Shown: piece after piece, positions 1 to 64,000 of the stretch
Numbering within the stretch: the first letter of the stretch is position 1
How the letters are laid out: each line of letters begins with the position of its first letter
DNA from: an uncultured bacterium
Lineage (GTDB): Bacteria; Patescibacteriota; Minisyncoccia; UBA6257; 2-01-FULL-56-20
Reading direction: 5' to 3'
Assembly: GCA_963844965.1 (NCBI GenBank)
Contig: CAWJQC010000009.1
Span: 62,037 to 126,036, forward strand
Length of the DNA: 64,000 nt
Position numbers and translations under genes: made by a program
The notes under the pieces: generated by a model
The model's input: the letters and a program-made list of their open reading frames with translations, nothing else
Database searches by the model: none
Told to the model about the DNA's origin: nothing

Positions 1-1487
1 TCGTCTTTTTTCCCTCAAAATTCAAGCGTGCAACGACTTCCGCCGCGCACTCGGCAAATTCCCTTACCTCGTTCCATTGGGGCAAAATAAAGTCATTCTG
101 GCGCTCTCCCGCCTCTGGCGGCTTTGGCATCCTGCTTTCCAGTAAAGCAACCCGTGCCCGTAAATCGCTCTTGTATTCCTTCAGCTTCTCCATGCCTATC
201 AGCCCCGCCCCGTATGCCCTGTCATAGCGAGCTTCCTCGTCTTTCAACTTCTCAACGTCCCTTTTGAAATTGAAAATGGATATATCGGGGCGCGCCGCGC
301 TTTCTTTCTTTTTCCCGATAAACTTCTGCGCGTTTTTCATCATCAGTTCCGGCGAAGTCATAATCCCTGCCGTCTTTTTCCATACGAGCGCATCGGCTAT
401 CCTCGCGTTTATTCCCCGCTCGGCGCACTTCGGAGGCAAGGGGAAGCTGTGAACCCTATCCGTGCAGCGATAATAAAGATGTTTCCCGCGCTGCGGGCCT
501 TCTCCGGCCCGCCTTCTCCCGCATCCGCAGTAAATCTTCCCGCTCAAAAGATACTCGTTTTTCCGGTTTCGCTGGCACTCCGCGAAATTTACCGCAAGTT
601 GCCGCGCCGCCCGCTCAAATAATTCTCGGCTGATGAGGGCGGGTGTCGTTATTTTTATCCACTCCTCCTCCGGCCTCACCTTGCGGCTCGTCTTTTTGAT
701 TCTCCGGTAGCCCTCTTTCTTAAACGGATTCTCCGGCACGACGGCATAAGAGCTTCCATAATGCCCTTCGCCTATGTAGGTTTTATTCCTCAAAAGCGTT
801 GAAAGGGTGCTGGTATTCCAAACGCCCCGCGCGCTCCAGCGCGGCGCTATGCCCGCTTTCATAAGCTCCTTCACAACCTGCCGCAAAGTAAGCCCGTCAT
901 CGGCAATCCACGAAAATATCTTTTTAACAACGGTTGCCTCTTGTTCGTTGATTTCATAGCAGCCATGTTTCCCATCCGTTTCTTTTTTCGGCTTAAAAAT
1001 ATAGCCGTAGGGAGCTTCGCTGGTAATAATATGCCCCTCTTTTGCCTTCCGCAGTTTCCCAAGCCGGAAGCGCTCGGCGATTTTCGCCCTCTCATACTCG
1101 GCAAAAAGCCCCCTAACACCGTGCAGGATTTTCTCCTCGCTATTTTTCGGACGGAATGGTAACGAACAATACTTCAACTCCCGCCTCCCGTAGTTCGTCC
1201 ATCACCAATTCCTGATAAGAGTAGCGGCGGGCCAACCTATCTGGGTCATAAATCAAAACCGCTTCCCATATCTTCTTTTTCACGTCCTGCCGGAGCTGGT
1301 CGAGTTGAGGCCGCACGAGCGTGTCCCCGCTCCAGCCGTTATCAATGTATTCCTGCACGATGGTGTAGCCATTTTTCACGGCAAACTCCCGAACGGCGAC
1401 AAGCTGGGTTTCAATAGTGCCTTCATCCGGCGAGGTGCTGACACGGGCGTATATGGCAATCAATTTTATGATGGCGGCTTCGTTCAT
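1..1487 (-). CDS. large serine recombinase (resolvase-type catalytic domain + recombinase domain + Zn ribbon + coiled coil); runs past window start; frame broken at an A5 run near 1140-1160
   Basis: ORF 1140..1487 is a resolvase N-terminal catalytic domain (IAIYARVSTS, catalytic Ser). My manual translation of minus strand 1..1160 in the neighbouring frame is stop-free. It reads ILHGVRGLFAEYERAKIAERFRLGKLRKAKEG...SEAPYGY...GKIYCGCG...HLYYRCTDR, which is a recombinase domain plus Zn ribbon. The frames meet at ccgaaaaatagc; one extra A would fuse them. Confidence 0.8.
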
Positions 1488-1711
1488 CGTTTCGTGTTCT
1501 TATGTTTGCTTAAAAACTTTTGATATTCGCTTTTCGGTATGCGCCAGAGCGCCGTCCCTTTGCCGAGTTTATACCCGACCAACAGCCCCTTTTGAAGCCA
1601 GCGTTGAACTGTGCGGGGATGTATCCGCAGATTTTTAGCGATTTCGTCTTTCGTGAGAAACTCCATGCTTTTAATTCTATTCCCAATAGTCGCAGTTGTC
1701 AAAATTGTCAA
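1484..1711 (-). CDS. excisionase-family helix-turn-helix DNA-binding protein (Xis-like)
   Basis: 75 aa. LTKDEIAKNLRIHPRTVQRWLQKGLL...YKLGKG..WRI fits the excisionase/MerR-like HTH pattern. Its stop overlaps the recombinase start as ATGA. Confidence 0.6.
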   Translation of the reverse strand: MTILTTATIGNRIKSMEFLTKDEIAKNLRIHPRTVQRWLQKGLLVGYKLGKGTALWRIPKSEYQKFLSKHKNTKR

Positions 1712-1771
1712 AAGTGGACATCTTACCCCACCACCCCACTCACTATATCGTAGGCGTAAAACAATAGTGAG

Positions 1772-3298
1772 TTAGAGGGTGGGGTAAATGAGCATCCTCC
1801 TTCTATCGTCAGGGTCTGCTTCTTGGGCTATCAGTCCGGCATTTTCCAGCATCGGGATAATCTGTTGTCGCAAAAGCCAATCTGGGAGCGGCCGTCCATA
1901 CACTTGGAAGTGTTTTTGCGTTATTTCCCGTCTTGTAAGCCCGCATGGGGCGCTCGCCATACCATCATCATTCCTGCTTTGGTTCTTCTCCTCCCATAGA
2001 GGAATAATCACTTCGTTGAAAATCTGGTATACATACGGCGGCAGGTTCAGCTCTTGGCTTTCAGATATAGCGTCCCACACTTTAAAGGCATTTTTGATGT
2101 CATCCTCATTCGCCACGATGGTTGAGCCGTCTCTCTCCCTGAACCAAACATTCAACAAGGCAAATGCCTTAATAAGTGATAAAATACGTCCGATGTCTCG
2201 CTGGTGGCGCGGCTTCAACCTCTTGTTTGCGCTGAAAAATCCCTCCCCCACTTTTTCCGGCGTGCCTATTTTTATGTCGCTTATATGCGCCTGCCTAATT
2301 GCCAGTATCCGCTCTTTAAGAAGTTTGCGCTCCGGCTTTTCGTCCAACGCCAGTTGGTATGCTTCATTGTCGGCTTCTTTTCGTATTTTCTCATAAATTG
2401 CCTCCCGTATCTTTTCTTGGTCTGTCTGGGGACTTAACAATATAAATCTCGTCGTTTCCTGCTCGTCTGCTTTTAGTCCCGCCGTGCAAAAAATAACGGA
2501 GGGAAACCCCCTTAAAAATATATTTTTCGTTTTTAGCCCGCCTCGCTGTGTCTTATCGGTAATCTTGAGCTTTATCTCTTTTCTATCGTGCGAAAGTAGC
2601 GGGCGGAGATGTTGGAGAAGCAAGGTATGTGGCTGGTCAAGAAAAATGAGAATCTTACGGGACAAATCAACGACAAGTTCATTCGTCTCTTTTCTATACT
2701 CTTTTGCCTTATCGTGGAAAAATGCCGTTGGTGAGCAGTAGCCAAGTTCAATAATATCTTCTTGCGGAAATAATTGAGCAATTTCTGTTGGGATATAAGA
2801 TTTACCAGTTGAAGAGGGGGCATTAAAACTGATATTGAGTTGTGCGTTCTCGGTATAGGCGGAAAGCTCGCAAAGGAAAGTAATGAGCTTATTCTCTTCG
2901 TCTTTTTTGATGGTTATGCCAAGTATTTTAAGAATCTCTTCGGATGAAAGCGGCTTGAATTGCGAGGTGTCAATCGGCATTTCCGGCGCTGGTTCGGAGT
3001 TTGTGTCCGCCAAAGGAGGTGTTTCGGCTGCATCTGCTATCGCCCTTCTCTCTTTAGGAATGGTCTCTTGGGTTTCCTCAATTCCCATTTCCTTCAGGAT
3101 TTCGGTCAGTTCTGCTTCTTTTCTACAAAACCAACAAGTGCCACGCCCAGTTTCTGTATTGATATGTAGCGCATCCTTCGTGCCAGAGACAGCATCGGCG
3201 CAATAAGGACAGCCGATTCTTAAGAAGTTGCCCACGACTTCATACTCTATCTTATTTTTGTTGAGTAGTTTCTTTAGGTCTATTAGATTTATTTTCAT
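1772..3298 (-). CDS. primase/replication-like protein with N-terminal CxxC...CxxC zinc finger and P-loop NTPase motif
   Basis: 508 aa. GCPYCAD...CWFCRK is a zinc-binding motif; NAPSSTGKSY is a Walker-A-like motif. This architecture is typical of plasmid/phage primase-helicase-like replication proteins. Confidence 0.45.
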   Translation of the reverse strand: MKINLIDLKKLLNKNKIEYEVVGNFLRIGCPYCADAVSGTKDALHINTETGRGTCWFCRKEAELTEILKEMGIEETQETIPKERRAIADAAETPPLADTNSEPAPEMPIDTSQFKPLSSEEILKILGITIKKDEENKLITFLCELSAYTENAQLNISFNAPSSTGKSYIPTEIAQLFPQEDIIELGYCSPTAFFHDKAKEYRKETNELVVDLSRKILIFLDQPHTLLLQHLRPLLSHDRKEIKLKITDKTQRGGLKTKNIFLRGFPSVIFCTAGLKADEQETTRFILLSPQTDQEKIREAIYEKIRKEADNEAYQLALDEKPERKLLKERILAIRQAHISDIKIGTPEKVGEGFFSANKRLKPRHQRDIGRILSLIKAFALLNVWFRERDGSTIVANEDDIKNAFKVWDAISESQELNLPPYVYQIFNEVIIPLWEEKNQSRNDDGMASAPCGLTRREITQKHFQVYGRPLPDWLLRQQIIPMLENAGLIAQEADPDDRRRMLIYPTL

Positions 3299-3466
3299 CT
3301 TAATTTTTGATTATTTTGTTAAAATCTTTCATCTTTCGCGCCCGCCACAACTCTAACGCCTTCTCAAACACCCGATTATAGGCCCGCTCCACTCTGCATC
3401 TGCGCTCCATATCCTCATCCTCCGTCATCCCTGCGGGCTCGTGATAAAATATTTTCAATGGCGTTC
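3299..3466 (-). CDS. small hypothetical protein (56 aa), translationally coupled on both sides
   Basis: Found by manual translation: MRTPLKIFYHEPAGMTEDEDMERRCRVERAYNRVFEKALELWRARKMKDFNKIIKN. Its ATG overlaps the upstream stop as ATGA, and its stop abuts the ATG of the primase-like gene. It is below the 60-aa cutoff of the ORF track. Confidence 0.35.
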
Positions 3467-3718
3467 TCATTGGCTTTCGTAGAGCCGCCCCTTAATAATC
3501 CGCATCGCGTTGAAGTAGGCCGCCGGCTCGACCTTTAGCTCCCCGCGCCAGTAGCCCGTAATCAGTTCGTCCAATTTGGCATCCCGCTTGAAAATGAACT
3601 GCGCCTTGCGTGGATTCTCGCGGTCTATTGCTTCGAGCGGATAGAAAAGCGAAAGTGCCGTCGCGAGGGCGAGGTCTTGTGTCTTTACCAAATCATTTTC
3701 GTTTAATCGCGGAATCAT
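3467..3718 (-). CDS. small conserved mobile-element-associated protein (DUF5659-like, recalled from memory)
   Basis: 83 aa. VKTQDLALATALSLFYPLEAIDRENPRKAQFIFKRD...YWRGELKV resembles small proteins often found beside integrases. Confidence 0.35.
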   Translation of the reverse strand: MIPRLNENDLVKTQDLALATALSLFYPLEAIDRENPRKAQFIFKRDAKLDELITGYWRGELKVEPAAYFNAMRIIKGRLYESQ

Positions 3719-3819
3719 TCATGGCGATGACTCCGGCGAAATTAAAAAGCCGAAGCTCATCATGCTTCGACTTTACTAAATCGTCAGGTGAGTCAATTAC
3801 GACTCAATTGCTTCACATC

Positions 3820-4596
3820 TTAATAATTCCGTTTTATTGTTTTTTCTTGCCAAGTAAATAATTCGTCATCTGTGTTGCACACTTCTTTTATCCGTTTGTT
3901 CAGGGCATCCATAGCGTCATAAACCACTCGCCAGTTTTCTCTGGTTGCTGGCGGTTTCCCGAAAAATGCTTTGTAATATCCGACTATTCCCTCATAAATT
4001 TTAGACCAATCTATGGGTTCGCTCGCTCTATACTCATACATCGCACGACAAAGAAAATGCTCATTTTTATAGGGTGGAATTTGGCAATTTTGAGTTCCAA
4101 TGTACAACAGCGCCTTATCATCGTCATATTTTATCCCCATAGATTTTAGGCTAATTTTTGGTTTTGTGGTATTTTCTATCGTTTCTTTTTCATCGCCATC
4201 CGGTTTTGGAGCGATGGCATCAAATTTTTCCGTGTCAATCTCCAAAATATAAACCGGCTTATCGTAATCCTTATCTGGAGAAGAAACGAAGTTTGGCCGC
4301 TTTGGATAGGTGGGTTGCGGCGCATGAGGCGCAAACATGTGTATCTTTTTAAGAACAACGCGACCTTGCGCCATCCTCTCAAATCCTAATTTTATATCTT
4401 GGTCATCTAAACCCTCACTTAAGAGTTTCTCATGATATATCGGAATGTGAAGCGTTTTAATGCCAAACGGCCTCCGGTATTCCAGCGCATCATCTATTAC
4501 TCCTAAAAGTATTTCATATTTATTCTTCATTTTCATTGTCATTATTGCCTTTATTTTACCACCTTTTCCGCGCTCCGGCAACATAAAATCAGACAA
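3820..4596 (-). CDS. hypothetical protein (element cargo)
   Basis: 258-aa ORF with no recognisable motifs. The start may be the internal MKMKNKYEI. Confidence 0.4.
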   Translation of the reverse strand: MSDFMLPERGKGGKIKAIMTMKMKNKYEILLGVIDDALEYRRPFGIKTLHIPIYHEKLLSEGLDDQDIKLGFERMAQGRVVLKKIHMFAPHAPQPTYPKRPNFVSSPDKDYDKPVYILEIDTEKFDAIAPKPDGDEKETIENTTKPKISLKSMGIKYDDDKALLYIGTQNCQIPPYKNEHFLCRAMYEYRASEPIDWSKIYEGIVGYYKAFFGKPPATRENWRVVYDAMDALNKRIKEVCNTDDELFTWQEKTIKRNY

Positions 4597-4791
4597 AAAA
4601 CCGCCCCTTGCCGGCGGAAAATTCTCCCATTACGGATTACAGAAGGGGGTGGCAGGAGGGGCTGGAGATACCCTTTTTAGCGCCCCCATCATATCACTGG
4701 TGCTCATACGCACGCATCCCCTTAATATCGGGGGCATTGATACATACCCGATCCGATACCTGACCCTATGCTGTTTCCTTATAAAACCGCA

Positions 4792-5067
4792 CTAACGCCA
4801 AACGAGGGGAAAAACCGCCATCGCGCCCTTTGAGGCCTGCTTTTTCTTTGGCTTTTTTCGCTCCTCCTTCGGAAGTTCGGGAATCCCATGCTCATCCGCC
4901 AGCATCACCTCGCTATGGTATATGCGCCATTTCCTGCCTATCTTAAAGCCCCGCAACTGCCCTCTTTCAAGGAAGCGGCGAATAGTTTTGATACTCACGG
5001 CCCAATGCCGCGCTAAATTTCTGGTCGTCCAAGAGCGTTGGACAATAAGCGCTTCGTCTCTGTCCAT
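4792..5067 (-). CDS. excisionase-family HTH DNA-binding protein
   Basis: WTTRNLARHWAVSIKTIRRFLERGQLRGFKIGRKWRI matches the helix-turn-helix / excisionase pattern. Confidence 0.5.
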   Translation of the reverse strand: MDRDEALIVQRSWTTRNLARHWAVSIKTIRRFLERGQLRGFKIGRKWRIYHSEVMLADEHGIPELPKEERKKPKKKQASKGAMAVFPLVWR

Positions 5068-5297
5068 GGATTGACTTCCTCCTTTGGGGCTTCGGCCAAG
5101 CCCTCGCGGGTTAATCGTAGCGCCTCCTCGTAGGGTATGCGGCGCAATTTTCCGAGCTTCACGCTTCTTATCTTCTGGCTTTTAATCCACCGGTTAATGG
5201 TCGCTATGCTGACGGAAAGCTGACGGGCGAGTTCCTTTGTTTTCCACGCGCGCTCCACAAAGTATTCGTTGTAGCTCATGGTATAATTATACTCCAT
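5013..5297 (-). CDS. excisionase-family HTH DNA-binding protein (second copy)
   Basis: WKTKELARQLSVSIATINRWIKSQKIRSVKLGKLRRI. It overlaps the previous ORF by 55 nt, so the downstream gene probably uses a later start. Confidence 0.5.
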   Translation of the reverse strand: MEYNYTMSYNEYFVERAWKTKELARQLSVSIATINRWIKSQKIRSVKLGKLRRIPYEEALRLTREGLAEAPKEEVNPWTETKRLLSNALGRPEI

Positions 5298-5369
5298 GCG
5301 AGCATCATCTTATCCCCATCCACATCCACAACGCTTTACTTTAGCCCACAGATTGCTATTATTCAAATC

Positions 5370-5957
5370 ATGGCAGAGCCAATATCGCAGGAGAAGGAGG
5401 TTGTTTACATCAATTATTTTGACGGAATTGATATGGAAAGGGTGCGCCTCTTGATGGGCGTTTGCACACAAATTTTAGGCCAACTCAAACCAAAAACTTT
5501 ATATTTTCTTTTCGCATCTCCTGGGGGACAGGTGGATGCAGGTATCGCTTTGTATAATTTTCTTAAAGCCATTCCTCCAAAAATCGTGATGCACAATATG
5601 AGTTCGGTGGATTCAATTGGAACTGTAGTTTTTCTTGCTGGGGATGAACGATACGCCTCTCCAAACACCACTTTCCTTTTCCATGGTGTGAGTACTCAAT
5701 TCCAGAAAGAAGCTGCCCTTAATTTAAGTCAAATCAAAGAAATAGAAAGCCGGCTCTCGGAAGACCAAAATAAAATAGCTGGTATCATTGCTGACAACAG
5801 CCAAATTACAAAAGAAGAGGTGCAAAGGTTATTCGCTCAAGGAGAAACTAAATCCTTGGACTTCGCCAAGCAAAAAGGGTTCATCACTGACATTAAATCC
5901 CTCCGCCTCTCTCACGAGGATGTTCTTATCAATGTTGGTTTCCAAAGTAAGGGATAG
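5370..5957 (+). CDS. ClpP-family (S14) serine peptidase-like protein
   Basis: 195 aa. LYFLFASPGGQVDAGIALYNFLKAIPPKIVMHNMSSVDSIGTVVFLAGDERYASPNTTFLFHGVS parallels the ClpP core (NSPGG...catalytic Ser...His). It is divergently transcribed from the HTH genes. Confidence 0.6.
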   Translation: MAEPISQEKEVVYINYFDGIDMERVRLLMGVCTQILGQLKPKTLYFLFASPGGQVDAGIALYNFLKAIPPKIVMHNMSSVDSIGTVVFLAGDERYASPNTTFLFHGVSTQFQKEAALNLSQIKEIESRLSEDQNKIAGIIADNSQITKEEVQRLFAQGETKSLDFAKQKGFITDIKSLRLSHEDVLINVGFQSKG

Positions 5958-6300
5958 CTTTTCCCGTTCTAAATAGGGAAATCCCGCATAGAAGTAATTG
6001 GTGTCAGACAACTTTTTTTCTTTTTCCGGCATAGTCATGTACCCAGTATACCAAATCTCCACAACGGTGCAAATGCGTCCACGGTTTTAATTTAATTGCG
6101 CTAATTACTGAAAAAACGATAGCAAACTCCATGTATTGTCTGGATACTTATCGTCTCGTTATATATGTTATTATCCCCTATACTGGCGCAATCTACCTCC
6201 TCAAATATGCCCGTAGAATAAGTCCCATTATTATCGTGAATGGTATTATACATAATTGTGTTTGCATCAAAAATACCATCGCCATTATTTTGAATATTGT

Positions 6301-8118
6301 TTAGCAGTACCTTGTCGCCGTCAAAAATTCCCGCATAATGGCGGCCTGTCCCACCGGACCCATCGGGAGCTTGCCATATACATACCCGCCTTTAGCTGAA
6401 TTTTGAATTGTTAAATATTGAATTGTGCTGTTTTTTGCCCCCACTACTGTATTCCCGGTATTACTACCGTCTATTATTGTTTTATTTTCATCTTCTCCGT
6501 AAATACTAACTCCATCTTTTAGCACAACATTTTCATAATAAGTACCGTCGGCTATTTTAATATTATCTCCGCTTTGAGCGGCGTTTATTGCCGCTTGAAT
6601 TGTTGGATAATCGGCTGGCACATTAATGACATTTTGCAATTGCGTAGAAAAAGATTTTTGATCGCTCGTAGCCGTATTACCACTTTTATCAGAAGCGTTT
6701 ATTTTATAATTATAAATTGTCCCCGGTAATAATCCTGTAACAGAAATACTGTGGCTCGTTGAAAGCGTGGAATCAGATAATACTAATACGTCATAATCTC
6801 CAAAGGGAGAATATGATAATTGGATGGTACTGGGTTCGTCTGTTGTGAGTGAAATCACCGCAGAATTTGTGGTTGTATTAGATGATTGGATATTAGATAT
6901 TACGGGTGGCATGCTATCGCAAGAGGTCGTCTCGTCAGGTTTTCCAGTAGTAATTCCACAATGCATCAAATCGTTGCAGGTTCGTGTTTGTTGAGAATTT
7001 GCACAAGTGCTCCATGAGCCACATTGCCAGTTAGGAGTACACGTACATGATTGCGTCAAAGCCGGTTCTCCGGTTGAAACGCCGCAACTGTTTGAATCGT
7101 TGCAGGTTCGTGTTTGCATAGAATTCAAGCAGGTGTTCCAATTTGTGCATTGCCAATTTGGGGTACAATTAACCGTTGTTGAACAACTGGTAGTTTGAGT
7201 TTGCCCGCCAAAATTAACAGTAAGATTGGCTGTTTTAGTACCTGCTTGAGAAAAAGAATTTGAACAGCTTGATTTAGACCCAACACAATCACCAGTCCAA
7301 GAATAAATATAAGTACCAGTTCCTCCTAAAATTGCGACAGAGGAAGAAAATGTTACCGATTGGTTTGTTTGGTATGAGTTTGAATTTGCCGAACAAGAAA
7401 CGGAAAGCGTTGCTGTGGGCGGAGTGCACGATTGAGTTAAAATTGGCTCTCCGGTTGCAACTCCACAATTATTTGAATTGCTACAAGTCCTCATTTGTTG
7501 GGAATTTGCACAAGTGCTCCATGAGCCACATTGCCAATTTGGAGTACATGCTGGTGGCGTAGTATTTTGTTGAATTTGCTGAAGCGTTTGATTTGTTTGC
7601 TGTTGGGCCGCTAACTGTTTTTGCAACAAGGCAACCTGCTGCAGAAGTGCGCTCAATTGCGACTGCAGTGAATTATTAATGTCATTCGTAGTTGCGGGCG
7701 GCGTTGGAGTTGGCGGCGTTGAACTGGTTTCCGCAATCGCCTGCGCGTTGGATGCCGAAAGCTGTTGCGACAATATCGCGTTTGCTGCCGTTCTTGTGAG
7801 CGGCCCGAAATATCCCGCGGGTGGCGTTATGTCTTGAGTAGTTTGGAATTGCTTGACCCCCGCGAGCGTCAAAGAAAAGAAATTGCCGCTGATTGGGCCG
7901 GAATATACGCCTTGAGATGTAAGAAATTCTTGGAGCTTGGTAACGTCGGAATCGCCCTGTATGCCGAAATATAAATCTTTTGTGAATAAGGTTTGCGCCT
8001 TGACCACTGGAATACCAAAGGAAGCCACGAGAAGAACTGCGATAACAAATTTTTTCATATTCATTTTCATTGTTTTCATGGCACTCTTTTTTCTAACGAA
8101 CAACATTAACCATCGCAC
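6301..8118 (-). CDS. secreted cell-surface protein: signal peptide, peptidoglycan-binding-like domain, Q-rich coiled coil, 4 tandem Cys-rich modules, right-handed beta-helix C-terminus; C-terminus probably extends to about 6060 through a frameshift
   Basis: The likely start is the internal MKKFVIAVLLVASF signal peptide. LQEFLTSQGVYSGPISGNFFSLTLAGVKQFQ is a PG-binding-like motif. CTPNWQC(G/T)(S/N)W(S/N)TC.NS.Q.RTC repeats four times. In another frame, rc of 6060..6300 reads NNIQNNGDGIFDANTIMYNTIHDNNGTYSTGIF, which is more beta-helix repeats. The N-terminal 200 aa are paralogous to 42233..44319. Confidence 0.6.
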   Translation of the reverse strand: MRWLMLFVRKKSAMKTMKMNMKKFVIAVLLVASFGIPVVKAQTLFTKDLYFGIQGDSDVTKLQEFLTSQGVYSGPISGNFFSLTLAGVKQFQTTQDITPPAGYFGPLTRTAANAILSQQLSASNAQAIAETSSTPPTPTPPATTNDINNSLQSQLSALLQQVALLQKQLAAQQQTNQTLQQIQQNTTPPACTPNWQCGSWSTCANSQQMRTCSNSNNCGVATGEPILTQSCTPPTATLSVSCSANSNSYQTNQSVTFSSSVAILGGTGTYIYSWTGDCVGSKSSCSNSFSQAGTKTANLTVNFGGQTQTTSCSTTVNCTPNWQCTNWNTCLNSMQTRTCNDSNSCGVSTGEPALTQSCTCTPNWQCGSWSTCANSQQTRTCNDLMHCGITTGKPDETTSCDSMPPVISNIQSSNTTTNSAVISLTTDEPSTIQLSYSPFGDYDVLVLSDSTLSTSHSISVTGLLPGTIYNYKINASDKSGNTATSDQKSFSTQLQNVINVPADYPTIQAAINAAQSGDNIKIADGTYYENVVLKDGVSIYGEDENKTIIDGSNTGNTVVGAKNSTIQYLTIQNSAKGGYVYGKLPMGPVGQAAIMREFLTATRYC

Positions 8119-8296
8119 AATCTCCTTCGTAACACTTTAGAAGGTCTAATATACTGCCTGCAGGGTTGTTGCTGTAAATATCGGATGTTGTTTTATAAAT
8201 CTTTTCCAACTGCGAGGAAATGCGAAACAGTAAAACAATCGCCACTATCAGCAAAGCGACTATTACCCATAGGGGGCTCGTAGATTTTAAATCCAT
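8093..8296 (-). CDS. small hypothetical membrane protein
   Basis: 67 aa with one hydrophobic helix (WVIVALLIVAIVLLF). Weak call. Confidence 0.25.
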   Translation of the reverse strand: MDLKSTSPLWVIVALLIVAIVLLFRISSQLEKIYKTTSDIYSNNPAGSILDLLKCYEGDCAMVNVVR

Positions 8297-8302
8297 AAAA
8301 AT

Positions 8303-8518
8303 TTATTTTTTATCAGCCCAAAGTTTGTAAAGAATGAAGGTAATAATTCCAAAGAAAATAAAGAAGAATGGAACAGTGATTAAGCTCCCAATTATAACTG
8401 TATAGCCGTTGAGAGAATATCTCCCATCAAGAACGCCCAGAAAATATGAAGAATAGAACCCAACAATCGGAGATAAAATTAAATAAATAGTGATGATTAT
8501 TTTTTGAGATTTATTCAT
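8303..8518 (-). CDS. small hypothetical membrane protein
   Basis: 71 aa with two hydrophobic helices. Weak call. Confidence 0.25.
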   Translation of the reverse strand: MNKSQKIIITIYLILSPIVGFYSSYFLGVLDGRYSLNGYTVIIGSLITVPFFFIFFGIITFILYKLWADKK

Positions 8519-8544
8519 ATAATTTTATTTTTCCATATTTTAAA

Positions 8545-8930
8545 TCTAACCAAAAAGGGACTAACCGCACCACCTTGCGTCCCACAGTTTCAGACACCAC
8601 GAGGGCATCTTTAGTGGAAGATGGGCGATTAGCCCCTTCCTGCACTAAAGAAAAACCCTCTGGCGACACAAAACCGTAGGACGCACCTTTACTATACCAC
8701 GATAGCCCCGCAAGGCAACAAAAGCAACCGCCCGTTCGTGGGGCGATGTCCCACTCTTTTTTGAAACTCCAAAGAAAACTAACCCTATGGGGTTAAATCA
8801 AAAAGCCGGCGCGGACTTTCCCGCCGGCCCGAAACCGCGCCGAAATTGAATCACCGCCCCGCCCCCGCCGTGCCGCTCAAAGCCGGTCTGCGCCCTCTCG
8901 CTGGAAACGGCATCCTAATCGTAAATTCAA
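8545..8930 (-). ncRNA. rnpB: candidate RNase P RNA (bacterial type)
   Basis: The minus strand reads ...GGCGGGAAAGUCCGCGCCGGC...ACCCCAUAGGGUUAG... This matches the universal P4 5'-strand GGAAAGUCCGGGC and the downstream CCAUAGGG motif. Near the 3' end, GGUGCGGUUAG can pair back to GUCCGCGCC as a P4 3' strand. The stretch is a 390-nt non-coding gap between genes. The only ORFs there, 8846..9049 on both strands, look spurious. Confidence 0.45.
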
Positions 8931-9059
8931 ATGGAATCAGTTTTAATCTGCCTTCGCTCTCAACCCCGTGTCGTGTTGTGTTCGCTCCATACCTATGGAT
9001 AGTTTCATTTGTGTTAATATTAAAGAAAAGTCGCGTAATTAACAAATAGTATAAACGAT

Positions 9060-10328
9060 ATGAATAAAAAAATTGTTTTTACGGCCGCTTCGGCCGCATT
9101 TCTGCTCGTAGTTTTATTGGCAAACGCCCAAATGCCGGTTCCTGCCGCTAATAACGCAGAAGCGTCTGGTGTCGGCACGGTGGCATCGAGCGCAACCGCA
9201 ACGGTTGTTCCTGGAGCCATGAATCCAACTTTTATCATCAACCCGGTATCTCCAACGCTTGGCGGAAGTAATTCTTCGGGAACACCGGTCATGAATCCGC
9301 CGATTATAGCAAGACCCATATTGCCGCCGACGCAGGGCAATAATATTATCCAATTCAACAACCTAACCGTACAAAGCGTTTCGGCAACCACCCCGCCGGC
9401 AGAAATTGTAGCCAATGGCGGTATCTATAACATTCAGAGCGGCGGCACAACACCGCCAACGATGCAGCCGATGAATGCGCAAGTTTTCCCGCAAGCCACG
9501 CAGACATCTTCAATGAATTATTTGCAATCCAAATGTTTGAGGTATGAAAGTTTAGAGTCAAATTCCCCGATGGTAATCGCCTGCCCTGTTCCTCAAACTT
9601 CCGCTCCCGCGAGTTCAACCGTCACTGTCTCGCCCGGAGCAACCGCAATAATGCCAGTAGTGCCACCGATATATCGCGGCGGACAATATCGTCTTGAGGT
9701 ATCCACAACGACCCACCTCATGTTTAATGACCGTACATCGGCGGCATTAACCGATTTCTCGCCCGGCGATCAAATAAACGTTTACGGCATATACAATGAG
9801 GACGGAACCGTAGACGCGCTTATCGTTCGCAATCTTTCCAAGCCGTTCACAAAGCAGTTTGTCCAGCTCAACAACGTTAATTTGGTTTCGGTCTCGGCGA
9901 CAACCACTCCGGCAACGCTTGTGGTCGCGCAGCAAATCGCCAATCCCTGTTACGGTTTCGGCACCGATGGTAACACTAGGCAGGGAGCCATAGCCTGCCC
10001 CACGGGACTGCAATCGTTATCCGACAATGCCGCGTCGCAGAATGTCACGGTGCCGCAAGCCATAATGCCCATTTTCAACCAATCGCGGAAGTATGTGATA
10101 CAAATCGACACGCAAACAATACTGATGGACCGTGAGCGGGGTACACTCGCGCTTGGTGATCTCAAGATTGGTGATCAATTGAATATTTACGGCGCGACGC
10201 TGGACACAAACGGCGCGACGATTAATGCGGATATCGTCCGCGACCTCACGCAACCTCCGGTGGCGCAGAACTACAGTGGCCGCGTTACTCAGGTGAACGC
10301 CGACGGCTCGTTCGTGATTCAGAACTGA
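9060..10328 (+). CDS. secreted repetitive protein with signal peptide; probably continues to about 10448 after a +1 frameshift
   Basis: It starts MNKKIVFTAASAAFLLVVLLANA. The second half shows internal repeats, for example QINVYGIYNEDGTVDALIVRNL and QLNIYGATLDTNGATINADIVRDL. After the stop, the +1 frame reads TDGGETYTVQNPIQVGATVQLKGLL. Confidence 0.5.
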   Translation: MNKKIVFTAASAAFLLVVLLANAQMPVPAANNAEASGVGTVASSATATVVPGAMNPTFIINPVSPTLGGSNSSGTPVMNPPIIARPILPPTQGNNIIQFNNLTVQSVSATTPPAEIVANGGIYNIQSGGTTPPTMQPMNAQVFPQATQTSSMNYLQSKCLRYESLESNSPMVIACPVPQTSAPASSTVTVSPGATAIMPVVPPIYRGGQYRLEVSTTTHLMFNDRTSAALTDFSPGDQINVYGIYNEDGTVDALIVRNLSKPFTKQFVQLNNVNLVSVSATTTPATLVVAQQIANPCYGFGTDGNTRQGAIACPTGLQSLSDNAASQNVTVPQAIMPIFNQSRKYVIQIDTQTILMDRERGTLALGDLKIGDQLNIYGATLDTNGATINADIVRDLTQPPVAQNYSGRVTQVNADGSFVIQN

Positions 10329-10515
10329 CGGCGGCGAAACGTACACGGTGCAAAATCCGATACAAGTCGGCGCGACGGTCCAGCTCAAGGGGTTATTGGA
10401 CCAGCTGCAAAAAATTATATCGCAGGTTTCTCAGATTATATTGCAGTGAATAACGGGCGAGAATCACCCAACCAAAAAAGAAGGCGGAAACTAGGCAACG
10501 TTTCCGCCTTTTGGC

Positions 10516-10683
10516 TTACACCGCCCAGCCATAGCCATCTTCCCATTGTTCACTGCCGTCTTCGAGCGGATTTATCACCCCGGTTTCTTCCGCTTCCAGC
10601 TTCTTCGTTTCTGGAGTTTCATTTTTTGGCCGTACTTCAACCGTCTTTCCATTCGATGTCGACTGATCGTAAGGTCTTGACAT
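10516..10683 (-). CDS. small acidic hypothetical protein (55 aa) with canonical Shine-Dalgarno
   Basis: Manual translation gives MSRPYDQSTSNGKTVEVRPKNETPETKKLEAEETGVINPLEDGSEQWEDGYGWAV. It is preceded by GGGAGGTGAACAATG. It is not in the ORF track because it is under 60 aa. Confidence 0.35.
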   Translation of the reverse strand: MSRPYDQSTSNGKTVEVRPKNETPETKKLEAEETGVINPLEDGSEQWEDGYGWAV

Positions 10684-11013
10684 TGTTCACCTCCCAAAGA
10701 GCTATCTGCGATTCAGACCGTTTTCTGGTCTGAAAATTGATTATTTTCCAAACAATCAATTTTCAGGCCGGCATTGATTTAAAAAACCTCCTTTGGCGGG
10801 GAGGTCTTTTGCATTTTGATTTTGATATTTTATCGGTTTTTTACATATATGCAAGACCCCCTCGCCGTTTTCGGAGAATAAGTACAAGCAGAAGGCCAAG
10901 AAGACTCCGGGAGGACAAGGGCAAACTTTGAATTGCGAGATATGGCGTGTTCATTGTCATTTAGGTTCAGTTTATAGTGTTTGTCGGCTATGTCAAGAGC
11001 GCCCTGTGGAAAA

Positions 11014-11379
11014 TTAAATGCCGCTGTTTTTCTTTACGCCTCGCGCCATTTCAAAAAGCGCGAGCGCTCCCATCAAAAGCCCGACGTCCCTGAACGTGAT
11101 GTCCAAGATGTTCAAATTCAGAACAACTATCGCCGCGAGCGTTATGGCGGCGAGGAGCGAAACCCAAACGAGCTTGCGGCCCCAGAAAAGAAAAGCTGCG
11201 AGTATTATCTCATAAACGGAAAATGCGGCGGAGAGTAAGTTTGAGAACGGCATGTTCTGCAAAAACTGGGGAAAATATCCGGCCCAGTCGTCGGATTTAA
11301 TAAGTCCGGCTATGGCGGCGTAGAAGAAAACAAATGCCAGTCCCCAGCGCAAAATAATCTCGGCGGAATTTCTGTTCAT
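11014..11379 (-). CDS. DoxX-family membrane protein
   Basis: 121 aa with 3-4 TM helices. The WGLAFVFFYAAIAGL...DWAGYF pattern matches DoxX-like proteins. Confidence 0.5.
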   Translation of the reverse strand: MNRNSAEIILRWGLAFVFFYAAIAGLIKSDDWAGYFPQFLQNMPFSNLLSAAFSVYEIILAAFLFWGRKLVWVSLLAAITLAAIVVLNLNILDITFRDVGLLMGALALFEMARGVKKNSGI

Positions 11380-11389
11380 CCGTTTGTAT

Positions 11390-12397
11390 TTACATTATAC
11401 CTTTCGGGGTCTTACTTATTCGCACCTCCGAACCTGGCACGGTCACCCACTCGTCGTTAACCAATTCCTGGGTTGCCTTGAAAGATACGACCGCTTCCTC
11501 TTTGGGATGAACTCGGTCTTCTCCTTTTACCATTCTACTAAAAATTACGTCGCGCAGTTCCCGTTTCTGGTCGTCTTCGTACTTGTGTAATATCTCGCAA
11601 TCGCTCAAGAAAATTTTATGCCAGCTGCCACTGGGGTAGCCTGGCTCCCCGATAATTTCTTCCTCAACTTCTTCAACGTCGTGTTCAGCTGGATTCGCGG
11701 GGGTGGAAGATATTTCCCTTATAAGACGACGTCGCTTATCGCCCTCACGCCATTCCCTGATGACTTGATATTCTTCTTTTTTCGGTTCATCCACGCCTGC
11801 TTGTTCCATGTTTTTTATTATCTTTGATACAGCCCGACAAGATACCGCTTGTGCAAGTAAATACCTATTTATCTCCGCCTCAAGAGATTTTTTGTCCGAA
11901 CCCGACTTTAAGTCAATTACAGCGCTTAGCGCGTAAATTGTAAAGTGATAGTGGTGAACTCCGGATGGCGGGCAGGGACCGACGTAAGAAATCGTACCCG
12001 AACCATTTTTCCCTTCAATACTGCCGGCCGGCAAATCGCCATCCTCAATAACGGACGTCTTCGGGTCAATGTTCCAAACCAGCCAGTGCGTGAAGCCGCC
12101 GGCCATCGGCGCGTCCGGATCGTGCATTATGAGCGCCAAGCTTTTTGCTCCGGCCGGCACGCCGGAAATATCCAACTCGGGAATTGTATTTTCCCCGTCG
12201 CAGGTGAATCTCCTTGGAATATAGCCGTTATTTTCAAATGAGGTGCTTGTGATAGTCATAGAATTATTTATTGGGTTATTGTTGATGGTTGATGTTGCTG
12301 GAGTCGTCGTTATCCGAGACGCACGAAAAATATAAGCCGATACGAAGATTATAGCAAAAATTATGAATATTACGGTAATTCTCCGCGTTTTAGACAT
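11390..12397 (-). CDS. membrane-anchored PEBP/YbhB-YbcL family (Raf-kinase-inhibitor-like) protein fused to an acidic C-terminal domain
   Basis: It has an N-terminal TM helix. FTCDGENTIPEL...ALIMHDPDAP..GGFTHWLVWNI...GPCPPSGVHHYHFTIYAL are PEBP hallmark motifs. The C-terminal 150 aa are of unknown function. Confidence 0.7.
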   Translation of the reverse strand: MSKTRRITVIFIIFAIIFVSAYIFRASRITTTPATSTINNNPINNSMTITSTSFENNGYIPRRFTCDGENTIPELDISGVPAGAKSLALIMHDPDAPMAGGFTHWLVWNIDPKTSVIEDGDLPAGSIEGKNGSGTISYVGPCPPSGVHHYHFTIYALSAVIDLKSGSDKKSLEAEINRYLLAQAVSCRAVSKIIKNMEQAGVDEPKKEEYQVIREWREGDKRRRLIREISSTPANPAEHDVEEVEEEIIGEPGYPSGSWHKIFLSDCEILHKYEDDQKRELRDVIFSRMVKGEDRVHPKEEAVVSFKATQELVNDEWVTVPGSEVRISKTPKGIM

Positions 12398-12486
12398 TGT
12401 TTTAGACTATCAATTTATCAGTATATTACCTTCAAAATTAATGTTAAGTGCCGAAAAATTCAGTAAAATCAGGAAAAAATCGGCTG

Positions 12487-12514
12487 TTGACAAATATATA
12501 GAATCTGCTACAAT
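12487..12514 (+). promoter_or_regulatory. sigma70-like promoter TTGACA-16nt-TACAAT
   Basis: TTGACAaatatatagaatctgcTACAAT, 85 nt upstream of the small ORF at 12600. Confidence 0.35.
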
Positions 12515-12599
12515 ATGAGCAGCACCACCGAGAAGATTCCGGTGGGCCAAAATCTGTAAACCGTCGCTTATCAAAGGCGACGGGACGAAGGAGGATGCC

Positions 12600-12806
12600 A
12601 TGGCGGCAAAAAAGGGAGTACCTGCTTTTCTGATTTCTTACGGCCAAGCTGGACGGGAACGGAACAATATCCGGACCGCAGAGGTTGTGGTGTGCGTGTT
12701 GGGTCGTTCCACTACCCACCACCTTGAACTTCGGGGTGGAAAGTGGCTTGGCAAGAACGGTGTGGAATACAAAATCAACGACCGCATCAGAAATCGTAAG
12801 AACTGA
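12600..12806 (+). CDS. small basic hypothetical protein (68 aa) with good SD; alternatively part of a structured non-coding transcript
   Basis: AGGAGGatgccATG precedes it. The protein is MAAKKGVPAFLISYGQAGRERNNIRTAEVVVCVLGRSTTHHLELRGGKWLGKNGVEYKINDRIRNRKN. It lies inside a promoter-to-terminator unit, 12487..13092. Confidence 0.3.
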   Translation: MAAKKGVPAFLISYGQAGRERNNIRTAEVVVCVLGRSTTHHLELRGGKWLGKNGVEYKINDRIRNRKN

Positions 12807-13063
12807 GAGGGTCCAAAAGCCCACCACCCAGGACCCTAATCGAGGAGAGTGAGCTGTGCCAAGTAGGTAGACCCGCCGCCGAGGCCTAAGTCGGGGGGTT
12901 GAGAGACCAAAAATTCAGTCAAAATAAAAACAAATCCCGCGCTGACCCCAGCCGGTTGTATCCAGGGTGATACCGGTCAAACAAAAATCCACACTGGCTC
13001 CGCGAAAGCGAGGCGAAGTCTGTAGAAGATAGCACTCTACAGAAGGCAGGGCGGCAGTGCCCC

Positions 13064-13092
13064 AGGAGAGTTGGAAGACTCTCCTTTTTTTA
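13064..13092 (+). terminator. rho-independent terminator
   Basis: The stem is GGAGAGT..ACTCTCC with loop TGGAAG, followed by TTTTTTT. Confidence 0.55.
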
Positions 13093-13165
13093 TTGTTCAC
13101 TCGCAAGAATACCCTATACCTTCTTGCAACGTGATGAGAAGGTGTAGGGATGAATTGCGATGTGT

Positions 13166-13350
13166 GAATAATAAACCCCTCCCCATTTGTGGCAGGGGTT
13201 TGGTGATAACACCCAGCGAGAGCCGTAAGGCGACTTCGTCTTTGTATGTCGTGTGCGCATAGTTTTTGCGGCAAATGGAGAGGGGTGAATAACCGCAAGA
13301 CCGCAGAGCGGCTTGGATACCGCACCGCTCTGCGGTGCGGTTATTCATTT
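13166..13350. repeat. structured intergenic repeat, family 1, copy A (about 185 nt, two long imperfect hairpins)
   Basis: gaataataaacccctccccatttg...caaatggagaggggtgaataaccgc...accgctctgcggtgcggttattcattt. Copy B is at 39175..39358. The hairpin arms are conserved and the interior has diverged. Confidence 0.6.
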
Positions 13351-13394
13351 TCTTTTCGGGAAAAAGGTGGCGATAGCAGGTTTAGTGGCCCAAA

Positions 13395-13730
13395 CTACGC
13401 CGCCGTTTTCATGTAATCGTTGTATGCCTGCCTGATCAAGTCGGTCGCAATCTCGCTCCTCGGTTTTGTCCGGCCCGGATACCGCCAGGCGCTGATAATC
13501 CTGCGGCGGGTTTTCGCGTCCTGGATCATCGTCCAGAGTTCATAGGGATGCTTTTTGCTGCCTCTGACCTGCATATAGGCGACCGTTCTCGGCGCGATCC
13601 CCTCTTCCACGCGCGCCGGTGAGTGGAGAATATTTTTCACCCGCTGTTCCGACAGACCGTAAAACCGCATCTTGGAACGCACGTGATTGGTCCAGTACAA
13701 AATTCTCGGCTTATTGATTATAAGCGGCAT
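13395..13730 (-). CDS. hypothetical protein; weak resemblance to BrnT/RelE-like toxin C-terminus (RRIISAWR)
   Basis: 111-aa ORF. The assignment is tentative and rests on memory of BrnT ...RIISAR.... Confidence 0.3.
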   Translation of the reverse strand: MPLIINKPRILYWTNHVRSKMRFYGLSEQRVKNILHSPARVEEGIAPRTVAYMQVRGSKKHPYELWTMIQDAKTRRRIISAWRYPGRTKPRSEIATDLIRQAYNDYMKTAA

Positions 13731-14165
13731 GGAGGGTTAGAAGTATTACCGCTTATTCATATTAACCTCAAATCCGCATCTTGGAAAACAAATAACTGCG
13801 GACATAAAAATGCCTGATGATTATGGATAGGCCCCCATAAGAATGGGGGCTGGGCCGCACCCGGAGGCGACTTATCGCGGCATATCTCCATTTTCAACTC
13901 TTCTGATCGCTGGTTGTTGGGCGCGGCGGCTGGGTCGCTACTCCACTTTTTCATTTTCATTAAATTTATTTGACTTGTTTGCTTGGCTGACCTTTGTTTT
14001 TGTTATTATTGCTTTCTTGACGAACTGGTTCTCATAAATTGTCGGCGATTTGTTTTTTATTATTATCATGAAAGAATTTTAGAATGCTGGCAGTGAATAT
14101 TGGATGAAAACACAAAAAAGGACCCCGTGATTGGATCCTTTTTTGATTTCCGATTTCCCGCACAA

Positions 14166-15254
14166 CTATGCGGCGTGCGGGAAAGTGACACGCACGATTG
14201 TGCCCTTATTAAGCTTGCTTTTTATGTTTATGCGCCCGCGGTGCAGTCGCACGATTTCGTTCACGAGCGCCAGGCCCAAGCCGGCGTGACCAGTGACTTT
14301 CGCGTCTTCTTTTTCGCTGCCTTCGCCCGTTCGGCCGGCGCGATAAAACGGTTCCATAATTTTGGGAAGGTCTTCGGGACTTATGCCCCTGCCGTTGTCT
14401 TTGACCGTCAATTCAACTTCGCCCTGATTATTTTTAACCACGGAAACCATGACGGAACCGCCGGCGGGAGTGTAAGAAATGGCGTTATCCAGTAGATTTT
14501 TGACCATTTGTTCCAGCGCTGCGGGATTCCCCCAGATCTGCACCCAGTCGTATTTCGCGGACGCCAGCCTTATTCTTTTCTCCTTTATCGTTTTTGACCA
14601 CTCCGTTTCTCTTTTTACCATCAACGAAACAAGCTCCGAAAAATTCAGCTTATAAAAAGGCGTCTGCGAGCGATTCGCGTATCTGGCGATGAACAGGAGA
14701 TTCTCAATGATCTTCGCCATCCTGTCCACTTCCTCCACGTTGCTCTTTACAAGCTTTACGGCGTCAGCAAGCGTCTCATCTGACGCGCCGCCGCGCAAAA
14801 AAATTTCCGAACTTGTTTTAATGATGCTGAGGGGCGTGCGGAGCTCGTGCGCGGCGTCCGCCATAAACCTTTTTTGGTCCTCCATCGTCTTTTTTACCGG
14901 CCGCAGAACCACGTTCGTGGCGAAATACAGGAGAACACTCGCTGCCGCACCGATAAAAACTTCAATGTAATTTTCCCTCCTGTCGATTTCGTTGAATTCC
15001 GCGGCCAACAGGCCCCTTTCTTCCTGACTGAGAGCGCGCGAATTTTCTATGGTTACCAGCGCCTGCTGCCTTTCGTAGCCGAACACGGCGTCCACGACGA
15101 GCGTGAAGACGATTATGCTCAAAATCGCCGCTATGACCAGCTTAAATCTTGCGGATTGCAAAACTTCTTCCCTGAAAAACCGCTCGCTCCCCCTCCAAGT
15201 CCTATCCTTTGAACTTGTAGCCCACGCCGTGAATTGTTTCCAGTAGGTCCTCAT
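14166..15254 (-). CDS. two-component sensor histidine kinase
   Basis: TM region. The HisKA motif is AAHELRTPL. The HATPase motifs are NLLDNAISYT...DNGRGI...GLGLALV. Confidence 0.85.
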   Translation of the reverse strand: MRTYWKQFTAWATSSKDRTWRGSERFFREEVLQSARFKLVIAAILSIIVFTLVVDAVFGYERQQALVTIENSRALSQEERGLLAAEFNEIDRRENYIEVFIGAAASVLLYFATNVVLRPVKKTMEDQKRFMADAAHELRTPLSIIKTSSEIFLRGGASDETLADAVKLVKSNVEEVDRMAKIIENLLFIARYANRSQTPFYKLNFSELVSLMVKRETEWSKTIKEKRIRLASAKYDWVQIWGNPAALEQMVKNLLDNAISYTPAGGSVMVSVVKNNQGEVELTVKDNGRGISPEDLPKIMEPFYRAGRTGEGSEKEDAKVTGHAGLGLALVNEIVRLHRGRINIKSKLNKGTIVRVTFPHAA

Positions 15255-15873
15255 GCCCCGCGAGTTTTTTCCTCAAATTTTTTATATGCACGTCTATCAC
15301 ATTGCTGAATGAACTGTCGGCGAAATCCCAAATATGGTCGTGAAGCTCCTCGCGATTTATCACGCGGTTAGGATTTCTCATAAAATATTCCAGAAGCGAA
15401 AATTCCTTGAGCGTCAGGGAAATTTTCTTCCCGCCCAGAACCACGTCGCGAGTCGCCGTGTTCAAGGCAAGGTCGCCCGCCGTAAGGGTCGTGGGCAGGA
15501 GAGATTTCTTCGGCCTGCGCAGAAGCGCTCTCACTCTCGCCACCAGCTCTTCAAAGGCGAACGGCTTCACGAGGTAATCGTCCGCGCCGCTATCAAGGGC
15601 AGTGGTCTTGTCCTCCACTGAGGGCCGCGCGGTAAGGACAAGAATGGGAATAGTTATCTCGCGTTCACGAATGCTCTTGCACACGGCAAACCCATCTTTT
15701 TTTGGAAGCATTAGGTCAAGAAGCACGAGGTCGTAATCATTGTGCGAAACGAGTATCCGCCGTTCCGCGGTTTGCCCGTCCGTCACGTAATCGGCCGCGT
15801 ATCCCTCTTTCTCCAAACCGCTTTTAATGGCTTGAGCTAATTTTTCTTCGTCCTCAACTATCAATATACGCAT
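15202..15873 (-). CDS. OmpR-family response regulator (REC + winged helix)
   Basis: MRILIVEDEEKLA...LVLLDLMLPKKDG...DDYLVKPF..LVARV.ALLRR is followed by a trans_reg_C-like C-terminus. Confidence 0.9.
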   Translation of the reverse strand: MRILIVEDEEKLAQAIKSGLEKEGYAADYVTDGQTAERRILVSHNDYDLVLLDLMLPKKDGFAVCKSIREREITIPILVLTARPSVEDKTTALDSGADDYLVKPFAFEELVARVRALLRRPKKSLLPTTLTAGDLALNTATRDVVLGGKKISLTLKEFSLLEYFMRNPNRVINREELHDHIWDFADSSFSNVIDVHIKNLRKKLAGHEDLLETIHGVGYKFKG

Positions 15874-15895
15874 GTTTTTTTCTGATGGATATATT

Positions 15896-15923
15896 TTAAT
15901 ATAATTTAAACCAATTGTGTCAA
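15896..15923 (-). promoter_or_regulatory. candidate promoter for the response regulator/kinase operon (TTGACA-16-TATTAA on minus strand)
   Basis: rc reads TTGACAcaattggtttaaattaTATTAA, about 22 nt upstream of the regulator ATG. Confidence 0.3.
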
Positions 15924-16013
15924 GGAGGGGGCCGTGCCGTAAACCACCCCATATTATTGCCCCAGCTCCACCTTAAATCAATTATGTAAAATAATCATGA
16001 ATTAATCATGAAT

Positions 16014-16082
16014 CCCACACCTAATTGAGGAGCAACGCCTTATGTGTTGTTACCAATACTCCTCGTTAGGTGTGGGGATAAA
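16014..16082. repeat. hairpin repeat family 3, copy 1 (CCCACACCTAA..N40..TTAGGTGTGGGG ATAAA), 40 nt 3' of pgi-like gene
   Basis: cccacacctaattgaggag...ctcctcgttaggtgtggggataaa. Copy 2 is at 33606..33665, 3' of uvrA. Confidence 0.5.
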
Positions 16083-16121
16083 TCTCTGCTTGGGGTCAGG
16101 AAGCTGATGGCTTCGCAACAT

Positions 16122-17123
16122 CTACCGCCCCGCAATTAATTTTTTGAATTCTTCCACCATCGGCACCTCCTCGGGTTCAACCCCATAAAGCTTGGCGGTA
16201 TAATACGCCGTCCAATCCGCCAAACTCAGGGACGAAAAGATTTTTTCCCAGACGTTTCCGCCACGCAGAGGCAGGATTTCTGACTTGAATCCGCGCTTGG
16301 CAAAGATTTTTCGCATCACACTCATCCTTTTCGCGATTCGCGGCCCATCTTCCTTATCTGTTAGAAATATAAAATGGAAATTCCGCGAGAGCCGCGCCGT
16401 GCTCCGTTTGGCGTCCCCGCCAGAGGCGGGTCCGCCTCTGGCGGAAAAGCCGGTCATCTCGTTGTGATTCGCCTCCGGCAAGACATTGCAAAACGCCGGA
16501 ATTTTCCCTGTCTCGTTGAATTTTATCTTCCAGTTGTAAGCGATCGCGCGGTTGCGGAAAGAGGCATAAATCACGGGCACGTTGCCCCTTAATCTCCTCG
16601 CAAGTTTTTTTCCTTCCTGCTCGCGGCGGGACGGATGAAACGTTTCGGCAAGCTCGCTCAAATCCGCGAGCGCCTTTTTCTCACCCATTATTTTCAAAAT
16701 TGCTTTCAAGCTGTAGCCAAGCGCCATTCTCGGCTGCATGTGCGAAGGCACGACAATGTGCGGCACTTTGAGCATATGCGCCATTGTTATCAATTTCCCG
16801 CCCGAAGCAACCGCGGCAACGTTCAGTTTCTTTTTTATCGCCATCTCAAACGCGTCAATCGTTTCTTCCGTGTTCCCCGAGTAAGAACTCGCTATAATCA
16901 AACGCTCTTTCAACTCCTTGAGCGACAATGGTGGCAAACCATAATTTGACCAGACAATCACATCAAAATCGGGCCGCCAGGTTTGTATTAAATCAGCCGC
17001 CAAATGCGACCCGCCCATACCGGCGACGATGAATTTTTTATACCCGCTCAATTTCTCGACGTTCTCAACCTGCGGTTCCCAAGCGAATTGCTTACTAAAA
17101 TTTTTTATGTCGTCGTAGATCAT
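16122..17123 (-). CDS. bifunctional phosphoglucose/phosphomannose isomerase-like SIS-domain protein
   Basis: FIVAGMGGSHLAAD...IIASSYSGNTEET are SIS-domain motifs of archaeal-type PGI/PMI. Confidence 0.55.
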   Translation of the reverse strand: MIYDDIKNFSKQFAWEPQVENVEKLSGYKKFIVAGMGGSHLAADLIQTWRPDFDVIVWSNYGLPPLSLKELKERLIIASSYSGNTEETIDAFEMAIKKKLNVAAVASGGKLITMAHMLKVPHIVVPSHMQPRMALGYSLKAILKIMGEKKALADLSELAETFHPSRREQEGKKLARRLRGNVPVIYASFRNRAIAYNWKIKFNETGKIPAFCNVLPEANHNEMTGFSARGGPASGGDAKRSTARLSRNFHFIFLTDKEDGPRIAKRMSVMRKIFAKRGFKSEILPLRGGNVWEKIFSSLSLADWTAYYTAKLYGVEPEEVPMVEEFKKLIAGR

Positions 17124-17161
17124 GGCTGCGGTTCAGATAAATTATAACAAAACTATGCGAA

Positions 17162-18361
17162 TCAGAAAACCGTTTTTCTTTTTCCAGAAGCTTTCAAAAC
17201 TTTTTCTTTCGCGATTTCCATTGCCACTTCGCGCGGATTTCTTTTGTCGGCCAGGCTCTTTTTCATCACTTTGCGAGTCGCTTTCGTCACTTTCTCTTCC
17301 ACCAACTCAAACATTTTTTCCGGCGAATAGCCTATATATTCAGCGTAGGAAGATATCACGCCGCCAGCGTTAGCGACGAAATCAGGTACGATAATAATCC
17401 CCTTCCTGAACAATTCGTCTTCAATATTTTCACGCATTGGAATATTCGCGCCTTCAACTATGATTTTCGCCCTTATCTTGTCTTTGTTTTTCTCGTTTAT
17501 AACATCGGTCACGGCCGCCGGTATCAGAATATCCACAGGTAGGGCGAACATTTCATCGCTCGTCAGTTTTTTCGCCTGTCCCGAGCCTTGTCGAGGGACG
17601 CCCTGATAATCGGCCACGGATTTTTTCCTTGCTTTCAGGTCATGTAGAACTTTTTCATCCAATCCAGATTCCAAATACGCCGCGCCGCGGCTGTCGGATA
17701 CCGCCACTATTCTCGCACCCATTTCCTTCAAGTACTTGAACGCAAAACTGCCGACATTGCCGAAACCTTCAATGGCGACGGTCGCTTGCCCTGAGCCTGT
17801 CGAATGGGCGCCTTTCATATTCACGCCCGCGAGTTCCGCGGCTATCTTCACCGAGTGCGCGACGCCAAAGCCGGTGCTGCCGAGTTCGTGGGGTAAGCCG
17901 CAACTCCTCGTCTCTCCTCCGCCGGTCACAACGCAAAAATTGGCCGGCTTTCCAGTTGCGGCACGCCTGTCACCCACCGCTTCGGCGAACCATTGCATTT
18001 CACGCTCGCCGGAATTGACGTCAGGTCCGGCAATATATTTTGACGGGATCAACGGTTTCAACGCACGCGCGAAACTCTGCACATGAAGCTTTTTTTCTTC
18101 ATCCGATTTCCACTTCGCGACCAGTCCCGCCTTTGCTCCGCCGAAGGGAATATCGGCAAGCGCGTTTTTCCACGTCATCGTTCTAGCGAGACGCCGCACT
18201 TCATCAATCGTAACGTTCGGCGTCATGCGAATGCCGCCTTTTCCCGGTCCGAGTGCGGTGTTGTCAATGACCAAAAAGCCCTCCATACCAACCTCCGCAT
18301 CGTACACATGAATCAAATACTCCGGCCCAAATTCGTCGTTTTTGCCCAAATTGGCGCTCAT
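17162..18361 (-). CDS. Glu/Leu/Phe/Val dehydrogenase family, probably glutamate dehydrogenase
   Basis: The protein is 399 aa. GPGKGGIRMTP is the ELFV dehydrogenase signature. A Rossmann motif, GFGNVG, is also present. Confidence 0.85.
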   Translation of the reverse strand: MSANLGKNDEFGPEYLIHVYDAEVGMEGFLVIDNTALGPGKGGIRMTPNVTIDEVRRLARTMTWKNALADIPFGGAKAGLVAKWKSDEEKKLHVQSFARALKPLIPSKYIAGPDVNSGEREMQWFAEAVGDRRAATGKPANFCVVTGGGETRSCGLPHELGSTGFGVAHSVKIAAELAGVNMKGAHSTGSGQATVAIEGFGNVGSFAFKYLKEMGARIVAVSDSRGAAYLESGLDEKVLHDLKARKKSVADYQGVPRQGSGQAKKLTSDEMFALPVDILIPAAVTDVINEKNKDKIRAKIIVEGANIPMRENIEDELFRKGIIIVPDFVANAGGVISSYAEYIGYSPEKMFELVEEKVTKATRKVMKKSLADKRNPREVAMEIAKEKVLKASGKRKTVF

Positions 18362-18484
18362 TTGGTTAATTATATACCAAACCTAATTCGCCCGAAACCC
18401 TACCGAAACCGTGTTTATACATCAATTTATGTGCACCTTTTGTAAACTTTACGCCGTATATATGTTAAAATCTAATAAGAAAAC

Positions 18485-19653
18485 ATGGCAGAGACCAAGA
18501 AGTCAAGAACGGTCAAGAAGAGGGTTGCGACAAGATCAAAGCGAAAGTCCCGAGTTTCCTCTGCGGCGAAGAGAACAAAAAAAACGGCTGGACGCCGACG
18601 TGTTTTGCCGCGCAAACATATTGAACATATCCTGGAGAGATTCCCCGGCAATCCGATCATTCAGCCAAACGCCGAGAACCAGTGGGAAAGCAAAGCGACC
18701 TTCAACCCGGCGGCTCTCCACGACAAAGGAAAAATCCACATCGTCTACAGAGCGATAGGCGACAATGACGTGTCCGTCCTGGGCTACGCCACAAGCACCG
18801 ACGGCACGAACATAGAAGAAAGATTGCCTCATCCAATTTACGCCAAAAAAGTGAGCGCCGCGGACAATTCGGAGCGGTGTCTTCGGGATTTACAATCGCC
18901 GATCTTTTACATTTCGGGGGGCGGCTGGAACGGCGGCTGCGAAGATCCGCGCCTCACGCGCATAGGTGACACCGTCTATATGCTCTACACGGCTTTTGAC
19001 GGCTGGGGGTCGCTCCGAATAGCGCTGACCTCAATAAAGACGAATGACTTCCGCAACAGAATTTGGAAATGGAAAGAACCGGTCCTGATTTCCCCGCCCG
19101 GAGAAATACACAAGAACTGGGTGATTTTCCCGGAGAAAATAAACGGCAAGTTCGCCATCCTGCACAGCATATCGCCGAAAATCATGATTGACTATTTTGA
19201 CGGTTTGGACGACTTAGATAACGGGATTTTCATTCGCAGCCGTTACGGCGGGGAAATGCGAAAAAATAAATGGGACAGCCACCCGCGAGGAGCCGGTCCC
19301 CGCCGATAAAAACGGGATATGGCTGGCTTCTCCTCTATCACGCGATAGACCATAAAGACCCCGGCAAATACAAGCTTGGGGCTATGATTTTAGACCTCAA
19401 AGATCCGACAAAAATCCTTTATCGCTCGAAAAAACCGGTTTTGGAACCGGATGAATATTATGAAAACGAAGGGTTCAAAGCCGGCGTGATATATTCCTGC
19501 GGCGCAGTCGTCGTCAACGGCCGGCTTATCGTTTACTACGGCGGAGCCGACTCGGTAAGCTGCGTGGCCACCGCCAAACTTGACGAATTCCTGAAAGGGC
19601 TCATTTCCGACAAAGAACCGAAACTTACGCGCCTGCAGCGATTAAAAAGCTAA
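18485..19653 (+). CDS. GH130-family glycoside phosphorylase-like protein (single domain) with K/R-rich N-terminal 50 aa; frameshift near 19270-19310
   Basis: PGNPIIQPNAENQWESKATFNPAA...CEDPRLTRIGDTVYMLYTAFDG in ORF 18485..19309 continues as PPIKTGYGWLLLYHAID...YYGGADSV in ORF 19270..19653. Confidence 0.7.
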
Positions 19654-19688
19654 GACCCCGCTTAATTTGTGCCTTCTCTAATTCCAAG

Positions 19689-21613
19689 ATGTTCGTCTTC
19701 AAACGTTCGGAGGAAAATCCGATATTAATACCGCAAACCGAAAATTTATGGGAAGCTGAGGCAACCTTCAACGGTTGCCCTGTTCCCGACGGGAAAAAAA
19801 CTCATCTCCTCTACCGGGCGGTTTCCTCGGGGCAAATAGTGGACGGAAAAGAAATCAAAATATCTTCCATCGGCTGCGCCCTGTCCGATGACGGCGTGCA
19901 TTTCAAAAACCGCAGGCAGTTTATCAAGCCGGAATACGAATGGGAACGCTTCGGCTGCGAAATCTGCGCGTGACCAAGCTCGGCGACAAATATTATATTT
20001 TCTACACAGCACTTTCCCAGTATCCCTTCAGGGCGGATGGGATAAAGATAGGCGTAGCGATAACGAAGGACTTCAAGAAAATAGACGCGAAGTACCCGGT
20101 GACAACTTTCAATTCAAAAGCGATGGCGCTTTTCCCCGAAAAAATCGGCGGGAAGATCACGGCGGTGCTCACAGTGAACACCGATAAGCCACCGGCCAGA
20201 ATTTGCCTTGCGCAATTCGACAGAGAAGAACAAATCTGGTCCAGCGAATACTGGGAAGAATGGTATGGTAAGCTTGATTACCATGTATTGCCGCTCGCGC
20301 GGAAGTCAACCGACCACACCGAAGTCGGCGCGCCGCCCATTAAAACCAAATATGGATGGCTTCTGATTCTACCATATATTTCCAACTATTTCTTGCCGCC
20401 GCCCATATTCGGCATAGAGGCGGCGCTTCTGGACCTGAAAAATCCGAGAAACATAATTGCCGCAACGACCAGCGCGCTGCTCTACTCGCGCGAAGAATAC
20501 GAGAAATTCGGGAACGTGCCCAATGTCATCTTTCCGTCGGGAGCTCTTGTCAGTCACGGCAATCTCAACTTATATTATGGCGCGGCGGACACAACTTGCG
20601 CTTTAGCCACCGGAAAATTAAACGAGCTGCTGGAAGACCTGCGCTCGAAGCGGCCGCGCGCGGCGCGGCTCAAACGCTTTGCCGGCAACCCGATAATCAA
20701 ACCGAAACCGGAAAGCGCGTGGCAGTCAAAAGCAACTTTCAATCCCGGAGCCATATACGCCGGTGACAAAATACACCTTCTCTACAGAGCCATGGACAAA
20801 GACAACACTTCAACCTTCGGATACGCGGCAAGTTCGGATGGTTACACGATGGATTACCGGCTGCCGCAACCGGTTTACACGCCGCAAGCCGATTTTGAAA
20901 AAAAACTGGTTCCCGGAGCGAATTCCGGCTGCGAAGACCCGCGACTCACGCTCATCGATAAAACGATCTATGTGTGTTACACCGCTTTTGACGGCAAAAA
21001 TCCATGGCGTATAGCTCTGACCTCCATATCGTTGGACGATTTCCTGAGCAGGCGCTGGAACTGGAAACGCCCGGTTCTCATTTCTCCGCCGGGAATTGAC
21101 GACAAAGACGCCGTTCTATTTCCCAAAAAAATTGGCGGCAAATATGTGTTTCTGCACCGCCTTGGCGCGGACATCTGGATAGATTTTGTTGACTCACTGG
21201 AATTTGACGGCAAGAGATGGCTGCAGGGGAAAATAATATTGACGCCGCAATCCGGACCACAGGCCTCAAAAAAAATAGGCACCGGCGGGCCGCCCATAGA
21301 AACAAAGTATGGCTGGCTTCTCATATACCACGGCATATCCAGAGATGAGGACAATCATTACCACCTCCGCGCCGCTCTTTTAGATAAAAAGGATCCTGCC
21401 AAGATTATCGCGAGGACCCACGAACCCATTCTGGAAACCACGGAATATTATGAAAAAGGCGGTAATGTGAACAACGTTGTCTTCACCTGCGGTTCCGTCG
21501 TCGTCAACAACACTCTTTTTGTCTATTACGGCGGCGCGGATACGGTCGTCGGCGTCGCCACGGCGAATTTTGATGATTTTATGAAAAAATTATCCCGCGA
21601 GAAATATGCTTAG
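19689..21613 (+). CDS. tandem double GH130-domain protein; single-nucleotide frameshift near 19945
   Basis: ORF 19689..19973 ends ...EWERFGCEICA*. The next frame continues LRVTKLGDKYYIFYTA. Restoring one nt gives the GH130 motif FGCEDLRVT. Two complete GH130 modules follow, each with GGPPI(K/E)TKYGWLLI and YYGGADT. Confidence 0.7.
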
Positions 21614-21666
21614 GGCCGGTTCCCCCAACCTACCTTGTTTCAAAATCAGTGAAGTTCTTAACTTCG

Positions 21667-21900
21667 TCACCGAACTCTTTTTCTAATCTTTCCACGTTGG
21701 CAAGCGCCGGTCCTTTGCGGCACCATCCCAAAAATTTCTCCAGTATCTTTTTCCTCGCCTTCGGCTTCAATATAAACCGAGCCGTCGGCCTCGTTGCGCA
21801 CAAATCCTTTTACGCCAAGTTTGTCGGCCGTAAGTTTCGCCTCAAAACGGAAGTTGACACCCTGCACATCGCCATAGATTTTGATTATCAGATTTTTCAT
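21667..21900 (-). CDS. acylphosphatase
   Basis: The start is the internal MKNLIIKIYGDVQGVNFRFEAKLTADKLGVKGFVRNEADGSVYIEAEGEE, which is the acylphosphatase signature. The ATG overlaps the stop of the upstream nuclease gene. The C-terminal tail looks odd and may be frameshifted. Confidence 0.55.
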   Translation of the reverse strand: MKNLIIKIYGDVQGVNFRFEAKLTADKLGVKGFVRNEADGSVYIEAEGEEKDTGEIFGMVPQRTGACQRGKIRKRVR

Positions 21901-22481
21901 TTCAAAGTTGATGTCGCCGGTGCTCCGAAAAACGGACAGGAGCCCCACAATCCCTTTTTGGCTTCGCGCGCTTCCTTCTCCGCAGTCACGAACTCTGCCG
22001 CATATTTTACATCCGGCGGAAAAGTTAACGCCGCCGCGTATCCTTCTTTGACCAATTCCAAATTAACGAAAGTGTCGTCTTGAAGGTAAACGTATCGCAG
22101 AAGCCGGCCATATTCGTCGCGTTCGCTCACATCTTTTACCAAGCGAACCGACCTTCCTTCCACCAATTCCTTGTTTCGCCGCGACGCCTCGGCTCCAAAA
22201 CATTCAACTGGCTTCCGAGGGTCAACGGTTTCCGGCGCGTCCATGCCGATGTAACGAACACGCTCGCCGCCCGCGAGTTCAATTGTGTCGCCGTCAATCA
22301 CGCGGGTAACCAAAGATAATGTTTGTTGACCGACTGCCGGCTCGGCAATTGAAACCGTGCTGCTCGCGCCCGATACAAAAACAGCGGATTGCGGCGCGCT
22401 CTTTGGCGATAAGAACCTTCCGGCAAAGAACCCGGCGATCGCCACGCCCGCGAACAACAGAAAAAATGGAACGCGCTTCAT
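21897..22481 (-). CDS. secreted thermonuclease (SNase / micrococcal nuclease family)
   Basis: It has a signal/TM N-terminus. VIDGDTIEL.GGERVRYIGMDAPE...FG.EA...LVEGRSVRL...RDEYGRLLRYVY are SNase motifs. Confidence 0.8.
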   Translation of the reverse strand: MKRVPFFLLFAGVAIAGFFAGRFLSPKSAPQSAVFVSGASSTVSIAEPAVGQQTLSLVTRVIDGDTIELAGGERVRYIGMDAPETVDPRKPVECFGAEASRRNKELVEGRSVRLVKDVSERDEYGRLLRYVYLQDDTFVNLELVKEGYAAALTFPPDVKYAAEFVTAEKEAREAKKGLWGSCPFFGAPATSTLK

Positions 22482-22749
22482 CTACCAGATTGTAAGCGAT
22501 TCAAACCACATTTCAAGTTTCCGCCAACCTTTTTACAAAGAAGGGTCTCGTGGCGAACAGAGAGCTATTGTGGGATTGAATGGGCCGGCGCGAGGGACGG
22601 AGAATATTTTTCTCGTAACTTCTGCCCAGATTTTACGTTTTCTCTGTTATAGAAATATTGCAAGCGACCATGGAGGTAAAAATTAAAAGTCGAGCCTCCT
22701 AAAGTCGTTGAGATAAACCGCCGAAAGGCAAAAATATCTCATCGGTTGT

Positions 22750-22914
22750 ATGTCTACACAATTATTTGGTCCGGAATTTGCCGCCGCCTTTATGAAGGCT
22801 ACTTGGGATGGTGTGCGGCTTGGTTTCGGTCTCGTTTGGCAAATCTTCGCTGCCGCCTGGCCGCTATGGCTAATCCTTATCGTCGTCACTGCCGTTGCTT
22901 ATCGTCTTAGGTAA
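22750..22914 (+). CDS. small hypothetical membrane protein (54 aa)
   Basis: Manual translation gives MSTQLFGPEFAAAFMKATWDGVRLGFGLVWQIFAAAWPLWLILIVVTAVAYRLR. A terminator follows at 23009. Confidence 0.3.
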   Translation: MSTQLFGPEFAAAFMKATWDGVRLGFGLVWQIFAAAWPLWLILIVVTAVAYRLR

Positions 22915-23008
22915 TTATTGAGCTTGGCACTATGCGAACTTGTCGAAAAAAGGTCGGGGAAAAATCTTGTTCGTGATAGACGATAATGAAATCTCTTGAG
23001 CGAAATTA

Positions 23009-23051
23009 GCCGCCAACGAAAATAAAAAACTGTTGGCGGCTTTTCGTTTTT
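23009..23051 (+). terminator. rho-independent terminator (also lies 3' of the minus-strand defense operon)
   Basis: GCCGCCAAC gaaaataaaaaactg TTGGCGGC TTTTCGTTTTT. Confidence 0.5.
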
Positions 23052-23071
23052 ATAAGGCGGGGAGGCGCGCT

Positions 23072-23461
23072 TTATTCTTTGGGAAAAGATTCCTTCACGA
23101 TAATGTCGTTCTTCTCGTATGGCCCAGAACTGGGCGGCTCAATTTCATTGCAGAGCTTAGTCTTGCCATGATTATTATACAAACCAAACTCTATATCCAA
23201 TCTATTGTTCTCATCTGAAACCTTGGCGTATCTATAATATGGCGACCTGCCACTTTTAAAAACCTTGTCTTTTATGCACTTATTGTTTTTATAATGATCT
23301 GATAATCTGTCCTTTATTAAGTCCTGACCGACATAAACAGGGAATCTCTTGTCTGTTTCTAGATTGCGGTAGCCAATCAAATAAACTCCATCAAAATTTA
23401 GATTGGCAAAATTGTCATCATTAAATTTTTTTGGACCAGACCAAGTAACGGTGAACTCCAT
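23072..23461 (-). CDS. hypothetical protein with GIY-YIG-like motif, last gene of the lexA-hsd operon
   Basis: DGVYLIGYRNLETDKRFPVYVGQDLIKDRLSDH fits GIY-(10-11)-YIG followed by R and H. It is separated from hsdS by 1 nt. Confidence 0.4.
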   Translation of the reverse strand: MEFTVTWSGPKKFNDDNFANLNFDGVYLIGYRNLETDKRFPVYVGQDLIKDRLSDHYKNNKCIKDKVFKSGRSPYYRYAKVSDENNRLDIEFGLYNNHGKTKLCNEIEPPSSGPYEKNDIIVKESFPKE

Positions 23462-23462
23462 C

Positions 23463-24833
23463 TTATTTTTTACTCTCTATCATTTCTTCGACCTTTAGCT
23501 TGGCTTCTTCTAATAATTCTTTTGCTTTTTTGCGGGCGGCGTGAGATTCGCGAATAAGTTCGGCGATTTTTTGCTGGGTTGGTTTGGGCAAAATTGGAAT
23601 TACAATATTCTCAACATCTTGATCGGTAATAGTTGGATAAGATGTGCCCGTTGTTGGTTTTTCCATTTGCAACTTACCGATGACGGACCGCAAAACAACC
23701 TGTAGATATTCGCGCGTCGGAGACGGGACTTCAAAAACCGAGAAGGCGCCACTCGCAACAAAGTTTTTGCTCCAGCTATCGGGCACGATTGCGATGGCAC
23801 CACGAGTGGGTCGAACTTTTGAAATCAACAGCTCGCCCCCGACAATTTTAATCTTGGCATTTGCGGGCAACTCTTTACCCAAGATCAAGTTACTAGAAAT
23901 TGCTCCGTTTCCAACGTTAACGTCGCTAATCTCGATATATTCGTATTGGACATCGGGCGCAAGCCCTGCCCGCCTTGCTGTTCGCTTAGCAATTTTGCCA
24001 AGAGGTTTTACATTTTCCCCCAAGAGTTTTATTAACTTTTGATACTTCGGCTGGAAAAATTCGGCGTCAATGCGATTCGCTTTTTTTGCTTCGGACAAAT
24101 TAACCACGCTCCATAATTCATTTTCCGATTCAAAATTCTTAAGCCCCAATTCTTCCAAAAGTAAATTTTCTGCTTGAGAGTATAGGGCATTTGCTTGATC
24201 CAAAGTGTTCTTGGCCCCAATCACCACATTGTTGATATCTTTGACGAATGCTTCTGATGGAATCGGATAAATCAAATCATAAACATCCTGGACATTTAAT
24301 TTGGGTTGAGCGTTCCCGCTAATTCTCCTCATAATCTGAGCAAAACCAAACCTAGAATTTAGAAAGGTTAACAGAAATATTTTTTGCTCCGGCATCACTT
24401 TCGAGTTTTTGAACTTGATACCGATGTTATTCTCACTTATATTACAAACTTCAAATTCTTCTGGCACGGCAGATACAATACCAATCGTGTTGCCAACTTT
24501 AGACATTATCAAGTCGAAGGGAGAAAGCTGAGATTGCTTTAGTCGGTCATTGTCCTTTTTTGAAATATATATGAGCTCGGTTTTATCAAGAAAAAAGTTT
24601 TGCAAATCAGAAATTCTCAAAAAAGGAATACCACTACTTACATAGGCACTACTTTTTAACGAGGAGCCGAAAGGGCCACTAACAACAACAGCGCTTTCTT
24701 TTAAGGTTTGTGTTCCGCCAGAAAATGATTTTATTTCGTTTATTAATTTCAAATACTCCGGCTGATAATATTCCGCATCCAGCCGGTACGCACCCTCCAG
24801 TTGAGATTTTTGGATGATAGAATAACTAACCAT
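23463..24833 (-). CDS. hsdS: type I restriction-modification specificity subunit HsdS (two target-recognition domains)
   Basis: 456 aa. The conserved RLDAEYYQPEY and IDAEFFQPKYQ repeats flank two variable TRDs. Confidence 0.85.
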   Translation of the reverse strand: MVSYSIIQKSQLEGAYRLDAEYYQPEYLKLINEIKSFSGGTQTLKESAVVVSGPFGSSLKSSAYVSSGIPFLRISDLQNFFLDKTELIYISKKDNDRLKQSQLSPFDLIMSKVGNTIGIVSAVPEEFEVCNISENNIGIKFKNSKVMPEQKIFLLTFLNSRFGFAQIMRRISGNAQPKLNVQDVYDLIYPIPSEAFVKDINNVVIGAKNTLDQANALYSQAENLLLEELGLKNFESENELWSVVNLSEAKKANRIDAEFFQPKYQKLIKLLGENVKPLGKIAKRTARRAGLAPDVQYEYIEISDVNVGNGAISSNLILGKELPANAKIKIVGGELLISKVRPTRGAIAIVPDSWSKNFVASGAFSVFEVPSPTREYLQVVLRSVIGKLQMEKPTTGTSYPTITDQDVENIVIPILPKPTQQKIAELIRESHAARKKAKELLEEAKLKVEEMIESKK

Positions 24834-25487
24834 TTATTTTCTATTCTCTTTTTTGAATTTAACCAGCTTGGCCATTATTGAATCATTTAAAACTATAGCT
24901 TTTTCAATAAATCTTTCGCAAAGCCTTATCTCTTTTCGCATTGTTTCCAGCCACGTCTTTTTGGTTAAAGATTTTTTTGATATTGGCCTAAAACTCCTGT
25001 CATAACCAGAAACAGCGGTGTCATAATAAATACGGTGAGTTAACATCTTTCGCTTTACTAATATCTCATGCATAACTTTGTCTTCGTTGAATTTCTCTAG
25101 ATCTTTTTTAACCGAAGATTTTCTGACCATAGAATCTTCAGTAAGTTTATTGAATAAAGAAGCTTTTTCTGAAAATTGCAGATCAAGAGAGGCGTTTATA
25201 AGTTGGCAAATTTTTTCCCTATACGAAAACGCTCTCAACCAAAAATTTTCCAGGTGGTAGCCCAGGGATTCAAAATCAGTTTCCTGATGAATCGGTGATA
25301 GCCAGCCCTTGCCTGTCATAATTATTTTCGCAGTCCTTTCACAAAGCAGGTACGTCCTGGCTGCCCTACTATAAACGTCAATCAAATCGGATATTTCTTG
25401 ACGGACCTCATTGTGATAGGCTTTCGCTTTCTTGGGAAACAATCGCCTATCAAAATCAAAAAATGGTTGCCCTTTTGTTTTTTTCAT
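24834..25487 (-). CDS. hypothetical protein inserted between hsdM and hsdS; HEPN-like Rx4H motif (candidate Abi-type effector)
   Basis: 217 aa. KRKMLTHRIYYD contains R-x4-H. Its position between hsdM and hsdS is typical of embedded defense genes such as PrrC or Abi. No protein-level match is recognised. Confidence 0.4.
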   Translation of the reverse strand: MKKTKGQPFFDFDRRLFPKKAKAYHNEVRQEISDLIDVYSRAARTYLLCERTAKIIMTGKGWLSPIHQETDFESLGYHLENFWLRAFSYREKICQLINASLDLQFSEKASLFNKLTEDSMVRKSSVKKDLEKFNEDKVMHEILVKRKMLTHRIYYDTAVSGYDRSFRPISKKSLTKKTWLETMRKEIRLCERFIEKAIVLNDSIMAKLVKFKKENRK

Positions 25488-25498
25488 TATTTTTTATC

Positions 25499-26806
25499 TC
25501 AAAAATCGAATTTTTGTTCCTTGGTAAATTTCACGAATGCCTCGGCGATTTCGTCCAAGTCGTGGTCAAGCACCTTACGGCCTTTAGAGCCGTGCACATA
25601 ACTACCGTTCGCGTCTTTTTTATAAATATAGTCACCAGAATTATCTTTGCTACCTTTTTTAGAGACCGCCATGAAAATTGGATAATCCTTTTGCGGTTTG
25701 CCAGTGTCGCCGCCCCATTTTTGTAAAAAGAGCACGCTTGTTTTTGTGCCGGTATGCGGCTTGAACGTGTTACCGTGAAGCCCGACGACGGCAAGAATAC
25801 GCGCTTTTTCAAAAAGCCACTCACGGATATATTCCATGTTGGTGTTGTTAAGCACGCCTTGCGGCAGAACGATTGCCAAGCGGCCGCCGGGACGGAGCAT
25901 GTCCAATGCGCGTTCAATAAATAAAATGTGTCGCTCAACGTTATTGCGAAGCTTACCTCCTTCTTTTTTTGCCAGTTCGTACTGGCGCAGAAGTCCCTGC
26001 TCCGGATTTTCTCCGGCGAAGGGCGGATTCGTGAGCAATATATCAAAATTCAAATGCCGATAGGTCAGATGATTTTCCTTGTCGCTTTCGCTATTATCCA
26101 AGGTTTGCAACAGAGGTTTAAGCGCCACGCGTGCTTCTTCCGCCTCCGGACCAGTCCACTCCCGCGAATCCAACGAATCACGTTTGAAAATATGGTGCTT
26201 GCCATCGCCAGCGATAAGCATTAATGCCTGCGATATCCGGCGCATGTTGTCGTCAAAGTCAATGCCAAAAAGATATTTTGCGGCGTAGGATTTTTTCGCC
26301 GCTTCGGTTTTTGAAAAATTGTCCCAGACATGATACATCGCGTGAAGGAGGAATCCGCCAGAGCCGCATGCCGGATCTACCACGTATTCGTTTTCTTTCG
26401 GGCTGAGCATCTTTACGCACATTTTAATGACATGCCGCGGCGTGAAATACTGCCCCTTTTTTCCCTTAGAAACTTCGGTGATGAGATGCTCAAACGCTCC
26501 ATCCACAATCTCGTATTCGCCCTGCCCAAGCTCAAATAAGCGAATATTTTCCACGAACGGCACGCAGATGTTAAGGCGTGCGGCGGTAAGCTTGATTTTA
26601 TCCGATGGTTCGAATGTGTCGGGCCACTCCTTGACCGCTTCCTTAAAAAGCCCGTTTACAACCTCGTAGGTTTTTTCGGCGTCTTTATATCTTCTAAACA
26701 ACACCTCCCTACTTTCCCTTTCTCGGATAGCCATTTGCTCATCGTAGAGCTTGGCGTAAATAAGCTTGAAGATTCTCTTCAAAAACATTACCGCCGGAGC
26801 CGGCAA
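25499..26806 (-). CDS. hsdM: type I restriction-modification N6-adenine DNA methyltransferase HsdM
   Basis: The protein is 435 aa. It has the AdoMet motif VVDPACGSGGFL and the catalytic motif LLTNPPFAG. Confidence 0.9.
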   Translation of the reverse strand: MPAPAVMFLKRIFKLIYAKLYDEQMAIRERESREVLFRRYKDAEKTYEVVNGLFKEAVKEWPDTFEPSDKIKLTAARLNICVPFVENIRLFELGQGEYEIVDGAFEHLITEVSKGKKGQYFTPRHVIKMCVKMLSPKENEYVVDPACGSGGFLLHAMYHVWDNFSKTEAAKKSYAAKYLFGIDFDDNMRRISQALMLIAGDGKHHIFKRDSLDSREWTGPEAEEARVALKPLLQTLDNSESDKENHLTYRHLNFDILLTNPPFAGENPEQGLLRQYELAKKEGGKLRNNVERHILFIERALDMLRPGGRLAIVLPQGVLNNTNMEYIREWLFEKARILAVVGLHGNTFKPHTGTKTSVLFLQKWGGDTGKPQKDYPIFMAVSKKGSKDNSGDYIYKKDANGSYVHGSKGRKVLDHDLDEIAEAFVKFTKEQKFDF

Positions 26807-27452
26807 GCGCTAATTCTTCTATACGCTTGACGACTTTTATGAAGTCAAACTTCGGGGTCAAATCGCTCCACGTTTTCTTAATTTCAAACAAATCGTCCAC
26901 TGTTTGATCGGCCGTTGGAATCTCGCTCAATGATTCATATTCTTTCGGATAGGGACGATATAAAATTACTTTATCCGTGCCGTTAGACCAGATGCCGATC
27001 TCCGACCCCTCCGCGCTCAAATACGCTTTTAATTGTTCCTGCCCTTTCTTTTCGCTGGGCGCCTTAACTTCGACAATAATGTACGGTGTGATTTTATCTT
27101 TCTTGTAAACAACGATGTCCGCGGCCTTTGCGTGAATTTCTCGTCCAAAGTGGATGCTTTTTTCTGTTTCCATTCGCTCAAACGGATATTTGTAGTTGGT
27201 GTGAAGTTTATATAACCAGAGTTGGCGGACGATTTCCTCCGGCCTGCCTGCGTTTTTCTTGGCATCAAAAACTAAACGTTTTTTACCGCTTTTCAGGTCG
27301 GCGATGAAAAAACGGCTTGGTTCGTCTTCGGTAATTTCGAGCGCCGCGTTAAATTCTACGCCCTCAAACTCTTTGAGACCGTAGAGCAGCTCGGTATCCT
27401 TAAAAATCTTTCCAATTATTTCCTCTGCTTTGTTTTGTTTTTTGGTGGGCAT
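26739..27452 (-). CDS. stand-alone HsdR N-terminal-like PD-(D/E)xK nuclease domain protein (HSDR_N family)
   Basis: 237 aa. KAADIVVYKKDKITPYIIVEVKAPS...QLKAYLSAEGSEIGIWSNGTDKV matches the HSDR_N pattern D..v...iivEvK...Q...Y...G..tNG. It overlaps the hsdM start. No helicase-type HsdR is present in the window. Confidence 0.6.
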   Translation of the reverse strand: MPTKKQNKAEEIIGKIFKDTELLYGLKEFEGVEFNAALEITEDEPSRFFIADLKSGKKRLVFDAKKNAGRPEEIVRQLWLYKLHTNYKYPFERMETEKSIHFGREIHAKAADIVVYKKDKITPYIIVEVKAPSEKKGQEQLKAYLSAEGSEIGIWSNGTDKVILYRPYPKEYESLSEIPTADQTVDDLFEIKKTWSDLTPKFDFIKVVKRIEELALAGSGGNVFEENLQAYLRQALR

Positions 27453-27453
27453 A

Positions 27454-28095
27454 TTATCTTATCGGTTGCCAATAGTTATTTTTAAGCACCGAGATAATTT
27501 TTCCTTTGAGTTCCATCTCGTGGGTAAAAGGAATCAGCTCGTACTTTGGGTTTTCGGGCTTAAGGTACACGTATGGCGGTTTGTCGTCGGACATGAATCG
27601 CTTTATCGTGCCCTCGTCGCCGATTTGGGCATAGACTATTTCACCGGATACGAATTCTTTTTTTGTTTGAACTAGCACGGCGTCGCCGTCGTCAATACCC
27701 GCGTTTATCATCGAATCGCCGGAGACTTTGAGCATAAACACCTCTTCCGCCAATCTGGAAATCTCTTGAGAAACTGGCTGCCATTCACCGGAAATTTCTA
27801 TCGACTGAATCGGAGCCCCGGCGCTTGTTATGCCAAGAAAGGCCGCGAGGGGCGGTCTACCGAGCATCTCATACCCCAAAGGCAATATGGCTAATCCTCT
27901 AGCAGCTCCTTCTTTTCTTTGTATTATTTTATTTTTCTCAAGCTTATTGAGAAGATCTAAAACTGATTGATTTGAGGAAACGCCTAGACTTTCTCGCATT
28001 TCATCAAAAGTCGGTGGATGGCCATCGCTCTTAATATATGAGTAAATAACCTCTAAAAGCTGCTTTTGTCTTGGTGTTGTTATATTTTTCATCAC
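27454..28095 (-). CDS. lexA: LexA repressor (S24 peptidase)
   Basis: N-terminal winged HTH. An AG site lies in the linker (TSAGAP). The C-terminus has GDSMINAGIDDGDAVLV...GTIKRF, which is the Ser-Lys dyad. Its stop is 1 nt from the next gene's ATG. Confidence 0.85.
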   Translation of the reverse strand: MMKNITTPRQKQLLEVIYSYIKSDGHPPTFDEMRESLGVSSNQSVLDLLNKLEKNKIIQRKEGAARGLAILPLGYEMLGRPPLAAFLGITSAGAPIQSIEISGEWQPVSQEISRLAEEVFMLKVSGDSMINAGIDDGDAVLVQTKKEFVSGEIVYAQIGDEGTIKRFMSDDKPPYVYLKPENPKYELIPFTHEMELKGKIISVLKNNYWQPIR

Positions 28096-28099
28096 TTAC

Positions 28100-28128
28100 A
28101 TTATACCCGACTATATATTCAGTTACAA
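28100..28128 (-). promoter_or_regulatory. candidate lexA promoter (TTGTAA-17-TATAAT) with near-palindromic AACTGAATATATAGTCG between the hexamers
   Basis: rc reads attgTAACtgaatatatagtcgggTATAATgtaagtgATG. The -10 ends only about 7 nt before the ATG. Confidence 0.35.
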
Positions 28129-28265
28129 TGCGGGTTTATGCACAACCCCTTTTTGGCTGTTTTTTCCAGTAACTCCCACTTTTCCGCGGATTTTTCCGGA
28201 GTAGTAGAAACTCGACAGGCTGGCGCTGGAAGAAAAAGTCGAGTTTCACCACCCCGCATAGCACC

Positions 28266-29006
28266 CTAGCGCACCCTTACCGCACCTTTGCGCAAAATTT
28301 TCAGATGCCCGTCATTAATCGCCACGAGCGTTGAGGGTTCGGAAACGCACCGGCCGGTGTCAATATAAAAATCCACCTTGTCTCCGAAATAGCGCCGTGC
28401 TTCGCGAACCGTCCGCGCCGGCTTCTCACCTTCCCAATTGGCACTCGGAGCCACAAGTGGCCCGACATTAACCAATAGTCGTCTTAGCCAATAGGGCTTA
28501 GGCAGACGGAATGCCAGAGTTTTAGTCCCGCGATGAAGGTATTTAAATTTTTTAATTTTTAATTTTGAATTTCCAATTTTCAATATCACGCTTACCTTGT
28601 TGGGCCAAACCCGATTCAAAATTTTCCTCTCTTTAGCTCCGATTTTCACGCCGAATTTTTTTGGGTCGGCCAGCGAAGCGATAAGAACGATCATCGGCTT
28701 CCGCGGATTCCGCCGCCTCAACTTGTAAATCCTTTCAACCGTTTTCTTGTTCAAGGCCGAGCCGACGATGCCATAAATGGTGTCGGTAGGCAAAATTCCC
28801 ACGCCGCCGGCAAGCAGTATATCTTTTGTTTTTTTATCTTTATCTAATGAACGGCTGATCTTGGGCATATTAGCTCTTGACCCGCAAAATTGCGGTTTGC
28901 TTGAAATTATCGTACAATACAAAGATGCAAAACACAAAACAAACGATAACCATTGCGGTCGTTTTGATAGTGGTCGTCGCGGTTCTCTGGTGGGTGTTCG
29001 GGACAC
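28266..29006 (-). CDS. tsaC: L-threonylcarbamoyladenylate synthase (Sua5/YrdC/TsaC family)
   Basis: LLAGGVGILPTDTIYGIVGSAL is the YrdC signature. The real start is probably the internal MPKISRS. Confidence 0.8.
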   Translation of the reverse strand: MSRTPTREPRRPLSKRPQWLSFVLCFASLYCTIISSKPQFCGSRANMPKISRSLDKDKKTKDILLAGGVGILPTDTIYGIVGSALNKKTVERIYKLRRRNPRKPMIVLIASLADPKKFGVKIGAKERKILNRVWPNKVSVILKIGNSKLKIKKFKYLHRGTKTLAFRLPKPYWLRRLLVNVGPLVAPSANWEGEKPARTVREARRYFGDKVDFYIDTGRCVSEPSTLVAINDGHLKILRKGAVRVR

Positions 29007-29752
29007 AGAACGGTGCCCAAAATACAGCCGCTCCGCCCGGAAACGGCTTGCCTACAGCCGGCGTTACCGTGGAAAGCTCGTCTACCGCCTCTTCTACGTC
29101 GCCGTCAGTACCAACGACGGCGACCCAACCGAAATCCCCGACTACAGCCGCACAACCCAAATCGTCAGCGTCAATTGCCATAATTCATCCCGCCTCCGGA
29201 GAAAAATTCGTCGTAGGCCAGAATAATCTCATCCAATGGAGCAAAGAGGGCGGGGTCAGCGGCAGTATCTACCTTGTGAACAGCGCCGACAAATCAACCG
29301 TTGGCTGGATAAATTCCGAAATTGCCGTACACCAGACATCGTATACTTGGGACACACGCGACGTTTTTTTGAGCCGTTCCAATCCGTCCAAGAAAGATAT
29401 CGTCCCGGGCACATATATAATAAAACTTCAGTTTGATTCCGCTCGTCTCGCCACGGTATCGAGCGCGCCCTTCCAGATAATTTATCCGAGCCAAGTGCAA
29501 ACGCCGTCTTACGCAATCAGCATCAAAAACTTCACATTTTCGCCGGACAATATCACCGTAACCAAGGGAACGCTCCTCGTTTTCACGAACAACGACGCGG
29601 TTACCCACCGGATAATTCTGCAAGGATTCAGTCCCTTCACCGTCACGCCCGGCGCAACTTTAACCTTTGACACCTCGGTTCTCGCGCCGAGCCCCTACAG
29701 TTTTTACTCCGACGTTTACTCCACGATGCGGCTCACGGTTACGGTGCAGTAA
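28877..29752 (+). CDS. membrane-anchored Ser/Thr/Pro-rich protein with C-terminal cupredoxin-like fold (no Cys ligand)
   Basis: The likely start is MQNTKQTITIAVVLIVVVAVLWW. The C-terminus ISIKNFTFSPDNITVTKGTLLVFTNNDAVTHRI resembles a plastocyanin-like domain. Confidence 0.45.
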   Translation: MTRKIAVCLKLSYNTKMQNTKQTITIAVVLIVVVAVLWWVFGTQNGAQNTAAPPGNGLPTAGVTVESSSTASSTSPSVPTTATQPKSPTTAAQPKSSASIAIIHPASGEKFVVGQNNLIQWSKEGGVSGSIYLVNSADKSTVGWINSEIAVHQTSYTWDTRDVFLSRSNPSKKDIVPGTYIIKLQFDSARLATVSSAPFQIIYPSQVQTPSYAISIKNFTFSPDNITVTKGTLLVFTNNDAVTHRIILQGFSPFTVTPGATLTFDTSVLAPSPYSFYSDVYSTMRLTVTVQ

Positions 29753-29767
29753 ATTATTTTCGTAAAA

Positions 29768-30370
29768 GTGAAATTACTGAAGAGGGTTGATTCGCTGGAA
29801 GTCAAACGCTGTTTTGTCGTATCGCAATACGGAAGGGGCAGGAAAGATAAAAGGGACATACCGACGTTCACCAAGCGAGCGTTCGCAAGAAGACTGAGTC
29901 GGGCGAAAAATTGGGCCAAAAAACTTTCCCAAAAACAACTGGATCGCATCATCGCCTCCGATTGGAAGCGCCGCCTCCGCGCTTACGATAGCGCCAGCTG
30001 GTGGCTAGGACAAGTAAATATAAACGAAGTCGGAGTATGGAGACGTGCCGGCGGCCTGCCGCTCTCCTGGACTAATTGCTCGCTTCAAGAAACGGCGAAA
30101 AAAGTCGCGAAAGCCCTTCCGGCTGGAGGCCGCTCAAGCGCCTTAAAAACGATACCAAAAATTTTGAAAACCTCAATTGGCTTCGTGCAAAAAGAAAAAT
30201 TACTGTTTCCGATCGTTTTTCAGGGTGGCACTGGCACGCGAGGCAGAAAGGGGTTGAAAAAAATGCGCGGCGACATTGATAACGGCTGCATGAGGGCTAT
30301 CGCGCTCGCTATGACGGGCAAAAAATCTTTTAAGGCGTATATCGGTGTCAAGCTTCAACCTCACAACTAA
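29768..30370 (+). CDS. hypothetical basic protein
   Basis: 200-aa ORF with no motif recognised. Confidence 0.35.
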   Translation: MKLLKRVDSLEVKRCFVVSQYGRGRKDKRDIPTFTKRAFARRLSRAKNWAKKLSQKQLDRIIASDWKRRLRAYDSASWWLGQVNINEVGVWRRAGGLPLSWTNCSLQETAKKVAKALPAGGRSSALKTIPKILKTSIGFVQKEKLLFPIVFQGGTGTRGRKGLKKMRGDIDNGCMRAIALAMTGKKSFKAYIGVKLQPHN

Positions 30371-31665
30371 AATCTGTCCCCGATAAACGCTCTGCCGCGC
30401 AGTTTTTTGTGATAGCTTATCGCAAAGCGGTGGGCTTCGTTCCTGACTCTTACGAGCGTGTTTTTGCTTACGCCGCGCGGGATTTCGCCGATTATGTCGT
30501 TGCGCTTGCGCTCTGGGCCCTTGGCGATGCCAACTATAGGAATTTTCAGTCCGAATTCCGCGAGCACGCTCTTCGCGGCGTTCACCTGTCCCCTGCCGCC
30601 GTCAATTAAAATCAAGGCGGGCAATGGCCAATTATTATGGAAGCGCCGGCGCAAAATTTCTTTGAGCATGCCAACATCGTCGGATTGAGTTATGGTTCTG
30701 ATTCTGAATTTACGGTATTCGTTACTGTCGGGTTCATTTCTGCTGAACACAACCATAGAGCCGACGGCCGAAGTGCCGGAGATATTGGAGATGTCATAAC
30801 CCTCGACTCTCGTGGGTGGTAGGTGGCGAGTAGTAGGTAGTAGGTCGGAATCAGAGATCAGGGCAACGTCGCGGATGTGCTGCAACGCGAAAATCTGGCG
30901 ACGGAATTTTTCGGCTTTTTCAAATTCAAGGTTTTTGCTTGCGGCGGTCATCTCTTTTTCCAGATTCCGCAGAATCTGTTTTTTCTTGCCCCCGAACAAC
31001 AATTTGAGATTTCTGATGTTTTTCATATAATCCCCGCGGCTTATCGCGCCGATGCACGTGCCAGGGCAAAGCCCCAGTTCGTATTCAAAACATGGACGCC
31101 TGCGGCTCAACCAACCCGAAGCAACAAATTTATCCGAATGCTCCGAATTTTTATTTGTAGATTCGGATGTAATCCGTAGTTTCGGATCGCACGCATCGGC
31201 ATGAGTGCTCCACGGAAAAATCCGCCGCAGGATTCGTAACGCCTCGCGGATGCTTGACGCCGAAGTAAACGGACCATACTGCTTCGCCGCTGACTTACGC
31301 GGACTAGACGCAGACTTAACTTCTCGTCCACGGACGAGCAGCACACGCGGGAATTTTTCTTTTGTAATTTCCACGTACAAAAAACTTTTATCATCCCGTT
31401 CGCGCACATTGAAGGGCGGCGAGTATTTTCTTATAAGCTCCGCCTCCAAAATCAACGCTTCAAGCGCCGTATCGGTTTTTCTATGGTCAATTTTTTTGAT
31501 TTTTCCGACCAATGTTTCAATGCGCGTGTCGTGCGCCCGCATGAAATAACTTGAAACCCGCCGGCGCAAATTTCCAGCCTTGCCGACATAGAGAATATGG
31601 CCGCCTCCGTCCCTGAACAAATAAACGCCCGGCTCGTCGGGCAGGTTTTTATACGAATTATCCAT
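30367..31665 (-). CDS. uvrC: excinuclease ABC subunit C (UvrC), short form lacking C-terminal HhH pair
   Basis: GIY-YIG N-terminus GVYLFRDGGGHILYVGKAGNLRRRVSSYF, then the UvrC homology region and the endonuclease region ...NEAHRFAISYH. Confidence 0.85.
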   Translation of the reverse strand: MDNSYKNLPDEPGVYLFRDGGGHILYVGKAGNLRRRVSSYFMRAHDTRIETLVGKIKKIDHRKTDTALEALILEAELIRKYSPPFNVRERDDKSFLYVEITKEKFPRVLLVRGREVKSASSPRKSAAKQYGPFTSASSIREALRILRRIFPWSTHADACDPKLRITSESTNKNSEHSDKFVASGWLSRRRPCFEYELGLCPGTCIGAISRGDYMKNIRNLKLLFGGKKKQILRNLEKEMTAASKNLEFEKAEKFRRQIFALQHIRDVALISDSDLLPTTRHLPPTRVEGYDISNISGTSAVGSMVVFSRNEPDSNEYRKFRIRTITQSDDVGMLKEILRRRFHNNWPLPALILIDGGRGQVNAAKSVLAEFGLKIPIVGIAKGPERKRNDIIGEIPRGVSKNTLVRVRNEAHRFAISYHKKLRGRAFIGDRF

Positions 31666-31674
31666 TAATTTATT

Positions 31675-32733
31675 TTAATCCTCTTTCTCGCTGTGAAACA
31701 GGAAATCCAGAAACTTTTCGCCAAACGTCTTGGGAAGTTCAGGGTAACCGGTCGCCCTCCTTATCTCGCGCAGATGCAGTCTTGTCTCTTCGGCCCCGAT
31801 GCCGATGATCTCCCGCGCGCTGCCGAAGCTGAAGGTGCCAAAACCAAAGATCTGCGGCTTAATGACCACGTCCGCCTGCTTCAGTATGTTCTTGGCGAGC
31901 TGATACTCAACGATGCCCAGCGAGCTTGAGATAGCGGCATACATGCTTTTTGTATCTATCGCCTCGTCCGGCGAATCAGCCCATCGCGAAGAAACGTCAA
32001 CGGCTATAACATATTCAGCACCCATTTCCCTCACAATGTCCGCCGGCACCGGATTCACGAGGCCGCCATCCATCAGTAATTTGCCGCCGGCTTCAACTGG
32101 ACTGAAAATCAACGGCAGGGCGATGCTCGCATCCACGGCATCCATCAACTTACCGCTCTTCAAGATCACCTCATCCCCATTTCTCGCGTCAGTGGCCACG
32201 GCCACGAAAGGAACTTTACAATCCTTAAAACTAAGGTTATGGAATGACGATTTCAGCAAGTGGCTCACGGAATCGCCCTTAAAGAGCGCGCCTTTTTTAT
32301 GCCTCAGCATCTCCGTAACCGGGAAAATCTCGCGTGGCTTGATCTTTAAAAACAAATCTTCCAGAAATTCTATGTCTTCCGTGGCTGCGTACCAGGCGCC
32401 AACGAGCGCGCCCATGCTGGTTCCCGCAATAAAATCAATGGAGATGCCGGCGTTTTTTAAAACCTTAATAACGCCGATGTGCGCCAGACCCTTGGCTCCG
32501 CCGCCGCCGAGAGCGAGCCCCGTAGTGAGCCGAGCACCTCTTTTTTCTTTGCGCACCCGCGACAAGTTCATGATTTTTTTATAGGAATACGCACGACACA
32601 AATTCCAAATAGAACAAAACTGGCCAGTGCTCGGTCTACTACGGGGCGAGACCGATTTTTTTCGTTTTGGGTGCTTTGGCCATGCCGACCGATGTTCAAT
32701 CGCCCAGAAGCACGTATACCGCGCATTTGCCAA
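31675..32733 (-). CDS. patatin-like phospholipase
   Basis: GLALGGGGAKGLAHIGV is the oxyanion motif. AGTSMG is the GxSxG motif. MDGGLVNPVP is the DGG motif. The likely start is the internal MNLSRVRKEK. Confidence 0.8.
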   Translation of the reverse strand: MANARYTCFWAIEHRSAWPKHPKRKKSVSPRSRPSTGQFCSIWNLCRAYSYKKIMNLSRVRKEKRGARLTTGLALGGGGAKGLAHIGVIKVLKNAGISIDFIAGTSMGALVGAWYAATEDIEFLEDLFLKIKPREIFPVTEMLRHKKGALFKGDSVSHLLKSSFHNLSFKDCKVPFVAVATDARNGDEVILKSGKLMDAVDASIALPLIFSPVEAGGKLLMDGGLVNPVPADIVREMGAEYVIAVDVSSRWADSPDEAIDTKSMYAAISSSLGIVEYQLAKNILKQADVVIKPQIFGFGTFSFGSAREIIGIGAEETRLHLREIRRATGYPELPKTFGEKFLDFLFHSEKED

Positions 32734-32977
32734 TCATGGGAAGCACGCCGCCTTCAATCTCCTCATCAACCTTATCCAGGGGAACGCTCACGCTGCCGCC
32801 GGCGGAAAATAAATGGTCGCCCACGATATAAGCAGTCTTATGCCCGTCTCTGTCGTAAATGAAATTTCCCGCAAAGTAGCCGAGTTTTTTGTCGTCGTGG
32901 GCGCGGATGTGGCTTCCATCAATCCAGCCGACTTTTTCCCCGCCCCGCCAGATATCCCTGCCAACTATTTTAAGCAT
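32696..32977 (-). CDS. hypothetical protein with 3 short internal repeats
   Basis: 93 aa. The repeats are KVGWIDGSHIR, KLGYFAGNFIY and KTAYIVGDHLF. Confidence 0.3.
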   Translation of the reverse strand: MLKIVGRDIWRGGEKVGWIDGSHIRAHDDKKLGYFAGNFIYDRDGHKTAYIVGDHLFSAGGSVSVPLDKVDEEIEGGVLPMIGKCAVYVLLGD

Positions 32978-33058
32978 GTCTTTTATGATTATTATAACAA
33001 AATCCTTTTAGAAAACAAGGCCGCGGTAAAATACTCCGCGGCCTGCGCATTTCGCGCG

Positions 33059-33481
33059 CTAAGACGTTTCAAGCCGGTTCTGGTCGTCAACAAGCGCGAG
33101 AAGAACTTTGTTGAGGCTTTTGCTAATGCCACGCTTGTTTTCACTCTCAACAACCCTTTCAATCTCGGCGCGATTTACGAGAACGATCCTCTTTACCCTA
33201 TTCATCAAGAAAAATACAGCAAATGCCATGCCAAATCTGAATCTTGAATCTTCAGAACCGATAACCGGCAAAATGTGGACTTCATCCGACCGGGCTATGT
33301 CGCCCAACTCATTCATGTAATTCTGCAAGCCAACCGGATCGTCCTGTTTCATGTCGCGCGCTGGCCAATAAACCTCATGACCGTCGCGTTCCAATTCATC
33401 AACGTGCTCCCTTGCGGCTGTATGTTCGAGACCTCTATCACAAATCAGAAAGATTTTTTTCTTTCTTTTCTCGTTTTTCAT
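33059..33481 (-). CDS. hypothetical protein, possibly nucleoside 2-deoxyribosyltransferase-like Rossmann fold
   Basis: KIFLICDRG...DGHEVYWPARD...GSEDSRFRFGMA is a weak pattern match. Confidence 0.3.
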   Translation of the reverse strand: MKNEKRKKKIFLICDRGLEHTAAREHVDELERDGHEVYWPARDMKQDDPVGLQNYMNELGDIARSDEVHILPVIGSEDSRFRFGMAFAVFFLMNRVKRIVLVNRAEIERVVESENKRGISKSLNKVLLALVDDQNRLETS

Positions 33482-33605
33482 AAGCTCCCAGCGGTAACTT
33501 TAAAACGGCTGAATATAATATAGGTTACCGCGGGAATTTTTGCAAATAAACAAAAGCGTTTCCCTACGCTATACCAGCACCTTCCTCAAATATTGCCCGG
33601 TAAAT

Positions 33606-33665
33606 CCCCACACCTAACAGCGAGCAGGTTTTACTCTGTTACTCGCCATTAGGTGTGGGGATAAA
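33606..33665. repeat. hairpin repeat family 3, copy 2, immediately 3' of uvrA
   Basis: ccccacacctaacagcgagc...gctcgccattaggtgtggggataaa. Confidence 0.5.
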
Positions 33666-33676
33666 ACTTCCCATCA

Positions 33677-36200
33677 TTAAACCAATACCTTCCTAAGATA
33701 CTGTCCGGTGAAGCTCCCTGCCCTGCGGCTGATTTGCTCCGGCGTGCCTAGGGCGACAATCTTGCCGCCCTTCTCGCCGCCTTCGGGACCGAGATCAACC
33801 ACCCAGTCGGCGCATTTAATAACGTCCAAGTTATGTTCAATCACAACGACCGTGTTGCCGCGGTCAACAAGCTTTTGCAGAACCAAAAGCAGTTTATCCA
33901 CGTCGTCAAAATGTAGGCCGGTCGTCGGCTCGTCCAAAAGATAAAGGGTGCGGCGCGTGTCACGTTTACCGAGCTCCGCCGACAAGTTTCATCCGCTGTG
34001 CCTCGCCGCCGGACAATGTCGTTGCCGACTGGCCAAGCGTCAAGATAGTCCCAAGCCGACCTCTTCCAAAATCAAGAGCTTGTCGTGGAGCCACGGGATA
34101 TCATTGAAGAAATCCACCGCTTCTTCAATCGTCATCTTTAAAATGTCATAAATATTTTTCCCTTTATATTCACACTTCCAGCGTTTCGCGGTCAAACGTT
34201 TTCCCTTGCAAACATCGCAGGTGACGATAGACCGTCGGCAGGAAATGCATTTCAATCGCAATCGTGCCGTGCCCTTCGCAATTTTCACACCGCCCGCCCG
34301 GCACGTTGAAACTGAACCGGCCCGGTTTATATCCGCGGACTCGAGCATCCTCCGTGGCCGCAAAAGATCGCGGATATAAGTCCACGCGCCTACATAAGTC
34401 GCGGGATTTGAACGCGGCGTCCTGCCGATCGGCGACTGGTCAATGTTGATAACACGATTAACATATTCCACGCCCGAGATCGCTTTTATGCCACCCGCTT
34501 TGTAATTGCGCGTGATAAAATTTATCGGCCAGATTTTTATAAAGCACGTCGTATACCAAGCTGATTTACCCGAACCGGAAACGCCGGTGACCGCCGTAAA
34601 ACGCCGGAGCGGGATATCCACGTCAATATTTTTCAGGTTATTCGCGCGTCGCGCCACGAATCTTCAGGAATTCATGCGCTTCGGAGATATTTCCGCTTCG
34701 CGTTTCTGGAACTTCAATGAATTTTTTGCCGCGAAGATATTGCAGCGTGAGCGAATCTTCTTCTTTATCCTTTATGATGTCTGGCAATCGGCCTGTCGGC
34801 TACGATTTTTCCGCCATGAATGCCCGCCCCCGGACCGATATCCACCAAATAATCCGATTCGCTGATTGTTTCCTCGTCGTGCTCAACGACGATGATCGTA
34901 TTCCCCAAATCGCGCAGATTGTGCAGGGTCGCGATCAATTTGGCGTTGTCCCGCTGATGGAGACCGATTGTCGGCTCGTCCAAAATATAGAGCGTGCCTA
35001 CGAGCCGCGAGCCGATCTGCGACGCCAAGCCGAATTCTCTGCGCCTCGCCGCCAGACAGCGTGCCCGCTTTCCTGTCAAGCGTCAGATAATCCAAACCGA
35101 CGTCCATCATGAATTTCAGCCGGCTTTTGATCTCGCGAAGCGGTGCTTCGGCAACGGCCTTCCGCTTTCGCTTTTCAGACTTAAACCTCCGAAAAAATTC
35201 ATAGTGCTTCGTCGATGGAGAAGCGCAGTGACGGAGTTAATATTTTTGTCGTTTACGAGTACGTTCAAGCTTTCTTCCTTGAGCCGCTTGCCTAGGCAGA
35301 CCGGACAGATTTCCTCCGACCAAATATCCTTCGTTCCCAAACCGTGGCAGGCGGGACAAGCGCCGTACGGGCTATTGAACGAAAAAAGTCGCGGCTCAAT
35401 TTCCGGGAAAGAAAAGCCGTCGTGCGGACAGGTGAATTGGGCGGAAAGCGAGACTTCCTTGTCGGTGATAACCGTAACGACGTCGTTGCCGTATTTGAGC
35501 GCCGATTCGATCGCTTCGGCAAGACGCAAACGATTATCCTTATCGCTGAAATCTATTTCCGCCGGCAACCGGTCGACGACAAGCTCAATCGTGTGCTGCT
35601 TATAGCGGCTGAGTTCAATGCGATCGCGCAGTGATTGAAATTTGCCATCTATGCGCACTTCGGAAAAACCGGCGTTCAGAAAATCGTAAAGCATTTGGTA
35701 ATATTCCCCTTTCCTGCCACGCACGACCGGCGCCAAAATCACCAGATTTTTCCCTTCTTTGTCGTTTTTCGCGATATCGATCGCCACATCAACGATTTCC
35801 TCGTTCGTAAGTTTCTTGATTTCCCTGCCGCAGCGCGGGCAGAAAGGTTTGCCGACACGCGCGAAAAGAACACGGAGATAATCATAGATCTCGGTGATGG
35901 TTGCTACCGTGGAGCGTGGATTGGAGGAATGGCTTTTCTGGTCAATGGAAATCGCCGGCGAAAGTCCCTCAATCTCGTCCACGTCAGGTTTGTCCAGACG
36001 TCCCAAAAACTGCCGCGCGTAGGCGGAAAGCGACTCAATGTAGCGCCTTTGTCCTTCGGCGAAAATCGTGTCAAAGGCCAAACTGGACTTGCCGGACCCG
36101 AAAGACCGGTGAAAACTATCATTTTGTCGCGCGGGAGCTCAAGATTAATATTCTTAAGGTTGTGTTCCCGCGCACCTTTTATGATAATTTTGTCATGCAT
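33677..36200 (-). CDS. uvrA: excinuclease ABC subunit A (UvrA), split into at least 5 ORFs by single-nucleotide frameshifts
   Basis: The five ORFs (35904..36200, 35116..36081, 34765..35110, 34040..34657, 33677..33985) together give a colinear UvrA with Walker A, CxxC Zn modules, ABC signature and the second ATPase domain. At Walker A, gggtccgg reads GLSGPAS; adding one t restores [23 protein letters not shown], so this is a homopolymer indel. Confidence 0.85.
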
Positions 36201-36363
36201 AGTAATGTAAATAAGAAAATTGCCCCCGTTCCCAGCTTGCAGGGGGGTCTATAGAGTCAAGTTTAATCTAATCTAATTGACCGAAAAAATCAAATTATCT
36301 ATACTAAGGGCGGCACATTAGCAACAGAAAAGTGGATTACCACCGTGCCAAAGGAGGCAATTT

Positions 36364-36888
36364 ATGGGTAAGAACGAAAAAAACACGGACGGATCTTGCG
36401 GATGGAGTTATCACAGAAAACTGGGTCAAATCGCAAAATTTATGAAAATTCTGGGTGTCCTGCTCCTTCTGACTCTGAGAACTATCCCCGCATGGGCAGC
36501 GCTCGGTCAGTACGAGTCGTCAGTAAGTGTGGACCAGCAGTATCTGCGCAGCGAGGACCGCGTCCAGAACTTCCAGGGTTACAAAATTCACCAGCTAACG
36601 ACTGCGAACGGCACAATAATTCGAGAGTACGTCTCGCCGAAAGGTCTGGTCTTTGGAGTCGCCTGGCAGGCGCCCTTTATGCCCAACATGCAGCAGTTGT
36701 TGGGGTCATACGTTACGAACCTCCAGACAGCCTCGCGAACTCAGACCCAGGTCCGGCACCTCAGGGGACTGATCGTGAAAATGAATGATTTCGTGTTCGT
36801 CAGCGGCGGTCACATGCGGTTTTGGAAGGGAAGCGCCTACGTGCCCAGCCTAGTTCCCAACAACGTCTCCGTGGAGGTGGTGCGATGA
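36364..36888 (+). CDS. secreted hypothetical protein (DUF2844-like, recalled), partner of the downstream lipoprotein
   Basis: The probable start is MKILGVLLLLTLRTIPAWA, a signal peptide. The GC content is visibly higher than the flanks. Its stop overlaps the next ATG as ATGA. Confidence 0.45.
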   Translation: MGKNEKNTDGSCGWSYHRKLGQIAKFMKILGVLLLLTLRTIPAWAALGQYESSVSVDQQYLRSEDRVQNFQGYKIHQLTTANGTIIREYVSPKGLVFGVAWQAPFMPNMQQLLGSYVTNLQTASRTQTQVRHLRGLIVKMNDFVFVSGGHMRFWKGSAYVPSLVPNNVSVEVVR

Positions 36889-38224
36889 CTCTGGTAAATT
36901 GTTCGAAAGCAACATTAGCCTGCTTTCTTGCAGTAGTCACGGGACTGATCCTTTTGGATGGTTGCGGCAACAATAATAGCAACAGCAACATTATCAGTAC
37001 ACCTCCTCCGCCTACGAGTAATACAGCGCCAGTAACGGTCGGCTTTGGGGTCTTGGGACCGTCGGGTGGATATGTGAATGGGATTTGGACGACGGTGACC
37101 ATCTGTGCACCCAGCAGTACCACCAATTGCCAGACGGTCAATGATGTACTCGTGGACACAGGTTCCTTCGGCCTACGCGTTCTCAACTCAGCGCTCACCA
37201 CCGTTCCAGCGAGCTCGCTGGGAACGATTACGAGCAACGGCAGTCAGTTGCAGGAATGTGTCCAGTATGGGGACACAGCCTATACTTGGGGACCTGTGAT
37301 GCTGGCGGATGTTGGGATTGAGGGAGAGAAGGCCTCCTCAATTCCTATTCAGGTCATTGGAGGCAATTCATTCGATGTCCCTGGTGCTTGCACCGCAATC
37401 CCAATTAACCCCGGTCTTCCAAATGCGGGCAACGACGATACCTTAGACGCGCTTGGCGCCAACGGGATCCTGGGTGTCGGCGGTTACGCATGGGACTGCG
37501 GCCCTACTGCGAGAACGTTGTTGCTGGTGACCCCTATTACCTTTGTCCCAGCGGCCAATGCGAGCAAGTCGGGGTTCCACTCCAGTATCAAGTCACAAGC
37601 CCGGTCGCAGCGTTTTCCTCGTCGGATAACAATGGAGTGTTAATCACCCTGACGTCCATTTCGGCGAGCGGAGCTGCCGATGGGACGGTTTCTGGCTCGT
37701 TGATTTTTGGAATCGGAACCCAAACTGACAACGCCCTCGCTGGTAGCGCCACGGTTTATGGGGTCGACGAGTACGGCAACATTCCAGAGATTACCTACAA
37801 CGATTTCCAATACACCCCTCCCAACAACACGAACATCTTAGATACCGGATCGAATGCGATCTATTTTCTGGACGCCAACACCCTGGCCTCGGCTGGAATT
37901 ATCGAGTGCGCGGATGCCCCGGGTTTCTATTGTCCAAACAATACTATTCCGTTCACTACAACCTTTTCGGGCGCGAACGGCACATCGGGGGCGATAACGT
38001 TCAGCATTGCGGATGCGAATATATTGTTCGCAAGCGGCAACGCGGCGTTCAACGACTTGGGAGGCGATGGTGGCACCAGCCCTTCTAATGATAGTTTGGA
38101 CTTCGGATTGCCATTTTTCTTCGGTAAGAGCGTGTACGTCGGAATGATGCCGGGATTGTTCACGGGTGAGAGCGCTGCGCCAAGCGCCGCGACAAGCGCG
38201 ACGTACGGATATTACGCGTTTTAG
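36885..38224 (+). CDS. pepsin-like (A1-type) aspartic peptidase lipoprotein; frameshift near 37500
   Basis: Lipobox LILLDGC. The first catalytic motif is VLVDTGSFGLRV. The flap is ECVQYGDTAY (Tyr-Gly). The second motif is NILDTGSNAIYF, found in ORF 37490..38224. The two ORFs join colinearly. Confidence 0.55.
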
Positions 38225-38328
38225 CACCTGCACCGGAATACCCTACTCGCTTCGGACTGACGGTAGAACAAGAAACTCTACTTTTCCGTTTCCGCCAAAC
38301 CAAGCACGCAGACAACTGCGTGCTTTTT

Positions 38329-38682
38329 CTATTTCAAATACAGCGCAACCAAGCCGAATTTCTTGATTTTTTCGCGGTAGCTGGAATAACCGAAATAAAT
38401 TTTTTCCGCGCCAGAGGTAGATTTAAGTAACGGAAATATTTTCCGATATGGAATGGCGCGGAGCATTGAGGCAATACTTCTGAAGTGTCTCACCCGCTTC
38501 ACGCGCTTCACAATAACCGCCCCGCCGCAGACGATGCGCAGCACATCTCCTGCTTTGATATTTTTATATTTCTCGGTTGCCGCGCGCGTTTCAACGGTTT
38601 TAACGCCATTTTTAATCAAATTAAAATTCGTCTTGTCTTTCGCACGGAAGCGGAGCGTCAAAACTTTCCGTGGCGTGTACAT
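38329..38682 (-). CDS. ASCH-domain protein
   Basis: LTLRFRAKDKTNFNLIKNGVKTVETRA...IKAGDVLRI shows the ASCH / PUA-like pattern. Confidence 0.55.
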   Translation of the reverse strand: MYTPRKVLTLRFRAKDKTNFNLIKNGVKTVETRAATEKYKNIKAGDVLRIVCGGAVIVKRVKRVRHFRSIASMLRAIPYRKIFPLLKSTSGAEKIYFGYSSYREKIKKFGLVALYLK

Positions 38683-39117
38683 TTAGCGTGAAAATTTCAC
38701 CGGTATCCGCACCTCCCTGTCATTTTGCGGCAAACCGGAAGGATTGTCGTTATGGAGAACAAGCGTGCCGGCCTCGGTTGTCGGCGCGGTGAAGGTCAGT
38801 GTCGCCTTGAACGGCACGAAGTCGTTAGTCGTCCATTCCGATTGGGCCTGCGCCTGCGCGCGCGCAATTTCGTTGCCGTTGCCATCCAAAAGCCACACCG
38901 GAAAAACCGCTTCAAAGTACCAGCTGCCACGCGCCTCGCCGACGACTTCCAGCGGACTTTCCACAACACCACCGATGAGTAGCGAAGTAATCTTTATTGT
39001 GTCGGAGACATACAGCTGGCCATCCGATCTTTCAACAAGAGGATTGTACTTCAAGGCGAAGATCGCAGCCGCGACCACTATCAACAAGACGACAATGATG
39101 ATTATGATCTTCTTCAT
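38683..39117 (-). CDS. membrane-anchored Gmad2 immunoglobulin-like domain protein
   Basis: N-terminal TM helix. VGEARGSWYFEAVFPVWLLDGNGNEI...FVPFKATLTF...GTLVLHNDNPSGLPQNDREVRIPV matches the Gmad2 pattern. Confidence 0.55.
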   Translation of the reverse strand: MKKIIIIIVVLLIVVAAAIFALKYNPLVERSDGQLYVSDTIKITSLLIGGVVESPLEVVGEARGSWYFEAVFPVWLLDGNGNEIARAQAQAQSEWTTNDFVPFKATLTFTAPTTEAGTLVLHNDNPSGLPQNDREVRIPVKFSR

Positions 39118-39174
39118 ATTATTATTTCTCCGCAGAATACCTCGCCGCTTTGCGGCGAGGATAAATGTGGCTAA

Positions 39175-39358
39175 GAAATAATAAACCCCTCCTCATTTGT
39201 GGCAAAAATTGCGCCATCGCAATATCAGAGCCGTAGGGCGACTTCGTCTTCGTATGGTGCATATGCATAGATTTTACAGCAAATGGGGAGGGGTGAATAA
39301 CCGCTTGACCACAGGGCGTTGCGGATATCACACCGCTCTGCGGTGCGGTTATTCATTT
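39175..39358. repeat. structured intergenic repeat, family 1, copy B
   Basis: gaaataataaacccctcctcatttg...caaatggggaggggtgaataaccgc...caccgctctgcggtgcggttattcattt, same orientation as copy A. Confidence 0.6.
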
Positions 39359-39475
39359 GTGTTTCCGCATTGCGTTCCTCGCTCCGGAGATCTTCAGATA
39401 TTTCCTGTAACGGAAACTGGACGGCGTGCGATATGCCGGTTTCCCTTGGCGATTCCCAACTTTGGCGTAATTTTT

Positions 39476-39596
39476 CATCCCGTTAGAAGCAGGTCACGGT
39501 CATACCGCTCCCGCATAAATTTGCTATTTTACCAAGTTTTATATAAAGCATCAGATAATCTCTTGCCGCAACGCGACCGCGGCTTCTAACGGGATT
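39476..39596. repeat. MITE-like element, family 2, copy 1 (about 121 bp, about 20-bp terminal inverted repeats ATCCCGTTAGAAGC...)
   Basis: catcccgttagaagcaggtcac ... gaccgcggcttctaacgggatt. Copy 2 is at 57419..57542. Confidence 0.55.
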
Positions 39597-39733
39597 TTGC
39601 TTTCAAATGTTTAAAGAATTCTATTTGTTTTAGGCGTTTTTTCGCCTCATCCAGCGTTTTGTATGTTCCGAATTTCCGGCTGGTTGTTTCCGACAACACT
39701 ACATATTTACCTTTAATTTTTTTAATCATTTAT

Positions 39734-39958
39734 CTAATGATATGCTATCTCAAAAATTTTATCACGCGATTTGTGGCCGGAAACGATGGCCACGCGGGAG
39801 AGCGAAATATGCAAATATTCGGCGATTTTCTTTCTTATGGCATAGTTGGCGCGACCTTCGCGCGGCGGCTCTTTTACCGCCACGACAAAGTGTGCTTCAT
39901 CAATTTTATGAATAAATTCTCCCCTTGCGCCTGGTTTTACTCTAACAGATATACGCAT
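39734..39958 (-). CDS. YggU/DUF167-family protein
   Basis: MRISVRVKPGARGEFIHKID...EPPREGRANYAIRKKIAEYLHISLSRVAIVSGHKSRDKI matches the UPF0235 pattern. Confidence 0.65.
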   Translation of the reverse strand: MRISVRVKPGARGEFIHKIDEAHFVVAVKEPPREGRANYAIRKKIAEYLHISLSRVAIVSGHKSRDKIFEIAYH

Positions 39959-39967
39959 CCGCGCGTT

Positions 39968-41100
39968 TTACTTCGCTTTTGGCAGATAATTTCTTAACGT
40001 CCGAATCGTATTATCATAAGTCGAGCGGTCAATCGGGTACGGCGTGGCGTCCTTACCGCCGAAGGCGAAACTATAGCGCGCCGGGTCTTCGTAGGACGGC
40101 TTCGCTCCATAAATCATTTCCGCGACGAGAGCCAAAGCACGCACCGTTTTCGGACCGACTCCTTCCGTTGCCAGAAACTTTTCGTAATTTTCCGGTTTCC
40201 CATCGCAAAGCTGCCAAAATATTTTCTGGAGATATTTGCTCTTCGCGAAATCCTCCGTCACAACCGGATGGGAATAAAATTCCTTATTTTCCAGATTCAA
40301 AAGCGAAAGTTGTCTACCATTTATGTCCCGTAAGCGGGCCATCTGTGAAACAGGCGTGTAATATTTTTCCAGCAATAAAATATCTTTCATCAGCGTTTTC
40401 CAGCCCTGCGACAGCAGGTCCACGCTGACTTCGCGCGTTTTACCGCTTTTCGCGGCGGTAAGATTCAAAACCGACGGCATTTTGAGCTGGCTCATGATCC
40501 CGGAGTGCGGTTCGTTTATCAAATCTTTGGAACTTGCGGAATGCCAGTGGTAGCGCCGCGCCGTCTGATTATTTTGATTCATCCCCTGCTGCACGACAGT
40601 CCAGGCACCACCACGAGTGAAAATAAAACTGTGATGGTAAATCTGAAATCCGTCCTGGATGAGCGAACTGTCAACCTTGGCCGTCATCCGCGAATTATAG
40701 ACCAGGTGCTCGGCTTGCGGCGCAGGCAGTCCCAGCCGGTCGCCCCACAAAAGAATTTCGTCGGGTGTTTTGCGCGACGTCTTTCCCTTGCCGCCGCAGA
40801 TAAAAATTCCCAAATCACGCTCCTCGCCGCGAATCGCTTCCTTGAGCGCCGCCGTGAGCACTGTCGTGAGCCCCGAGGCGTTCCAGTCAAATGCCAGAAC
40901 GGTTCCCAATGACTGGAACCAAACCGGGTCGCCGAGCCGCCGGACTAGCGCCTCCGTTCCTCTTCGGCAACAATCGCTCGCACCATAATCCGTCCCAGTT
41001 TCACCATCCGCTCAAAAAGCCAGCGGGGGCATTTGCCGTAATCAAGAGTAAAGGTTGCTATACCGCGATGAATCATAACTATATTCTAACAATTGTCCCC
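39968..41100 (-). CDS. DUF763-like protein; frameshift near 40960
   Basis: ORF 39968..40909 contains ATEGVGPKTVRALALVAEMIYGAKPSYEDPARYSFAFGGKDATPYPIDR. Manual translation upstream gives MIHRGIATFTLDYGKCPRWLFERMVKLGRIMVRAIVAEE in another frame. Confidence 0.5.
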
Positions 41101-41157
41101 GATAAAAAAAGTGGGCTTTCAAAAATAAAACGGCTGCGGTAAGGTTCGCGCAACCGT

Positions 41158-41427
41158 TTATTTATCGGCGTCTTTCTCCAAATCTTCCGGGTTTAAGTTT
41201 TCAACAAATTCGCGCATAGCTTCACATAAAGCAATTGCGCGTTCTCCTCTCGGCCAACCAAGACATTCAACGAATATATTTATAAGATTGCGCGTCTTTT
41301 TCCTTCTGAGTTCTTCCAATTTTTCCTGCGCATGCTTCTCGTTCTGACACCGCATCATCAGATCGACTTGCTCATCAGTAAAATGGTGCTCTTTAATCCC
41401 TCCCACCTTCAGGGTTTCTTTCCACAT
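41158..41427 (-). CDS. hypothetical protein (reading frame stays open upstream to about 41520)
   Basis: 89-aa ORF. The same frame continues upstream as WGPFWEDDECPDWETPEIEIVNLSIPDDDSL with no in-frame ATG. Confidence 0.3.
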   Translation of the reverse strand: MWKETLKVGGIKEHHFTDEQVDLMMRCQNEKHAQEKLEELRRKKTRNLINIFVECLGWPRGERAIALCEAMREFVENLNPEDLEKDADK

Positions 41428-41716
41428 GAGCGAATCGTCGTCGGGTATGCTGAGATTGACTATTTCTATCTCCGGCGTTTCCCAATCGGGACATTCGTCG
41501 TCTTCCCAAAAAGGACCCCATAGACCCGCCTCCTTGAAAATTGTTCTGAATTAATTTTAACGCCTACAACTCGTTTTGGCAAAAAAGCAAACAAAAACGC
41601 TTTTCGTCATTCCGAACTCTGTGAGGAATCTCATCGGACTCATATAGAATCGCTACCCAAGAGATCCTTCGCAAGCTCAGGATAACATTCCGAACAGTGT
41701 CAACAGTAAGGTCAAA

Positions 41717-42139
41717 TTACTTCTCCACCGCGCCGCCTATGGCTTGCCAATTAGCGAGTCCGCCGAGGTTAGTGACGTTGGTATATCCGTTTTGTTCCAG
41801 AATTGTTTTTGCCTGGCCGGCCCGGATGCCGGTGCGGCAGTAAACGTAAATCGCCGCATCTTTCGGAATGGGCGGCAATTCGCCGCTTTGGAGTTTTGCC
41901 AATTCAAAATGTATGGCGCCTAAAGCGTGGCCAGCGTTCCACTCATCGTCCGTGCGCACGTCAATCAGAACCGCCTTGCCTTCTCCCACCAACTCCACCG
42001 CCGATTGCGTGTTTTTTTCGTTCATTAAAATTTGTGCCGTGCTTGGCTGGGAAATTCCGCTGCCGAAGCTTAATATTGCCGCGCAAACCGCCGCCGCGAC
42101 AGTAATAATCGCCAAACCGATTGCTTCGCGCGATTTCAT
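41717..42139 (-). CDS. secreted rhodanese-domain protein
   Basis: Signal peptide, then VRTDDEWNAGHALGAIHFEL...IYVYCRTGIRAG, which carries the active-site Cys. Confidence 0.8.
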   Translation of the reverse strand: MKSREAIGLAIITVAAAVCAAILSFGSGISQPSTAQILMNEKNTQSAVELVGEGKAVLIDVRTDDEWNAGHALGAIHFELAKLQSGELPPIPKDAAIYVYCRTGIRAGQAKTILEQNGYTNVTNLGGLANWQAIGGAVEK

Positions 42140-42232
42140 AAGTTAATTTTATTTGTTTCCAGTATAATTACAAATCACCATCCATATTAATCAAAAAGAT
42201 GGCTACCCAACAGTGCGAAAGACAAAAAAGAA

Positions 42233-44319
42233 TTACTGACTCGCTGTGAGCGTGAGTACGTTTCCCGTCGCACCGCCCGATGAGGCTGACGTGCTCGAGG
42301 TCAGGCCCTGCAAGTTCGCCGTGCTCTCGGCGACAAGAGCGCCGACGACAGAAACGAAGCTGGCAGTTGACTTGATGTCGGCCTTAAGCGAGAGAACGCG
42401 GGTCGTGTTCGCCGGGAGTATGTAGTTGATCGGCGAAGTGTTCGTACCGAAACAGTCAACATAGACACCGCTCGTCGCGCCCGAAGCGCCGTTCGTCGTA
42501 CAAGTGTTGCCACTCGGAGGCGTATTGATGGTCGTGCCGAACTGGCCGCCAGCGTCGTCGATTATGGCGACGTTGCCGATCTGATAGGGCAACATCGCGC
42601 TCGTAAGCGTTGAGGAGCCGAAGGTGAGCTTGAAGTCAAGGAATTTGACTTTCACCGCTTCGCCGCCGGCGTAGAACGCGAACTTGGCGATAGTCACACC
42701 GGACTGACCCGGACCAAGTTTCCGGTCGGGGTGTCACCGGACTGCGAAATGGAAACCTGAAGAGCGAGCGGTCCGGCAATCGTGATGTTCTGACCGGAAA
42801 CCGCATTTGTGATTGCGATTATGCCAGAAGATATCGCGCCTATTCCCGAAAGGCCCGTAAGAATCGTCGCCGGAGAAACCGATGTGCTCATCGGTGCCGA
42901 GGATGAAATGTCCGCGTAAACATTCACGTAAACGGTACCACCAGCAGGAACCGTGAATGGCGTGCCTGAAAATGTATAACTCGTTCCCACGGCCACCGTA
43001 CCTTGCGTTAAACCAAACTGGACACCATTAACCGTAATCTTCAAGTTCTGAAACAGCGACCCAGAAAATACATTGGAATTGCCAGCTTGGATGCTCACAT
43101 TATTTATCTTTACGCTCTCAACAGAAGATGCCGTCAAAGCATATGAACCGATTTTAGCGTTAAATGATCCGGGGACGACGGTCAGCGACCCAAGACCGTT
43201 GTTCTGCGCAACCGTCAAGCTGCCAATTGGTGCGGCCTGCGTCGTGAACGAATACTCAACGCTTACCCCCTCGTTGCCGTTGTTGTCCGTTGAAGCGACT
43301 TTAAAGTAGTAGGTCGTGCTAAAGTTCAAATTCGATAGCGCAACGCTGTGCGTGTAGCTGCCGCCACTGGAAACCGTCCCCGCGTTACTGACCGGAGCGA
43401 AGTAAGACCCGGATATCGTTCCAAAATACACCTCGCTGTTCCCGTATTCATTTGTCGTCCACGTGATGGTTGCCGCATTTTGGGTGACATTTATCGCCTG
43501 CACATTTGTTATGACAGGCTGGTTGTTGCCCGTAGAAACAGGTTGCGTAACCGAGACGTTCACGGTTACGCTCGCCGACACGGAACCGCCCGCACCGGAA
43601 CACGAGAGGGAATATGTTTGCGAGGTAGTAAGATTGCCGGTGCTTTGATTACCCGAAGTGCCTGACCATCCAGAAGGAGAGACATTGCAGTAATTGGCGC
43701 TTGTCGAACTCCATGTGATTATAGCAGCGGTGTCATAGGGAATGGCGACCGAGCCTGCGGAGCTGTTCGCCATAATACTCGCCGTAGGTACTGGCGTCGA
43801 TTGCGGAGACGGCGTTGTATTCTGCTGAATCTGCTGGAGGGTCTGATTTGCCTGCTGTTGTGCCGCTAACTGCTTCTGTAATAGGGCGACTTGTTGCAGG
43901 AGCAAATTCAGTTGCGCCTGCAGAGAATTATTAATGTCATTCGTAGTTGCGGGCGGCGTTGGAGTTGGCGGCGTTGAACTGGTTTCCGAAATCGCCTGCG
44001 CGTTGGATGCCTGAAGCTGTTGCGACAATATCGCGTTCGCTTTTGCTCTTGTAAGCGGGCCGAAATATCCCGCGGCCGGGGTTATGCCTTGGGCAACCTG
44101 AAACTGTTTGACTCCCGCGAGCGTCAGGGAAAAGAAATTGCCGCTGATTGGTCCGGAGTATACGCCTTGAGACGTTAGAAATTCCTGGAGTTGCTTAACG
44201 TCCGAATCTCCTTGGATTCCATAGTAGAGGTCATAGTCAAATGTTTGCGCAAAAACCCGAACGCCGCCGCACAGAAAGAGTGTGACAGCCAACACCAAAA
44301 CCAAGTATCTTTTTTTCAT
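42233..44319 (-). CDS. secreted cell-surface protein, paralog of 6301..8118 (shared N-terminal 200 aa), Fn3/Ig-like Thr/Ser-rich repeats; two ORFs joined at a GTGA overlap
   Basis: MKKRYLVLVLAVTLFL signal peptide, the same PG-binding-like and Q-rich coiled-coil region, then a variable C-terminus. ORF 42233..42697 starts at a GTG that overlaps the TGA of 42694..44319. Confidence 0.6.
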
Positions 44320-44420
44320 TATAATTTTTGGGTTTAGTTCGGCTTTGACTGGAAGCTATTTTTTCAGTATAACATTTCAATCTCAGTAATTCAATCCCCC
44401 ATTAAACTACTTCAGTTCAA

Positions 44421-45504
44421 TTACCACGATTTCCGATTTGTTCCGAAGCGCGTTGGCGGGCCCCATGTTCCCGCGCCGCTTGAAGTGTAAATAGTCATAT
44501 CTCCGGACTTTCCGAAACCGTGATAATGCTTTCCGTATATCAGACGCGAAATAAGATTTATCGGAAACATCTGGCCCTGGTGCGTGTGCCCCGAAAGCGC
44601 GAACGAAATTCCCGCGCGCTCCGCGATATCCAGCTTTGTCGGCTCGTGCTTCAGTAAAATACTCGGCCGCGTTTTGTCTATTCCCAAATTATTCAAGATC
44701 CCCTCAAATCTCTTCCTATTCGTTGCATCCATATAATCCACGCCTACAAGCTCTAACCCGTCAAGCTCAACCTTTTCGTTGTACAGAACCCTGATTCCGG
44801 CGCGCCTCACCGCCTCTATATATTTTGTTTTATCGCTAAACTCCTCGTGATTGCCGGTAATGAAATAAATCCCCCGCGCAACAAGGACATCTCGAAGCGG
44901 CGAAATCAAATCGTCCAAGTCCGCAGCCACGCCGTCATAGAGATCGCCGCCGATTAAAACCGTCTCCGGCTTTAATGTCTGAATCAAGCTGGAAATTTTC
45001 CCGGCAAATTTTTTCCCGCGCACGTTACCAAGATGCAAGTCGCTCATAAAAACCACATGTTTTCCCTTCCAGAGGTCGGGTAAATTCTGAAGTTTAACGG
45101 AAAATCTGGTAATTTCCACATCATGCGCATGAAAAACGCCGTACAGATAAACAATGATCGAAATGCCGAAAACAATCGCGCCCCAGATTCTCACTGAAAT
45201 AGAACGCGAACAATCGGCTGACAGCGACGCCAGAAAAGAAAACCAGCGCGCCCAAAAACAGAAAATACGCCGCCGCAAGCCAATAAGCGCTCGCGGCGTA
45301 AAATTTCCGCACAAATGAATTTGAATATCTGGAAGCCAGGACAGACGCCGGCACAAAGGTGAGGGACAAAACCATGAACAATATCCTGAGCGGAGCCACG
45401 TTCTCCAAGGCGAAAGCTGAAGCCAGCGCGTTCCAAACAAAAAGATGCACCAAGCTCAGAAATATCTGCACTATGACAACGATTATAACGAAAATAACGG
45501 CCAT
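44421..45504 (-). CDS. membrane-anchored metallophosphoesterase (calcineurin-like); frameshift near 45150-45200
   Basis: FMSDLHLGN...LIGGDLYDG...ITGNHEE...SGHTHQGQ. The multi-TM N-terminus is in ORF 45121..45504 in another frame. Confidence 0.75.
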
Positions 45505-45542
45505 ATATTAAACATTTTAACACAAGGAGCGCGGAAAATCGC

Positions 45543-46088
45543 CTATCTTTTCTTCGCAAAACGCTGATGTTTTTTCCGCTCGTGATCCAAAAGCCCGAGC
45601 TGGATGAGATTGTGCCATCTGCCTTTGTAAAATATCCTCTCGCGTTTCACTCCCTCAATCTTAAAACCTAACTTCCTACACATCGCCAAAGAGCGCGGGT
45701 TATATTCAAACACGTCGGCCTCAATGCGGTGAAGTTTAAGCTTACCGAATCCAAAATTCAAGACACTTATCATGACGTCTGTGCCATAACCCTTACTCCA
45801 ATATTTCTTGTCGCCTATAAAAATGCCAGCGACCATATTCTTATCCCGCAGATTCTTCTCTCTTAAACCAACGCTTCCGATATGAATTCCGTCTTTGGTA
45901 TCAATGGCAAAATGATGCGCGCTCTTATCCTTGCGCAAACCGTGAATCCACTTCTTTTCTTCTTTCATAGAAATGCTCTTGCGCGTGGTAAATTTGTTGA
46001 CGTCGGGGTCGTTAAGCCACCGCGCAAAACGCGGCGCGTCGCTCATTCGTATAGGCCTCAAAATTGTTTTTTGACCGCGAAGTATCAC
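45543..46088 (-). CDS. GNAT-family N-acetyltransferase (RimJ/RimL-like)
   Basis: MVAGIFIGDKKYWSKGYGTDVMISVLNFGFGKLKLHRIEADVFEYNPRSLAMCRKLGF. Confidence 0.8.
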   Translation of the reverse strand: MILRGQKTILRPIRMSDAPRFARWLNDPDVNKFTTRKSISMKEEKKWIHGLRKDKSAHHFAIDTKDGIHIGSVGLREKNLRDKNMVAGIFIGDKKYWSKGYGTDVMISVLNFGFGKLKLHRIEADVFEYNPRSLAMCRKLGFKIEGVKRERIFYKGRWHNLIQLGLLDHERKKHQRFAKKR

Positions 46089-46155
46089 TTTATTATCTTA
46101 CCAGATTTCTTTGATAATTCCTTTATCTCGTCCCTCAGAAGCGCCGCCAATGTGC
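46084..46155 (-). repeat. uvrB 3'-end remnant copy 3 (encodes LAALLRDEIKELSKKSGKIIK* out of context)
   Basis: It shares the 27-bp direct repeat atctcgtccctcagaagcgccgccaat with 46689..46715. Confidence 0.55.
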
Positions 46156-46160
46156 AAATA

Positions 46161-46190
46161 TTGACAAAACAAGAACCGCTATGGTAGAAT
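46161..46190 (+). promoter_or_regulatory. sigma70-like promoter TTGACA-18-TAGAAT, with GAGGAGG SD before the ATG at 46221
   Basis: TTGACAaaacaagaaccgctatggTAGAAT. Confidence 0.4.
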
Positions 46191-46220
46191 AACCGCAGTT
46201 GCAGATGAGGAGGAATTGAC

Positions 46221-46619
46221 ATGCTATTTCTGGTAAAAGTTGAATTATTTTATAAGCCGTGTGTTTGCCCAATTAGTGGCTCGACTTCAAGGACTATTGG
46301 CATGATAAACGCCGACTCGGAAGAAGATGCTGCGCGACAGTTAGGGTTGACTCGTTGGCCGGGATGGGAAAGAATTCTGGCCGCAAATAAGGACAACCGG
46401 GAAAAGAAAAAGGGGGAATATTTTTTCCTGAAGGAAGATACCGAAAAAATTGACGCCAACCCGCAGATGCTCTGGGAAAAGAGGGGCGGCAGGCCGAACC
46501 TGCGCGGCGTTACTTTCGAACTGGTCGAGATGATCACAAAGTTAGACCCGACAAAAACTTTCATGGCAGATCTGGCAGACATTCCACTTCCACTTCCGCC
46601 AGCATGGCGCTCATCGTGA
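46221..46619 (+). CDS. hypothetical protein carried between duplicated uvrB 3' ends
   Basis: 132-aa ORF with its own promoter and SD. No motif recognised. Confidence 0.4.
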   Translation: MLFLVKVELFYKPCVCPISGSTSRTIGMINADSEEDAARQLGLTRWPGWERILAANKDNREKKKGEYFFLKEDTEKIDANPQMLWEKRGGRPNLRGVTFELVEMITKLDPTKTFMADLADIPLPLPPAWRSS

Positions 46620-46630
46620 GCGCCGTTTTT

Positions 46631-46760
46631 TTATCCACGTCTGTCCACAAATTTCTTCTTTTCGCCAGAACTCTTGGACAATTCACGCATCTCGTCCCTC
46701 AGAAGCGCCGCCAATTCAAAATCTAAGCGCTTGGCCGCCTCGCGCGTCGTCGCTTCGCTC
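46631..46760 (-). repeat. uvrB 3'-end remnant copy 2 ([37 protein letters not shown])
   Basis: This is a second UVR-motif coding remnant. It shares gccgccaattcaaaatctaagcgctt with the intact uvrB end at 46889..46914. Confidence 0.55.
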
Positions 46761-46780
46761 CTCCTTAAAACCCAGCGGTT

Positions 46781-48926
46781 TTAACTCGCGCTTTGCGCTT
46801 TTCCGCCACGGGAAAACTCCCGTTTTCCCGACCCCTTTCCCGCGCGAGTTAGCAGTAATTTCAATGATTTTATCTCATCGCGAAGGATTGCCGCCAATTC
46901 AAAATCTAAGCGCTTTGCCGCTTCGCGCATTTCCTTTTCTTTTTCGGCAATCAGTTTCTGCAACGCGGTCTTGGACTTCGGTATCGGCTTCAGTTCCAAC
47001 GCCAGCATCTCATCAACATTCGGCAGAATATCGGAGATTTTTTTCTCTATCGTCTTCGGCGTAATATGGTGTTTTTTATTGTATTCAAACTGAAGTTTGC
47101 GCCGGCGTTCGGTTTCGGCCACCGCGCGTTTGATTGAACCGGTGATGTAATCGGCATAGATCAAAACTTCGCCGTTAACATTACGCGACGCTCTGCCAAT
47201 CGTCTGTATAAGCGACGTTTCACTTCGCAAAAATCCTTCTTTGTCGGCGTCCAAAATCGCCACAAGCGAGACCTCCGGCAGGTCCAACCCTTCGCGCAGG
47301 AGGTTGACGCCTACGAGCACATCAAATCCGCCGCGCACGCCGGAACCTTTGCGCAAATTAGTCAGAATCCTTATACGGTCAAGCGTTTTTACGTCGCTAT
47401 GCAAGTAAGTCACGTTGATTTTCTTTTCCTCCAGATAGGCCGCGAGGTCTTCCGCCATTCTTTTGGTTAGTGTGGTCACGAGAACTCGTTCCTTGTTCCT
47501 AACCCGTTCCTCCATGCGCGGGATTAAGTCATCAATCTGTCCGCGCGCCGGCCGCATGGTAATTTTGGGGTCAACCAAACCGGTGGGACGGATGATTTGC
47601 TCCACCGTTTGCGCGCTTTTTTTGCGCTCGTCAGCGGTCCGGCGTCGCCGAAGTATAAACGACCTGCCTGACTTTCGCTTCAAATTCCGGGAATTTCAGC
47701 GGCCTGTTATCTATCGCGGACGGCAGGCGAAAACCGTATTCAACCAGCGTCTTTTTGCGCGATGCGTCGCCCTCGTACATCCCTTGAATTTGCGGAACGG
47801 TCATGTGCGATTCATCAATAACCGTCAAAAAGTCCGGCGCGCCCGAATCGGTCCGCGGAAAGTAGTCCAAAAGAGTGTCCGGCGGCTCGCCCGCGGCGCG
47901 GCCCGACAAATGCCGCGAATAATTTTCAATCCCGTGGCAGTAGCCGACTTCCCGCATCATGGCGATGTCAAACTTCGTGCGCCGTTCAAGACGCTCGGCT
48001 TCAAGCAATTTGCCGCTCTTTTCAAAATATGCGAGCCGTCCCTTCAATTCTTCCAAAATCGCGGCAATTGCCCGTTCACGTTCCGGCGCCTCGGTTATGA
48101 AGTGCTTTGCCGGCGCTACGTAAATCTCGCGCAGTGTCGGCATTTTGTCCGGCTGAAACCCTACGACGGGGTCAACTTCGTAGATTTTTTTGATTATTTT
48201 TTCGCTGGCCGATCCGGATTTTACCGAAGAATGTTCTAGTTCAAAATTGTAAACTACTTCCTTGTCCGGCGGCATAATTTCCCAGTTATCGCCGCGCAAA
48301 CGGTATGTCCCGCGTTTCAGGTCGGAATTAGTCCGCGTAAACTGAAGCGAAACGAGTTTCCGCGCGAACTCTTCGCGTTTTATTTTGTCGCCGACTTTAA
48401 AGTGAAAAATGTTCTGTGCGTAAACTTCGGGCGCGCCCAAGCCATAGATACAGGAAACAGAAGCGACAACAATCACATCGCGCCGCGTTAGGAGCGCTGT
48501 TGTCGCCGCGTGGCGGAGCTTGTCTATCTCGTCGTTAATCAGCGCCTCCTTGTCTATGTAGGTGTCGCTAGACGGAATATACGCTTCCGGCTGGTAATAA
48601 TCGTAATAGGAAACGAAATAATTGACGGAATTTTTCGGAAAAAGTTCACGGAATTCGTTCGTAAGCTGCGCCGCCAGGGTTTTGTTGTGAGCGATAACGA
48701 GCGTCGGCTTCTGGATTTCCGCGATAACGTTCGCCACGGTAAATGTCTTACCGCTCCCCGTAACACCCAAAAGCGTCTGGTCTCTGTACCCTCTTTGCAG
48801 ACCGGAAACAAGCGACTTAATCGCCTTTGGCTGGTCGCCTGACGACTTGTATTTGGATATGATTTGAAAATTGTTCATTGAAAATTGTGCGGTCTGAAAC
48901 CCAAACGCCCCTCGGTCCGTAGCCAT
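46781..48926 (-). CDS. uvrB: excinuclease ABC subunit B (UvrB); frameshift near 47631-47683
   Basis: ORF 47631..48926 holds the N-terminal helicase domain ([15 protein letters not shown]). ORF 46781..47683 holds helicase C and the UVR motif ([16 protein letters not shown]). They are colinear. Confidence 0.9.
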
Positions 48927-49062
48927 AGGGGTATCTCGTCAAGGAAATTCTATGTTTAAAAATGCCGTGTGTCAAAAAAAACGAGCCCGGGGCCCATCGT
49001 GCAAACCGTAGTTTGTAGAGAATGGGCCGCGAGCCGCGTTATGGGCCGTGTGGCCGCCGGTG

Positions 49063-49482
49063 TCAGTTATTAGATACCGAGATACCAAAGCTGGCCGCGA
49101 GCTCAGCCACTCTGGCATCCGCCTCTTTCTCGGCAGCGATACACTTCTCGGCTTCCGCGATGGAGTTCCGGAGTCTCAGAATCTCTTGCTCCCGGTACGC
49201 CATCTCCGCAGCGTGTTCACTGCGCTCCGTCGCAACCTCTTGGTGTAGAGTGAACGGGACCTTCAGGATCCCACAGAGAACCTGCGCAGTCCTTCCGTCC
49301 GTGCTAGTAAGTGTTCCCAGGGCTTCCCTGAGAGCATAGGCTGCACTCTTGCCGAACTTCGGCGGTAGCGGCGGCGCCACCGGTGGAGGCGGGGGCGGCA
49401 CAGATTCCACGCCAGCTTGGAAAGCGCTTGTCGCAGTTTTCTTGTTAATCAAGTAGGCCCCGATGACCACCGTGGCCAGCAA
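49063..49482 (-). CDS. membrane-anchored proline-rich coiled-coil protein, high GC, non-ATG start likely
   Basis: TM helix LLATVVIGAYLI, then PPPPPPVAPPLPP, then an alanine/glutamate-rich helix. The GC content is clearly above the neighbours. Confidence 0.4.
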   Translation of the reverse strand: MLATVVIGAYLINKKTATSAFQAGVESVPPPPPPVAPPLPPKFGKSAAYALREALGTLTSTDGRTAQVLCGILKVPFTLHQEVATERSEHAAEMAYREQEILRLRNSIAEAEKCIAAEKEADARVAELAASFGISVSNN

Positions 49483-49549
49483 AAATATCAGGATACCAAT
49501 ATGGTGTTACTCCTTCTCTTGGATTTACTACAACCGCGCATCCCGGGAC

Positions 49550-49608
49550 GCGCAGCGTTTTGGGGCCCGCTAATTAATTATTTTTAATTAGGCCCCAAAA
49601 CGCTGCGC
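49550..49608. repeat. perfect 59-nt palindrome (18-bp GC-rich stem, AT-palindromic loop), preceded by a second hairpin
   Basis: gcgcagcgttttggggcc cgctaattaattatttttaattag gccccaaaacgctgcgc. gcgcatcccgggacgcgc lies just upstream. Confidence 0.6.
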
Positions 49609-49762
49609 ACCTCAAAATCAACAAACTAAGATACATTATACACCTAGTTTAATATCATGTCAAGAGCACGTTTGGTAGCGGAAAAACCAGTGTTTTAGGC
49701 GCCCAAATGCTTAATAAAAACCCCGGCGCGCAATAATCGCCGGAGGCCGAAAAGAGCTATAC

Positions 49763-50188
49763 TCAAGCAGATACTTTCACTCTCATCTCAGCCAAAAAAT
49801 CTTTATCGTCCTGTGTGAGGCTCGCATCGTATTTTCTCGCTGGGTCAACGGGGGCAATAATTCCCATCCGCCCAACCAGATCATTGAATGTCACGCGATG
49901 GTCTACTTTGGAATGATTGCAGCTGCGCGGAAGGATTTCATTTGGAAATTCCATACCAAGTTCAATCAGTCGCCGACAAATAGCCGACTCATCACGCCCC
50001 ACAATGGAATAAAGAAGTTGGCGTTGCTTCTGCAGTAAGCTCAGTAAATTCCGCAACCGCTCTACCTCGTAGCCATATTTATACTCCATTTCCTCTATAG
50101 CGTTAACTATGTAGGGCTCGGGCGAATCAAAAATGCAAATAAGAAGGCAAATTACATCCTGCGTCAGTTTAATTGCGGAATTATCCAC
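49763..50188 (-). CDS. hypothetical protein
   Basis: 141-aa ORF with no motif recognised. Confidence 0.35.
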   Translation of the reverse strand: MDNSAIKLTQDVICLLICIFDSPEPYIVNAIEEMEYKYGYEVERLRNLLSLLQKQRQLLYSIVGRDESAICRRLIELGMEFPNEILPRSCNHSKVDHRVTFNDLVGRMGIIAPVDPARKYDASLTQDDKDFLAEMRVKVSA

Positions 50189-50270
50189 ACCGCCTCCTAC
50201 AGCCGACAGTTCAGTACAATTTTCTTAGAGCATTATAGCGAATCTAGAAAGCTTTGTAAATGCCGGGTGT

Positions 50271-50912
50271 TTACTTTTCAAGTCCAGAAAGTGGGCACAG
50301 ATTGTGCCTGTGAGGACGAGCCTGACAAAACTTTCTTCCATAATCGATCAGGAGATAGGTAAATTTGAACCAGTCCTTTTTGGGAATGATTTGCATAAGG
50401 TCACGCTCGATTTTAACCGGATCGTTGTGGCGCGTAAGGCCGAGCTGGCGAGACAAGCGCCGCACATGAGTGTCAACCGCTATCCCCTCTACCACGCCAT
50501 AGGCATTGCCCAAAATAACGTTCGCGCTTTTCCTGCCAATGCCGGGAATCGTGAGCATATCGGCCATTGTCCGCGGTAGTTTGCCGCCGAATTTCTCTTT
50601 CACGACTTTCGCCGCCCCCAGAATATTTTTTGCCTTCGCACGGTAGAATCCCGCTGATTTTATATCTTGCTCAAACTCGCGCGGTTTCGCACGGACGTAA
50701 TCCTCAAGCTTCCGGTATTTTTTGAAAAGACGCGCTGTTACCTCGTTAACTTTTTTGTCCGTGCACTGCGCCGAAAGCACAACGGCGACCAAAAGCTCCC
50801 AGTTGTTGCCGTAGTTCAAAACGATTTTCGCGTCCGGAAAAAGTTTCTTAAGGATTTTAATGATTCTCGCCGCGCGCTTTTTCAATTTTGGCAGTTCTTG
50901 TGGAGAAATCAT
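50271..50912 (-). CDS. nth: endonuclease III (HhH-GPD glycosylase with 4Fe-4S cluster)
   Basis: LTIPGIGRKSANVILGNAYG is the HhH-GPD motif. The C-terminus has C-x6-C-x2-C-x5-C (CQARPHRHNLCPL). Confidence 0.85.
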   Translation of the reverse strand: MISPQELPKLKKRAARIIKILKKLFPDAKIVLNYGNNWELLVAVVLSAQCTDKKVNEVTARLFKKYRKLEDYVRAKPREFEQDIKSAGFYRAKAKNILGAAKVVKEKFGGKLPRTMADMLTIPGIGRKSANVILGNAYGVVEGIAVDTHVRRLSRQLGLTRHNDPVKIERDLMQIIPKKDWFKFTYLLIDYGRKFCQARPHRHNLCPLSGLEK

Positions 50913-50941
50913 CGCATTATAACTATAATAAATAATAAACG

Positions 50942-51517
50942 ATGACGGAAGTGCTTTCTTCGTCCTTCTTTAATCGGCCGACGATTGCGGTAGCGCGCGA
51001 CCTGCTCGGGAAATTTATCGTACGCCGATGGCGCAGCCGTGACATTGCGCTTATGCTCACCGAAGTTGAGGCCTACGACGGGCCGAACGATCTGGCGTCA
51101 CACGCGAGCCACGGCAAAACGGAGCGAACAAAAATCATGTTCGGCGAAGCTGGACGGTTTTATGTCTATTTCACCTATGGAATGCACTGGCTTGCAAATG
51201 TCGTAACAGGCCCTAAAGGATACCCGGCGGCAATTCTGTTGCGAGCCGGACGAACCGCCGACAACAGGAATATTGTCGGCCCTGCGCGGCTGACGAAATA
51301 TTTGAAGATAAACGGGAAGTTCAACGGAAAAACAGCCGGCCGGAATACCGGTCTTTGGTTTGAAGACCGCGGCGTAAAAATAAAACCGCGGGATATTATC
51401 CGCGGCAAACGAATCGGCGTGGATTACGCCGGTGCGTGGGCGAATAAGTTATATAACTTTAAATTCGTCAAAGTTAAAGATAAAAATGCCGCCCGTTTGC
51501 GAGCGGCTATGAAGTGA
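50942..51517 (+). CDS. mpg: DNA-3-methyladenine glycosylase (Mpg/AAG family)
   Basis: ARDLLGKFIVRR...TEVEAYDGPNDLASHASHGKTERTKIMFGEAGRFYVYFTYGMHWLANVV is the Pur_DNA_glyco signature. Confidence 0.85.
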   Translation: MTEVLSSSFFNRPTIAVARDLLGKFIVRRWRSRDIALMLTEVEAYDGPNDLASHASHGKTERTKIMFGEAGRFYVYFTYGMHWLANVVTGPKGYPAAILLRAGRTADNRNIVGPARLTKYLKINGKFNGKTAGRNTGLWFEDRGVKIKPRDIIRGKRIGVDYAGAWANKLYNFKFVKVKDKNAARLRAAMK

Positions 51518-51528
51518 AACTTATTCGC

Positions 51529-51789
51529 TTAATCGCCGGTTACGCTCAAGAAATCTTCGGGGGCCTTGTCCCACTTCGGCAAAAAAATCCAAAACAGAAT
51601 ATATAATGGCACCAGCACATCAGGTAACCACAGTAAGCACAAAACCATAAAAATGAGTCTTAATACCCAGCAGGGCACCCCTAGATAGTATGCGAAACCG
51701 CTTAAAACACCGCCGAGCCAACATTCCGGAAATGGTATCTTTCTCAATTTCCGATCAAAATCCTCGAGTAAACCAAGCCCTCTCTGCAT
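51529..51789 (-). CDS. PspC-domain membrane protein
   Basis: CWLGGVLSGFAYYLGVPCWVLRLIFMVLCL matches the PspC pattern. Confidence 0.55.
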   Translation of the reverse strand: MQRGLGLLEDFDRKLRKIPFPECWLGGVLSGFAYYLGVPCWVLRLIFMVLCLLWLPDVLVPLYILFWIFLPKWDKAPEDFLSVTGD

Positions 51790-51844
51790 GGCAAAACCCC
51801 CTTTTCAATTCGTACTGTCGTGCTAAATAAATTCAAGCAAAAAC

Positions 51845-52336
51845 TTATGCTTTTTGCAAGCCTTCAAAGTCGGCGAAAACAGTTTCCACCTTGACCGAGC
51901 GCGGAAGCTTACCGCGCAGGAATTTTTTCGCGGCGCGGAGATATTTGGCGTGTTGTTTTCTTTCAATTTTCGGGTCGTTTTCAAACGCTTTAAGCCCTCC
52001 GTAGGCGCCGCAGTCGCTGTGGGTCATAAGAATAATTCGTCTTGTCGCGTGAACTTCGATCGATACCAAAATCTGCCTCAACACAAATTCGCGATCGACT
52101 TCATCGCCCCGAGGCCCGAGGGTCTTAGCCCCACCGGCGCATTTTATCTCATCAACCCGTTTGTATCCTCTCGCCTTCACCAAGCGGACAAGTACCGGTC
52201 TCCAACCATCGTCAAAACACCAAACAACGGCTGCGTTGGCCACGTAATGCTCGCCCAATTTCCGCGATGGCTTCGCTTTCAAGATAACTTTAGGCATTGC
52301 TCGTTCCCCCTTCTTCAATAATGAATTTCGCGTCAT
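51845..52336 (-). CDS. hypothetical protein
   Basis: 163-aa ORF. The weak, non-canonical beta-carbonic-anhydrase-like residues (WCFDDGWR, HSDCGAYGG) are not assigned. Confidence 0.3.
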   Translation of the reverse strand: MTRNSLLKKGERAMPKVILKAKPSRKLGEHYVANAAVVWCFDDGWRPVLVRLVKARGYKRVDEIKCAGGAKTLGPRGDEVDREFVLRQILVSIEVHATRRIILMTHSDCGAYGGLKAFENDPKIERKQHAKYLRAAKKFLRGKLPRSVKVETVFADFEGLQKA

Positions 52337-52547
52337 TCAAACGGACCTCCAAAAATCCGGAGCTTACAGGAATATAATGCTCTTTCCCCGAATTATCAAT
52401 GATTTTCATAATCCCCTCTTTCAAAACCGAAACCAGCGGCTCGTGGTCGTCCAAAACAGTGATCTCGCCGCTCTCGGTCTTGCAGTTCACTGACTGCGCT
52501 TCACCTTGGAAGAGAATCTTTTTTAAGGAATAAATGCCCAAACGCAT
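52290..52547 (-). CDS. atpC: F-type ATP synthase epsilon subunit
   Basis: 85 aa. LDDHEPLVSVLKEGIMKI...VSSGFLEV has the beta-sandwich pattern of epsilon. It sits directly downstream of atpD. Confidence 0.75.
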   Translation of the reverse strand: MRLGIYSLKKILFQGEAQSVNCKTESGEITVLDDHEPLVSVLKEGIMKIIDNSGKEHYIPVSSGFLEVRLNDAKFIIEEGGTSNA

Positions 52548-52636
52548 AAGAATTTCTAATATCTAATTTCTAATTGACCCAATCAAATCCGGTTGGCTAT
52601 TAATTAGAAATTAGGTTAATTAGGTTAATTAAAAAT

Positions 52637-54987
<2,351 letters not shown>

Positions 54988-55025
54988 AAAAAAATAATTT
55001 ACTAATTTACCAAGTTGTGCGAATG

Positions 55026-55502
55026 CTATTTTTTCTTAGTGATAAATCCATAAAGATTTCTAAGATATCCTCGATCTTGCCCAAAGGACATCTTTTTGCT
55101 TAATCCAAGAAACTTTATTATTTCCTTATCAGATTTGCCAGCTTCGCGCATTTTCCTTGTAATCTTAATTATATTTATCTGATCATATTTAGATTTCTTA
55201 TAAAGATTTACAATTCCCAAAATCACACAACCCATTCCGGAATGTTTAATTAGATTGCACATTCCACAAATTGTCTGCAGGTTTTTTTGTTTGTTATTAT
55301 TGGGATTGCCATCAATATGATCAACGATTTGCCCTTTGAAACTTTGGAAGCCGCAATACTGGCAGGTATACTCATCGCGATCTAAGATTTTCAACCGTAA
55401 AGATTTCCATTCCTTAAAATTCAATTTTTTCTTCTCTTCTTGATTGCGCCACGTTCTCGGAGGTGCAAATGAAGGAAAAAAGTTTTTGTTATTACTCGCC
55501 AT
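55026..55502 (-). CDS. HNH endonuclease inserted between atpA and atpG
   Basis: CQYCG...IVDHIDGNPNNN..NLQTICGMCNLIKH is the HNH motif set. Same strand as the operon, and 13 and 38 nt from the neighbouring genes. Confidence 0.8.
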   Translation of the reverse strand: MASNNKNFFPSFAPPRTWRNQEEKKKLNFKEWKSLRLKILDRDEYTCQYCGFQSFKGQIVDHIDGNPNNNKQKNLQTICGMCNLIKHSGMGCVILGIVNLYKKSKYDQINIIKITRKMREAGKSDKEIIKFLGLSKKMSFGQDRGYLRNLYGFITKKK

Positions 55503-55516
55503 AGCGCCTTTTAAAT

Positions 55517-57040
55517 TTATTTCAAAAAGTGCGTGATTGCCGCTTTTAGTTTTTCTTCTATCTCCGGCGTCAGTTCCCCTTTTGTTTTTATCGGATTCAA
55601 AACGTCTTCGGCGTGGAATTTCTTCATATATTCAAGAAAGTCGGCTTCCGTTTTTTTCACCTCGTCCGCGGAAAATTTCTCAAAGTAGCCGTTCAAAACA
55701 GCGTAGAAAACGACGACCTGTTCCTCTACCGGCAACGGCGCTTGGTCCTCCTGTTTCAGGATTTCCATGATTATCTGCCCCTCGTGGATGCGCTTCTTCG
55801 TCGCTTCATCAACGTCGGAAGCGAATTGCACGAAAGCCCGCAGTTCGCGGAATTGCGCGAGTGATAGCCGCAATTTGCCGGCGACTTTTTTCATCGCTTT
55901 TGTCTGTGCCGCCGAGCCCACGCGCGAAACGGAAAGTCCGACATTCACCGCCGGCCGGATACCTTGATAGAACAGATCGGACTCCAGATATATTTGGCCA
56001 TCGGTGATTGAAATGATATTTGTAGGAATATACGCCGTGACGTCGCCGAGCTGAGTTTCCACGATGGGCAGTGCCGTGAGCGAGCCGCCGCCTTTTTCCT
56101 TGGACATTTTCGCGGCACGTTCCAAAAGACGGGAGTGCAGGTAGAAAATATCTCCAGGATACGCCTCACGGCCTGGTGGACGGCGCAAGAGCAAGGAAAT
56201 CTGTCTGTAAGCCCAAGCATGCTTTGATAAATCGTCATAAATCACAAGCGCGTCATCGCCTTTATCCCGAAAATATTCCCCTATTGCCGCTCCGGCGAAA
56301 GGCGCGAGATACCACAACGCCGCCGGCGACGAAGCGGACGCGGAAACGACAATTGTATATTTCAAAGAATCAAATTTTTTCAGCGTCTCCACGATCTTCG
56401 CCACCTTGGATTCCTTCTGGCCGACAGCGACGTAAATGCAAACCGGCAATTTTCTGGCTTTGTCAGAACCTTGGTTGATAATTGCGTCAAGCGCGAGGGC
56501 AGTTTTACCGGTCTGCCTGTCGCCAATGATAAGCTCGCGCTGGCCGCGGCCGATGGGAATCATGGAATCAATGGATTTCAAGCCAGTGTGAAGCGGCGTG
56601 GAAACCGGCTCGCGCTCAAGAACCGACGGCGCTCTGTTTTCAAGAAATACCCGCGTGGACTTTGAGCCAGCCGAGAAGATAGGGCCGCGGCCGTCAAGCG
56701 GATTGCCCAAGGGATCAACAACTCTTCCAAAAAGTCCGTCACCGACCTCAAGAGAAAGCACCTGTCCCGTTCCCTTCACCACGTCGCCGCTCGCGACCGC
56801 GCCAGCGTCATCCAACACCAAGGCACCCACGGTGTCTTCCTCAAGATTCAGAACAAGAGCCCGGCGTTCGCCTTCCGTAGTTTCTATAGTCAATATCTCC
56901 TGGCTAAGCGCTTTCGCGAGACCGGTAATTTTCACGATGCCGTCTCCCGCCTCGGTCACGCGGCCAATATCTTCCCACTTCGCGGAGTCCTTGTAACCCT
57001 CAATTTCCTTTTTTAATTTTTCTATAATATCAAAACTCAT
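55517..57040 (-). CDS. atpA: F-type ATP synthase alpha subunit
   Basis: The protein is 507 aa. The Walker A motif is GDRQTGKTAL. The sequence is typical of alpha subunits throughout. Confidence 0.95.
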   Translation of the reverse strand: MSFDIIEKLKKEIEGYKDSAKWEDIGRVTEAGDGIVKITGLAKALSQEILTIETTEGERRALVLNLEEDTVGALVLDDAGAVASGDVVKGTGQVLSLEVGDGLFGRVVDPLGNPLDGRGPIFSAGSKSTRVFLENRAPSVLEREPVSTPLHTGLKSIDSMIPIGRGQRELIIGDRQTGKTALALDAIINQGSDKARKLPVCIYVAVGQKESKVAKIVETLKKFDSLKYTIVVSASASSPAALWYLAPFAGAAIGEYFRDKGDDALVIYDDLSKHAWAYRQISLLLRRPPGREAYPGDIFYLHSRLLERAAKMSKEKGGGSLTALPIVETQLGDVTAYIPTNIISITDGQIYLESDLFYQGIRPAVNVGLSVSRVGSAAQTKAMKKVAGKLRLSLAQFRELRAFVQFASDVDEATKKRIHEGQIIMEILKQEDQAPLPVEEQVVVFYAVLNGYFEKFSADEVKKTEADFLEYMKKFHAEDVLNPIKTKGELTPEIEEKLKAAITHFLK

Positions 57041-57046
57041 ATGAGA

Positions 57047-57421
57047 TTACGCGAATATTTTTTGAAGCTTGCACGCGAGCGAACCGTCGTATTGCCGTTC
57101 GCCATCCTTTATAATTTTCACGCCCGCAACCACCGAGGATATTATCTTCTCTTCCAGAACATCCGTGGACCCCACAAGATTGTTGAACAAGCCACGCGCG
57201 TCTTTGAGCGGCCTAGCCGACTCAAACGTCCATTTGCTGCGGCTGCTCTGCTTCAGCAAAAATTTTTCGGCGAGGACCGAAATCTTCCCGATTTGGCGCA
57301 TGTCGCCGTTTTTCGCGATAAGCGCGAGAAAATTTTTTATCACAAACTCCTCGCGCTCTTCCGGAGTCCGCGCGGCTACCTCGGCGAATGCTTTGGCATA
57401 TGTTTGTGGGGAATATTTCAT
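57047..57421 (-). CDS. atpH: F-type ATP synthase delta (OSCP) subunit, short
   Basis: MKYSPQTYAKAFAEVAAR is a typical delta N-terminus. The C-terminal pattern is ...GVKIIKDGERQYDGSL. Its ATG is formed by the terminal GGGATG of the MITE-like element. Confidence 0.7.
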   Translation of the reverse strand: MKYSPQTYAKAFAEVAARTPEEREEFVIKNFLALIAKNGDMRQIGKISVLAEKFLLKQSSRSKWTFESARPLKDARGLFNNLVGSTDVLEEKIISSVVAGVKIIKDGERQYDGSLACKLQKIFA

Positions 57422-57542
57422 CCCGTTAGAAGCAGATCGCAATCGGCGACCTGCACAAAAATTTGTTTGATTTGCGATGATTGTTTATTCATTTATAAAA
57501 ATTTCATAATTATTCTAAGCGATCGCGGCTTCTAACGGGATT
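57419..57542. repeat. MITE-like element, family 2, copy 2, inserted exactly between atpF stop and atpH start
   Basis: catcccgttagaagcagatcgc ... gatcgcggcttctaacgggatt. The last nt is the first nt of the atpF TGA, and the first three nt are the complement of the atpH ATG. Confidence 0.6.
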
Positions 57543-58036
57543 CATATGACTTCTTTGATTGCCTTTTGTATCAAAGCATCATCAATCTTATCCGGTGAGA
57601 GTTCCACGGTCTTTATAATCGCGTCTTTCACTAGTTTTGCCGCTTCTTTTTTCATCAAGAGCCGCGACTCCTCCTCTTTACTCCGTAAAAGCACTTCGGT
57701 TCGCTTCAGCTCTTCGGTCTCCTTTCTCTTGGCTTCGGCCAGAAGTTCCGCCTCCGTTTTTTTCGCCCTTTCCTCCGTGGCACGGAGGATATTCGTGGCC
57801 TCTCCCTCGGCCTCCTTCAATTTCTCCTTGCCGATCTCTTCTATCTGGTTCAGCCGCTCGTCCGCTTCCTTGGCTTTGGCCAACCCTTCTTCAACCTTTG
57901 CCTTGCGCTCCTTCAGGATTCGAACAACCGGTTTATAAACGAAGAAACGTAAAATCAGAAGAAGTATCAAAAAATTGACCGCCTGGCTCGCAAGCGATCG
58001 CCAATCAATACCAAGTTGACTGATAAGATCACTCAT
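57542..58036 (-). CDS. atpF: F-type ATP synthase b subunit
   Basis: N-terminal TM helix followed by a long charged E/K-rich coiled coil. It sits between atpE and atpH. Confidence 0.8.
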   Translation of the reverse strand: MSDLISQLGIDWRSLASQAVNFLILLLILRFFVYKPVVRILKERKAKVEEGLAKAKEADERLNQIEEIGKEKLKEAEGEATNILRATEERAKKTEAELLAEAKRKETEELKRTEVLLRSKEEESRLLMKKEAAKLVKDAIIKTVELSPDKIDDALIQKAIKEVI

Positions 58037-58136
58037 TAGAACGCGATCCGAAACTACGAATATATCCTAATGCTCCGAATTGGTTTTTGGAATTTTATTC
58101 GGGTCATTCGGATGAAATTCGGATTTTTCGGATTGC

Positions 58137-58367
58137 TTACTTTACGAACTTGATAATCAGAGCGACGACCAGGGCATAAATGGCGATGGCTTCCGCGAAG
58201 GCGATTGCCAGAATCATCGCTGTCTGGATTTTCGGCGCCGCTTCTGGATTCCTGCCGATGGCGTCGGCCGACTTGGGACCGATGAGTCCGATCGCGACAG
58301 CCGGGGCGATCGTGCCCACAGTGATCACGGCCATCGTGGCCAGCAATCTTATTGATTCAATATCCAT
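58137..58367 (-). CDS. atpE: F-type ATP synthase c subunit
   Basis: 76-aa two-helix hairpin. GRNPEA loop. The proton-carrying E is in FAEAIAIYALVVAL. Confidence 0.9.
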   Translation of the reverse strand: MDIESIRLLATMAVITVGTIAPAVAIGLIGPKSADAIGRNPEAAPKIQTAMILAIAFAEAIAIYALVVALIIKFVK

Positions 58368-58599
58368 ACTTTAATTAATTTCTAATTTCTAACATCTAAA
58401 CGACCCTACGACCTTTTGTATTTAATCCTAATTTTCTATTTTCTGCTTAGTGCGCCGCCTCGTGCCCAGTAGTAGACCGAGCACTGCAACGCTCCCACGC
58501 TTTCTTCTGCTACAAACTTGGCACTGGCAAATTCTTTGTTATTTCTCATAATTATTGGTTTTGCCCTGTAGCGTTGTAGAAAATGATGTGCTCGGCTCA

Positions 58600-59331
58600 C
58601 TACTGGGCGTGTTCCGTCGTCGCTATCGCCACGAATACAAGCGCGAGCATTGAAAATATAAATGCCTGAATGAAACCAACAAAAATCTCCAGAAACAAAA
58701 ATGGCAGGGGTACAACGAACGGGACGAGAAAGGCGATGATCGTAAGAAGTACCTCGCCGGCAAACACATTCCCAAACAACCTGAACGAGAACGATATAAT
58801 CTTAGCAAATTCGGAAATAAGCTCAAGTATGCCGATGAAGAATTCGATCGGCCCTTTAAAGTTGAAAAATTTGGAAAGGTGCGCTTTCGCACCCACGACC
58901 GCTATGCCGATGATATTCACGGTGAAAACCGTTATTAGCGCCAAAGCCAGCGTGAAGTTCAGGTCGCTAGCCGGAGAACGCAGAAACGGCACGAATTCAC
59001 CATTTTCCCGCAATCCCAGGGACCCCACGCCGGGCAGAAGACCCAACCAGTTGGATGTGATAATGAAGAGAAAAATCGTGGCAATAAGCGGCAGGTACCT
59101 CTCCGATTTTTCGCGTTTTATGAGCACCGAATCCATAATGCCGAGCATTCCCTCTATGATCATTTCAACAACGTTCTGCATTTTGCCGGGAACCAGCGCG
59201 AGGCGACGCCGCAAGGAAACGGAAATAACGGTCAAAAGCAGAACTGCGAGCATGGCCATGAAGACCGTGTTCGTGACCGGAAAACTACCTATATGAAAAA
59301 TTGGCTCGGCGCGCAATGAAATGTGGAGCAT
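58600..59331 (-). CDS. atpB: F-type ATP synthase a subunit
   Basis: 243 aa, polytopic. The conserved Arg region is ...SFSFRLFGNVFAGEVLL. It is the first gene of the operon. Confidence 0.8.
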   Translation of the reverse strand: MLHISLRAEPIFHIGSFPVTNTVFMAMLAVLLLTVISVSLRRRLALVPGKMQNVVEMIIEGMLGIMDSVLIKREKSERYLPLIATIFLFIITSNWLGLLPGVGSLGLRENGEFVPFLRSPASDLNFTLALALITVFTVNIIGIAVVGAKAHLSKFFNFKGPIEFFIGILELISEFAKIISFSFRLFGNVFAGEVLLTIIAFLVPFVVPLPFLFLEIFVGFIQAFIFSMLALVFVAIATTEHAQ

Positions 59332-59370
59332 CAGGTATAGGTTTAATTTAGAAAAAACGCTATATTCACT

Positions 59371-59800
59371 TTAAGCAATTGCGGCCAAATTTCCGTTTAG
59401 GCAAACAGCGTCCATGGCCTCGATCTCTTCCATATAAGGAAGCCCTGCGGGCATTCCATTCAATAAAAATATCTTTTTGTGATTTACGTATGCCTGCCCC
59501 ATTTCCATAAGAACGTTGCCGCCGATATAATTTTTGACGCCATTCTTGTTGTGGTTAACGATAAGAACTGCGTCGCTTGCCAGGATGTTTTTGTAATGGT
59601 CGTGAAAATAATTCCTTTCTCTCTTAATGGCGGCTTCTTCGCCCTTGCGCCAGCGGTCAATGATATCCGCTTTGTCGCCGCGGGCGAACGCTTCATAGTC
59701 TGGATGAATCCAGCCGTCATAACCCAGAGCGCACAATTGATCTTTACAATTGACCATTTCCTTATAGAAATGACTGCTGCCGAGAACATAGATTCTTCAT
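59371..59800 (-). CDS. hypothetical Rossmann-like protein (nucleoside 2-deoxyribosyltransferase-like?); start region frameshifted
   Basis: ORF 59371..59757, with upstream frame RIYVLGSSHFYKEM. Deleting one A from atgaagaatc gives ATG AGA ATC = MRIYVLGSS. Confidence 0.35.
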
Positions 59801-59966
59801 GGTTCATATCTTATAATATTTTTTTACATAAAACAATTGCGTGACGAATTGATTTTTATTTTACGGCTGCAATATGTCCGCTGTTCGGCCGTTTATGGAA
59901 ATCACGGTGTCTTTGACGCTCGGAAATTGCTTTAACGTGTTCACTTTTTGCCAACGTAATTAGCAA

Positions 59967-60224
59967 TTATTTCCGTATAGCGCCTTCTCTTTTGAGTATC
60001 TCGGCTTTTCGCCGCGTGCCTCGATTATAACCGCCGGGGCTTCCATCCGCGCGTATTACTCTATGGCAAGGAATTTGCGGGTTCCGATTTTTATTCAAAA
60101 TATTGCCAACGGCGCGGCAGGCGCGCGGATTACCGGTGCGTTTGGCAACTTCTTTGTAGGTCAAAACCCTCCCTTTTGGGATCGTCTCTACAATTTTCAA
60201 AACTTTTTCGGAAAAATTATTCAT
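59967..60224 (-). CDS. methylated-DNA-protein-cysteine methyltransferase DNA-binding domain protein (Ogt/MGMT C-terminal domain, active-site Cys present)
   Basis: The likely start is the internal MNNFSEKVLKIVETIPKGRVLTYKEVAKRTGNPRACRAVGNILNKNRNPQIPCHRVIRADGSPGGY, which carries the PCHRV motif. Confidence 0.75.
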   Translation of the reverse strand: MNNFSEKVLKIVETIPKGRVLTYKEVAKRTGNPRACRAVGNILNKNRNPQIPCHRVIRADGSPGGYNRGTRRKAEILKREGAIRK

Positions 60225-61109
60225 TGAGGCATTGGTTGAACGCGGCAACTTCGCCGTTATACGCCGATACATCATCCTTAACCTGGACCACAAGCGTATT
60301 GTAACTGGCAACCAGTTGATTGTATTGGTCAACATCTTGATCATAAGTTGTGCGTTCCCCGGACGTCTGGAGATTAATGTTATCAATCTCCGCTTTCAGC
60401 GTTTGTAAATTATTCTGCATACTTTGCAGCTCGTTTTGTCCGGCATCAATCTTCGCTTTGAGCGTATCGTCAACCGCCGGACAGGAAGACGCCGGCTTGC
60501 CGAAGATCCGCACCCGATCCAGGCGGAGTGGCCCGCGTAGTTTCCTTCCTTTACGGCCACACCGATTTCTTGATACTTAGTATTCAAGATGTTGGCGCGG
60601 TGGCCGGGACTGTTCATCCACGCCGTCACAAGGTCTTCGTCGCCGGAAAAATCGCCGAGCGCCAAATTCTCCCCGAGGGCGATATAATCATAGCCAACTT
60701 CTTTCGCAACGCTCTCGGCGCTGGAACCAGTCGGAGAAACGTGGGCGAAGTACTGGTTCTTGAACATATCGGCAAGCCGCAAAGCGGCGATCTCGTCCAG
60801 CTCCGAATTTTCGGCGAGCGGCGGCAGGGCTCCGTTATTTCTCCTCTCCGTGTTCGTCCACTTTATTGTTCCCGCAATCGTCAGCTTTGCCGCGACCGTC
60901 GCGGTCGACGTGGAAGTTTTCTTTGGGACAACAAGCGGAGGCGGTGTGTTTACCTGCTTCCTGACCTCTTCAACCGCAGTGTTAACGGCCGTTTTTTCAA
61001 AACTCGCGAGCCGCGGAGAAAAATAATTGAAAATGCTCGCGCGGTAGAAAAAAATGAGCGCGATTGCGAGAAGAAGCGACAAATAAAAAATAAACTTGAA
61101 CTTTTTCAT
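60217..61109 (-). CDS. secreted CAP/SCP/PR1-like (YkwD-type) protein with C-terminal coiled-coil extension; frameshift near 60400-60510
   Basis: Signal peptide. DEIAALRLADMFKNQYFAHVSP...GENLALG...WMNSPGHRANIL...EIGVAV are CAP-domain motifs. ORF 60217..60513 continues colinearly. Confidence 0.6.
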
Positions 61110-61147
61110 ACTCTAAAAGTATAGCACCATGACTTGCATTATTTTAT

Positions 61148-61176
61148 TTGACAGGATGCTGATAATGCGATATGCT
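61148..61176 (+). promoter_or_regulatory. sigma70-like promoter TTGACA-17-TATGCT
   Basis: TTGACAggatgctgataatgcgaTATGCT, 39 nt upstream of the ATG at 61215. Confidence 0.4.
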
Positions 61177-61214
61177 AACGAGTAGTTCTATCATCAATCC
61201 GGGAGGCGAAACAA

Positions 61215-61655
61215 GTGCTAAATTGGCTATTGAGGTTGTTACGGATAAAGCCGAATACGAATAAATGGCTCGGACTAGGGGGCGAGACATACGAGATAGA
61301 GGACCTTGGACGTTCTGCCATATTTCTGCTTCCATTAAACAAATTAGGGATAATGGTTGGCGGCGAAACGATTGAGAAAAATCTGCATCGTTTTCTTGAT
61401 GAAAAGTTCGGCGCATTCACAGCAATGACATCATCCAAGGCGGCTATGACGATAATGGGACCGTGTTTCGGATTTTGGCGCAATTCCCTTGCAGAACTCG
61501 TTTACGATGAATGCCGCCTCTACGAGGTATCATTTGCCGGCAAGGAAAGAATTCCCCTACTTTTAGAAAAACTTACTGAAGTCATGCGTGCCATCGGCGA
61601 GAAATGCATCTACTTCAAGGCCGGGCAATACGCCTGTTTAGTGTACCCAAAGTAA
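61215..61655 (+). CDS. hypothetical protein
   Basis: 146-aa ORF with a promoter upstream. No motif recognised. Confidence 0.4.
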   Translation: MLNWLLRLLRIKPNTNKWLGLGGETYEIEDLGRSAIFLLPLNKLGIMVGGETIEKNLHRFLDEKFGAFTAMTSSKAAMTIMGPCFGFWRNSLAELVYDECRLYEVSFAGKERIPLLLEKLTEVMRAIGEKCIYFKAGQYACLVYPK

Positions 61656-61720
61656 CGGCCTACAGGATACTCGCCGTTTTCAATAGCCTTCGGCATAAAA
61701 CCGGAGGTTTTTTTCGCAAA

Positions 61721-62771
61721 TTAAATCTTCACAACTTCCTCCCACGGCAGACCCGGTTTGCCGAAATGGCCGTAAGCGGCCGTTTGCAAATATATCGGTC
61801 TGCGCAGATTCAACCGTTCAATGATCGCCGCTGGACGAAAATCAAAATTTTTCTTAACGACGACGGCCAGGCTCTCCCCTTTCTCGTTCACCGCCTCCAC
61901 CATCAACGGCTCTGCTCTGCCGATGGCGTAAGCAACCGAAATCATGCATTCCTTCGCCAAACCGTTCGCCACGACATTTTTCGCGGCGAACCGCGCCATA
62001 TAGGCCGCCGAGCGGTCAACTTTTGTCGGGTCTTTGCCGGAAAAACAGCCGCCGCCGTGCGGAATCAGACCGCCGTAGGTGTCAACCATGATTTTCCTGC
62101 CAGTTAAGCCGGTATCGGCGTCAAAGCCGCCCTGCACGAAGCGTCCGGTGGGATTCACCAGTATTTCAATGCCGGAAATGTCTCCAACCGCCGGCGCTAT
62201 AAGGCCGCGGGTAAGTTCGTTTTTTATAAAGTCATGGCTAACCGACTCGTCGTGTTGAGCACCTACCAAAATCGTTCTGAACCGGCCATTCTCAACCGTC
62301 ACCTGGGTTTTTCCGTCCGGCCGCAACCAGGAGAATTTTTTGTCGGTTCTGCGCAATTTTTCCAGACCGGATGCGAGCTTATGAACGAGCACGACCGCTT
62401 TAGGCAGAAACTCCGGCGTCTCCTCGGTCGCATAGCCATACATTATTCCCTGGTCGCCGGTCTCCGCCAGTGTCAACTCCCATAGCGATATCGGGTGATT
62501 GCTTCGCGATATTCACTATGAATCTCAAAGCGCTTTCATAGCCGATATCGCGATACAATTTTTTTGCGATTGCCTCGGCGTTGAAATCCGCCGCGGTTGT
62601 CACCTCGCCTCCCACAACGAGCAAGCCGTGCGAGCCGAAAGATTCCACGGCGACGCGGGATTTCGGGTCCTGCCGCAGGCATTCATCCAGCACGGCGTCC
62701 GAAATCTGATCGCAAACTTTGTCCGGATGGCCGGAAGTAACGCTTTCCACCGTATATGTTTTGGAAGTCAT
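61721..62771 (-). CDS. metK: S-adenosylmethionine synthetase; frameshift near 62400-62476
   Basis: The N-terminus MTSKTYTVESVTSGHPDKVCDQISDAVLD is in ORF 62400..62876. ORF 61721..62476 carries GDQGIMYGYA...GGGCFSGKDPTKVDRSAAY... Confidence 0.9.
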
Positions 62772-63103
62772 GTCTTTATAATGGATCAATAATAATTTAT
62801 AACCGGGCGCCTGGTCAAGAGATAATCCCCAGAGAACAAAACTCCTTCCGTAAAGGAAAGAGCTCTGTCTTGACACTTATCTCTCCCCTTACAGGGCTGG
62901 ATTTGGCACCTTGCCCGCGTTCTCTTACCTCACATAAGAAAACCGGATAGGTTGTCGCCGGATTATGGGCCGGTTCCCTCCTGCTCCGCAAAAAATAAAC
63001 ATTTAATGATTCGGAGCCGCACCCGGACTCTTGATAGGTTATTTACTTGTCAAAAACAATTATAGCAAAAAACCGACGGACTGCAAATGTCACGGCCTGT
63101 GGA

Positions 63104-63613
63104 TTACTTACTGGTGGAAGAAGCGTTGACGGATAAGAGCTCCACCGTGAATTTCAACGTGGAATTCGGCGGAATAGCCGCCGAGTTCTGGTTGCCATAG
63201 CCAAGTTCGGGGATCACAATCGTCCGCTTGCCGCCGACTTTCATTCCCACAAGGCCCAAATCAAAACCAGGAATGACGTTGCCCGCGCCCAGCGTGAATT
63301 CAAACGGCTGGTTGCGTTTGTAGGAATTATCAAATTCTTTGCCGTCGTTCGTGCCGCCGACGAGCGTGCCGATATAGTTGATACTCACCACGTCCCCGTT
63401 TTTCGCCTCGGCTCCGCTGCCGACGGTAATGTCGGTTATTTTTAATTTCGCCATTTCATCCGAAATTAATTTTTGCTGCGCATCCGCCTGTTCTTGTCCT
63501 GCCAAAGCCGCTTCATGCTGCGATTGTTCGTCCATGCGCTGATTGTACCAAACACCGCCGCCTATGAGAGCAGCCACAATGACAATGAAAATCACTATTC
63601 TCACTATGCTCAT
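63104..63613 (-). CDS. membrane-anchored FKBP-type peptidyl-prolyl cis-trans isomerase
   Basis: TM helix, then VVSINYIGTLVGGTNDGKEFDNSYKRNQPFEFTLGAGNVIPGFDLGLVGMKVGGKRTIVIP. Confidence 0.85.
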   Translation of the reverse strand: MSIVRIVIFIVIVAALIGGGVWYNQRMDEQSQHEAALAGQEQADAQQKLISDEMAKLKITDITVGSGAEAKNGDVVSINYIGTLVGGTNDGKEFDNSYKRNQPFEFTLGAGNVIPGFDLGLVGMKVGGKRTIVIPELGYGNQNSAAIPPNSTLKFTVELLSVNASSTSK

Positions 63614-63656
63614 GTTTTTATTATGAAGATACCTATTAATACTTATCCGCGCCGCT

Positions 63657-63975
63657 TCATGTTATCCGCGAGCCGGGAGGAACTTCCCGTTCAACCGTCA
63701 GAACCACGGGCTTGCCGTCTTCATCGTGCGCCGCGAGCAGCATACCATTGGATTCCAGACCCATCAGCGCGCGCGGTTCCATGTTCGCCACGATTGCGAT
63801 TTCCTTTCCAACCAGCGCCTCCGGCTCGTAAACTTTGCCCACGCCGGCAACAAGCTGCCGCGTCTCGTCGCCCAAACTTATCTGGAGTTTAAGCAACTTT
63901 TCCACCCAGCTATGCGCTCCGCCGCGAGAACCTTCGCGACCCGCAGCTCAATTTTGTCAAAATCATCTATGGTCA
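63657..63975 (-). CDS. stand-alone tRNA-binding domain protein (CsaA / MetRS C-terminal OB-fold like); frameshift near 63905
   Basis: Manual translation from 63975 gives MTIDDFDKIELRVAKVLAAERIAGW. ORF 63657..63905 continues with VGKEIAIVANMEPRALMGLESNGMLLAA. Confidence 0.5.
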
Positions 63976-64000
63976 TATGATTATTATTTAAATCTATTTT

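Follow-up and report, generated by a model that had tools for sequence, protein, structure and literature searches.

The locus and its insertion

In the stretch of DNA analysed here (the window; 64,000 nt), a PEBP gene and a gene for a 111-aa protein are separated by an insertion of about 1 kb, which contains the promoter region of the PEBP gene, a short transcription unit on the opposite strand and a structured RNA element, A. The features of the locus are:

11390-12397, minus strand: PEBP gene, one flank of the unit
12398-13394, no strand: insertion of about 1 kb (997 nt) between the PEBP gene and the 111-aa gene
12420-12447, minus strand: promoter-like TTAACA-16-TATACT, 10 of 12 to consensus, putatively serving PEBP
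12487-12514, plus strand: promoter TTGACA-16-TACAAT, sigma-70-type with extended -10 (TGn), 11 of 12 to consensus
12521-12599, plus strand: 5' UTR, in which stable hairpins at 12525-12545 and 12561-12583 precede an SD
12597-12885, plus strand: predicted closed long-range domain, start-codon region 12597-12607 paired with 12875-12885
12600-12806, plus strand: SD-led ORF of 68 aa, basic, predicted all-beta, with no relatives in the databases searched
12808-12837, plus strand: post-stop hairpin AGGGTCC...GGACCCT with CCCACCACCC loop, mean pair probability 0.76
12924-12998, plus strand: conserved 3' UTR module of about 75 nt, with an A-rich lead, a hairpin at 12951-12977 (loop TGTATCCAnGGTGAT) and CAAAAATCCACACTGG at 12982-12997
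13019-13062, plus strand: two further tail hairpins, 13019-13043 (probability 0.92) and 13049-13062 (0.54)
13064-13092, plus strand: intrinsic terminator, with a 9-bp stem (13064-13085), GGAA loop and T7
13100-13357, plus strand: structured RNA element A, independent of the unit, with a copy B at 39127-39365
13395-13730, minus strand: 111-aa gene, the other flank of the unit

The setting is cellular. The window carries genes for ATP synthase beta, UvrC, GDH, PGI, a two-component system and type I R-M, and its nearest named relatives are Patescibacteria, with the best match to Candidatus Liptonbacteria. The neighbours of the unit are PGI, GDH, the two-component system, PEBP and DoxX.

Strong signals bound the unit at both ends, as the first-pass annotation had proposed. 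The promoter consists of TTGACA (12487-12492), a 16-nt spacer with TGC at its end and TACAAT (12509-12514), and is one of only seven sites in the window, both strands scanned, that match the consensus at 11 or more of 12 positions. The terminator is likewise one of only four in the window (128 kb of strand) under a strict definition, namely a perfect stem of at least 8 bp with at least 6 T in the next 8 positions; shuffled sequences gave none. With a predicted transcription start at about 12521, the span from promoter to terminator corresponds to a transcript of about 570 nt, in which the two hairpins of the 5' UTR have helix probabilities of 0.98-1.00. The SD, AGGAGG at 12589-12594, lies 5 nt upstream of the ATG at 12600 and its bases are partly free in the ensemble (unpaired probability 0.28-0.60). 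The frame that follows is the small, SD-equipped basic ORF noted before, with 14 K/R against 5 D/E in its 68 aa. Since promoter, SD, ORF and terminator are all close to consensus, they are jointly improbable by chance. The GC content of the unit is 53%, compared with a window mean of 48%, which places it at the 90th percentile of same-size windows. An A-rich direct repeat of 39 nt occurs at 12443-12481 and again at 12898-12936.

Relatives of the locus were fetched through the PEBP and ~110-aa flanking proteins, the latter being 69-88% identical in them. The flank genes are co-directional and 11-112 nt apart in seven relatives (L081, L083, L115, L117, L118, L119 and L122) and 4 nt apart in a more distant one (L082), and L116 is the only fetched relative with an insertion at this spacer. 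Because the gap is 4-112 nt in eight relatives against 997 nt in the window, we take the insertion to be lineage-specific and to split an operon: it cuts PEBP off from its upstream operon partner, and the unit is oriented against the operon that it interrupts. The distribution of the insertion is patchy, since it is lacking from the relatives that are nearest to each carrier by the ~110-aa protein, L083 for the window (83%) and L118 and L119 for L116 (90%).

Around the unit, we saw neither a mobility gene nor a target duplication nor a prophage context, and blastn of the 1-kb insertion (word size 11) gave no match to phages (50,697 phage records) or plasmids. Pattern scans of viral contigs, including IMG/VR, for the post-stop hairpin, for the 5' UTR hairpin with SD and for the 3' module yielded 0 matches. 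An nhmmer search of the unit against 120 fetched loci (~1.2 Mb, mostly CPR) returned only an identical Logan contig and a short match to the tail of L116, and 12515-12920 had no nucleotide homologue anywhere searched. The unit is a singleton, carried only by the source contig and this one identical Logan contig of 995 nt. Degradation of a known gene was also considered as its origin and rejected, as Pfam and PHROG were negative for the antisense and overlapping ORFs tested across 12444-13348.

A sister cassette at the same spacer

L116 is an ENA contig of 2,564 nt whose ~110-aa protein and PEBP are 78% and 61% identical, respectively, to those of the window, and its insertion occupies exactly the same spacer, on the same relative strand as the window unit. 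The cargo is a different gene. It encodes a protein of 116-125 aa that passes the Pfam cut-off for STIV_B116-like (E 6e-11), matches AFV3-109 and STIV B116 (PDB) as well as Csx16 (PADLOC), and is a member of the DUF1874 family with the conserved GH motif. With a GC content of 57%, the L116 cassette exceeds its flanks, which are at 48%. DUF1874 has been identified as AcrIII-1, an anti-CRISPR ring nuclease of viruses, and goes by the name Crn2 where a host encodes it (bioRxiv 10.1101/778746). As members of the family also act as cellular Crn2, an anti-defence role of the L116 cargo is only putative.

The two cargos are unrelated. The best tblastn match between the window ORF and the L116 cargo had an E of 0.26, and blastn of the window against L116 found no collinear match within the coding parts and none that links the DUF1874 gene to the ORF or the tail. 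Neither the PF08960 profile (DUF1874/STIV_B116-like) nor the conserved GH catalytic motif was found in the 68-aa protein. We also considered the 68-aa ORF as a diverged DUF1874 remnant on account of an 11-residue motif (TAEVVVCVLGR against TADVLTTLLGR) and rejected it, given p values of 0.038 and 0.19 and the absence of the catalytic His. Homologues in which the region appears as a degraded protein-coding gene, the outcome that the first-pass annotation had named as counting against its proposal, did not turn up: the slot in the homologous cassette of L116 holds an intact, unrelated gene instead. Because this gene passes Pfam, we regard the slot as a coding slot.

What the two cassettes have in common lies at their ends. 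A promoter block of 17 nt, TTGACAAATATATAGAA, is identical in the window and L116 and is followed by TGn in both; the -10 of L116 is weaker (TAATAC), and for this reason its promoter was not called by the scan. The 3' module matches L116 with an nhmmer E of 8e-4 (blastn 1.5e-5). It includes two exact blocks, TTGTATCCA (9 nt) and CAAAAATCCACACTGG (16 nt), and a GGTGAT loop common to both, and can be described by the pattern GTATCCANGGTGAT-N(6-32)-AAATCCACACTGG; the longest exact match in 300 shuffles was 14 nt. The shared blocks of 17 and 16 nt are collinear, in the same orientation and at the same locus. The stem of the module pairs in both sequences, as GCCGGU/ACCGGU in the window and GUCGG/CCGAC in L116, and by inspection one or two pairs have changed in a compensatory way (C-G to U-A and G.U to G-C, from window to L116). 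RNAalifold, run on the two sequences, offers an alternative in which the conserved loop CCAnGGUG pairs with the conserved CACACUGG; the hairpin together with pairing between its loop and CCACACUGG would form a possible pseudoknot.

Between the window and L116, the flanking core genes (PEBP 61%) have diverged far more than the promoter and the 3' module have, in a comparison of two sequences, as one sister cassette was found. Because the blocks outlast the flanks while the closest relatives lack the insertion, either strong selection maintains the frame or the cassette has moved horizontally. A functional 3' UTR element is plausible, since 12924-12998 has been kept in the only relative found. 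Thus, judging from the two cassettes, the promoter and the 3' module appear to behave as a conserved frame around exchangeable cargo.

The small ORF and the fold of its transcript

The 68-aa ORF is called by the gene callers of three public sources. Of dinucleotide-shuffled versions of the transcript, 0.3% contain an ATG-initiated ORF of at least 60 aa behind a perfect SD. An SD of at least 5/6 precedes none of the 25 trusted core genes of the window, compared with 6/6 for this ORF, so its translation signals look imported. When codon-usage log-odds were trained on 24 long genes of the window, the ORF scored 0.075 per codon, with frame 0 the best of the three frames, and fell between real genes (0.16 +/- 0.11) and spurious ORFs (-0.07 +/- 0.11). 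The product (MAAKKGVPAFLISYGQAGR...) is hydrophilic and basic and has no transmembrane stretch; AF2 without an alignment predicts a five-strand sheet at a pLDDT of 69, for which no fold match was obtained.

Searches for relatives of the protein returned essentially the query. A word-indexed search of 5.8 billion proteins matched only the ORF itself, and a full HMMER search of 1.84 billion cluster representatives matched the ORF and three further proteins. These three were rejected as relatives: they are long repeat proteins, mutually unrelated, each of which aligns a different piece of 26-32 residues four or five times, and such repeated hits by different short pieces mark them as artefacts of summed scores. 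Back-translated scans of JGI metagenome contigs and IMG/VR gave no relative, and comparison with Pfam, PHROGs, NCBIfam, PADLOC and PDB sequences gave nothing meaningful. Without a homologue to compare it with, the 68-aa protein gives no sign of purifying selection.

The transcript as a whole folds more stably than its shuffles (z -5.25), and of the two strands the plus strand gives the better fold. The signal is unevenly spread. It sits in the 5' UTR (z -4.25), in the ORF (z -3.1) and in the closed domain 12597-12885, whereas the tail alone, which had been described as hairpin-rich, is only marginally structured (z -1.5 to -2.2) and does not differ significantly from shuffles. The three hairpins named by the first-pass annotation are nevertheless present in the MFE fold, with pair probabilities of 0.76-0.98. 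The two further tail hairpins at 13019-13062 are not conserved in L116. In the closed domain, the start codon, within GCC-A-UGGCGGC, is predicted from one sequence to pair with GCCGCCG-A-GGC at 12875-12885 with a probability of ~0.99, and nested within it are helices 12619-12627/12861-12869, 12635-12642/12795-12802 and 12643-12650/12745-12752 (pair probabilities 0.95-1.0). The domain has a z of -4.93 against 96 background windows (mean -0.7, minimum -4.23), a value that is inflated because its boundaries were picked after the fold had been seen.

The sister cassette bears on how these scores are to be read. The L116 transcript, which encodes a Pfam-domain protein, has a fold z of -5.0 (from only 20 shuffles) and shows an analogous long-range closure, with the early part of its ORF paired with the 3' UTR. 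Since a coding transcript scores equally low, a low z is a property of these cassettes and no argument against coding, and we rejected the z-score as proof of an ncRNA. The earlier proposal of a structured ncRNA or 3' UTR, or of a dual-function RNA, stands as far as the autonomous unit, the SD-led ORF and the non-coding tail are concerned, but the overall folding z does not discriminate between ncRNA and mRNA. The absence of ATG from the tail is real and extends further than first noted (534 nt, 12600-13134); because the window has other stretches without ATG, of 524 and 629 nt, this length is within chance, and we rejected ATG depletion as a signal.

The Rfam scan that had been suggested as a check assigns the unit to no family. 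With Rfam 15, a scan of 10000-16000 at E<=1 gave only an unrelated Phe_leader match at 10705, and a scan of the whole window at gathering score gave 0 matches; the sister locus in L116 had no Rfam match either. ARAGORN found no tRNA or tmRNA gene in the window.

Origin, mechanism and alternative readings

The unit lies outside any Rfam family. As the most likely reading, for which we consider the chances even, we propose that it is a lineage-specific accessory small-gene unit: a horizontally acquired, moron-like and autonomously transcribed cassette that makes a heavily folded mRNA for the 68-aa protein. A cassette of foreign origin would have landed, facing the other way, in the short spacer between the two genes of a conserved operon in a Liptonbacteria-like member of the Patescibacteria (CPR). 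Its strong promoter would drive an mRNA of ~570 nt, and an SD that is unusual for the genome would direct the synthesis of the 68-aa protein, which is basic and probably beta-rich. In the complete transcript, pairing with the 3' UTR, 275 nt downstream, may lock the start codon in vivo within a G+C-rich helix. This would favour translation during RNA synthesis and damp it later, because the 3' UTR clamps the start codon once it has been transcribed; the clamp would limit further initiation and perhaps protect the RNA. The 3' module before the terminator could be an RNA-level element that acts on mRNA stability or processing, or that gives rise to a 3'-derived RNA. Alternatively, it might be a DNA-level handle for cargo exchange.

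The extent of the predicted structure invites another reading, namely that the whole ~570-nt transcript is a structured ncRNA, or a dual-function RNA in which the RNA role dominates, and that the 68-codon frame is incidental or secondary. The low whole-transcript z with its preference for the plus strand would fit this, as would the position of the ORF within a nested, high-probability domain of 290 nt that also buries its AUG, and the unusual structure of the ORF region itself. The ORF has, moreover, no homologue in 1.84 billion representatives, its codon score is ambiguous, and SD-led initiation is not the norm in this genome. However, Rfam is empty for the unit even at E<=1, 12515-12920 is without a nucleotide homologue in anything searched, and the equivalent slot in L116 is a real protein gene whose mRNA has an equally low z, while a perfect SD at ideal spacing before a 68-codon frame is the 0.3% event in shuffles mentioned above. 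We regard this reading as unlikely. It also seems improbable to us that the unit is an evolutionary leftover, that is, recent or decaying foreign DNA in which the signals have survived and the ORF and tail are now functionless. That the unit is a singleton with a patchy distribution is what one would expect of such a remnant; the tail outside the shared module is unconserved and barely structured, and the 39-nt direct repeat hints at a past rearrangement. Yet promoter, SD, intact frame and terminator are near-perfect, which is not what one would expect after decay, the flanking core genes differ far more between the window and L116 than the promoter and 3' module do, and a trace of a disrupted known gene is absent from all frames tested.

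The pairing of the start codon with the 3' UTR (P ~0.99), which by prediction from one sequence closes the whole coding region, recalls hok-type mRNAs and raises the idea of a type I toxin-antitoxin-like locus, in which the mRNA of a toxic protein is silenced by fold-back of its 3' end onto the start and an antisense RNA is the antidote. The small size of the ORF and the insertion of an autonomous unit between core genes would agree with it. We hold it to be highly improbable, as the product is hydrophilic, basic and without a transmembrane stretch, in contrast to the membrane peptides of hok-type systems, and the SD is not the paired element. No antisense RNA is apparent: no antisense promoter above the scan threshold lies within the unit, terminator-like sites on the minus strand are only weak (5-6 pairs, 12505-12524), and the minus strand folds worse. 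The L116 cargo, moreover, is a ring-nuclease-family gene and not a toxin.

The reading of the unit as a horizontally acquired small-gene cassette has its closest parallel in phage morons, described by Hendrix and colleagues as insertions of promoter, ORF and terminator between two genes that are neighbours in related genomes. Like a moron, the unit comes with a strong promoter and an intrinsic terminator of its own, as judged by consensus matches, sits between genes that are adjacent in eight relatives, differs from its host in composition and translation signals, and carries a small gene without an assigned function. Unlike a moron, it is surrounded by core metabolic genes on a CPR chromosome, in no recognisable prophage, is transcribed against the operon that it interrupts, and has a conserved 3' UTR module in common with a second cassette that bears different cargo.

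A second parallel is with acr loci, in which unrelated small orphan genes replace one another beside a conserved regulatory element, and of which a strong promoter followed by a small gene is typical. Here, too, a promoter-driven slot with a small gene is found in the window, where it holds an orphan ORF unrelated to the DUF1874 (AcrIII-1 family) cargo of L116. No aca-type regulator (aca-like HTH gene) lies next to the unit, however, and no CRISPR or cOA-signalling genes and no mobile-element context were found near it in the window; the window unit is tied to DUF1874 by positional equivalence in another genome only. Many Acrs are acidic, whereas the 68-aa protein is strongly basic. Similarities to two other systems are more partial. 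Dual-function sRNAs (SgrS/SgrT, RNAIII/hld, SR1/SR1P) and sRNAs derived from 3' UTRs (CpxQ, DapZ) resemble the unit in combining a short ORF with a structured non-coding part, or in the placement of a conserved 3' module just upstream of a terminator, but the unit, at 570 nt, is much longer and its conservation is limited to two loci. Integron cassettes consist of a promoterless ORF with an attC hairpin at its 3' end, and the unit, at its fixed chromosomal site, likewise combines exchangeable cargo with an imperfect hairpin that is conserved on the 3' side; unlike them, it carries its own promoter and is a single cassette rather than part of an array, and a Pfam scan of the ORFs of 9-16 kb revealed no integrase.

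It would be tempting to go further and to view the promoter block and the 3' module as the fixed ends of an undescribed exchangeable-cassette system of CPR bacteria, which shuttles counter-defence or host-interaction genes through one spacer. We think this very unlikely, but if it were true, the 68-aa protein would be a new anti-defence candidate beside the AcrIII-1/Crn2-type cargo, and the 3' module would be a recombination or RNA-processing handle. If instead the unit is the moron-like small-gene cassette that we favour, it adds one more lineage-specific small gene to those known, and accessory genes enter the very small, streamlined genomes of CPR bacteria as complete promoter-to-terminator units, which split an operon and supply the signals for their own translation. 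A testable guess for the 68-aa protein, which is otherwise unassignable, would then come from its positional link to a DUF1874 (AcrIII-1/Crn2) cassette, and the short conserved 3' UTR element is a possible search handle for more cargos in raw assemblies. Were the RNA-only reading true, the unit would be a large structured RNA of a single lineage, hard to study until relatives are found.

The first-pass annotation had placed the unit directly upstream of repeat A. The adjacency is correct, yet A stands on its own; we considered and rejected the idea that the two are functionally linked, as members of the repeat family elsewhere lack a neighbour like the unit. Repeat A is a real, strongly covarying RNA family, absent from Rfam, and a stronger RNA discovery than the unit. 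Its 21-nt core occurs in 30 metagenome contigs, mostly from aquifer samples, four of which are chance matches in coding sequence. In an alignment of 19 members, compensatory changes affect 14 pairs of a 16-bp stem that surrounds the core, and the covariance model scores 105-115 bits on the plus strand against 45 on the minus strand. Elsewhere in the window, at 46161-46632, there is a second promoter-SD-ORF-terminator unit, which lies between direct repeats of 51 nt that are copies of the uvrB 3' end.

Repeats A and B as a structured RNA family

The repeats labelled A and B, the first of which adjoins the promoter-to-terminator unit at 12487-13092 (+; the target unit), belong to a multi-copy structured RNA family that is missing from Rfam 15, in which no family matched it. 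A core, AGCCGUAAGGCGACUUCGUCUU, is conserved and is enclosed by a 16-bp stem (5'-ACCCC.../...GGGGU-3'), with compensatory changes at 14 of the 16 stem pairs among 19 members, and the covariance model strongly favours the + strand. The core is carried by 30 metagenome contigs, mostly from aquifer samples, four of which are chance matches in coding sequence. Full-length relatives at three fetched loci (L096, L110 and L113) each have their own terminator, and the genomic surroundings differ among members, including pilin-like gene arrays and cyclophilin. The family and a neighboring hairpin are located as follows.

13100-13357 (+): repeat A
39127-39365 (+): repeat B
Fetched loci L085-L104, L106-L108, L110, L111 and L113: further family members
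39467-39613 (+), just 3' of repeat B: long hairpin CCCGTTAGAAGC...GCTTCTAACGGG, then ATTTTG

The stem sequence of this hairpin is similar to the stems of some family members (L089 and L090), the conserved core is absent from it, and the covariance model matches it weakly (E 0.078); the hairpin could represent a variant of the family or a degenerate member.

The target unit and its syntenic block

The target unit is found, 100% identical over its whole length, in an independent short assembly, a 995-nt Logan contig from run ERR10755942 (L001), which extends from 393 nt upstream of the unit to 24 nt past its terminator. If that library were RNA-derived, the contig would bear on expression of the unit. 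The following features lie in the unit, in the surrounding block or in a relative.

12443-12481 / 12898-12936: A-rich 39-nt direct repeat, 74% identical
12666-12683 / 13328-13345: 18-nt stretch inside the 68-aa ORF / terminator arm of repeat A
11390-12397 (-): 335-aa 'PEBP' ORF, a fusion
14166-15873 (-): pair of histidine kinase and response regulator genes, with PGI on one side and the 111-aa gene on the other
L116 (2,564-nt ENA contig) 1133-1916, in the same spacer as the target unit: DUF1874 (AcrIII-1/Crn2/Csx16 family) gene, GH motif intact

The promoter, the ORF and the tail's first part are enclosed by the direct repeat, which ends immediately ahead of the conserved 3' module. The 18-nt stretch shows 89% complementarity to the terminator arm of repeat A, which is conserved. 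Both the direct repeat and this complementarity could have arisen by chance. In the 335-aa ORF, residues 54-184 match PEBP, while residues 189-335 match a separate gene of 133-136 aa located after PEBP in two relatives, L081 and L083. The ORF is either a true fusion or the result of a lost stop codon; the publicly annotated PEBP product is shorter, at 289 aa. In the same two relatives, the 110-aa gene or other genes come directly after PGI, and the histidine kinase/response regulator pair is another local insertion in the block that holds the target unit. No CRISPR genes were found on the 2.5-kb L116 contig, a CPR-type genome fragment.

Shine-Dalgarno usage and a second autonomous unit

Core genes in this genome are essentially devoid of Shine-Dalgarno sequences: of 25 gene starts (window, 1-57 kb), not one matches five of the six positions of AGGAGG. 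The rare perfect ones precede accessory-looking ORFs at 12600, 36364 (DUF2844), 46221 and 4792 (HTH_17). A perfect Shine-Dalgarno sequence precedes the 132-aa ORF, without a Pfam match, of a second autonomous unit in the style of the target unit, with which it shares no sequence similarity.

46161-46632 (+; region 46101-46928): second autonomous unit
TTGACA-18-TAGAAT (+): its promoter
46606-46624 (+): its strict terminator

This second unit is flanked by a GNAT gene and uvrB and runs against their flow. On both sides of it lie 51-nt direct repeats (84% identical) that are copies of the uvrB 3' end, an additional partial copy of which occurs at 46872-46928. The arrangement has the appearance of an integration event that duplicated its target.

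Follow-up and report, generated by a model that had tools for sequence, protein, structure and literature searches.

Among the described repeats, those closest to the element analysed here are the REP/BIME and REPIN sequences, which are mobilised by RAYT proteins of the HUH Y1 type, and the PATEs of IS200/IS605, all of them non-coding, multi-copy, extragenic mosaics of hairpins. The Correia elements (NEMIS/CREE) of Neisseria are gene-adjacent units of ~100-150 bp bounded by inverted repeats, with outward promoters and hairpins in their transcripts. ERIC/IRU and the pneumococcal BOX elements are imperfect palindromes of 100-250 bp located in transcribed intergenic regions, classical MITEs are small, non-coding, multi-copy sequences with presence/absence polymorphism, terminal inverted repeats (TIR) and target-site duplications (TSD), and the RNA families of Rfam 15 include multi-helix, covarying structures with GNRA-type loops. 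The genomes of Patescibacteria (CPR) are very small, with closely spaced genes, and the general view is that they contain few mobile elements.

Our analysis of a 64-kb stretch of DNA from an uncultured member of this phylum (hereafter the window) concerned two copies, A and B, of an intergenic repeat built of three hairpins, H1, H2 and H3. In our comparison it would best fit as a relative in kind of REP/BIME/REPIN, PATEs, ERIC, BOX and Correia elements that is a member of none of these groups. Like REP and PATE sequences it has neither TIR nor TSD, its fold is strand-asymmetric and its arms co-evolve; however, its units are much longer (a 111-nt core in a composite of 240-260 nt) and carry no GTAG-type head, the sequence of the H1 apical hairpin is not conserved, and the host belongs to the Patescibacteria. 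Absence of TIR and TSD, subterminal hairpins and strand-asymmetric structure, all observed here, are also the features expected of HUH-type elements. The layout of H2, with -35-like boxes at the inner edges and the -10 just outside the arm, recalls Correia elements, yet the latter possess 26-bp TIRs, a TA duplication and an IHF site, whereas here no TSD was seen, the H2 arms are 15-17 bp of unrelated sequence and the mobile unit is the three-hairpin composite, not H2 alone. The modular A-B-C build of BOX is comparable to the succession H1-H2-H3, and effects on the expression or mRNA stability of neighbouring genes are proposed for both; in contrast to ERIC and BOX, with which it has no sequence similarity, our element resides in another host phylum and combines a conserved apical motif with covariation across deep lineages. 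Of the characters of a classical MITE, small size, lack of coding capacity, multiple copies and presence/absence polymorphism were found, but not TIR and TSD, and no Rfam 15 family reached its threshold.

We rate the chances somewhat better than even that the repeats are copies of a non-autonomous, hairpin-based mobile intergenic element of ~240-260 bp. It would be a previously uncatalogued structured mobile intergenic repeat in a phylum for which the literature searched holds no such element, no repeats of this kind being described there for CPR, Patescibacteria or Saccharibacteria. Members of the family insert into start/stop overlaps of operons, retain a covarying fold in lineages far apart and appear to supply their own stop, promoter and ribosome-binding signals. 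If confirmed, the element would serve to mark strain-level variation and to follow genome dynamics in these uncultured organisms, account for puzzling long intergenic gaps in Patescibacteria operons and hint at a mobilising enzyme or an RNA function yet to be discovered. Annotation pipelines repeatedly derive spurious small ORFs and altered gene ends from it.

Extent, architecture and distribution

The preliminary description of the window had reported a 185-nt repeat at 13166..13350 and 39175..39358, with conserved hairpin arms and a diverged interior. Both copies and the reported hairpins exist; the extent was too short, however, since the alignment of 8-10 copies with unrelated flanks placed the true start ~75 nt further 5', delimited the unit from TTATTxTTCAC (5') to GGTTATTCAT (3') and added a hairpin, H1, that had been missed (Table 1). 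Copies A and B can be aligned colinearly over their length, and signature 20-25-mers of the repeat occur at two places only in the 64 kb (chance expectation 0.00-0.01). The sequence of copy B is identical in an independent assembly (Logan ERR10755942), and the folds of both copies are far more stable than those of their dinucleotide shuffles, whichever strand is taken (z -5.7 to -9.7).

The RNAalifold consensus revealed three consecutive long hairpins on the + strand. H1 consists of an invariant base, TTATT/AATAA, a covarying lower stem, in which CACTCGCAA/TTGCGAnnnGTG is replaced by CTGCCCGC/GCGGCAnGCAG in other copies, and an apical hairpin wholly different in sequence and length among copies; compensatory changes were found at 6 of its pairs. 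The H2 arms (15-17 bp, ACCCCTCCCCATTTG/CAAATGGGGAGGGGT) enclose small hairpins and the 24-nt motif AGAGCCGYARGGCGACTYCGTCTT, which is identical between copies A and B at 23 of 24 positions and is the most conserved stretch of the element, so that the supposedly diverged interior is in part more conserved than the arms. A covariance model of this core, R1, scored 99.1 bits for H2 of copy A and 117 bits for that of copy B. H3 has an asymmetric bulge and a strongly conserved 3' arm, and in copy A it was flagged as terminator-like. H1 and H3 are lineage-specific, and H2 is the ~111-nt core common to distant Patescibacteria.

Table 1. Positions of the two copies, their hairpins and adjoining features in the window
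Feature	Position	Strand	Remarks
Copy A, whole three-hairpin element	13090..13348	+	259 nt
Copy A, hairpin H1	13090..13174	+	TTATTGTTCAC-TCGCAA ... apical ... TTGCGA-TGT-GTGAATAATAA
Copy A, hairpin H2 (family core)	13175..13286	+	arms 13175-13189, 13272-13286; motif 13219-13242
Copy A, hairpin H3	13287..13346	+	GAATAACCGC...GCGGTTATTC, then AT
Copy A, promoter-like site	13168..13195	-	-35 CTGCCA, 16-nt spacer = H2 arm, -10 TATTAT
Copy B, whole three-hairpin element	39119..39356	+	238 nt
Copy B, hairpin H1	39119..39184	+	consensus fold
Copy B, hairpin H2	39185..39294	+	arms 39185-39199, 39280-39294; motif 39227-39250
Copy B, hairpin H3	39295..39354	+	terminal TCAT at 39353-39356
Copy B, promoter-like site	39178..39205	-	TTGCCA-16-TATTAT, 10/12 matches, toward Gmad2 gene
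41-aa basic ORF	39353-39478	-	MKNYAKVGNRQGKPAYRTP... / MKNYAKVGNRQGKPAYRTPSSFRYRKYLK...; marks copy B insertion site

An exact-pattern scan of GTDB species genomes found three further copies (L001-L003) in the MAG CAZWBU01, labelled uncultured Candidatus Saccharibacteria, and one (L004) in a Patescibacteria MAG from the Hainich aquifer. Searching metagenomes with a degenerate form of the 24-nt motif gave 14 loci, and since the motif served as the search pattern its apparent conservation is inflated. L005, L010, L015 and L017 are additional copies of the window type, L018 is the L004 contig again, and L007-L009 were rejected as chance matches within coding sequence. A divergent subfamily (L006, L011/L016, L012, L013 and L014) has the H2 core alone in common with the window type, with co-varied arms, and its flanking hairpins are unrelated in sequence and equivalent in architecture. 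Model R1 also detected diverged H2-like units without the exact motif (L001 27-139, L003 4585-4719). Homologues of the proteins flanking the window copies come from organisms named Parcubacteria, Paceibacteria and Liptonbacteria, which identifies the window as part of a Patescibacteria chromosome, and its gene content is ordinary (ATP synthase, uvrABC, type I restriction-modification, a two-component system and others).

Rfam, a check proposed in the preliminary description, gave no family: Rfam 15 yielded 0 matches in the window at the gathering score, and at E<=10 four copies and three subfamilies matched chance-level generic hairpin models only (miRNA precursors at E ~1). Phage and plasmid collections contained no similarity to the element, 5,426 E. 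coli genomes no sequence match to it, and two patterns found nothing in IMG/VR.

Several additional structures were observed in the course of these searches. Locus L001 (- strand) carries two H2-type cores in tandem (27-139 and 259-369), 120 nt apart and in one orientation, the first belonging to a full three-hairpin element and the second being a bare, diverged core. At L003, a diverged H2-like unit (4585-4745) lies directly upstream of a near-consensus promoter, TTGACA-N16-TACAAT, which its last bases overlap, ~550 nt ahead of the 16S rRNA gene of the CAZWBU01 MAG. Within the window, long intergenic hairpins with C-rich/G-rich arms (ATCCCCACACCTAA..., TTACCCCACCACCCC...) were noted at 33604-33662, ~16003-16082 and 1723-1787; similar to the arms of H2 in the divergent subfamily (ACCCCCACACCTACTGG), they may be short relatives belonging to one superfamily with the element.

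Covariation and strand bias of the fold

Pairing within the element covaries across 13-17 related copies from Patescibacteria MAGs and metagenomes. In the H2 core (13 sequences), 98.2% of cells were paired, and 9 pairs and 25 cells were changed on both sides, 7 of the pairs of the outer stem showing double changes. None of 500 column shuffles reached the observed pairing, double changes (by pairs or by cells) or covariation score, and when the 3' partner was slid by 1-3 columns only 39-58% of cells paired. For the whole element (8 sequences), 95.9% of cells were paired and 13 pairs carried double changes, again matched by 0 of 500 shuffles, with pairing in 40-48% of cells in the slid controls. 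In the diverged H2 units of L001 (27-139) and L003 (4585-4719), two small inner hairpins are kept by compensatory changes, from GCC/GGC to GCU/AGC and from GAC/GUC to GGC/GCC.

Between the two window copies, 81% of paired columns and 58% of unpaired columns are identical, in agreement with the earlier remark that substitutions avoid the stems. Of the 73 pairs that can be compared, 54 are the same in A and B, 8 have one partner substituted and still pair, 5 have both partners substituted in a compensatory way, and 6 have lost pairing in one of the copies. The preliminary description had also held that substitutions preserve pairing, and compensatory changes do exist, but all five between A and B are located in H1, beyond the 185 nt first reported. 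Its suggestion of a structure under selection rather than a coding repeat held, as the further copies diverge compensatorily and not at random.

The fold of the + strand was the more stable one in 12 of 13 cores (mean difference 5.4 kcal/mol) and in all 8 whole elements (9.4 kcal/mol), and wobble-only pair cells numbered 50 on the + strand against 13 on the - strand, a comparison that favours the + strand, mostly in the less robust inner helices, because the fold was predicted on it. On account of the covariation relative to shuffles and of the strand bias, a single-stranded fold of the + strand is under selection, either as RNA or as single-stranded DNA.

Insertion sites and signals on the gene strand

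Both window copies are insertions. In the direction of the genes, the copy B site reads DUF763, DUF167, a 47-aa ORF, a MITE-like element, a 41-aa ORF, copy B and a gene with a Gmad2 domain (38683-39117) that adjoins copy B. Two relatives, L020 (GCA_040960625.1) and L021, are syntenic with this site (Gmad2 protein identity 62% and 76%), and both copy B and the MITE-like element are absent from it; the 41-aa ORF overlaps the Gmad2 start (ATGA) in L020 and ends ~10 nt before it in L021. Conserved in position and sequence in these two relatives and without a Pfam family, this ORF is probably a real, unannotated small protein. The MITE-like element had been placed 118 nt after copy B; the interval (118-120 nt) is this conserved ORF and not a spacer. 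At the copy A site, 997 nt separate a 111-aa gene from the PBP gene (start 12397), made up of a 45-nt spacer, copy A and a 694-nt stretch with promoter, orphan ORF and terminator; in L022, L023 and L024, with a 111-aa protein 76-83% identical, the PBP gene follows after 14-28 nt. Flanking genes at both sites thus abut or overlap in the syntenic relatives, with 0-28 nt between them, and no copy was present in ~43 kb fetched from relatives that lack the element at the window sites. The three copies of CAZWBU01 are near-identical over the full unit, including the H1 apical hairpin, and lie between unrelated flanks; therefore, the multiplying unit is the whole three-hairpin element.

Flanks of 10 copies, the three near-identical ones of CAZWBU01 among them, compared as the preliminary description had proposed, contain no TSD past the conserved ends of the element itself, and no match to a known IS end was found. 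TIRs are absent as well: the unit ends are direct repeats, TTATT(A)TTCAC (5') and GGTTATTCAT (3'), and inverted arms within the unit belong to the internal H2 module only. The TTATT of the left boundary is invariant in all copies, as a conserved 4-5-nt target just 5' of the left end of an HUH-type element would be, and also forms the base of H1 by pairing with AATAA, so that it may be element sequence and not target. Two candidate duplications were considered and rejected. A TSD of 4-5 bp (TTCAT) for the whole unit fits copy B alone, and for H2 as a separate MITE with a TGAATAA duplication, an AATAA-like flanking repeat is seen in the window type and none in the divergent subfamily, where no TA or other duplication surrounds H2 either.

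No neighbouring gene is conserved among the copies, and copies from different genomes never occur in the same gene context. A scan of ~67 neighbouring proteins disclosed no transposase or recombinase near any copy, nor any Y1/RAYT protein, and the sole recombinase domain of the window is a truncated resolvase (1140-1487) ~12 kb from copy A. Read in reverse complement, the flanks of locus L013 are homologous to flanks of two other loci (L011, 5' side; L012, 3' side), whereas its H2 interior is homologous in direct orientation; the H2 module has therefore either been turned round between its flanks or entered in the opposite orientation. This flip, one event among ~17 loci, is treated as evidence for a separable H2 module, not for a programmed switch.

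On the strand opposite to the motif, a gene starts within 16 nt of H1 in 6 of 10 window-type copies (copy B, L002, L004, L010, L015 and L017); copy A is an exception, with the nearest such gene (PBP) ~690 nt off. The element of L002 lies between hicB-like and hicA-like ORFs, as identified by reading of the sequence. At the entry end, ATGAATAA on the - strand offers stops in two of three frames, and among the 9 copies whose right flank is known, the upstream gene ends at the terminal TGA in four (copy B, L002, L010 and L017) and at a touching TAA in a fifth (L004). In copy B the TGA within the terminal ATGAATAA is the stop of the 41-aa ORF, the final TCAT being read as ATGA. A sigma-70-like layout, TTGNCA-16-TATTAT, was called on the - strand of both window copies and is readable throughout the window type, where the other copies have TTGTCA, TTGCTA or TTACCA upstream of the spacer and TATTAT or TATTTT downstream of it. 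SD-like GAGTG/GGAG stands at the exit end, directly ahead of the downstream start codon; the ATG of the Gmad2 gene is preceded by GGAGAAATAATAAT, which stems from the outer end of H1 of copy B. Transcription is predicted to begin within H1, so that the leader would retain the inner H1 hairpin and have GAGUGAAUAAUAA or GGAGAAAUAAUAA ahead of the ATG. All of these signals (promoter, SD and stop) are putative, being matches to consensus sequences in an AT-rich background.

Members of the divergent subfamily (L006, L011-L014) do not have the promoter pattern, and their H3 side abuts gene starts on the motif strand. The abutted gene encodes ribosomal protein S8 in L006 (by peptide reading) and a PilB-like protein in L012, and L014 is located upstream of an L3-like gene. 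Hence, the family enters even junctions of ribosomal-protein operons.

A coding function of the repeat was considered and rejected, as the sole spanning ORF (13097-13348, -) is not kept in frame in other copies: the - strand ORF MNNRTAERCG..., 83 aa long in copy A, measures 43 aa in copy B as well as in L001 and is frame-shifted in L002, L010 and L017.

Other features were observed next to the two sites. Upstream of copy A, a sigma-70-like promoter, TTGACA-N17-TACAAT (12489-12517, +), leads into ~570 nt with a strong fold (MFE -217.9 kcal/mol, z -5.1), and the stretch ends at an intrinsic terminator (13064-13090) abutting copy A. It includes a 68-aa ORF (12600-12806) with a good SD, no homologue in 5.8 billion proteins and no Pfam hit, and the whole ~1 kb at this site is absent in three relatives; 12489-13090 is a candidate for a large ncRNA or an orphan gene cassette. 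The MITE-like family beside copy B has two members, 39477-39595 and 57420-57541, with 14-bp arms (ATCCCGTTAGAAGC/GCTTCTAACGGGAT). The 47-aa ORF takes its TAG stop, and the next ORF part of its ATG, from the copy at 39477-39595, which lies inside an ATGA stop/start overlap and appears to have AT duplicated.

Proposed mode of movement and alternative explanations

As a mobile element, the unit would land in very short, AT-rich gene junctions. We infer a single-stranded, hairpin-recognising movement, like that of IS200/IS605-type and REP sequences, because TIRs and target duplications are absent, and a structure that matters on one strand would fit the strand bias of the fold. Its tolerance in compact operons would follow from the signals that it carries on the strand of the neighbouring genes, with stops in two frames at the entry end and a sigma-70-like promoter, a 5' hairpin and an SD-like sequence at the exit end. 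As neither a partner transposase nor an autonomous copy was found, the mechanism of movement is conjecture. From the GC skew of the window, the better-folding, C-rich + strand is read as the template of the leading strand, a reading based on two copies only; this placement is against mobility and differs from the known insertion orientation of IS608-type elements. Likewise, an identical 24-nt apical motif in spite of arms and flanks diverged by >40%, together with GNRA-type loops in small + strand hairpins, looks more like functional RNA than like selfish DNA. Mobility and an RNA function are not exclusive, and the fold may be what the mobilising machinery recognises.

The main rival, in our judgement a rather unlikely one, is a multi-copy family of structured non-coding RNA genes on the + (motif) strand. 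H2 would then be the folded functional core, comprising a closing stem, an internal loop and small hairpins (3-4), the hairpins on either side (H1, H3) would serve in protection or processing, and new copies would arise by duplication or transfer. The + strand bias of fold and wobble pairs, covariation in all helices including the small inner hairpins, GNRA-type loops on the + strand (GUAA, GCAA and GAAA in Pb, GAAA in L012, GUAA in L015) and the retention of the 24-nt motif across subfamilies, which is in part due to ascertainment, would all be expected of RNA, and copies A, L001 and L005 directly follow the terminator of an upstream + strand unit, so that read-through could express them. However, no conserved + strand promoter sequence precedes H1, the 5' end is 1-16 nt from a divergent start codon in 6 of 10 copies, the U-tract after H3 is not consistent, and Rfam offers no match. 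The copies are moreover operon-junction insertions, near-identical within one MAG, and the orientation of the H2 core varies with respect to the genes beside it and also, in L013, to the flanks of the core itself. That the H2 core (~111 nt), as a module common to classes of Patescibacteria, is more than a passenger hairpin and has a function of its own in a new system, as RNA or as single-stranded DNA, is unlikely. Its apical motif, written as RNA AGAGCC-GNRA-GGC-GAC-UNC-GUCUU, is accompanied by a covarying closing stem and small inner hairpins; such a module might be a mobile RNA that guides or recruits an enzyme, in the manner of omega or bridge RNAs, or the structure that is recognised and cleaved in single-strand transposition of a new type, and the three-hairpin composite would in either case be its vehicle.

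A host cassette of terminator and promoter, vertically inherited and lost in relatives, agrees with the terminator-like H3, the promoter-like site toward the downstream gene and the usual position between co-directional genes; we regard it as very unlikely in view of its absence from two sites in five syntenic relatives with overlapping or abutting genes, three near-identical copies at unrelated loci of one MAG and a gene context that is never the same between genomes. Flipping of H2 as an inverton, its 15-17 bp inverted arms serving as recombination sites and its orientation altering the expression of the adjacent gene, is highly improbable. The inverted H2 interior of L013 relative to flanks homologous to L011 and L012 does suggest it, as do the promoter-like -35 boxes at the inner edges of H2 and the secreted or pilus proteins encoded by several neighbouring genes, yet one of ~17 loci is flipped, between lineages rather than within a population, and all 10 copies of the window type are oriented alike. 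A -35-like box (TTGCCA or TTTACA) would also be equidistant from TATTAT either way, so that a flip would not silence the promoter, and no invertase is adjacent, the recombinase fragment of the window being truncated and 12 kb away. Hardly credible, finally, is an integron attC-type recombination site marking gene cassettes, with GAATAAC...GTTATTC as the boxes of H3 and an unpaired bulge. H3 is indeed an imperfect palindrome of ~60 nt with AAC...GTT at its base and an asymmetric bulge (AAGA vs T), and a small cassette with an orphan ORF, missing from relatives, precedes copy A; but of the boxes RYYYAAC and GTTRRRY only AAC/GTT fit, 2/3 of the Y and 2/3 of the R positions failing, copy B brought no ORF along, the window encodes no integron integrase, and H1 and H2 would be left unexplained.

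A number of further candidates were dismissed. Resemblance of the motif to group II intron domain V (GAGCCGUAU...) is not accompanied by conservation of the required distal pairing or by an Rfam hit. Known RNAs (5S, SRP, tmRNA, RNase P, 6S and Y RNA), as well as HEARO/omega RNA, T-box and riboswitches, gave no Rfam hit at the gathering score or at E<=10. Prophage att sites and phage put-like RNAs are at variance with the lack of phage or plasmid similarity and the ordinary chromosomal context, a CsrA sponge (GGA in loops) with just 2-3 motifs per element, and SD/anti-SD mimicry by the H2 arms is a mere low-complexity resemblance. The 68-aa ORF beside copy A was rejected as a partner protein, having no homologue among the 5.8 billion proteins.

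The window contains other features of interest. A second family of ~130 bp bounded by inverted repeats is present at 32517-32647 and 58464-58608 in opposite orientations, with 21-nt arms (GCCCCGTAGTGAGCCGAGCAC and its partner) that hold TAG and TGA stops; the copy at 58464-58608 supplies the stop of the ATP synthase A-chain gene (58600-59331). At 1140-3298 (-), an HTH/excisionase-like 75-aa ORF is followed by the truncated serine recombinase (115 aa, resolvase N-terminal domain only), with degenerate sequence (1-1140) downstream and an adjacent 508-aa zinc-finger/ATPase protein without a Pfam match; the region looks like the remnant of an integrated element. Split genes were recorded at 36822-38224, 46781-48926 and 34040-36081, with DUF3443 as two overlapping ORFs, uvrB in two ORFs (46781-47683 and 47631-48926) and uvrA as fragments only; these splits reflect frameshifts, pseudogenes or errors of assembly. 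A type I restriction-modification cluster at 23463-27452 (-) comprises an S subunit, an N6 methylase and an HsdR N-terminal fragment, with an embedded HEPN (Cthe_2314-like) gene; the cluster occupies the lowest-GC part of the window.

Follow-up and report, generated by a model that had tools for sequence, protein, structure and literature searches.

The locus described here is a five-gene operon of a candidate-phyla-radiation (CPR) bacterium, comprising lexA, a fused nuclease-methyltransferase gene (RM), a HEPN gene, a gene for an S subunit and a GIY-YIG gene. It places a helicase-free, BsaXI-like restriction-modification enzyme behind LexA, together with two extra nuclease-type passenger genes. 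The reading we favour, and hold to be fairly probable, is that of a lexA-RM-HEPN-S-GIY-YIG operon with a leaderless, LexA-operator promoter, whose BsaXI-like RM and S would be raised in expression by the SOS response. Behind it stand the gene identities, the fusion of RM, the conservation of catalytic residues, the fixed order lexA-RM-cargo-S and the conservation of the operator.

Organization of the operon

The features lie within a window of 64,000 nucleotides, meaning the whole stretch of DNA analysed, and all are on the minus strand.

23009..23040, minus: hairpin GCCGCCAAC...GTTGGCGGC, then a T-rich stretch; likely operon terminator
23072..23461, minus: GIY-YIG-fold protein, 129 aa (GVY 25-27, YVG 43-45, R52, H56, E91, N105)
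23463..24833, minus: S subunit, 456 aa, two target-recognition domains (PADLOC Specificity_I, Pfam Methylase_S)
24834..25487, minus: HEPN protein (Cthe_2314 family), 217 aa, cargo of the RM-S slot (Pfam PF18730, 44.8 bits against a cutoff of 27.1)
25035-25052, minus: HEPN motif R146-x4-H151, conserved in full-length homologues
25499..27452, minus: RM gene, 650-aa fused nuclease-methyltransferase, in two frames in this assembly
25499..26773, minus: helical connector and N6-adenine methyltransferase domain of RM (Pfam N6_Mtase, E 2.2e-38)
26018-26029, minus: catalytic NPPF of the methyltransferase domain
26351-26377, minus: AdoMet motif DPACGSGGF of the methyltransferase domain
26771..26780, minus: frameshift site GAAGAGAATC, one base more than in orthologues, which read GAAGAAATC or GAGGAGATT
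26913..27260, minus: PD-(D/E)xK nuclease domain of RM (HSDR_N_2, Pfam PF13588, E 2.8e-23)
27162-27164, 27117-27119, 27069-27071 and 27063-27065, minus: predicted catalytic E97, D112, E128 and K130 of RM (BsaXI alignment)
27454..28092, minus: lexA, 212 aa from ATG (TIGR00498; Pfam LexA_DNA_bind and Peptidase_S24)
within 27595-27606, minus: LexA catalytic Lys (KRF), from sequence
within 27709-27720, minus: LexA catalytic Ser (GDSM), from sequence
within 27811-27825, minus: LexA Ala-Gly cleavage site, from sequence
28100..28105, minus: -10 box TATAAT, last base 7 nt before the ATG
28105..28124, minus: predicted LexA operator, imperfect 20-bp palindrome AACTGAATATATAGTCGGGT, between -35 and -10
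28123..28128, minus: -35 box TTGTAA of the lexA operon promoter (promoter-like match)

As assembled, six minus-strand ORFs occupy 23072-28128 with intergenic spacings of 1, -68, 11, 0 and 1 nt, in agreement with an earlier sequence-only reading of this DNA; no gap exceeds 11 nt. The six genes counted in that reading become five, since the 237-aa and 435-aa ORFs (ORF237 and ORF435) are one split gene. Its proposal of a single transcript that starts with lexA and includes a restriction-modification-like module, but no helicase HsdR, is supported by the sole strong promoter, the short gaps and the terminator hairpin. On the minus strand of 22400-28400, the top sigma-70-like promoter, and the only strong one, is the TTGTAA-17-TATAAT match before lexA (28128..28100, 10 of 12 positions); weaker matches inside the operon reach 9 of 12 positions and might act as internal promoters. 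A TTGAC box equivalent to the -35 box is conserved in related loci. Because the -10 box ends so close to the ATG, a leaderless lexA mRNA is implied; an in-frame GTG lies upstream of this ATG, at 28095. At the other end, the hairpin at 23009-23040 is the likely terminator of the operon, and a 96-nt stretch that includes it folds at -26.1 kcal/mol in RNAfold.

LexA, its predicted operator and its linkage to the enzyme

The first ORF had been read as LexA, and this identity is confirmed: its product scores 144.8 bits against TIGR00498 (cutoff 110.95) and has the Ala-Gly pair for self-cleavage as well as the serine of GDSM and the lysine of KRF, with catalytic residues invariant among four CPR LexAs. 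An operator search proposed for 28100..28130 recovered a conserved palindrome at 28105..28124, which scores 29.1 bits. The family consensus is ACC[A/C]GAC[C/T]A-AA-TAGTCGGGT, with the core GACY-N4-RGTC. The palindrome sits between the -35 and -10 boxes in 55 unique CPR lexA promoters, and it begins 29-30 nt ahead of the start codon in most of 80 loci. Searches of the 64-kb window and of 970 kb from related loci gave no other site scoring over 16 bits. The same search at uvrA and uvrB of this window, also proposed earlier, came back empty, and uvrC likewise carries no operator. The position and conservation of the operator suggest that the operon is under LexA/SOS control.

Of 59 metagenomic loci, 58 have lexA immediately before RM, and S follows RM in 52 of 52. 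Among species-representative genomes with a LexA at least 58% identical to the query LexA, RM follows lexA in 10 of 15; it does so in none of about 54 non-CPR LexA loci. Three further locus contexts agree with this linkage. The linkage of lexA and the enzyme is conserved across CPR, and it is a lineage-wide design, not a one-off. Flanking genes, on the other hand, differ in every related locus, and the uvrA/uvrB/uvrC neighbourhood is not a conserved feature. The SOS network of Patescibacteria has reportedly been described by Sanchez-Osuna, Barbe and Erill (Environ Microbiol 2017), a study that, like ours, concerns LexA of Patescibacteria, the same superphylum, and whose LexA targets may already include an hsdMS-type operon.

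Other defence systems have regulators of their own: C-proteins control some restriction systems, and CapH/CapP and CapW are DNA-damage-responsive regulators for CBASS. As in those systems, a repressor encoded at the start of such an operon could link its expression to signs of damage or infection. Unlike them, the regulator here is a genuine LexA whose S24 domain serves self-cleavage, and its linkage is lineage-wide in CPR.

One alternative, possible but clearly less probable than the reading we favour, is that this LexA homologue controls the cassette alone, as C-proteins do in other restriction systems or CapH/CapP and CapW do for CBASS, and is not the global SOS regulator, which would make the locus a self-contained, damage-sensing immune module. 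The near-obligate linkage (58/59 loci) points this way, as do the variable flanks, the restriction of the operator to lexA promoters (seen across 970 kb from related loci and in this 64-kb window with its uvrA, uvrB and uvrC), and the lack of the module in other types of CPR LexA (39-46% identity). Nevertheless, the protein exceeds the NCBI LexA equivalog cutoff, the operator scan is confined to the window and the 970 kb of related loci, and an SOS network has been published for Patescibacteria (the 2017 study named above, cited in PMC8565304). The two explanations overlap and differ only in the scope of the regulon.

A probable type IIB-like restriction enzyme

The best solved relative of RM is RM.BsaXI, which matches its nuclease and methyltransferase parts (E 3.4e-32 with the single sequence, E 4e-42 with the family profile). 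The connector and methyltransferase region aligns to BsaXI residues 228-627; the N-terminal, nuclease match is short (71 positions, E 8.7e-4). E97/D112/E128/K130 align with BsaXI E73/D90/E105/K107, residues known to be catalytic from mutagenesis (PMC11997821), and the tetrad is invariant in 15 and in 31 orthologues. The full-length AlphaFold model of RM (pLDDT 54) is too poor for fold comparison. The S subunit matches PADLOC Specificity_I at E 9.5e-42 over positions 18-454, and PDB HsdS chains match it at E 1.5e-16; profile matches also uphold the assignments HSDR_N_2, N6_Mtase and Methylase_S.

Like the type IIB enzymes BsaXI and BcgI, the system has a fused PD-(D/E)xK and N6-adenine methyltransferase subunit and a separate two-domain S, without a translocase. 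RM here is shorter than BsaXI (650 aa vs 916 aa), missing the C-terminal 290 residues after BsaXI residue 627, and unlike type IIB enzymes it is predicted to be co-transcribed with lexA and is separated from S by a variable gene. Type I systems (HsdM/HsdS/HsdR, e.g., EcoKI) have a homologous S subunit in HsdS and a homologous methyltransferase core in HsdM, PADLOC files the RM gene as MTase_I, and a hypervariable S with a conserved M is also a type I pattern. Unlike in type I systems, however, nuclease and methyltransferase are domains of one protein and there is no HsdR motor subunit. Neither an HsdR-type protein nor a match to the REase_I model was found among window ORFs of at least 150 aa, so the earlier statement that no helicase HsdR is present stands within that range. 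The accompanying picture of a type I system missing its motor does not, given that the closest solved relative is a fused type IIB nuclease-methyltransferase. Type IIB enzymes need no translocase, so the lack of an HsdR is no anomaly but what one would expect. RM and S resemble a type IIB restriction enzyme, and restriction activity is predicted from their sequences.

In pairwise comparisons of 50 non-redundant loci, the median identity is 36% for the hypervariable S, against 69% (range 54-100%) for RM and 62% for LexA, which are conserved; the distances of LexA are correlated with those of RM (rho 0.45, Mantel p 0.001). Conservation of 60-90% with fixed synteny is unusual for a purely defensive restriction system. 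It could be argued that RM and S are a housekeeping methyltransferase tied to DNA damage, for example re-marking new DNA after repair, with restriction absent or vestigial; the pairwise conservation of RM across CPR lineages and its fixed position behind lexA are both atypical of mobile restriction systems. We consider this unlikely, because the nuclease tetrad is invariant, S is hypervariable and decoupled from RM, and the slot gathers toxin and abortive-infection genes, all of which fit an arms-race function.

Passenger genes

The insert between RM and S had been taken for a HEPN protein, and the HEPN_Cthe2314 match and the R146-x4-H151 motif bear this out. GC content falls to 0.36 at this gene, and close homologues occur elsewhere as stand-alone genes. 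Relatives of the 129-aa GIY-YIG protein are found elsewhere directly after LexA-like genes and before CBASS operons. Both genes are absent from all of about 100 related loci, and they are thus cargo specific to this locus. In other genomes the cargo of the RM-S slot includes DUF3800, PBECR3, DUF4145, OLD-like ATPases, PemK, PycTM, Schlafen and RnlA-type proteins. This arrangement, a HEPN-type effector gene inside a restriction operon and a slot with diverse toxin-like genes across genomes, resembles PrrC-EcoprrI and other HEPN/Abi-in-restriction-operon cases, although Anantharaman et al. (2013, PMC3710099), who treat such cases, give no gene-neighbourhood link for HEPN proteins of the Cthe_2314 family. 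By analogy only, the enzyme might mask the effector as in PrrC-EcoprrI.

Proposed mechanism

RM and S most likely assemble as (RM)2S, like type IIB BsaXI. S would recognize a bipartite target. Host DNA would be marked there by the methyltransferase domain, whereas DNA lacking the mark would be cleaved by the N-terminal PD-(D/E)xK domain, with no ATP-driven HsdR motor required for cutting. LexA would keep the operon low and self-limiting. DNA damage or phage-generated single-stranded DNA would then stimulate LexA self-cleavage through RecA, raising the enzyme and also whichever effector occupies the RM-S slot. The HEPN RNase-type and the 3'-end GIY-YIG nuclease-type passengers may serve as second-line or abortive-infection effectors.

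Integrity of the RM gene

The two ORFs of RM match successive parts of single models: ORF237 covers positions 55-225 and ORF435 positions 220-668 of the 672 in PADLOC PDLC03034, and they cover 14-164 and 201-615, respectively, of NCBIfam MAD2. Deleting one base in GAAGAGAATC (26771-26780) yields the 650-aa protein. More than 7000 RM homologues were found, the best 120 of which are all full-length (~650 aa, 73-90% identity) and carry PF13588 and PF02384. A relative at least 90% identical is in frame across the site, the extra base is absent from the DNA of five orthologues, and all complete RM copies in the related loci examined are fused. The supposed free-standing 237-aa, HsdR-N-only nuclease is, on the single-model matches and the fused relatives, the N-terminal domain of the RM protein.

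A free-standing 237-aa HsdR-N nuclease beside a separate HsdM, in a six-gene non-canonical system, would need a real frameshift and is very improbable. The 237-aa ORF is indeed present in the deposited assembly, and an independent Logan contig of the locus, with a different indel in the same gene (an A5/A6 run difference), could hint at population-level variation. Against this, 120 of the 120 best relatives and every complete related-locus copy are fused, and the downstream half lacks a proper start, with only a TTG within the overlap. uvrA, uvrB and the DUF3443 gene are likewise split in this window, and these splits, together with the Logan difference, make indel errors the likeliest cause; the frameshift is most likely an assembly error. 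If it were real, the enzyme would be inactive or split in this organism.

That the locus is a reduced methylation-associated defence system (MADS) is hardly credible: MAD2 (E 9.7e-82) and MAD5 (E 5.1e-48) are the best NCBIfam models and the PADLOC mad2 and mad5 models also match, but the scores fall far under the curated cutoffs (275 vs 720 for MAD2, 164 vs 400 for MAD5) and the other mad genes are absent from the operon. MAD2, like RM, has an HSDR_N-like N-terminus.

A five-gene operon headed by lexA

Six minus-strand ORFs extend from 23072 to 28095, separated by intergenic gaps of 1, −68, 11, 0 and 1 nt, and are assigned, in order of transcription, as follows.

LexA
237-aa HSDR_N_2 protein (ORF237)
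435-aa N6_Mtase protein (ORF435)
217-aa HEPN_Cthe2314 protein
456-aa S subunit
129-aa protein without a family match (ORF129)

The GC content falls from about 0.50 in the flanks to 0.36–0.42 across the stretch of HEPN, S and ORF129. The sequence-only reading had described this string as a six-gene operon containing a stand-alone 237-aa HsdR-N nuclease. The six ORFs with their small gaps and overlaps are indeed present, but ORF237 and ORF435 are one gene, and the operon is therefore one of five genes; the supposed separate nuclease is the N-terminal part of a fused 650-aa protein, here called RM.

Several lines of evidence bear on the split. The two ORFs cover successive portions of single models, namely positions 55–225 and 220–668 of PADLOC PDLC03034 (672 positions) and positions 14–164 and 201–615 of NCBIfam MAD2 (654 positions). 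Removal of one base from GAAGAGAATC (26771–26780) yields a single 650-aa protein reading ...GNVFEEIFKLIYAKLYDEQ..., for which more than 7000 homologues were found. Each of the top 120 spans about 650 aa, carries both domains and is 73–90% identical, and the ones bearing an organism name are from Patescibacteria/CPR. One relative of at least 90% identity is in frame through 26771–26780, and the extra base is absent from the DNA of five orthologues. Other genes of the window are broken as well: uvrB consists of two overlapping ORFs (model positions 1–394 and 397–651), uvrA is fragmented, with a 321-aa ORF holding only the UvrA_inter part, and a DUF3443 gene is broken in two (split-gene regions 46781–48926, 33000–36081 and 36822–38224). 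Together, these breaks suggest that indel errors occur all over the assembly. An independent Logan contig covering this locus (L001, from ERR10755942) is 99.96% identical to the window; it has A5 at its position 253, against A6 at window position 26457, a different frameshift inside the RM gene, and differs by one SNP at 22800. On the strength of the consecutive model matches, the in-frame repair, the intact homologues, the other split genes and the A5/A6 difference, the split of ORF237 and ORF435 is probably an assembly indel error. Programmed frameshifting or phase variation at 26771–26780 is unlikely, as it contains no repeat tract and three further conserved genes of the window are split too.

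A type IIB-like RM+S enzyme

The repaired RM carries PF13588 and PF02384 in one polypeptide, that is, an N-terminal PD-(D/E)xK nuclease and an N6-adenine methyltransferase, the latter with its AdoMet motif DPACGSGGF and catalytic NPPF intact. Of the solved proteins, RM.BsaXI, a type IIB RM subunit, is closest to it and scores above every type I HsdM chain (E 3.4e-32 with the single sequence). With a profile of 31 orthologues the match reaches E 4e-42 along two colinear stretches, the nuclease (profile 65–135, BsaXI 41–112) and the connector plus methyltransferase (profile 220–584, BsaXI 228–627). In BsaXI, E73, D90, E105 and K107 are catalytic by mutagenesis and absolutely conserved in type IIB enzymes (PMC11997821). 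The aligned residues of RM, E97, D112, E128 and K130, are invariant in 15 orthologues of 49–90% identity and in the 31 database orthologues. An AlphaFold model of the full protein, built on the intact orthologue P0002 with 31 aligned sequences, was too poor for a fold search (pLDDT 54, pTM 0.32), so the link to BsaXI is one of sequence profiles.

The two enzymes differ at the C-terminus. RM ends at 650 aa, 266 residues short of the 916-aa BsaXI subunit; the alignment stops at BsaXI residue 627, and RM lacks the extension past the methyltransferase core that in BsaXI contains the mutated "paddle"-tip residues E811–E823 (PMC11997821). As in the RM+S type IIB systems BsaXI and BcgI, the window operon encodes a fused nuclease-methyltransferase, the catalytic residues and a separate two-domain S; the 456-aa S has two recognition domains with a full-length profile match and is homologous to HsdS. 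By sequence comparison the enzyme belongs with the RM+S type IIB systems, and it is predicted to work in the same way.

Two other classes were considered. Type I restriction-modification is rejected because no HsdR is encoded with the methyltransferase and S. The earlier reading had already noted that the operon has no helicase HsdR. HsdR-type (REase_I) models match none of the ORFs of at least 150 aa in the 64-kb window, three related loci have no HsdR in their gene tables, and none recurs among the 25 listed of 83 flank families. For a BsaXI/BcgI-like RM+S enzyme this absence is expected, and an apparent "HsdR-less type I system" can be a type IIB-like enzyme masked by a frameshift, a lesson for annotation. 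Membership of MADS is dismissed, since the NCBIfam scores are far under their cutoffs (MAD2 275 against 720, MAD5 164 against 400); the operon contains no other mad genes.

As a separate observation on S, its first ~25 residues (window 24760–24833), ..SIIQKSQLEGA.RLDAEYYQPEYL, are highly conserved across cassettes, while the remainder is about 36% identical. This N-terminus may be a docking segment for the RM subunit.

Conservation of the cassette in CPR bacteria

Three homologues on unrelated contigs show the order lexA, RM, variable insert and S, with different flanking genes each time. The survey was widened by scanning species-representative genomes with the LexA alignment and metagenomes with the RM protein. 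Of the 15 genomes in which LexA shares 58% identity or more with that of the window, RM starts 4–15 nt after lexA in 10 and persists as a remnant in 1 more; a genome at 46% LexA identity has it too. RM is next to lexA in none of the roughly 54 LexA loci from outside CPR. In metagenomes, lexA lies immediately upstream of RM at 58 of the 59 loci with enough upstream DNA, and S lies downstream of RM at all 52 of 52.

Across 50 non-redundant loci, the median pairwise identity is 62% for LexA, 69% for RM and 36% for S. Distances in LexA track those in RM (rho 0.45, Mantel p 0.001), and S varies almost independently of RM (rho 0.12). A hypervariable specificity subunit beside conserved enzyme subunits is the usual mark of restriction systems under diversifying selection. 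What is distinctive of this operon is its position behind lexA, its effector slot and its lineage-wide conservation. A literature search on linkage of lexA to restriction genes (RM/hsdM) in a CPR or SOS context found nothing relevant among the papers it covered; the 2017 work of Sanchez-Osuna et al. on the SOS network of Patescibacteria may already describe an hsdMS-like LexA target. CRISPR is largely missing from CPR bacteria, which are believed to depend on restriction systems. If true, a LexA-wired restriction enzyme across most of the superphylum would make the DNA-damage switch and antiviral defence one circuit.

A variable cargo slot between RM and S

The distance between RM and S ranges from 12 to 2446 bp across loci. 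The 69 non-identical ORFs found in this slot include DUF3800 proteins (8), PBECR3 nuclease-like proteins (3), Trypsin_2 with Trypco2 (2), DUF4145 HEPN proteins (2) and OLD/AbiEii-like ATPases (2), together with single cases of PemK/MazF, Schlafen AlbA_2, PycTM and an RnlA-type domain. Roughly two in three of the 69 lack a Pfam match, and the slot offers a ready place to seek new effector genes.

HEPN/Abi genes inside restriction operons are a known theme. The HEPN insert proposed for the window is substantiated: the 217-aa protein scores 44.8 with PF18730 (gathering threshold 27.1) and keeps the R146-x4-H151 motif. This Cthe_2314 HEPN occurs in no other cassette examined; it has few close homologues, which stand alone elsewhere, and a 2013 survey gave no gene-neighbourhood link for the family (PMC3710099). 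An Rfam search of the whole window returned zero matches.

In two unrelated cassettes, a conserved protein of ~175 aa (MPPPI..TIRD.IYW.YAKLIS...) follows S (L013 12750–13301, L019 12732–13247). Cargo may therefore occupy a second position, 3' of S, as with ORF129 in the window.

Promoter, operator and the reach of LexA

The first gene encodes LexA, as had been read from the sequence. The protein scores 144.8 bits with TIGR00498, over the equivalog cutoff of 110.95, matches Pfam LexA_DNA_bind and Peptidase_S24, and possesses the winged-helix DNA-binding and S24 domains, the Ala-Gly site and the Ser/Lys dyad. Two features precede it.

28128–28100, minus strand, predicted promoter TTGTAA-17-TATAAT, the highest-scoring promoter-like match on this strand of the region
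28105–28124, minus strand, predicted LexA operator AACTGAATATATAGTCGGGT, between the −35 and −10 boxes

An imperfect 20-bp palindrome occupies the equivalent position in 55 unique CPR lexA promoters, with the consensus ACC[A/C]GAC[C/T]A-AA-TAGTCGGGT and the core GACY-N4-RGTC; some copies are perfect palindromes, e.g., CCCGACTATTTAGTCGGG. The layout recalls the Gram-positive LexA box GAAC-N4-GTTC. In most loci the operator begins 29–30 nt 5' of the start codon, which places the end of the −10 box about 7 nt before the ATG, so the lexA mRNA is probably leaderless. Promoter-like matches inside the operon are weak (9 of 12), and a stable hairpin with a T-rich stretch follows the last gene. Given the promoter, the operator, the weak internal promoters and the terminal hairpin, co-transcription and LexA repression of the operon are well supported as predictions from its anatomy.

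The sequence-only reading had suggested a search for an operator at 28100..28130 and also at uvrA and uvrB; the conserved palindrome at 28105–28124 lies in the first of these places, and the window copies of uvrA and uvrB have no site, nor has uvrC. The idea of a single SOS-controlled transcript from the lexA promoter agrees with the layout of promoter, operator and hairpin. No further site above 16 bits occurs in the 64-kb window, which holds these three genes, or in 970 kb of related loci, where weaker or extra matches are at the chance level given by shuffled sequence. The only other window match to the operator matrix is weak (16 bits, 3770–3789) and lies 71 nt upstream of an 83-aa ORF.

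The surrounding stretch, 3300–5300, in which this 16-bit match falls, has short ORFs on the minus strand (4792–5297) which, judged by eye, are similar to excisionase-type helix-turn-helix proteins, and it looks prophage- or mobile-element-like. Separately, a DnaA-box-like motif, TTATCCACA (at most 1 mismatch), directly precedes the −35 box in 43 of the 65 unique regions upstream of lexA, against a chance expectation of about 0.03 per region. It lies 49–53 nt 5' of the lexA start (contigs L002, L009–L026 and L093–L172), is degenerate in the window at about 28140–28150, and is a second conserved cis-element of lexA promoters.

ORF129 and its LexA-like partners

ORF129, at the 3' end of the LexA operon in the window, adopts the GIY-YIG fold with the motif residues Tyr/Tyr/Arg/His/Glu/Asn. 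Its family comprises 13 close homologues and, at lower stringency, 123 clusters, mostly of 105–165 aa; there is no variation at the GIY, YIG, Arg, His, Glu and Asn positions. The proposed GIY-YIG-like identity holds for fold and motif residues, but not for the PF01541 profile, which matches 1 of the 13 members (E 0.026). A 123-aa ORF between lexA and RM in the cassette contig L002, considered as a relative of ORF129, shows no similarity to it, and no link of the family to viral contigs was found.

In four of five independent contexts, a close ORF129 homologue starts 4–23 nt after a LexA-like gene, whose 215–218-aa product is about 30% identical to CPR LexA. The loci of this pair, on contigs whose gene content is unlike that of the CPR cassette loci, are as follows.

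L089/L090, 5330–8724, LexA-like + GIY-YIG pair locus
L091, 5346–9168, LexA-like + GIY-YIG pair locus
L092, 5340–7837, LexA-like + GIY-YIG pair locus
L174, 5328–8195, LexA-like + GIY-YIG pair locus

Next after the pair comes a CBASS operon in three contexts, with a CD-NTase accompanied by Cap15 or by SAVED-HNH, and a DUF7380/EMARD_N gene in another; the fifth homologue lies beside ubiquitin-like E1/E2 genes. This recurring association suggests a functional tie of the ORF129-type GIY-YIG family to LexA-type repressors in defence loci. The two genes may form a new regulator pair for defence systems, which in front of CBASS would add a third kind of damage-sensing CBASS regulator.

A broader hypothesis, which we regard as tentative and rather doubtful as a whole, is that the main, perhaps sole, target of CPR LexA is its own operon, a type IIB-like enzyme with a swappable effector slot, and that the SOS switch would thereby have been converted to inducible antiviral use. 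On the same view, small GIY-YIG proteins of the ORF129 family would act together with LexA-like repressors, the two forming an undescribed regulator pair that also fronts CBASS and other defence operons outside CPR.

Other genes of the window

A 158-aa ORF between atpA and atpG (55026–55502, minus strand) has below-cutoff NCBIfam matches to IcmJ/DotN and IscB, which suggests that the ATP synthase operon carries an inserted gene for a small endonuclease-like protein. Just downstream of the lexA operon, 21897–22481 (minus strand) encodes a protein of the staphylococcal nuclease family whose N-terminus has a hydrophobic stretch; the protein matches the PADLOC candidate C3a212 (SNc+LTD) at E 2.6e-37, and its gene also lies 3' of the operon in the Logan contig.

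Follow-up and report, generated by a model that had tools for sequence, protein, structure and literature searches.

The locus examined here raises the question of what a small protein does when its gene is lodged inside an RM operon. The window, i.e., the whole stretch of 64,000 nucleotides that was analyzed, belongs to the Patescibacteria (CPR), bacteria with tiny genomes and few recognized defence systems. Within it, a 217-aa ORF lies between a methylase gene and a specificity (S) gene. The best explanation is that this ORF encodes a small stand-alone HEPN_Cthe2314 protein, a predicted endoribonuclease that serves as the RNA-targeting arm of the RM module and is co-transcribed from the lexA promoter. 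The probability given to this reading is about 0.55. That the protein is an RM-linked RNase effector is well supported because of its family match, its motif, its fold, and the recurring operon slot that it occupies. RNase activity, toxicity, and a role in defence are predicted. A literature search, itself incomplete, found no prior description of the genomic context of PF18730, of RM genes with HEPN genes in CPR, or of LexA-headed RM operons.

Table 1. Features of the locus, with positions in the window
Feature	Position	Strand	Source or remark
HEPN_Cthe2314-family gene, 217 aa, ATG start	24834..25487	-	ORF list, Pfam, AF2, dN/dS
Rx4H motif codons, R146-K-M-L-T-H151	25035..25052	-	end of predicted helix 3 (137-150) and start of next loop
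Second conserved motif, codons Y77-H-L-E-N-F-W-L-R85	25233..25259	-	predicted helix 2; includes acidic E80
Methyltransferase part (N6_Mtase/Eco57I) of nuclease-methylase fusion, earlier called hsdM	25499..26806	-	Pfam, PADLOC, PDB
N-terminal PD-(D/E)XK nuclease part (HSDR_N_2) of fusion	26739..27452	-	Pfam, PADLOC
1-nt insertion that separates the nuclease ORF of the fusion from its methylase ORF	26775..26775	-	comparison with intact relatives
Specificity (S) subunit gene, two target-recognition domains	23463..24833	-	Pfam, PADLOC, PDB
129-aa ORF, 1 nt after the S gene	23072..23461	-	no Pfam or NCBIfam family
lexA-like repressor gene (LexA DNA-binding domain and S24 peptidase), first gene of the operon	27454..28095	-	Pfam
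Promoter-like site upstream of lexA: TTGTAA, 17-nt spacer, TATAAT	28100..28128	-	top promoter-like score in the region
Candidate LexA operator, dyad GAATATATAGTC (consensus GAMYATWTRGTC), between -35 and -10	28109..28120	-	aligned loci

The HEPN_Cthe2314 protein

The ORF was recovered at exactly the coordinates of the preliminary description, and the KRKMLTHR stretch singled out there makes up residues 145-152, with R146-x4-H151 present. By itself, an R-x4-H motif is within chance expectation. It appears in 33% of shuffles of the protein, and R-x4-6-H appears in 70%. The motif is considered real because its R and H are conserved, its spacing is fixed, and the protein scores above the gathering cutoff of PF18730. 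In the Pfam profile search, the 217-aa protein matches PF18730 (HEPN_Cthe2314) with 44.8 bits (gathering cutoff 27.1, E 1.8e-11), and residues 68-195 align with profile positions 39-160 of 174. R146 is kept in 27 of 28 aligned relatives that are 20-35% identical, and H151 is likewise kept in 27. A second motif, located in helix 2, is conserved to a similar degree in these relatives (N81 and R85 in 28/28, Y77 in 27/28, E80 in 26/28). The full set of conserved positions is Y77, E80, N81, R85, R90, N98, R146, H151, and W179. The distance between the Rx4H motif and the upstream Y-H-x-E-N-F-x-x-R motif is a constant 69 residues in all 14 family members that were checked.

The AF2 model of the protein (pLDDT 89, pTM 0.85) is all-alpha. 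Helices span residues 19-58, 68-100 (with E80), 137-150 (with R146, and H151 at the end), and 173-216, and an insert occupies residues 101-136. The preliminary description had left the fold to structure prediction, and the predicted model has the canonical helix order, insert, and motif placement described for HEPN proteins (PMC3710099). Membership of the HEPN superfamily, proposed at first from the motif, is thus upheld by the PF18730 match, by the same match in 28/28 relatives, and by a predicted topology that fits the published description. The label "unknown gene" did not survive, as the family is catalogued as PF18730 and was defined by Anantharaman et al. in 2013 (PMC3710099). It is the Cthe_2314 family of that HEPN survey, where conserved architectures or operons are given as "None detected" (PMC3710099). 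No experimentally characterized member was found in the literature searched. Members share the Rx4-6H motif and a stand-alone single domain of ~200-250 aa and are bacterial. The protein of the window differs in belonging to a CPR subfamily whose genes lie in RM operons, both type IIB-like and type III, and beside LexA-methylase fusions.

Other searches with the protein add little. Foldseek of the model against PDB and viral structures gave no significant match, and PDB sequence and profile searches gave no true match. PDB matches to GCN4-adaptor fusion constructs were rejected, as these have YHIENEIARI in common with the protein by chance. PHROGs and NCBIfam gave no useful match, and a PADLOC match to LeoA (1.8e-4) is weak and was judged a helical-region artefact. 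There is no match to the DUF4145 or PD-T7-4 models in Pfam or PADLOC. Searches of Pfam, NCBIfam, and PADLOC found no ABC ATPase domain, and HEPN_Cthe2314 is the single domain of the protein.

Two alternatives concern the fold itself. The protein could be a generic four-helix bundle with a coincidental Rx4H motif and not HEPN at all, a reading that would suit both the frequency of the motif in shuffles and the absence of a HEPN match in the PDB sequence and profile searches. It is extremely improbable given a PF18730 match 17 bits above the curated cutoff that all 28 relatives share, a motif that is conserved and fixed in position, and a helix order, insert, and motif placement that fit the HEPN definition. 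A protein with a true HEPN fold could also be non-catalytic, and not a toxin. It might regulate by binding RNA or nucleotides, or it might belong to the RM enzyme as an accessory or assembly subunit. Some HEPN families are non-catalytic binders, MtlR being an example (PMC3710099), and the gene is stably kept with no antitoxin visible. This reading is very unlikely nonetheless. R and H, the catalytic pair, are retained in 27/28 relatives apiece along with the acidic and polar residues of helix 2, residues that inactive HEPN families typically lose (PMC3710099), and predicted nucleases (NYN and DUF4145) fill the same slot of sister operons.

The gene is under strong purifying selection. Its dN/dS is 0.03 against a 94%-identical copy at locus L001; 67 codons differ only synonymously and 13 with a change of amino acid. 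Its GC content is 0.34-0.36 vs ~0.46 for the RM gene.

The RM operon and its variable slot

The preliminary description placed the gene between hsdM and hsdS. The position inside an RM operon stands and recurs in relatives, but the pair is not a classical type I hsdM/hsdS. The methylase part matches Pfam N6_Mtase (2.2e-38), and its best PDB match is the type IIB enzyme RM.BsaXI (8w0p, 1.8e-27). The nuclease part matches Pfam HSDR_N_2 (2.8e-23), carries a D...EVK motif in its translation, and has no detectable sequence match in PDB. Both ORFs match one 672-aa PADLOC model, PDLC03034, labelled "type I methyltransferase", the nuclease part at positions 55-225 and the methylase part at positions 220-668. 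The hsdM model TIGR00497 gives 52.7 bits vs a cutoff of 242.75. The methylase part is 75-88% identical to intact fusions of ~650 aa in Patescibacteria. Of the 120 best-scoring homologues listed, out of ~8000, 118 have HSDR_N_2 and N6_Mtase together in one ~650-aa protein.

The two parts are separated in the window by a frameshift. At the split site the window reads GAAGAGAATC vs GAAGA-AATC in three intact relatives. The 1-nt insertion could be either an error of assembly or a true mutation that inactivates the gene. Because the fusion is frameshifted, the RM partner system is possibly inactive in the window.

The S gene matches Pfam Methylase_S, PADLOC Specificity_I (9.5e-42), and the S subunits 3okg and 5ybb in PDB. 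Its N-terminus (IIQKSQLEG..RLDAEYYQPEY) is conserved across loci, with an overall S identity of just 35-60%. No HsdR-sized ORF is present in the window, where the largest ORF is <=605 aa, and no HsdR or ResIII gene is present in the flanks of seven related loci. Judged by sequence, the neighbours have a predicted BsaXI-like (type IIB) architecture, i.e., a nuclease-methylase fusion and an S subunit with two target-recognition domains (TRDs), without HsdR. The type IIB (RM)2S enzymes BsaXI and BcgI likewise combine a fusion of a PD-(D/E)XK nuclease and a gamma-class N6-adenine methylase with a separate two-TRD S subunit (PMC11997821). RM.BsaXI has 916 aa vs ~650 aa for the fusion here. Enzymes of type IIB cut DNA to either side of a bipartite site. 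Neither an effector gene between RM and S nor a lexA leader is described in the BsaXI literature consulted, and searches for such an operon found none.

Two other system assignments were considered and rejected. Membership of MADS fails on scores (MAD2 275 bits vs a cutoff of 720, MAD5 164 vs 400), and no other mad components are adjacent. A HEPN-MNT toxin-antitoxin pair does not fit neighbours that are an RM fusion, S, LexA, and the 129-aa ORF, with no nucleotidyltransferase match. No match came from Rfam or tRNA scans of the window.

The genes are tightly packed. The preliminary description gave gaps of 1 nt and 12 nt on the two sides of the HEPN gene. The measured values are 11 nt from the methylase stop (25499-25501) to the HEPN ATG, and 0 nt from the HEPN stop TAA (24834-24836) to the S-gene ATG (24833). 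One nucleotide separates lexA from the nuclease ORF, and one separates S from the 129-aa ORF.

All seven distinct fusion loci have the order LexA-RM-[variable gene(s)], followed by S wherever S is visible. The position occupied by the HEPN gene in the window is a variable slot, flanked by the conserved C-terminus of RM and the conserved N-terminus of S. It is filled in 7/7 loci, with HEPN_Cthe2314, DUF4145, NYN RNases (two loci), or two unknown proteins. A predicted RNase (two HEPN families, NYN) is present in five of the seven, and two of the five slot gene types are without a recognizable nuclease domain. At locus L026, the slot holds DUF4145, a HEPN family, which also matches PADLOC PD-T7-4 (E 4e-12). 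At each locus the slot has a lower GC content than the RM gene, and slot content is exchanged between operons that are otherwise 75-90% identical. The lexA-fusion-slot-S operon is widespread in Patescibacteria (CPR). Context was sampled on a small scale, with 7 loci covering the RM fusion and ~11 informative ones covering the HEPN family.

Relatives of the HEPN gene, searched for with a 10-sequence alignment, have several contexts. L001 has the order RM-HEPN-S with a different TRD1 in S, and L007 has the same order as the window. L008 is a decayed copy that has lost, by deletion, the catalytic region of the methylase as well as the half of the HEPN gene with the Rx4H motif. A 33%-identical member lies between mod and res of a type III RM system (L021/L022), and two other members, at L019 and L010, are transcribed divergently from genes for DNA methylases that carry a fused LexA DNA-binding domain. 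Members that are 54-59% identical stand alone among housekeeping or transporter genes (L002/L003 and a Nealsonbacteria genome, L005/L009), and L016 and L017 are likewise without RM neighbours. Others are found with an Xre-type HTH gene (L025), with a MUG113 gene (L023), or with an integrase nearby (L011). The link to RM is therefore recurrent and not obligatory for the family, as several close homologues have no RM genes nearby. Among GTDB representative genomes, a single related locus was found, in Candidatus Nealsonbacteria. Neither tblastn of plasmid and phage collections nor a scan of viral contigs returned a relative.

The 129-aa ORF is a doubtful member of the system. It has only chance-level matches in PADLOC (0.046) and PHROGs (0.092). 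A role as a core partner, possibly GIY-YIG/MUG113-like, was rejected. L001, the closest relative, lacks the ORF, and neither the MUG113 protein of L023 nor a 136-aa protein of L025 resembles it. Its one link is to L019, where a 110-aa ORF located upstream of the HEPN gene is weakly similar (pairwise E 1e-3).

The lexA leader

A LexA gene is upstream of the fusion in 7/7 distinct loci with differing flanks, directly so (1-9 nt) in six of them. At L026, an extra 123-aa ORF is located between the two. In six other loci, the sequence TTGAC...GGTATAAT lines up with the promoter-like site of the window. A dyad is present at the same place in the lexA promoter in 7/7 loci and is a near-perfect palindrome in L033. 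The window and five of the six other loci each have a single exact copy of the consensus, located upstream of lexA; the L008 variant, GAATAAATGGTC, is one position off. The dyad is a candidate operator to which LexA would bind. Further copies that might act as SOS boxes were sought across the window. The only other near-palindromic site found, 14502..14513, falls within the coding sequence of a histidine kinase and is probably due to chance.

Predicted function and control

In the proposed mechanism, R146 and H151, together with E80, N81, and R85 of helix 2, would form the likely active site of a metal-independent endoribonuclease, an activity that in HEPN proteins usually depends on a dimer whose active site is composite. 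The HEPN gene would fill the variable effector slot of a four-part operon of lexA, nuclease-methylase fusion, slot gene, and S subunit. Most likely, the protein is an RNA-targeting second arm beside the DNA-targeting RM module, acting as a growth-arresting predicted RNase of the abortive-infection type. The RM and HEPN genes would be co-transcribed from the lexA promoter with its conserved dyad operator. The protein may be restrained by LexA/RecA-dependent transcription, by masking in the (RM)2S complex, or by both. Control through LexA and licensing by the RM complex are equally good candidates. A point against the preferred reading is that LexA could simply be the housekeeping SOS repressor of the cell.

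A fuller version of this proposal is a composite defence module, new to the literature and widespread in CPR, made up of an autoregulated, DNA-damage-responsive lexA, a type IIB-like fusion, S, and an always-filled, swappable RNA-effector slot (HEPN_Cthe2314, DUF4145, NYN, and others) in which the HEPN gene would be one allele. RecA-triggered cleavage of LexA, and not contact with RM, would then license the RNase. This version is possible and is put forward tentatively. The alternative route of control is that of PrrC, where the HEPN protein would be bound and held inactive by (RM)2S until an anti-restriction factor of a phage puts the complex out of action and so frees the RNase. An analogy of this kind has been proposed for RM-linked HEPN genes in general (PMC3710099). 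The gene lies, with gaps of 11 and 0 nt, between two genes whose products must assemble, and it keeps this position in L001 and L007 despite a changed S specificity domain. A distant family member between type III mod and res points the same way, as do the paired deletions in the methylase and HEPN genes of the decayed L008 locus. But the HEPN protein lacks a sensor domain, be it an ABC ATPase like that of PrrC or another, close homologues exist without an RM partner, and the HEPN gene of the window is intact next to a frameshifted fusion. The slot is also shared by unrelated proteins (NYN, DUF4145, and unknowns); it is therefore unlikely that all of them contact the RM complex through one common physical interface. 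Licensing of the PrrC type as a full account is rather doubtful.

The gene could also be uncoupled from restriction, i.e., an autonomous toxin or addiction element, hitch-hiking as a selfish cassette in a recombination-prone junction of a mobile RM operon. Its low GC content (slot 0.35 vs RM 0.46, and lower in each locus), the swapping of slot content between operons 75-90% identical, and family members found alone or with the Xre-type HTH, MUG113, or integrase genes noted above would all be expected of such a cassette. It is an unlikely account, however, as the slot is occupied in 7/7 loci, and a predicted RNase in 5/7 points to selection for a class of function and not to random insertion. 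Type III RM and LexA-methylase fusions provide independent cases of linkage, no cognate antitoxin such as MNT is adjacent, and a dN/dS of 0.03 indicates that the protein is maintained.

On the preferred reading, the RNA-targeting arm of an RM module, the gene is expected biology, as 16 HEPN clades were linked to RM systems in the 2013 survey (PMC3710099). It is a sound but fairly ordinary defence-island gene. The Cthe_2314 family, for which that survey had recorded no conserved genomic context (PMC3710099), now gains one. A very common CPR RM operon is found to carry an always-filled, exchangeable slot for predicted RNases, which, if confirmed, would be a convenient place to seek new effector genes. 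The lexA leader and the promoter dyad suggest a simple way in which DNA damage or phage replication could switch on both the DNA- and the RNA-targeting arms.

Variable, unrelated ORFs between RM genes have a counterpart in the rlo ("R-linked ORF") genes of Campylobacter type I hsd loci. The two cases share a concept but not a host phylum, an RM type, or a position, and the Campylobacter loci are not known to have a LexA leader.

PrrC of EcoprrI and RloC are similar in that a gene for a HEPN-superfamily RNase lies in an RM cluster and is proposed as an RNA-targeting back-up to DNA restriction. The preliminary description had likened the gene to these nucleases. That likeness does not extend to the protein, which belongs to another HEPN family and is a bare 217-aa HEPN domain, whereas in PrrC and RloC an ABC ATPase domain at the N-terminus has a regulatory role. 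The type Ic system EcoprrI is of the classical HsdMSR kind, in contrast to the nuclease-methylase fusion, S subunit, and lexA leader, without HsdR, found here. DUF4145 (PF13643), grouped here with the single-gene anti-phage system PD-T7-4, is a different HEPN family from that of the window protein. It is also a solo HEPN reported in RM operons (PMC3710099), and it takes the same slot in the sister operon at L026.

Identity of the HEPN gene

The HEPN gene lies exactly where the preliminary description had placed it. The intergenic gaps, given there as 12 nt and 1 nt, are 11 nt from the methylase stop to the HEPN ATG and 0 nt from the HEPN stop to the S-gene ATG, the TAA being directly contiguous with the ATG at 24833. 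On codon-level evidence it is clearly a real gene, because comparison with the 94% identical copy in L001, a related locus from another genome, finds 67 synonymous-only and 13 amino-acid-changing codon differences and a dN/dS of 0.03.

The gene had been called unknown. Its product matches PF18730 (Cthe_2314-like HEPN) at an E-value of 1.8e-11, scoring 44.8 bits where the gathering threshold is 27.1, in agreement with the HEPN-like character proposed earlier. Among 1.84 billion representative proteins, searched exhaustively with phmmer, 39 relatives in total reached E <= 1e-3, and all 28 that were aligned match PF18730. Across these 28, at 20-35% identity, Y77, E80, N81, R85, R90, N98, R146, H151, and W179 are conserved. 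The spacing from YHxENFxxR to RxxxxH is a constant 69 residues in 14 loci. The R-x4-H motif, previously taken as the HEPN signature, is present; on its own it carries little weight, as 33% of shuffles of the protein contain R-x4-H and 70% contain R-x4-6-H.

The AlphaFold2 model, built from the alignment, is all-helical and confident (pLDDT 89, pTM 0.85), with helices at residues 19-58, 68-100, 137-150, and 173-216 and short ones within 112-135. This is the HEPN arrangement given by Anantharaman et al. (PMC3710099). Fold searches with the model were consistent with HEPN, yet designed helical bundles scored equal or higher, and Foldseek found no significant match in the PDB or among viral structures. 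Because these searches do not discriminate, the assignment rests on the profile match, conserved motifs, and predicted topology, not on structure search.

The frameshifted restriction-modification operon

Between 28095 and 23072 the minus strand carries six ORFs in close succession, separated by 1, 11, 0, and 1 nt. The nuclease and methylase ORFs match positions 55-225 and 220-668, respectively, of one and the same 672-aa PADLOC model, and 118 of the best 120 homologues listed are single fusions of 611-664 aa with HSDR_N_2, N6_Mtase, and Eco57I. By this comparison, the two ORFs are halves of a single gene. Aligned with the DNA of three intact relatives, the window has one extra base, GAAGAGAATC versus GAAGA-AATC; it is outside any homopolymer and splits the fusion gene into two overlapping ORFs. 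This frameshift may be a true inactivating (pseudogenising) mutation or an assembly error.

The hsdM-hsdS label used previously is only partly right. The S gene and a methylase are present; the supposed hsdM is part of the frameshifted fusion, with no HsdR. The label falls short because, among solved structures, the methylase part is closest to the type IIB enzyme RM.BsaXI (1.8e-27), the 64-kb window has no HsdR-sized ORF (none is longer than 605 aa), and no HsdR was found in the related loci examined. RM.BsaXI functions as an (RM)2S assembly (PMC11997821). From sequence comparison, the RM partner is a BcgI/BsaXI-like nuclease-methylase fusion plus S, frameshifted in the window. The 129-aa ORF has no significant match in Pfam, NCBIfam, PADLOC, or PHROGs, is absent from L001, the closest relative, and shows only a weak pairwise similarity to an L019 ORF of 110 aa that lies upstream of the HEPN gene there.

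Coordinates of features in the window and in related loci (L numbers) from other genomes
Feature	Locus	Position	Strand	Remarks
lexA	window	27454..28095	-	first ORF of series
PD-(D/E)XK nuclease ORF (HSDR_N_2)	window	26739..27452	-	second ORF
Extra base	window	26775	-	
N6-adenine methylase ORF	window	25499..26806	-	third ORF, then HEPN gene
HEPN gene	window	24834..25487	-	ORF call; 217 aa, ATG start
R-x4-H codons (R146..H151)	window	25035..25052	-	translation; KRKMLTHR = residues 145-152
S subunit gene	window	23463..24833	-	directly after HEPN gene
129-aa ORF, no assigned family	window	23072..23461	-	last ORF, 1 nt after S gene; low GC, about 0.38
lexA-promoter dyad	window	28109..28120	-	GAATATATAGTC
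Second dyad match	window	14502..14513		GACCATTTGTTC; probably chance
Exact dyad consensus	L026	3960-3971		
Exact dyad consensus	L028	496-507		
Exact dyad consensus	L030	4331-4342		
Exact dyad consensus	L033	4294-4305		
Exact dyad consensus	L036	4323-4334		
Slot: HEPN_Cthe2314	window, L001, L007, L008			
Slot: DUF4145	L026	6956..7642		also PADLOC PD-T7-4 model, 4e-12
Slot: NYN RNase + 116-aa ORF	L030	6947..7594		
Slot: NYN RNase	L033/L034	~6928..7542		
Slot: 347-aa coiled-coil-like protein	L028	3127..4170		no confident family
Slot: 268-aa coiled-coil-like protein	L036	6956..7762		no confident family
Fic-domain gene	L026	3220..3846		MazE-like partner
Fic-domain gene	L033	3132..4022		
S gene	L001	1110..2471		
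Decayed locus	L008	2764..4496		
LexA-methylase fusion	L019	1416..2957	-	
LexA DNA-binding domain-methylase fusion	L010	4359..5492	-	
Type III-like locus with HEPN member	L021	8..4223		
MUG113 and HEPN_Cthe2314 genes	L023	7260..8654		
Split HEPN_Cthe2314	L011	6884..7603		155-aa + 76-aa ORFs

The variable slot and the lexA promoter

The RM fusion is extremely common in Patescibacteria, with >7900 proteins at E <= 1e-40 in a search with the methylase half. The best 120 of these are 74-88% identical, and sources among the matches listed include Magasanikbacteria, Nomurabacteria, Portnoybacteria, Giovannonibacteria, Daviesbacteria, and Shapirobacteria. Seven distinct loci were compared for the slot and lexA. 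In all seven the fusion is preceded by a LexA gene, with 1-9 nt between the two in six loci and one extra 123-aa ORF between them in L026. Behind the fusion, every locus has one or two variable genes, ahead of S where S is visible. The DUF4145 protein found in one slot belongs to another HEPN family (PMC3710099).

Across sister loci, LexA is 61-73% identical to its counterpart in the window, the nuclease 70-90%, the methylase 75-88%, and S 35-39%; genes on either side of the four-part unit vary. The slot is 665-1083 nt long, between a conserved RM C-terminus (GRKVLDHDLDEIA..F.KF) and S N-terminus (IIKKSQLEG..RLDAEYYQPEY). In each locus the slot is lower in GC than the RM gene (0.35 versus 0.46 in the window). 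Conserved flanks and low slot GC fit cassette exchange via recombination in the flanks.

The RM-HEPN-S order is shared by L001 and L007 (HEPN 61% identical). The S proteins of L001 and the window are ~60% identical overall, with nearly identical C-terminal halves and entirely different first target-recognition domains, which indicates a specificity swap between operons with 94%-identical HEPN genes. In L008 (HEPN 72% identical) the locus has decayed: its nuclease ORF is truncated, the methylase has lost its catalytic region (residues 174-415), and another deletion starts at HEPN residue ~144, immediately ahead of Rx4H, and extends into the 3' end of S. Judged by gene order, RM embedding is conserved within the close HEPN clade.

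Upstream of lexA, all seven loci align over a -35 TTGAC, a dyad with the consensus GAMYATWTRGTC, and a -10 GGTATAAT. The L033 dyad is a near-perfect palindrome, CCCGACTA-TT-TAGTCGGG. Six of the seven loci, the window among them, have the exact consensus, one copy per locus and at the lexA promoter only; the L008 variant, GAATAAATGGTC, is one position off. The dyad is a candidate LexA operator of this CPR lineage. In the standard SOS scheme, lexA represses itself through an operator that overlaps its promoter. From the spacing of 0-11 nt, we infer that the RM, HEPN, and S genes are co-transcribed with lexA and therefore LexA-controlled. The second, near-palindromic match in the window is inside a histidine-kinase coding region. 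Fic-domain genes immediately upstream of the lexA-RM operon in L026 and L033 hint at a small defence or toxin island.

Proposed role and contexts of relatives

The predicted HEPN endoribonuclease would be an RNA-targeting, growth-arresting second arm of the RM module, and DNA damage or phage replication would act through LexA to govern when it is expressed and possibly released (probability about 0.55). The earlier idea, PrrC-like masking of the HEPN protein by the RM complex, is doubtful: the protein has no sensor domain, the slot is common to unrelated proteins, and the window fusion is broken, yet the HEPN gene is under strong purifying selection. Close homologues also occur without any RM partner; P0003 adjoins an ABC transporter, and a Candidatus Nealsonbacteria copy stands alone among housekeeping genes.

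A purely selfish cassette, hitch-hiking in the exchangeable slot, is unlikely. A non-catalytic role for the HEPN protein, with its conserved R146 and H151, is improbable, and that the domain is not HEPN at all is very improbable. Every feature that could be tested agrees with PF18730 and the HEPN superfamily. The locus does not belong to PrrC/RloC, HEPN-MNT toxin-antitoxin, classical type I RM, or MADS systems.

A HEPN gene embedded in an RM operon is a well-known theme, with 16 HEPN clades linked to RM systems (PMC3710099). For the Cthe_2314 family, that 2013 survey gives contexts as 'None detected' (PMC3710099). In the literature searched, both the RM context for this family and the LexA-RM-[RNase slot]-S organisation in CPR bacteria look new; that the latter is a composite module is a tentative proposal.

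Several of the distant HEPN members, about 30% identical, have DNA-methylase neighbours (L010, L019-L022). In L021 (33%) and L022, genes for a type III-like N6_N4 methylase and a ResIII helicase flank the HEPN gene at distances of 1-6 nt, a separate case of embedding in RM genes. In L019/L020, the HEPN operon is divergent from a LexA (DNA-binding domain + S24 peptidase)-N6_N4 methylase fusion, and in L010 from a LexA DNA-binding domain-methylase fusion followed by a second methylase. The fusion proteins of L019 and L010 are unusual. A DNA methylase is within 3 kb in about 4 of 11 informative HEPN contexts, by rough estimate far above chance in a ~1000-gene genome; the link is not obligatory.

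Other contexts include an Xre-type HTH (L025) and a weak HNH match (L017), and some show nothing notable. L023 is on an 846-kb contig; there a MUG113 (GIY-YIG-related) gene, located shortly after ftsA-ftsZ, ends 21 nt before the HEPN gene, and the pair may be a different two-gene module. In L011, the HEPN gene is split by an apparent frameshift right before the THR of the motif, and a tyrosine recombinase (integrase) gene lies ~1 kb off.
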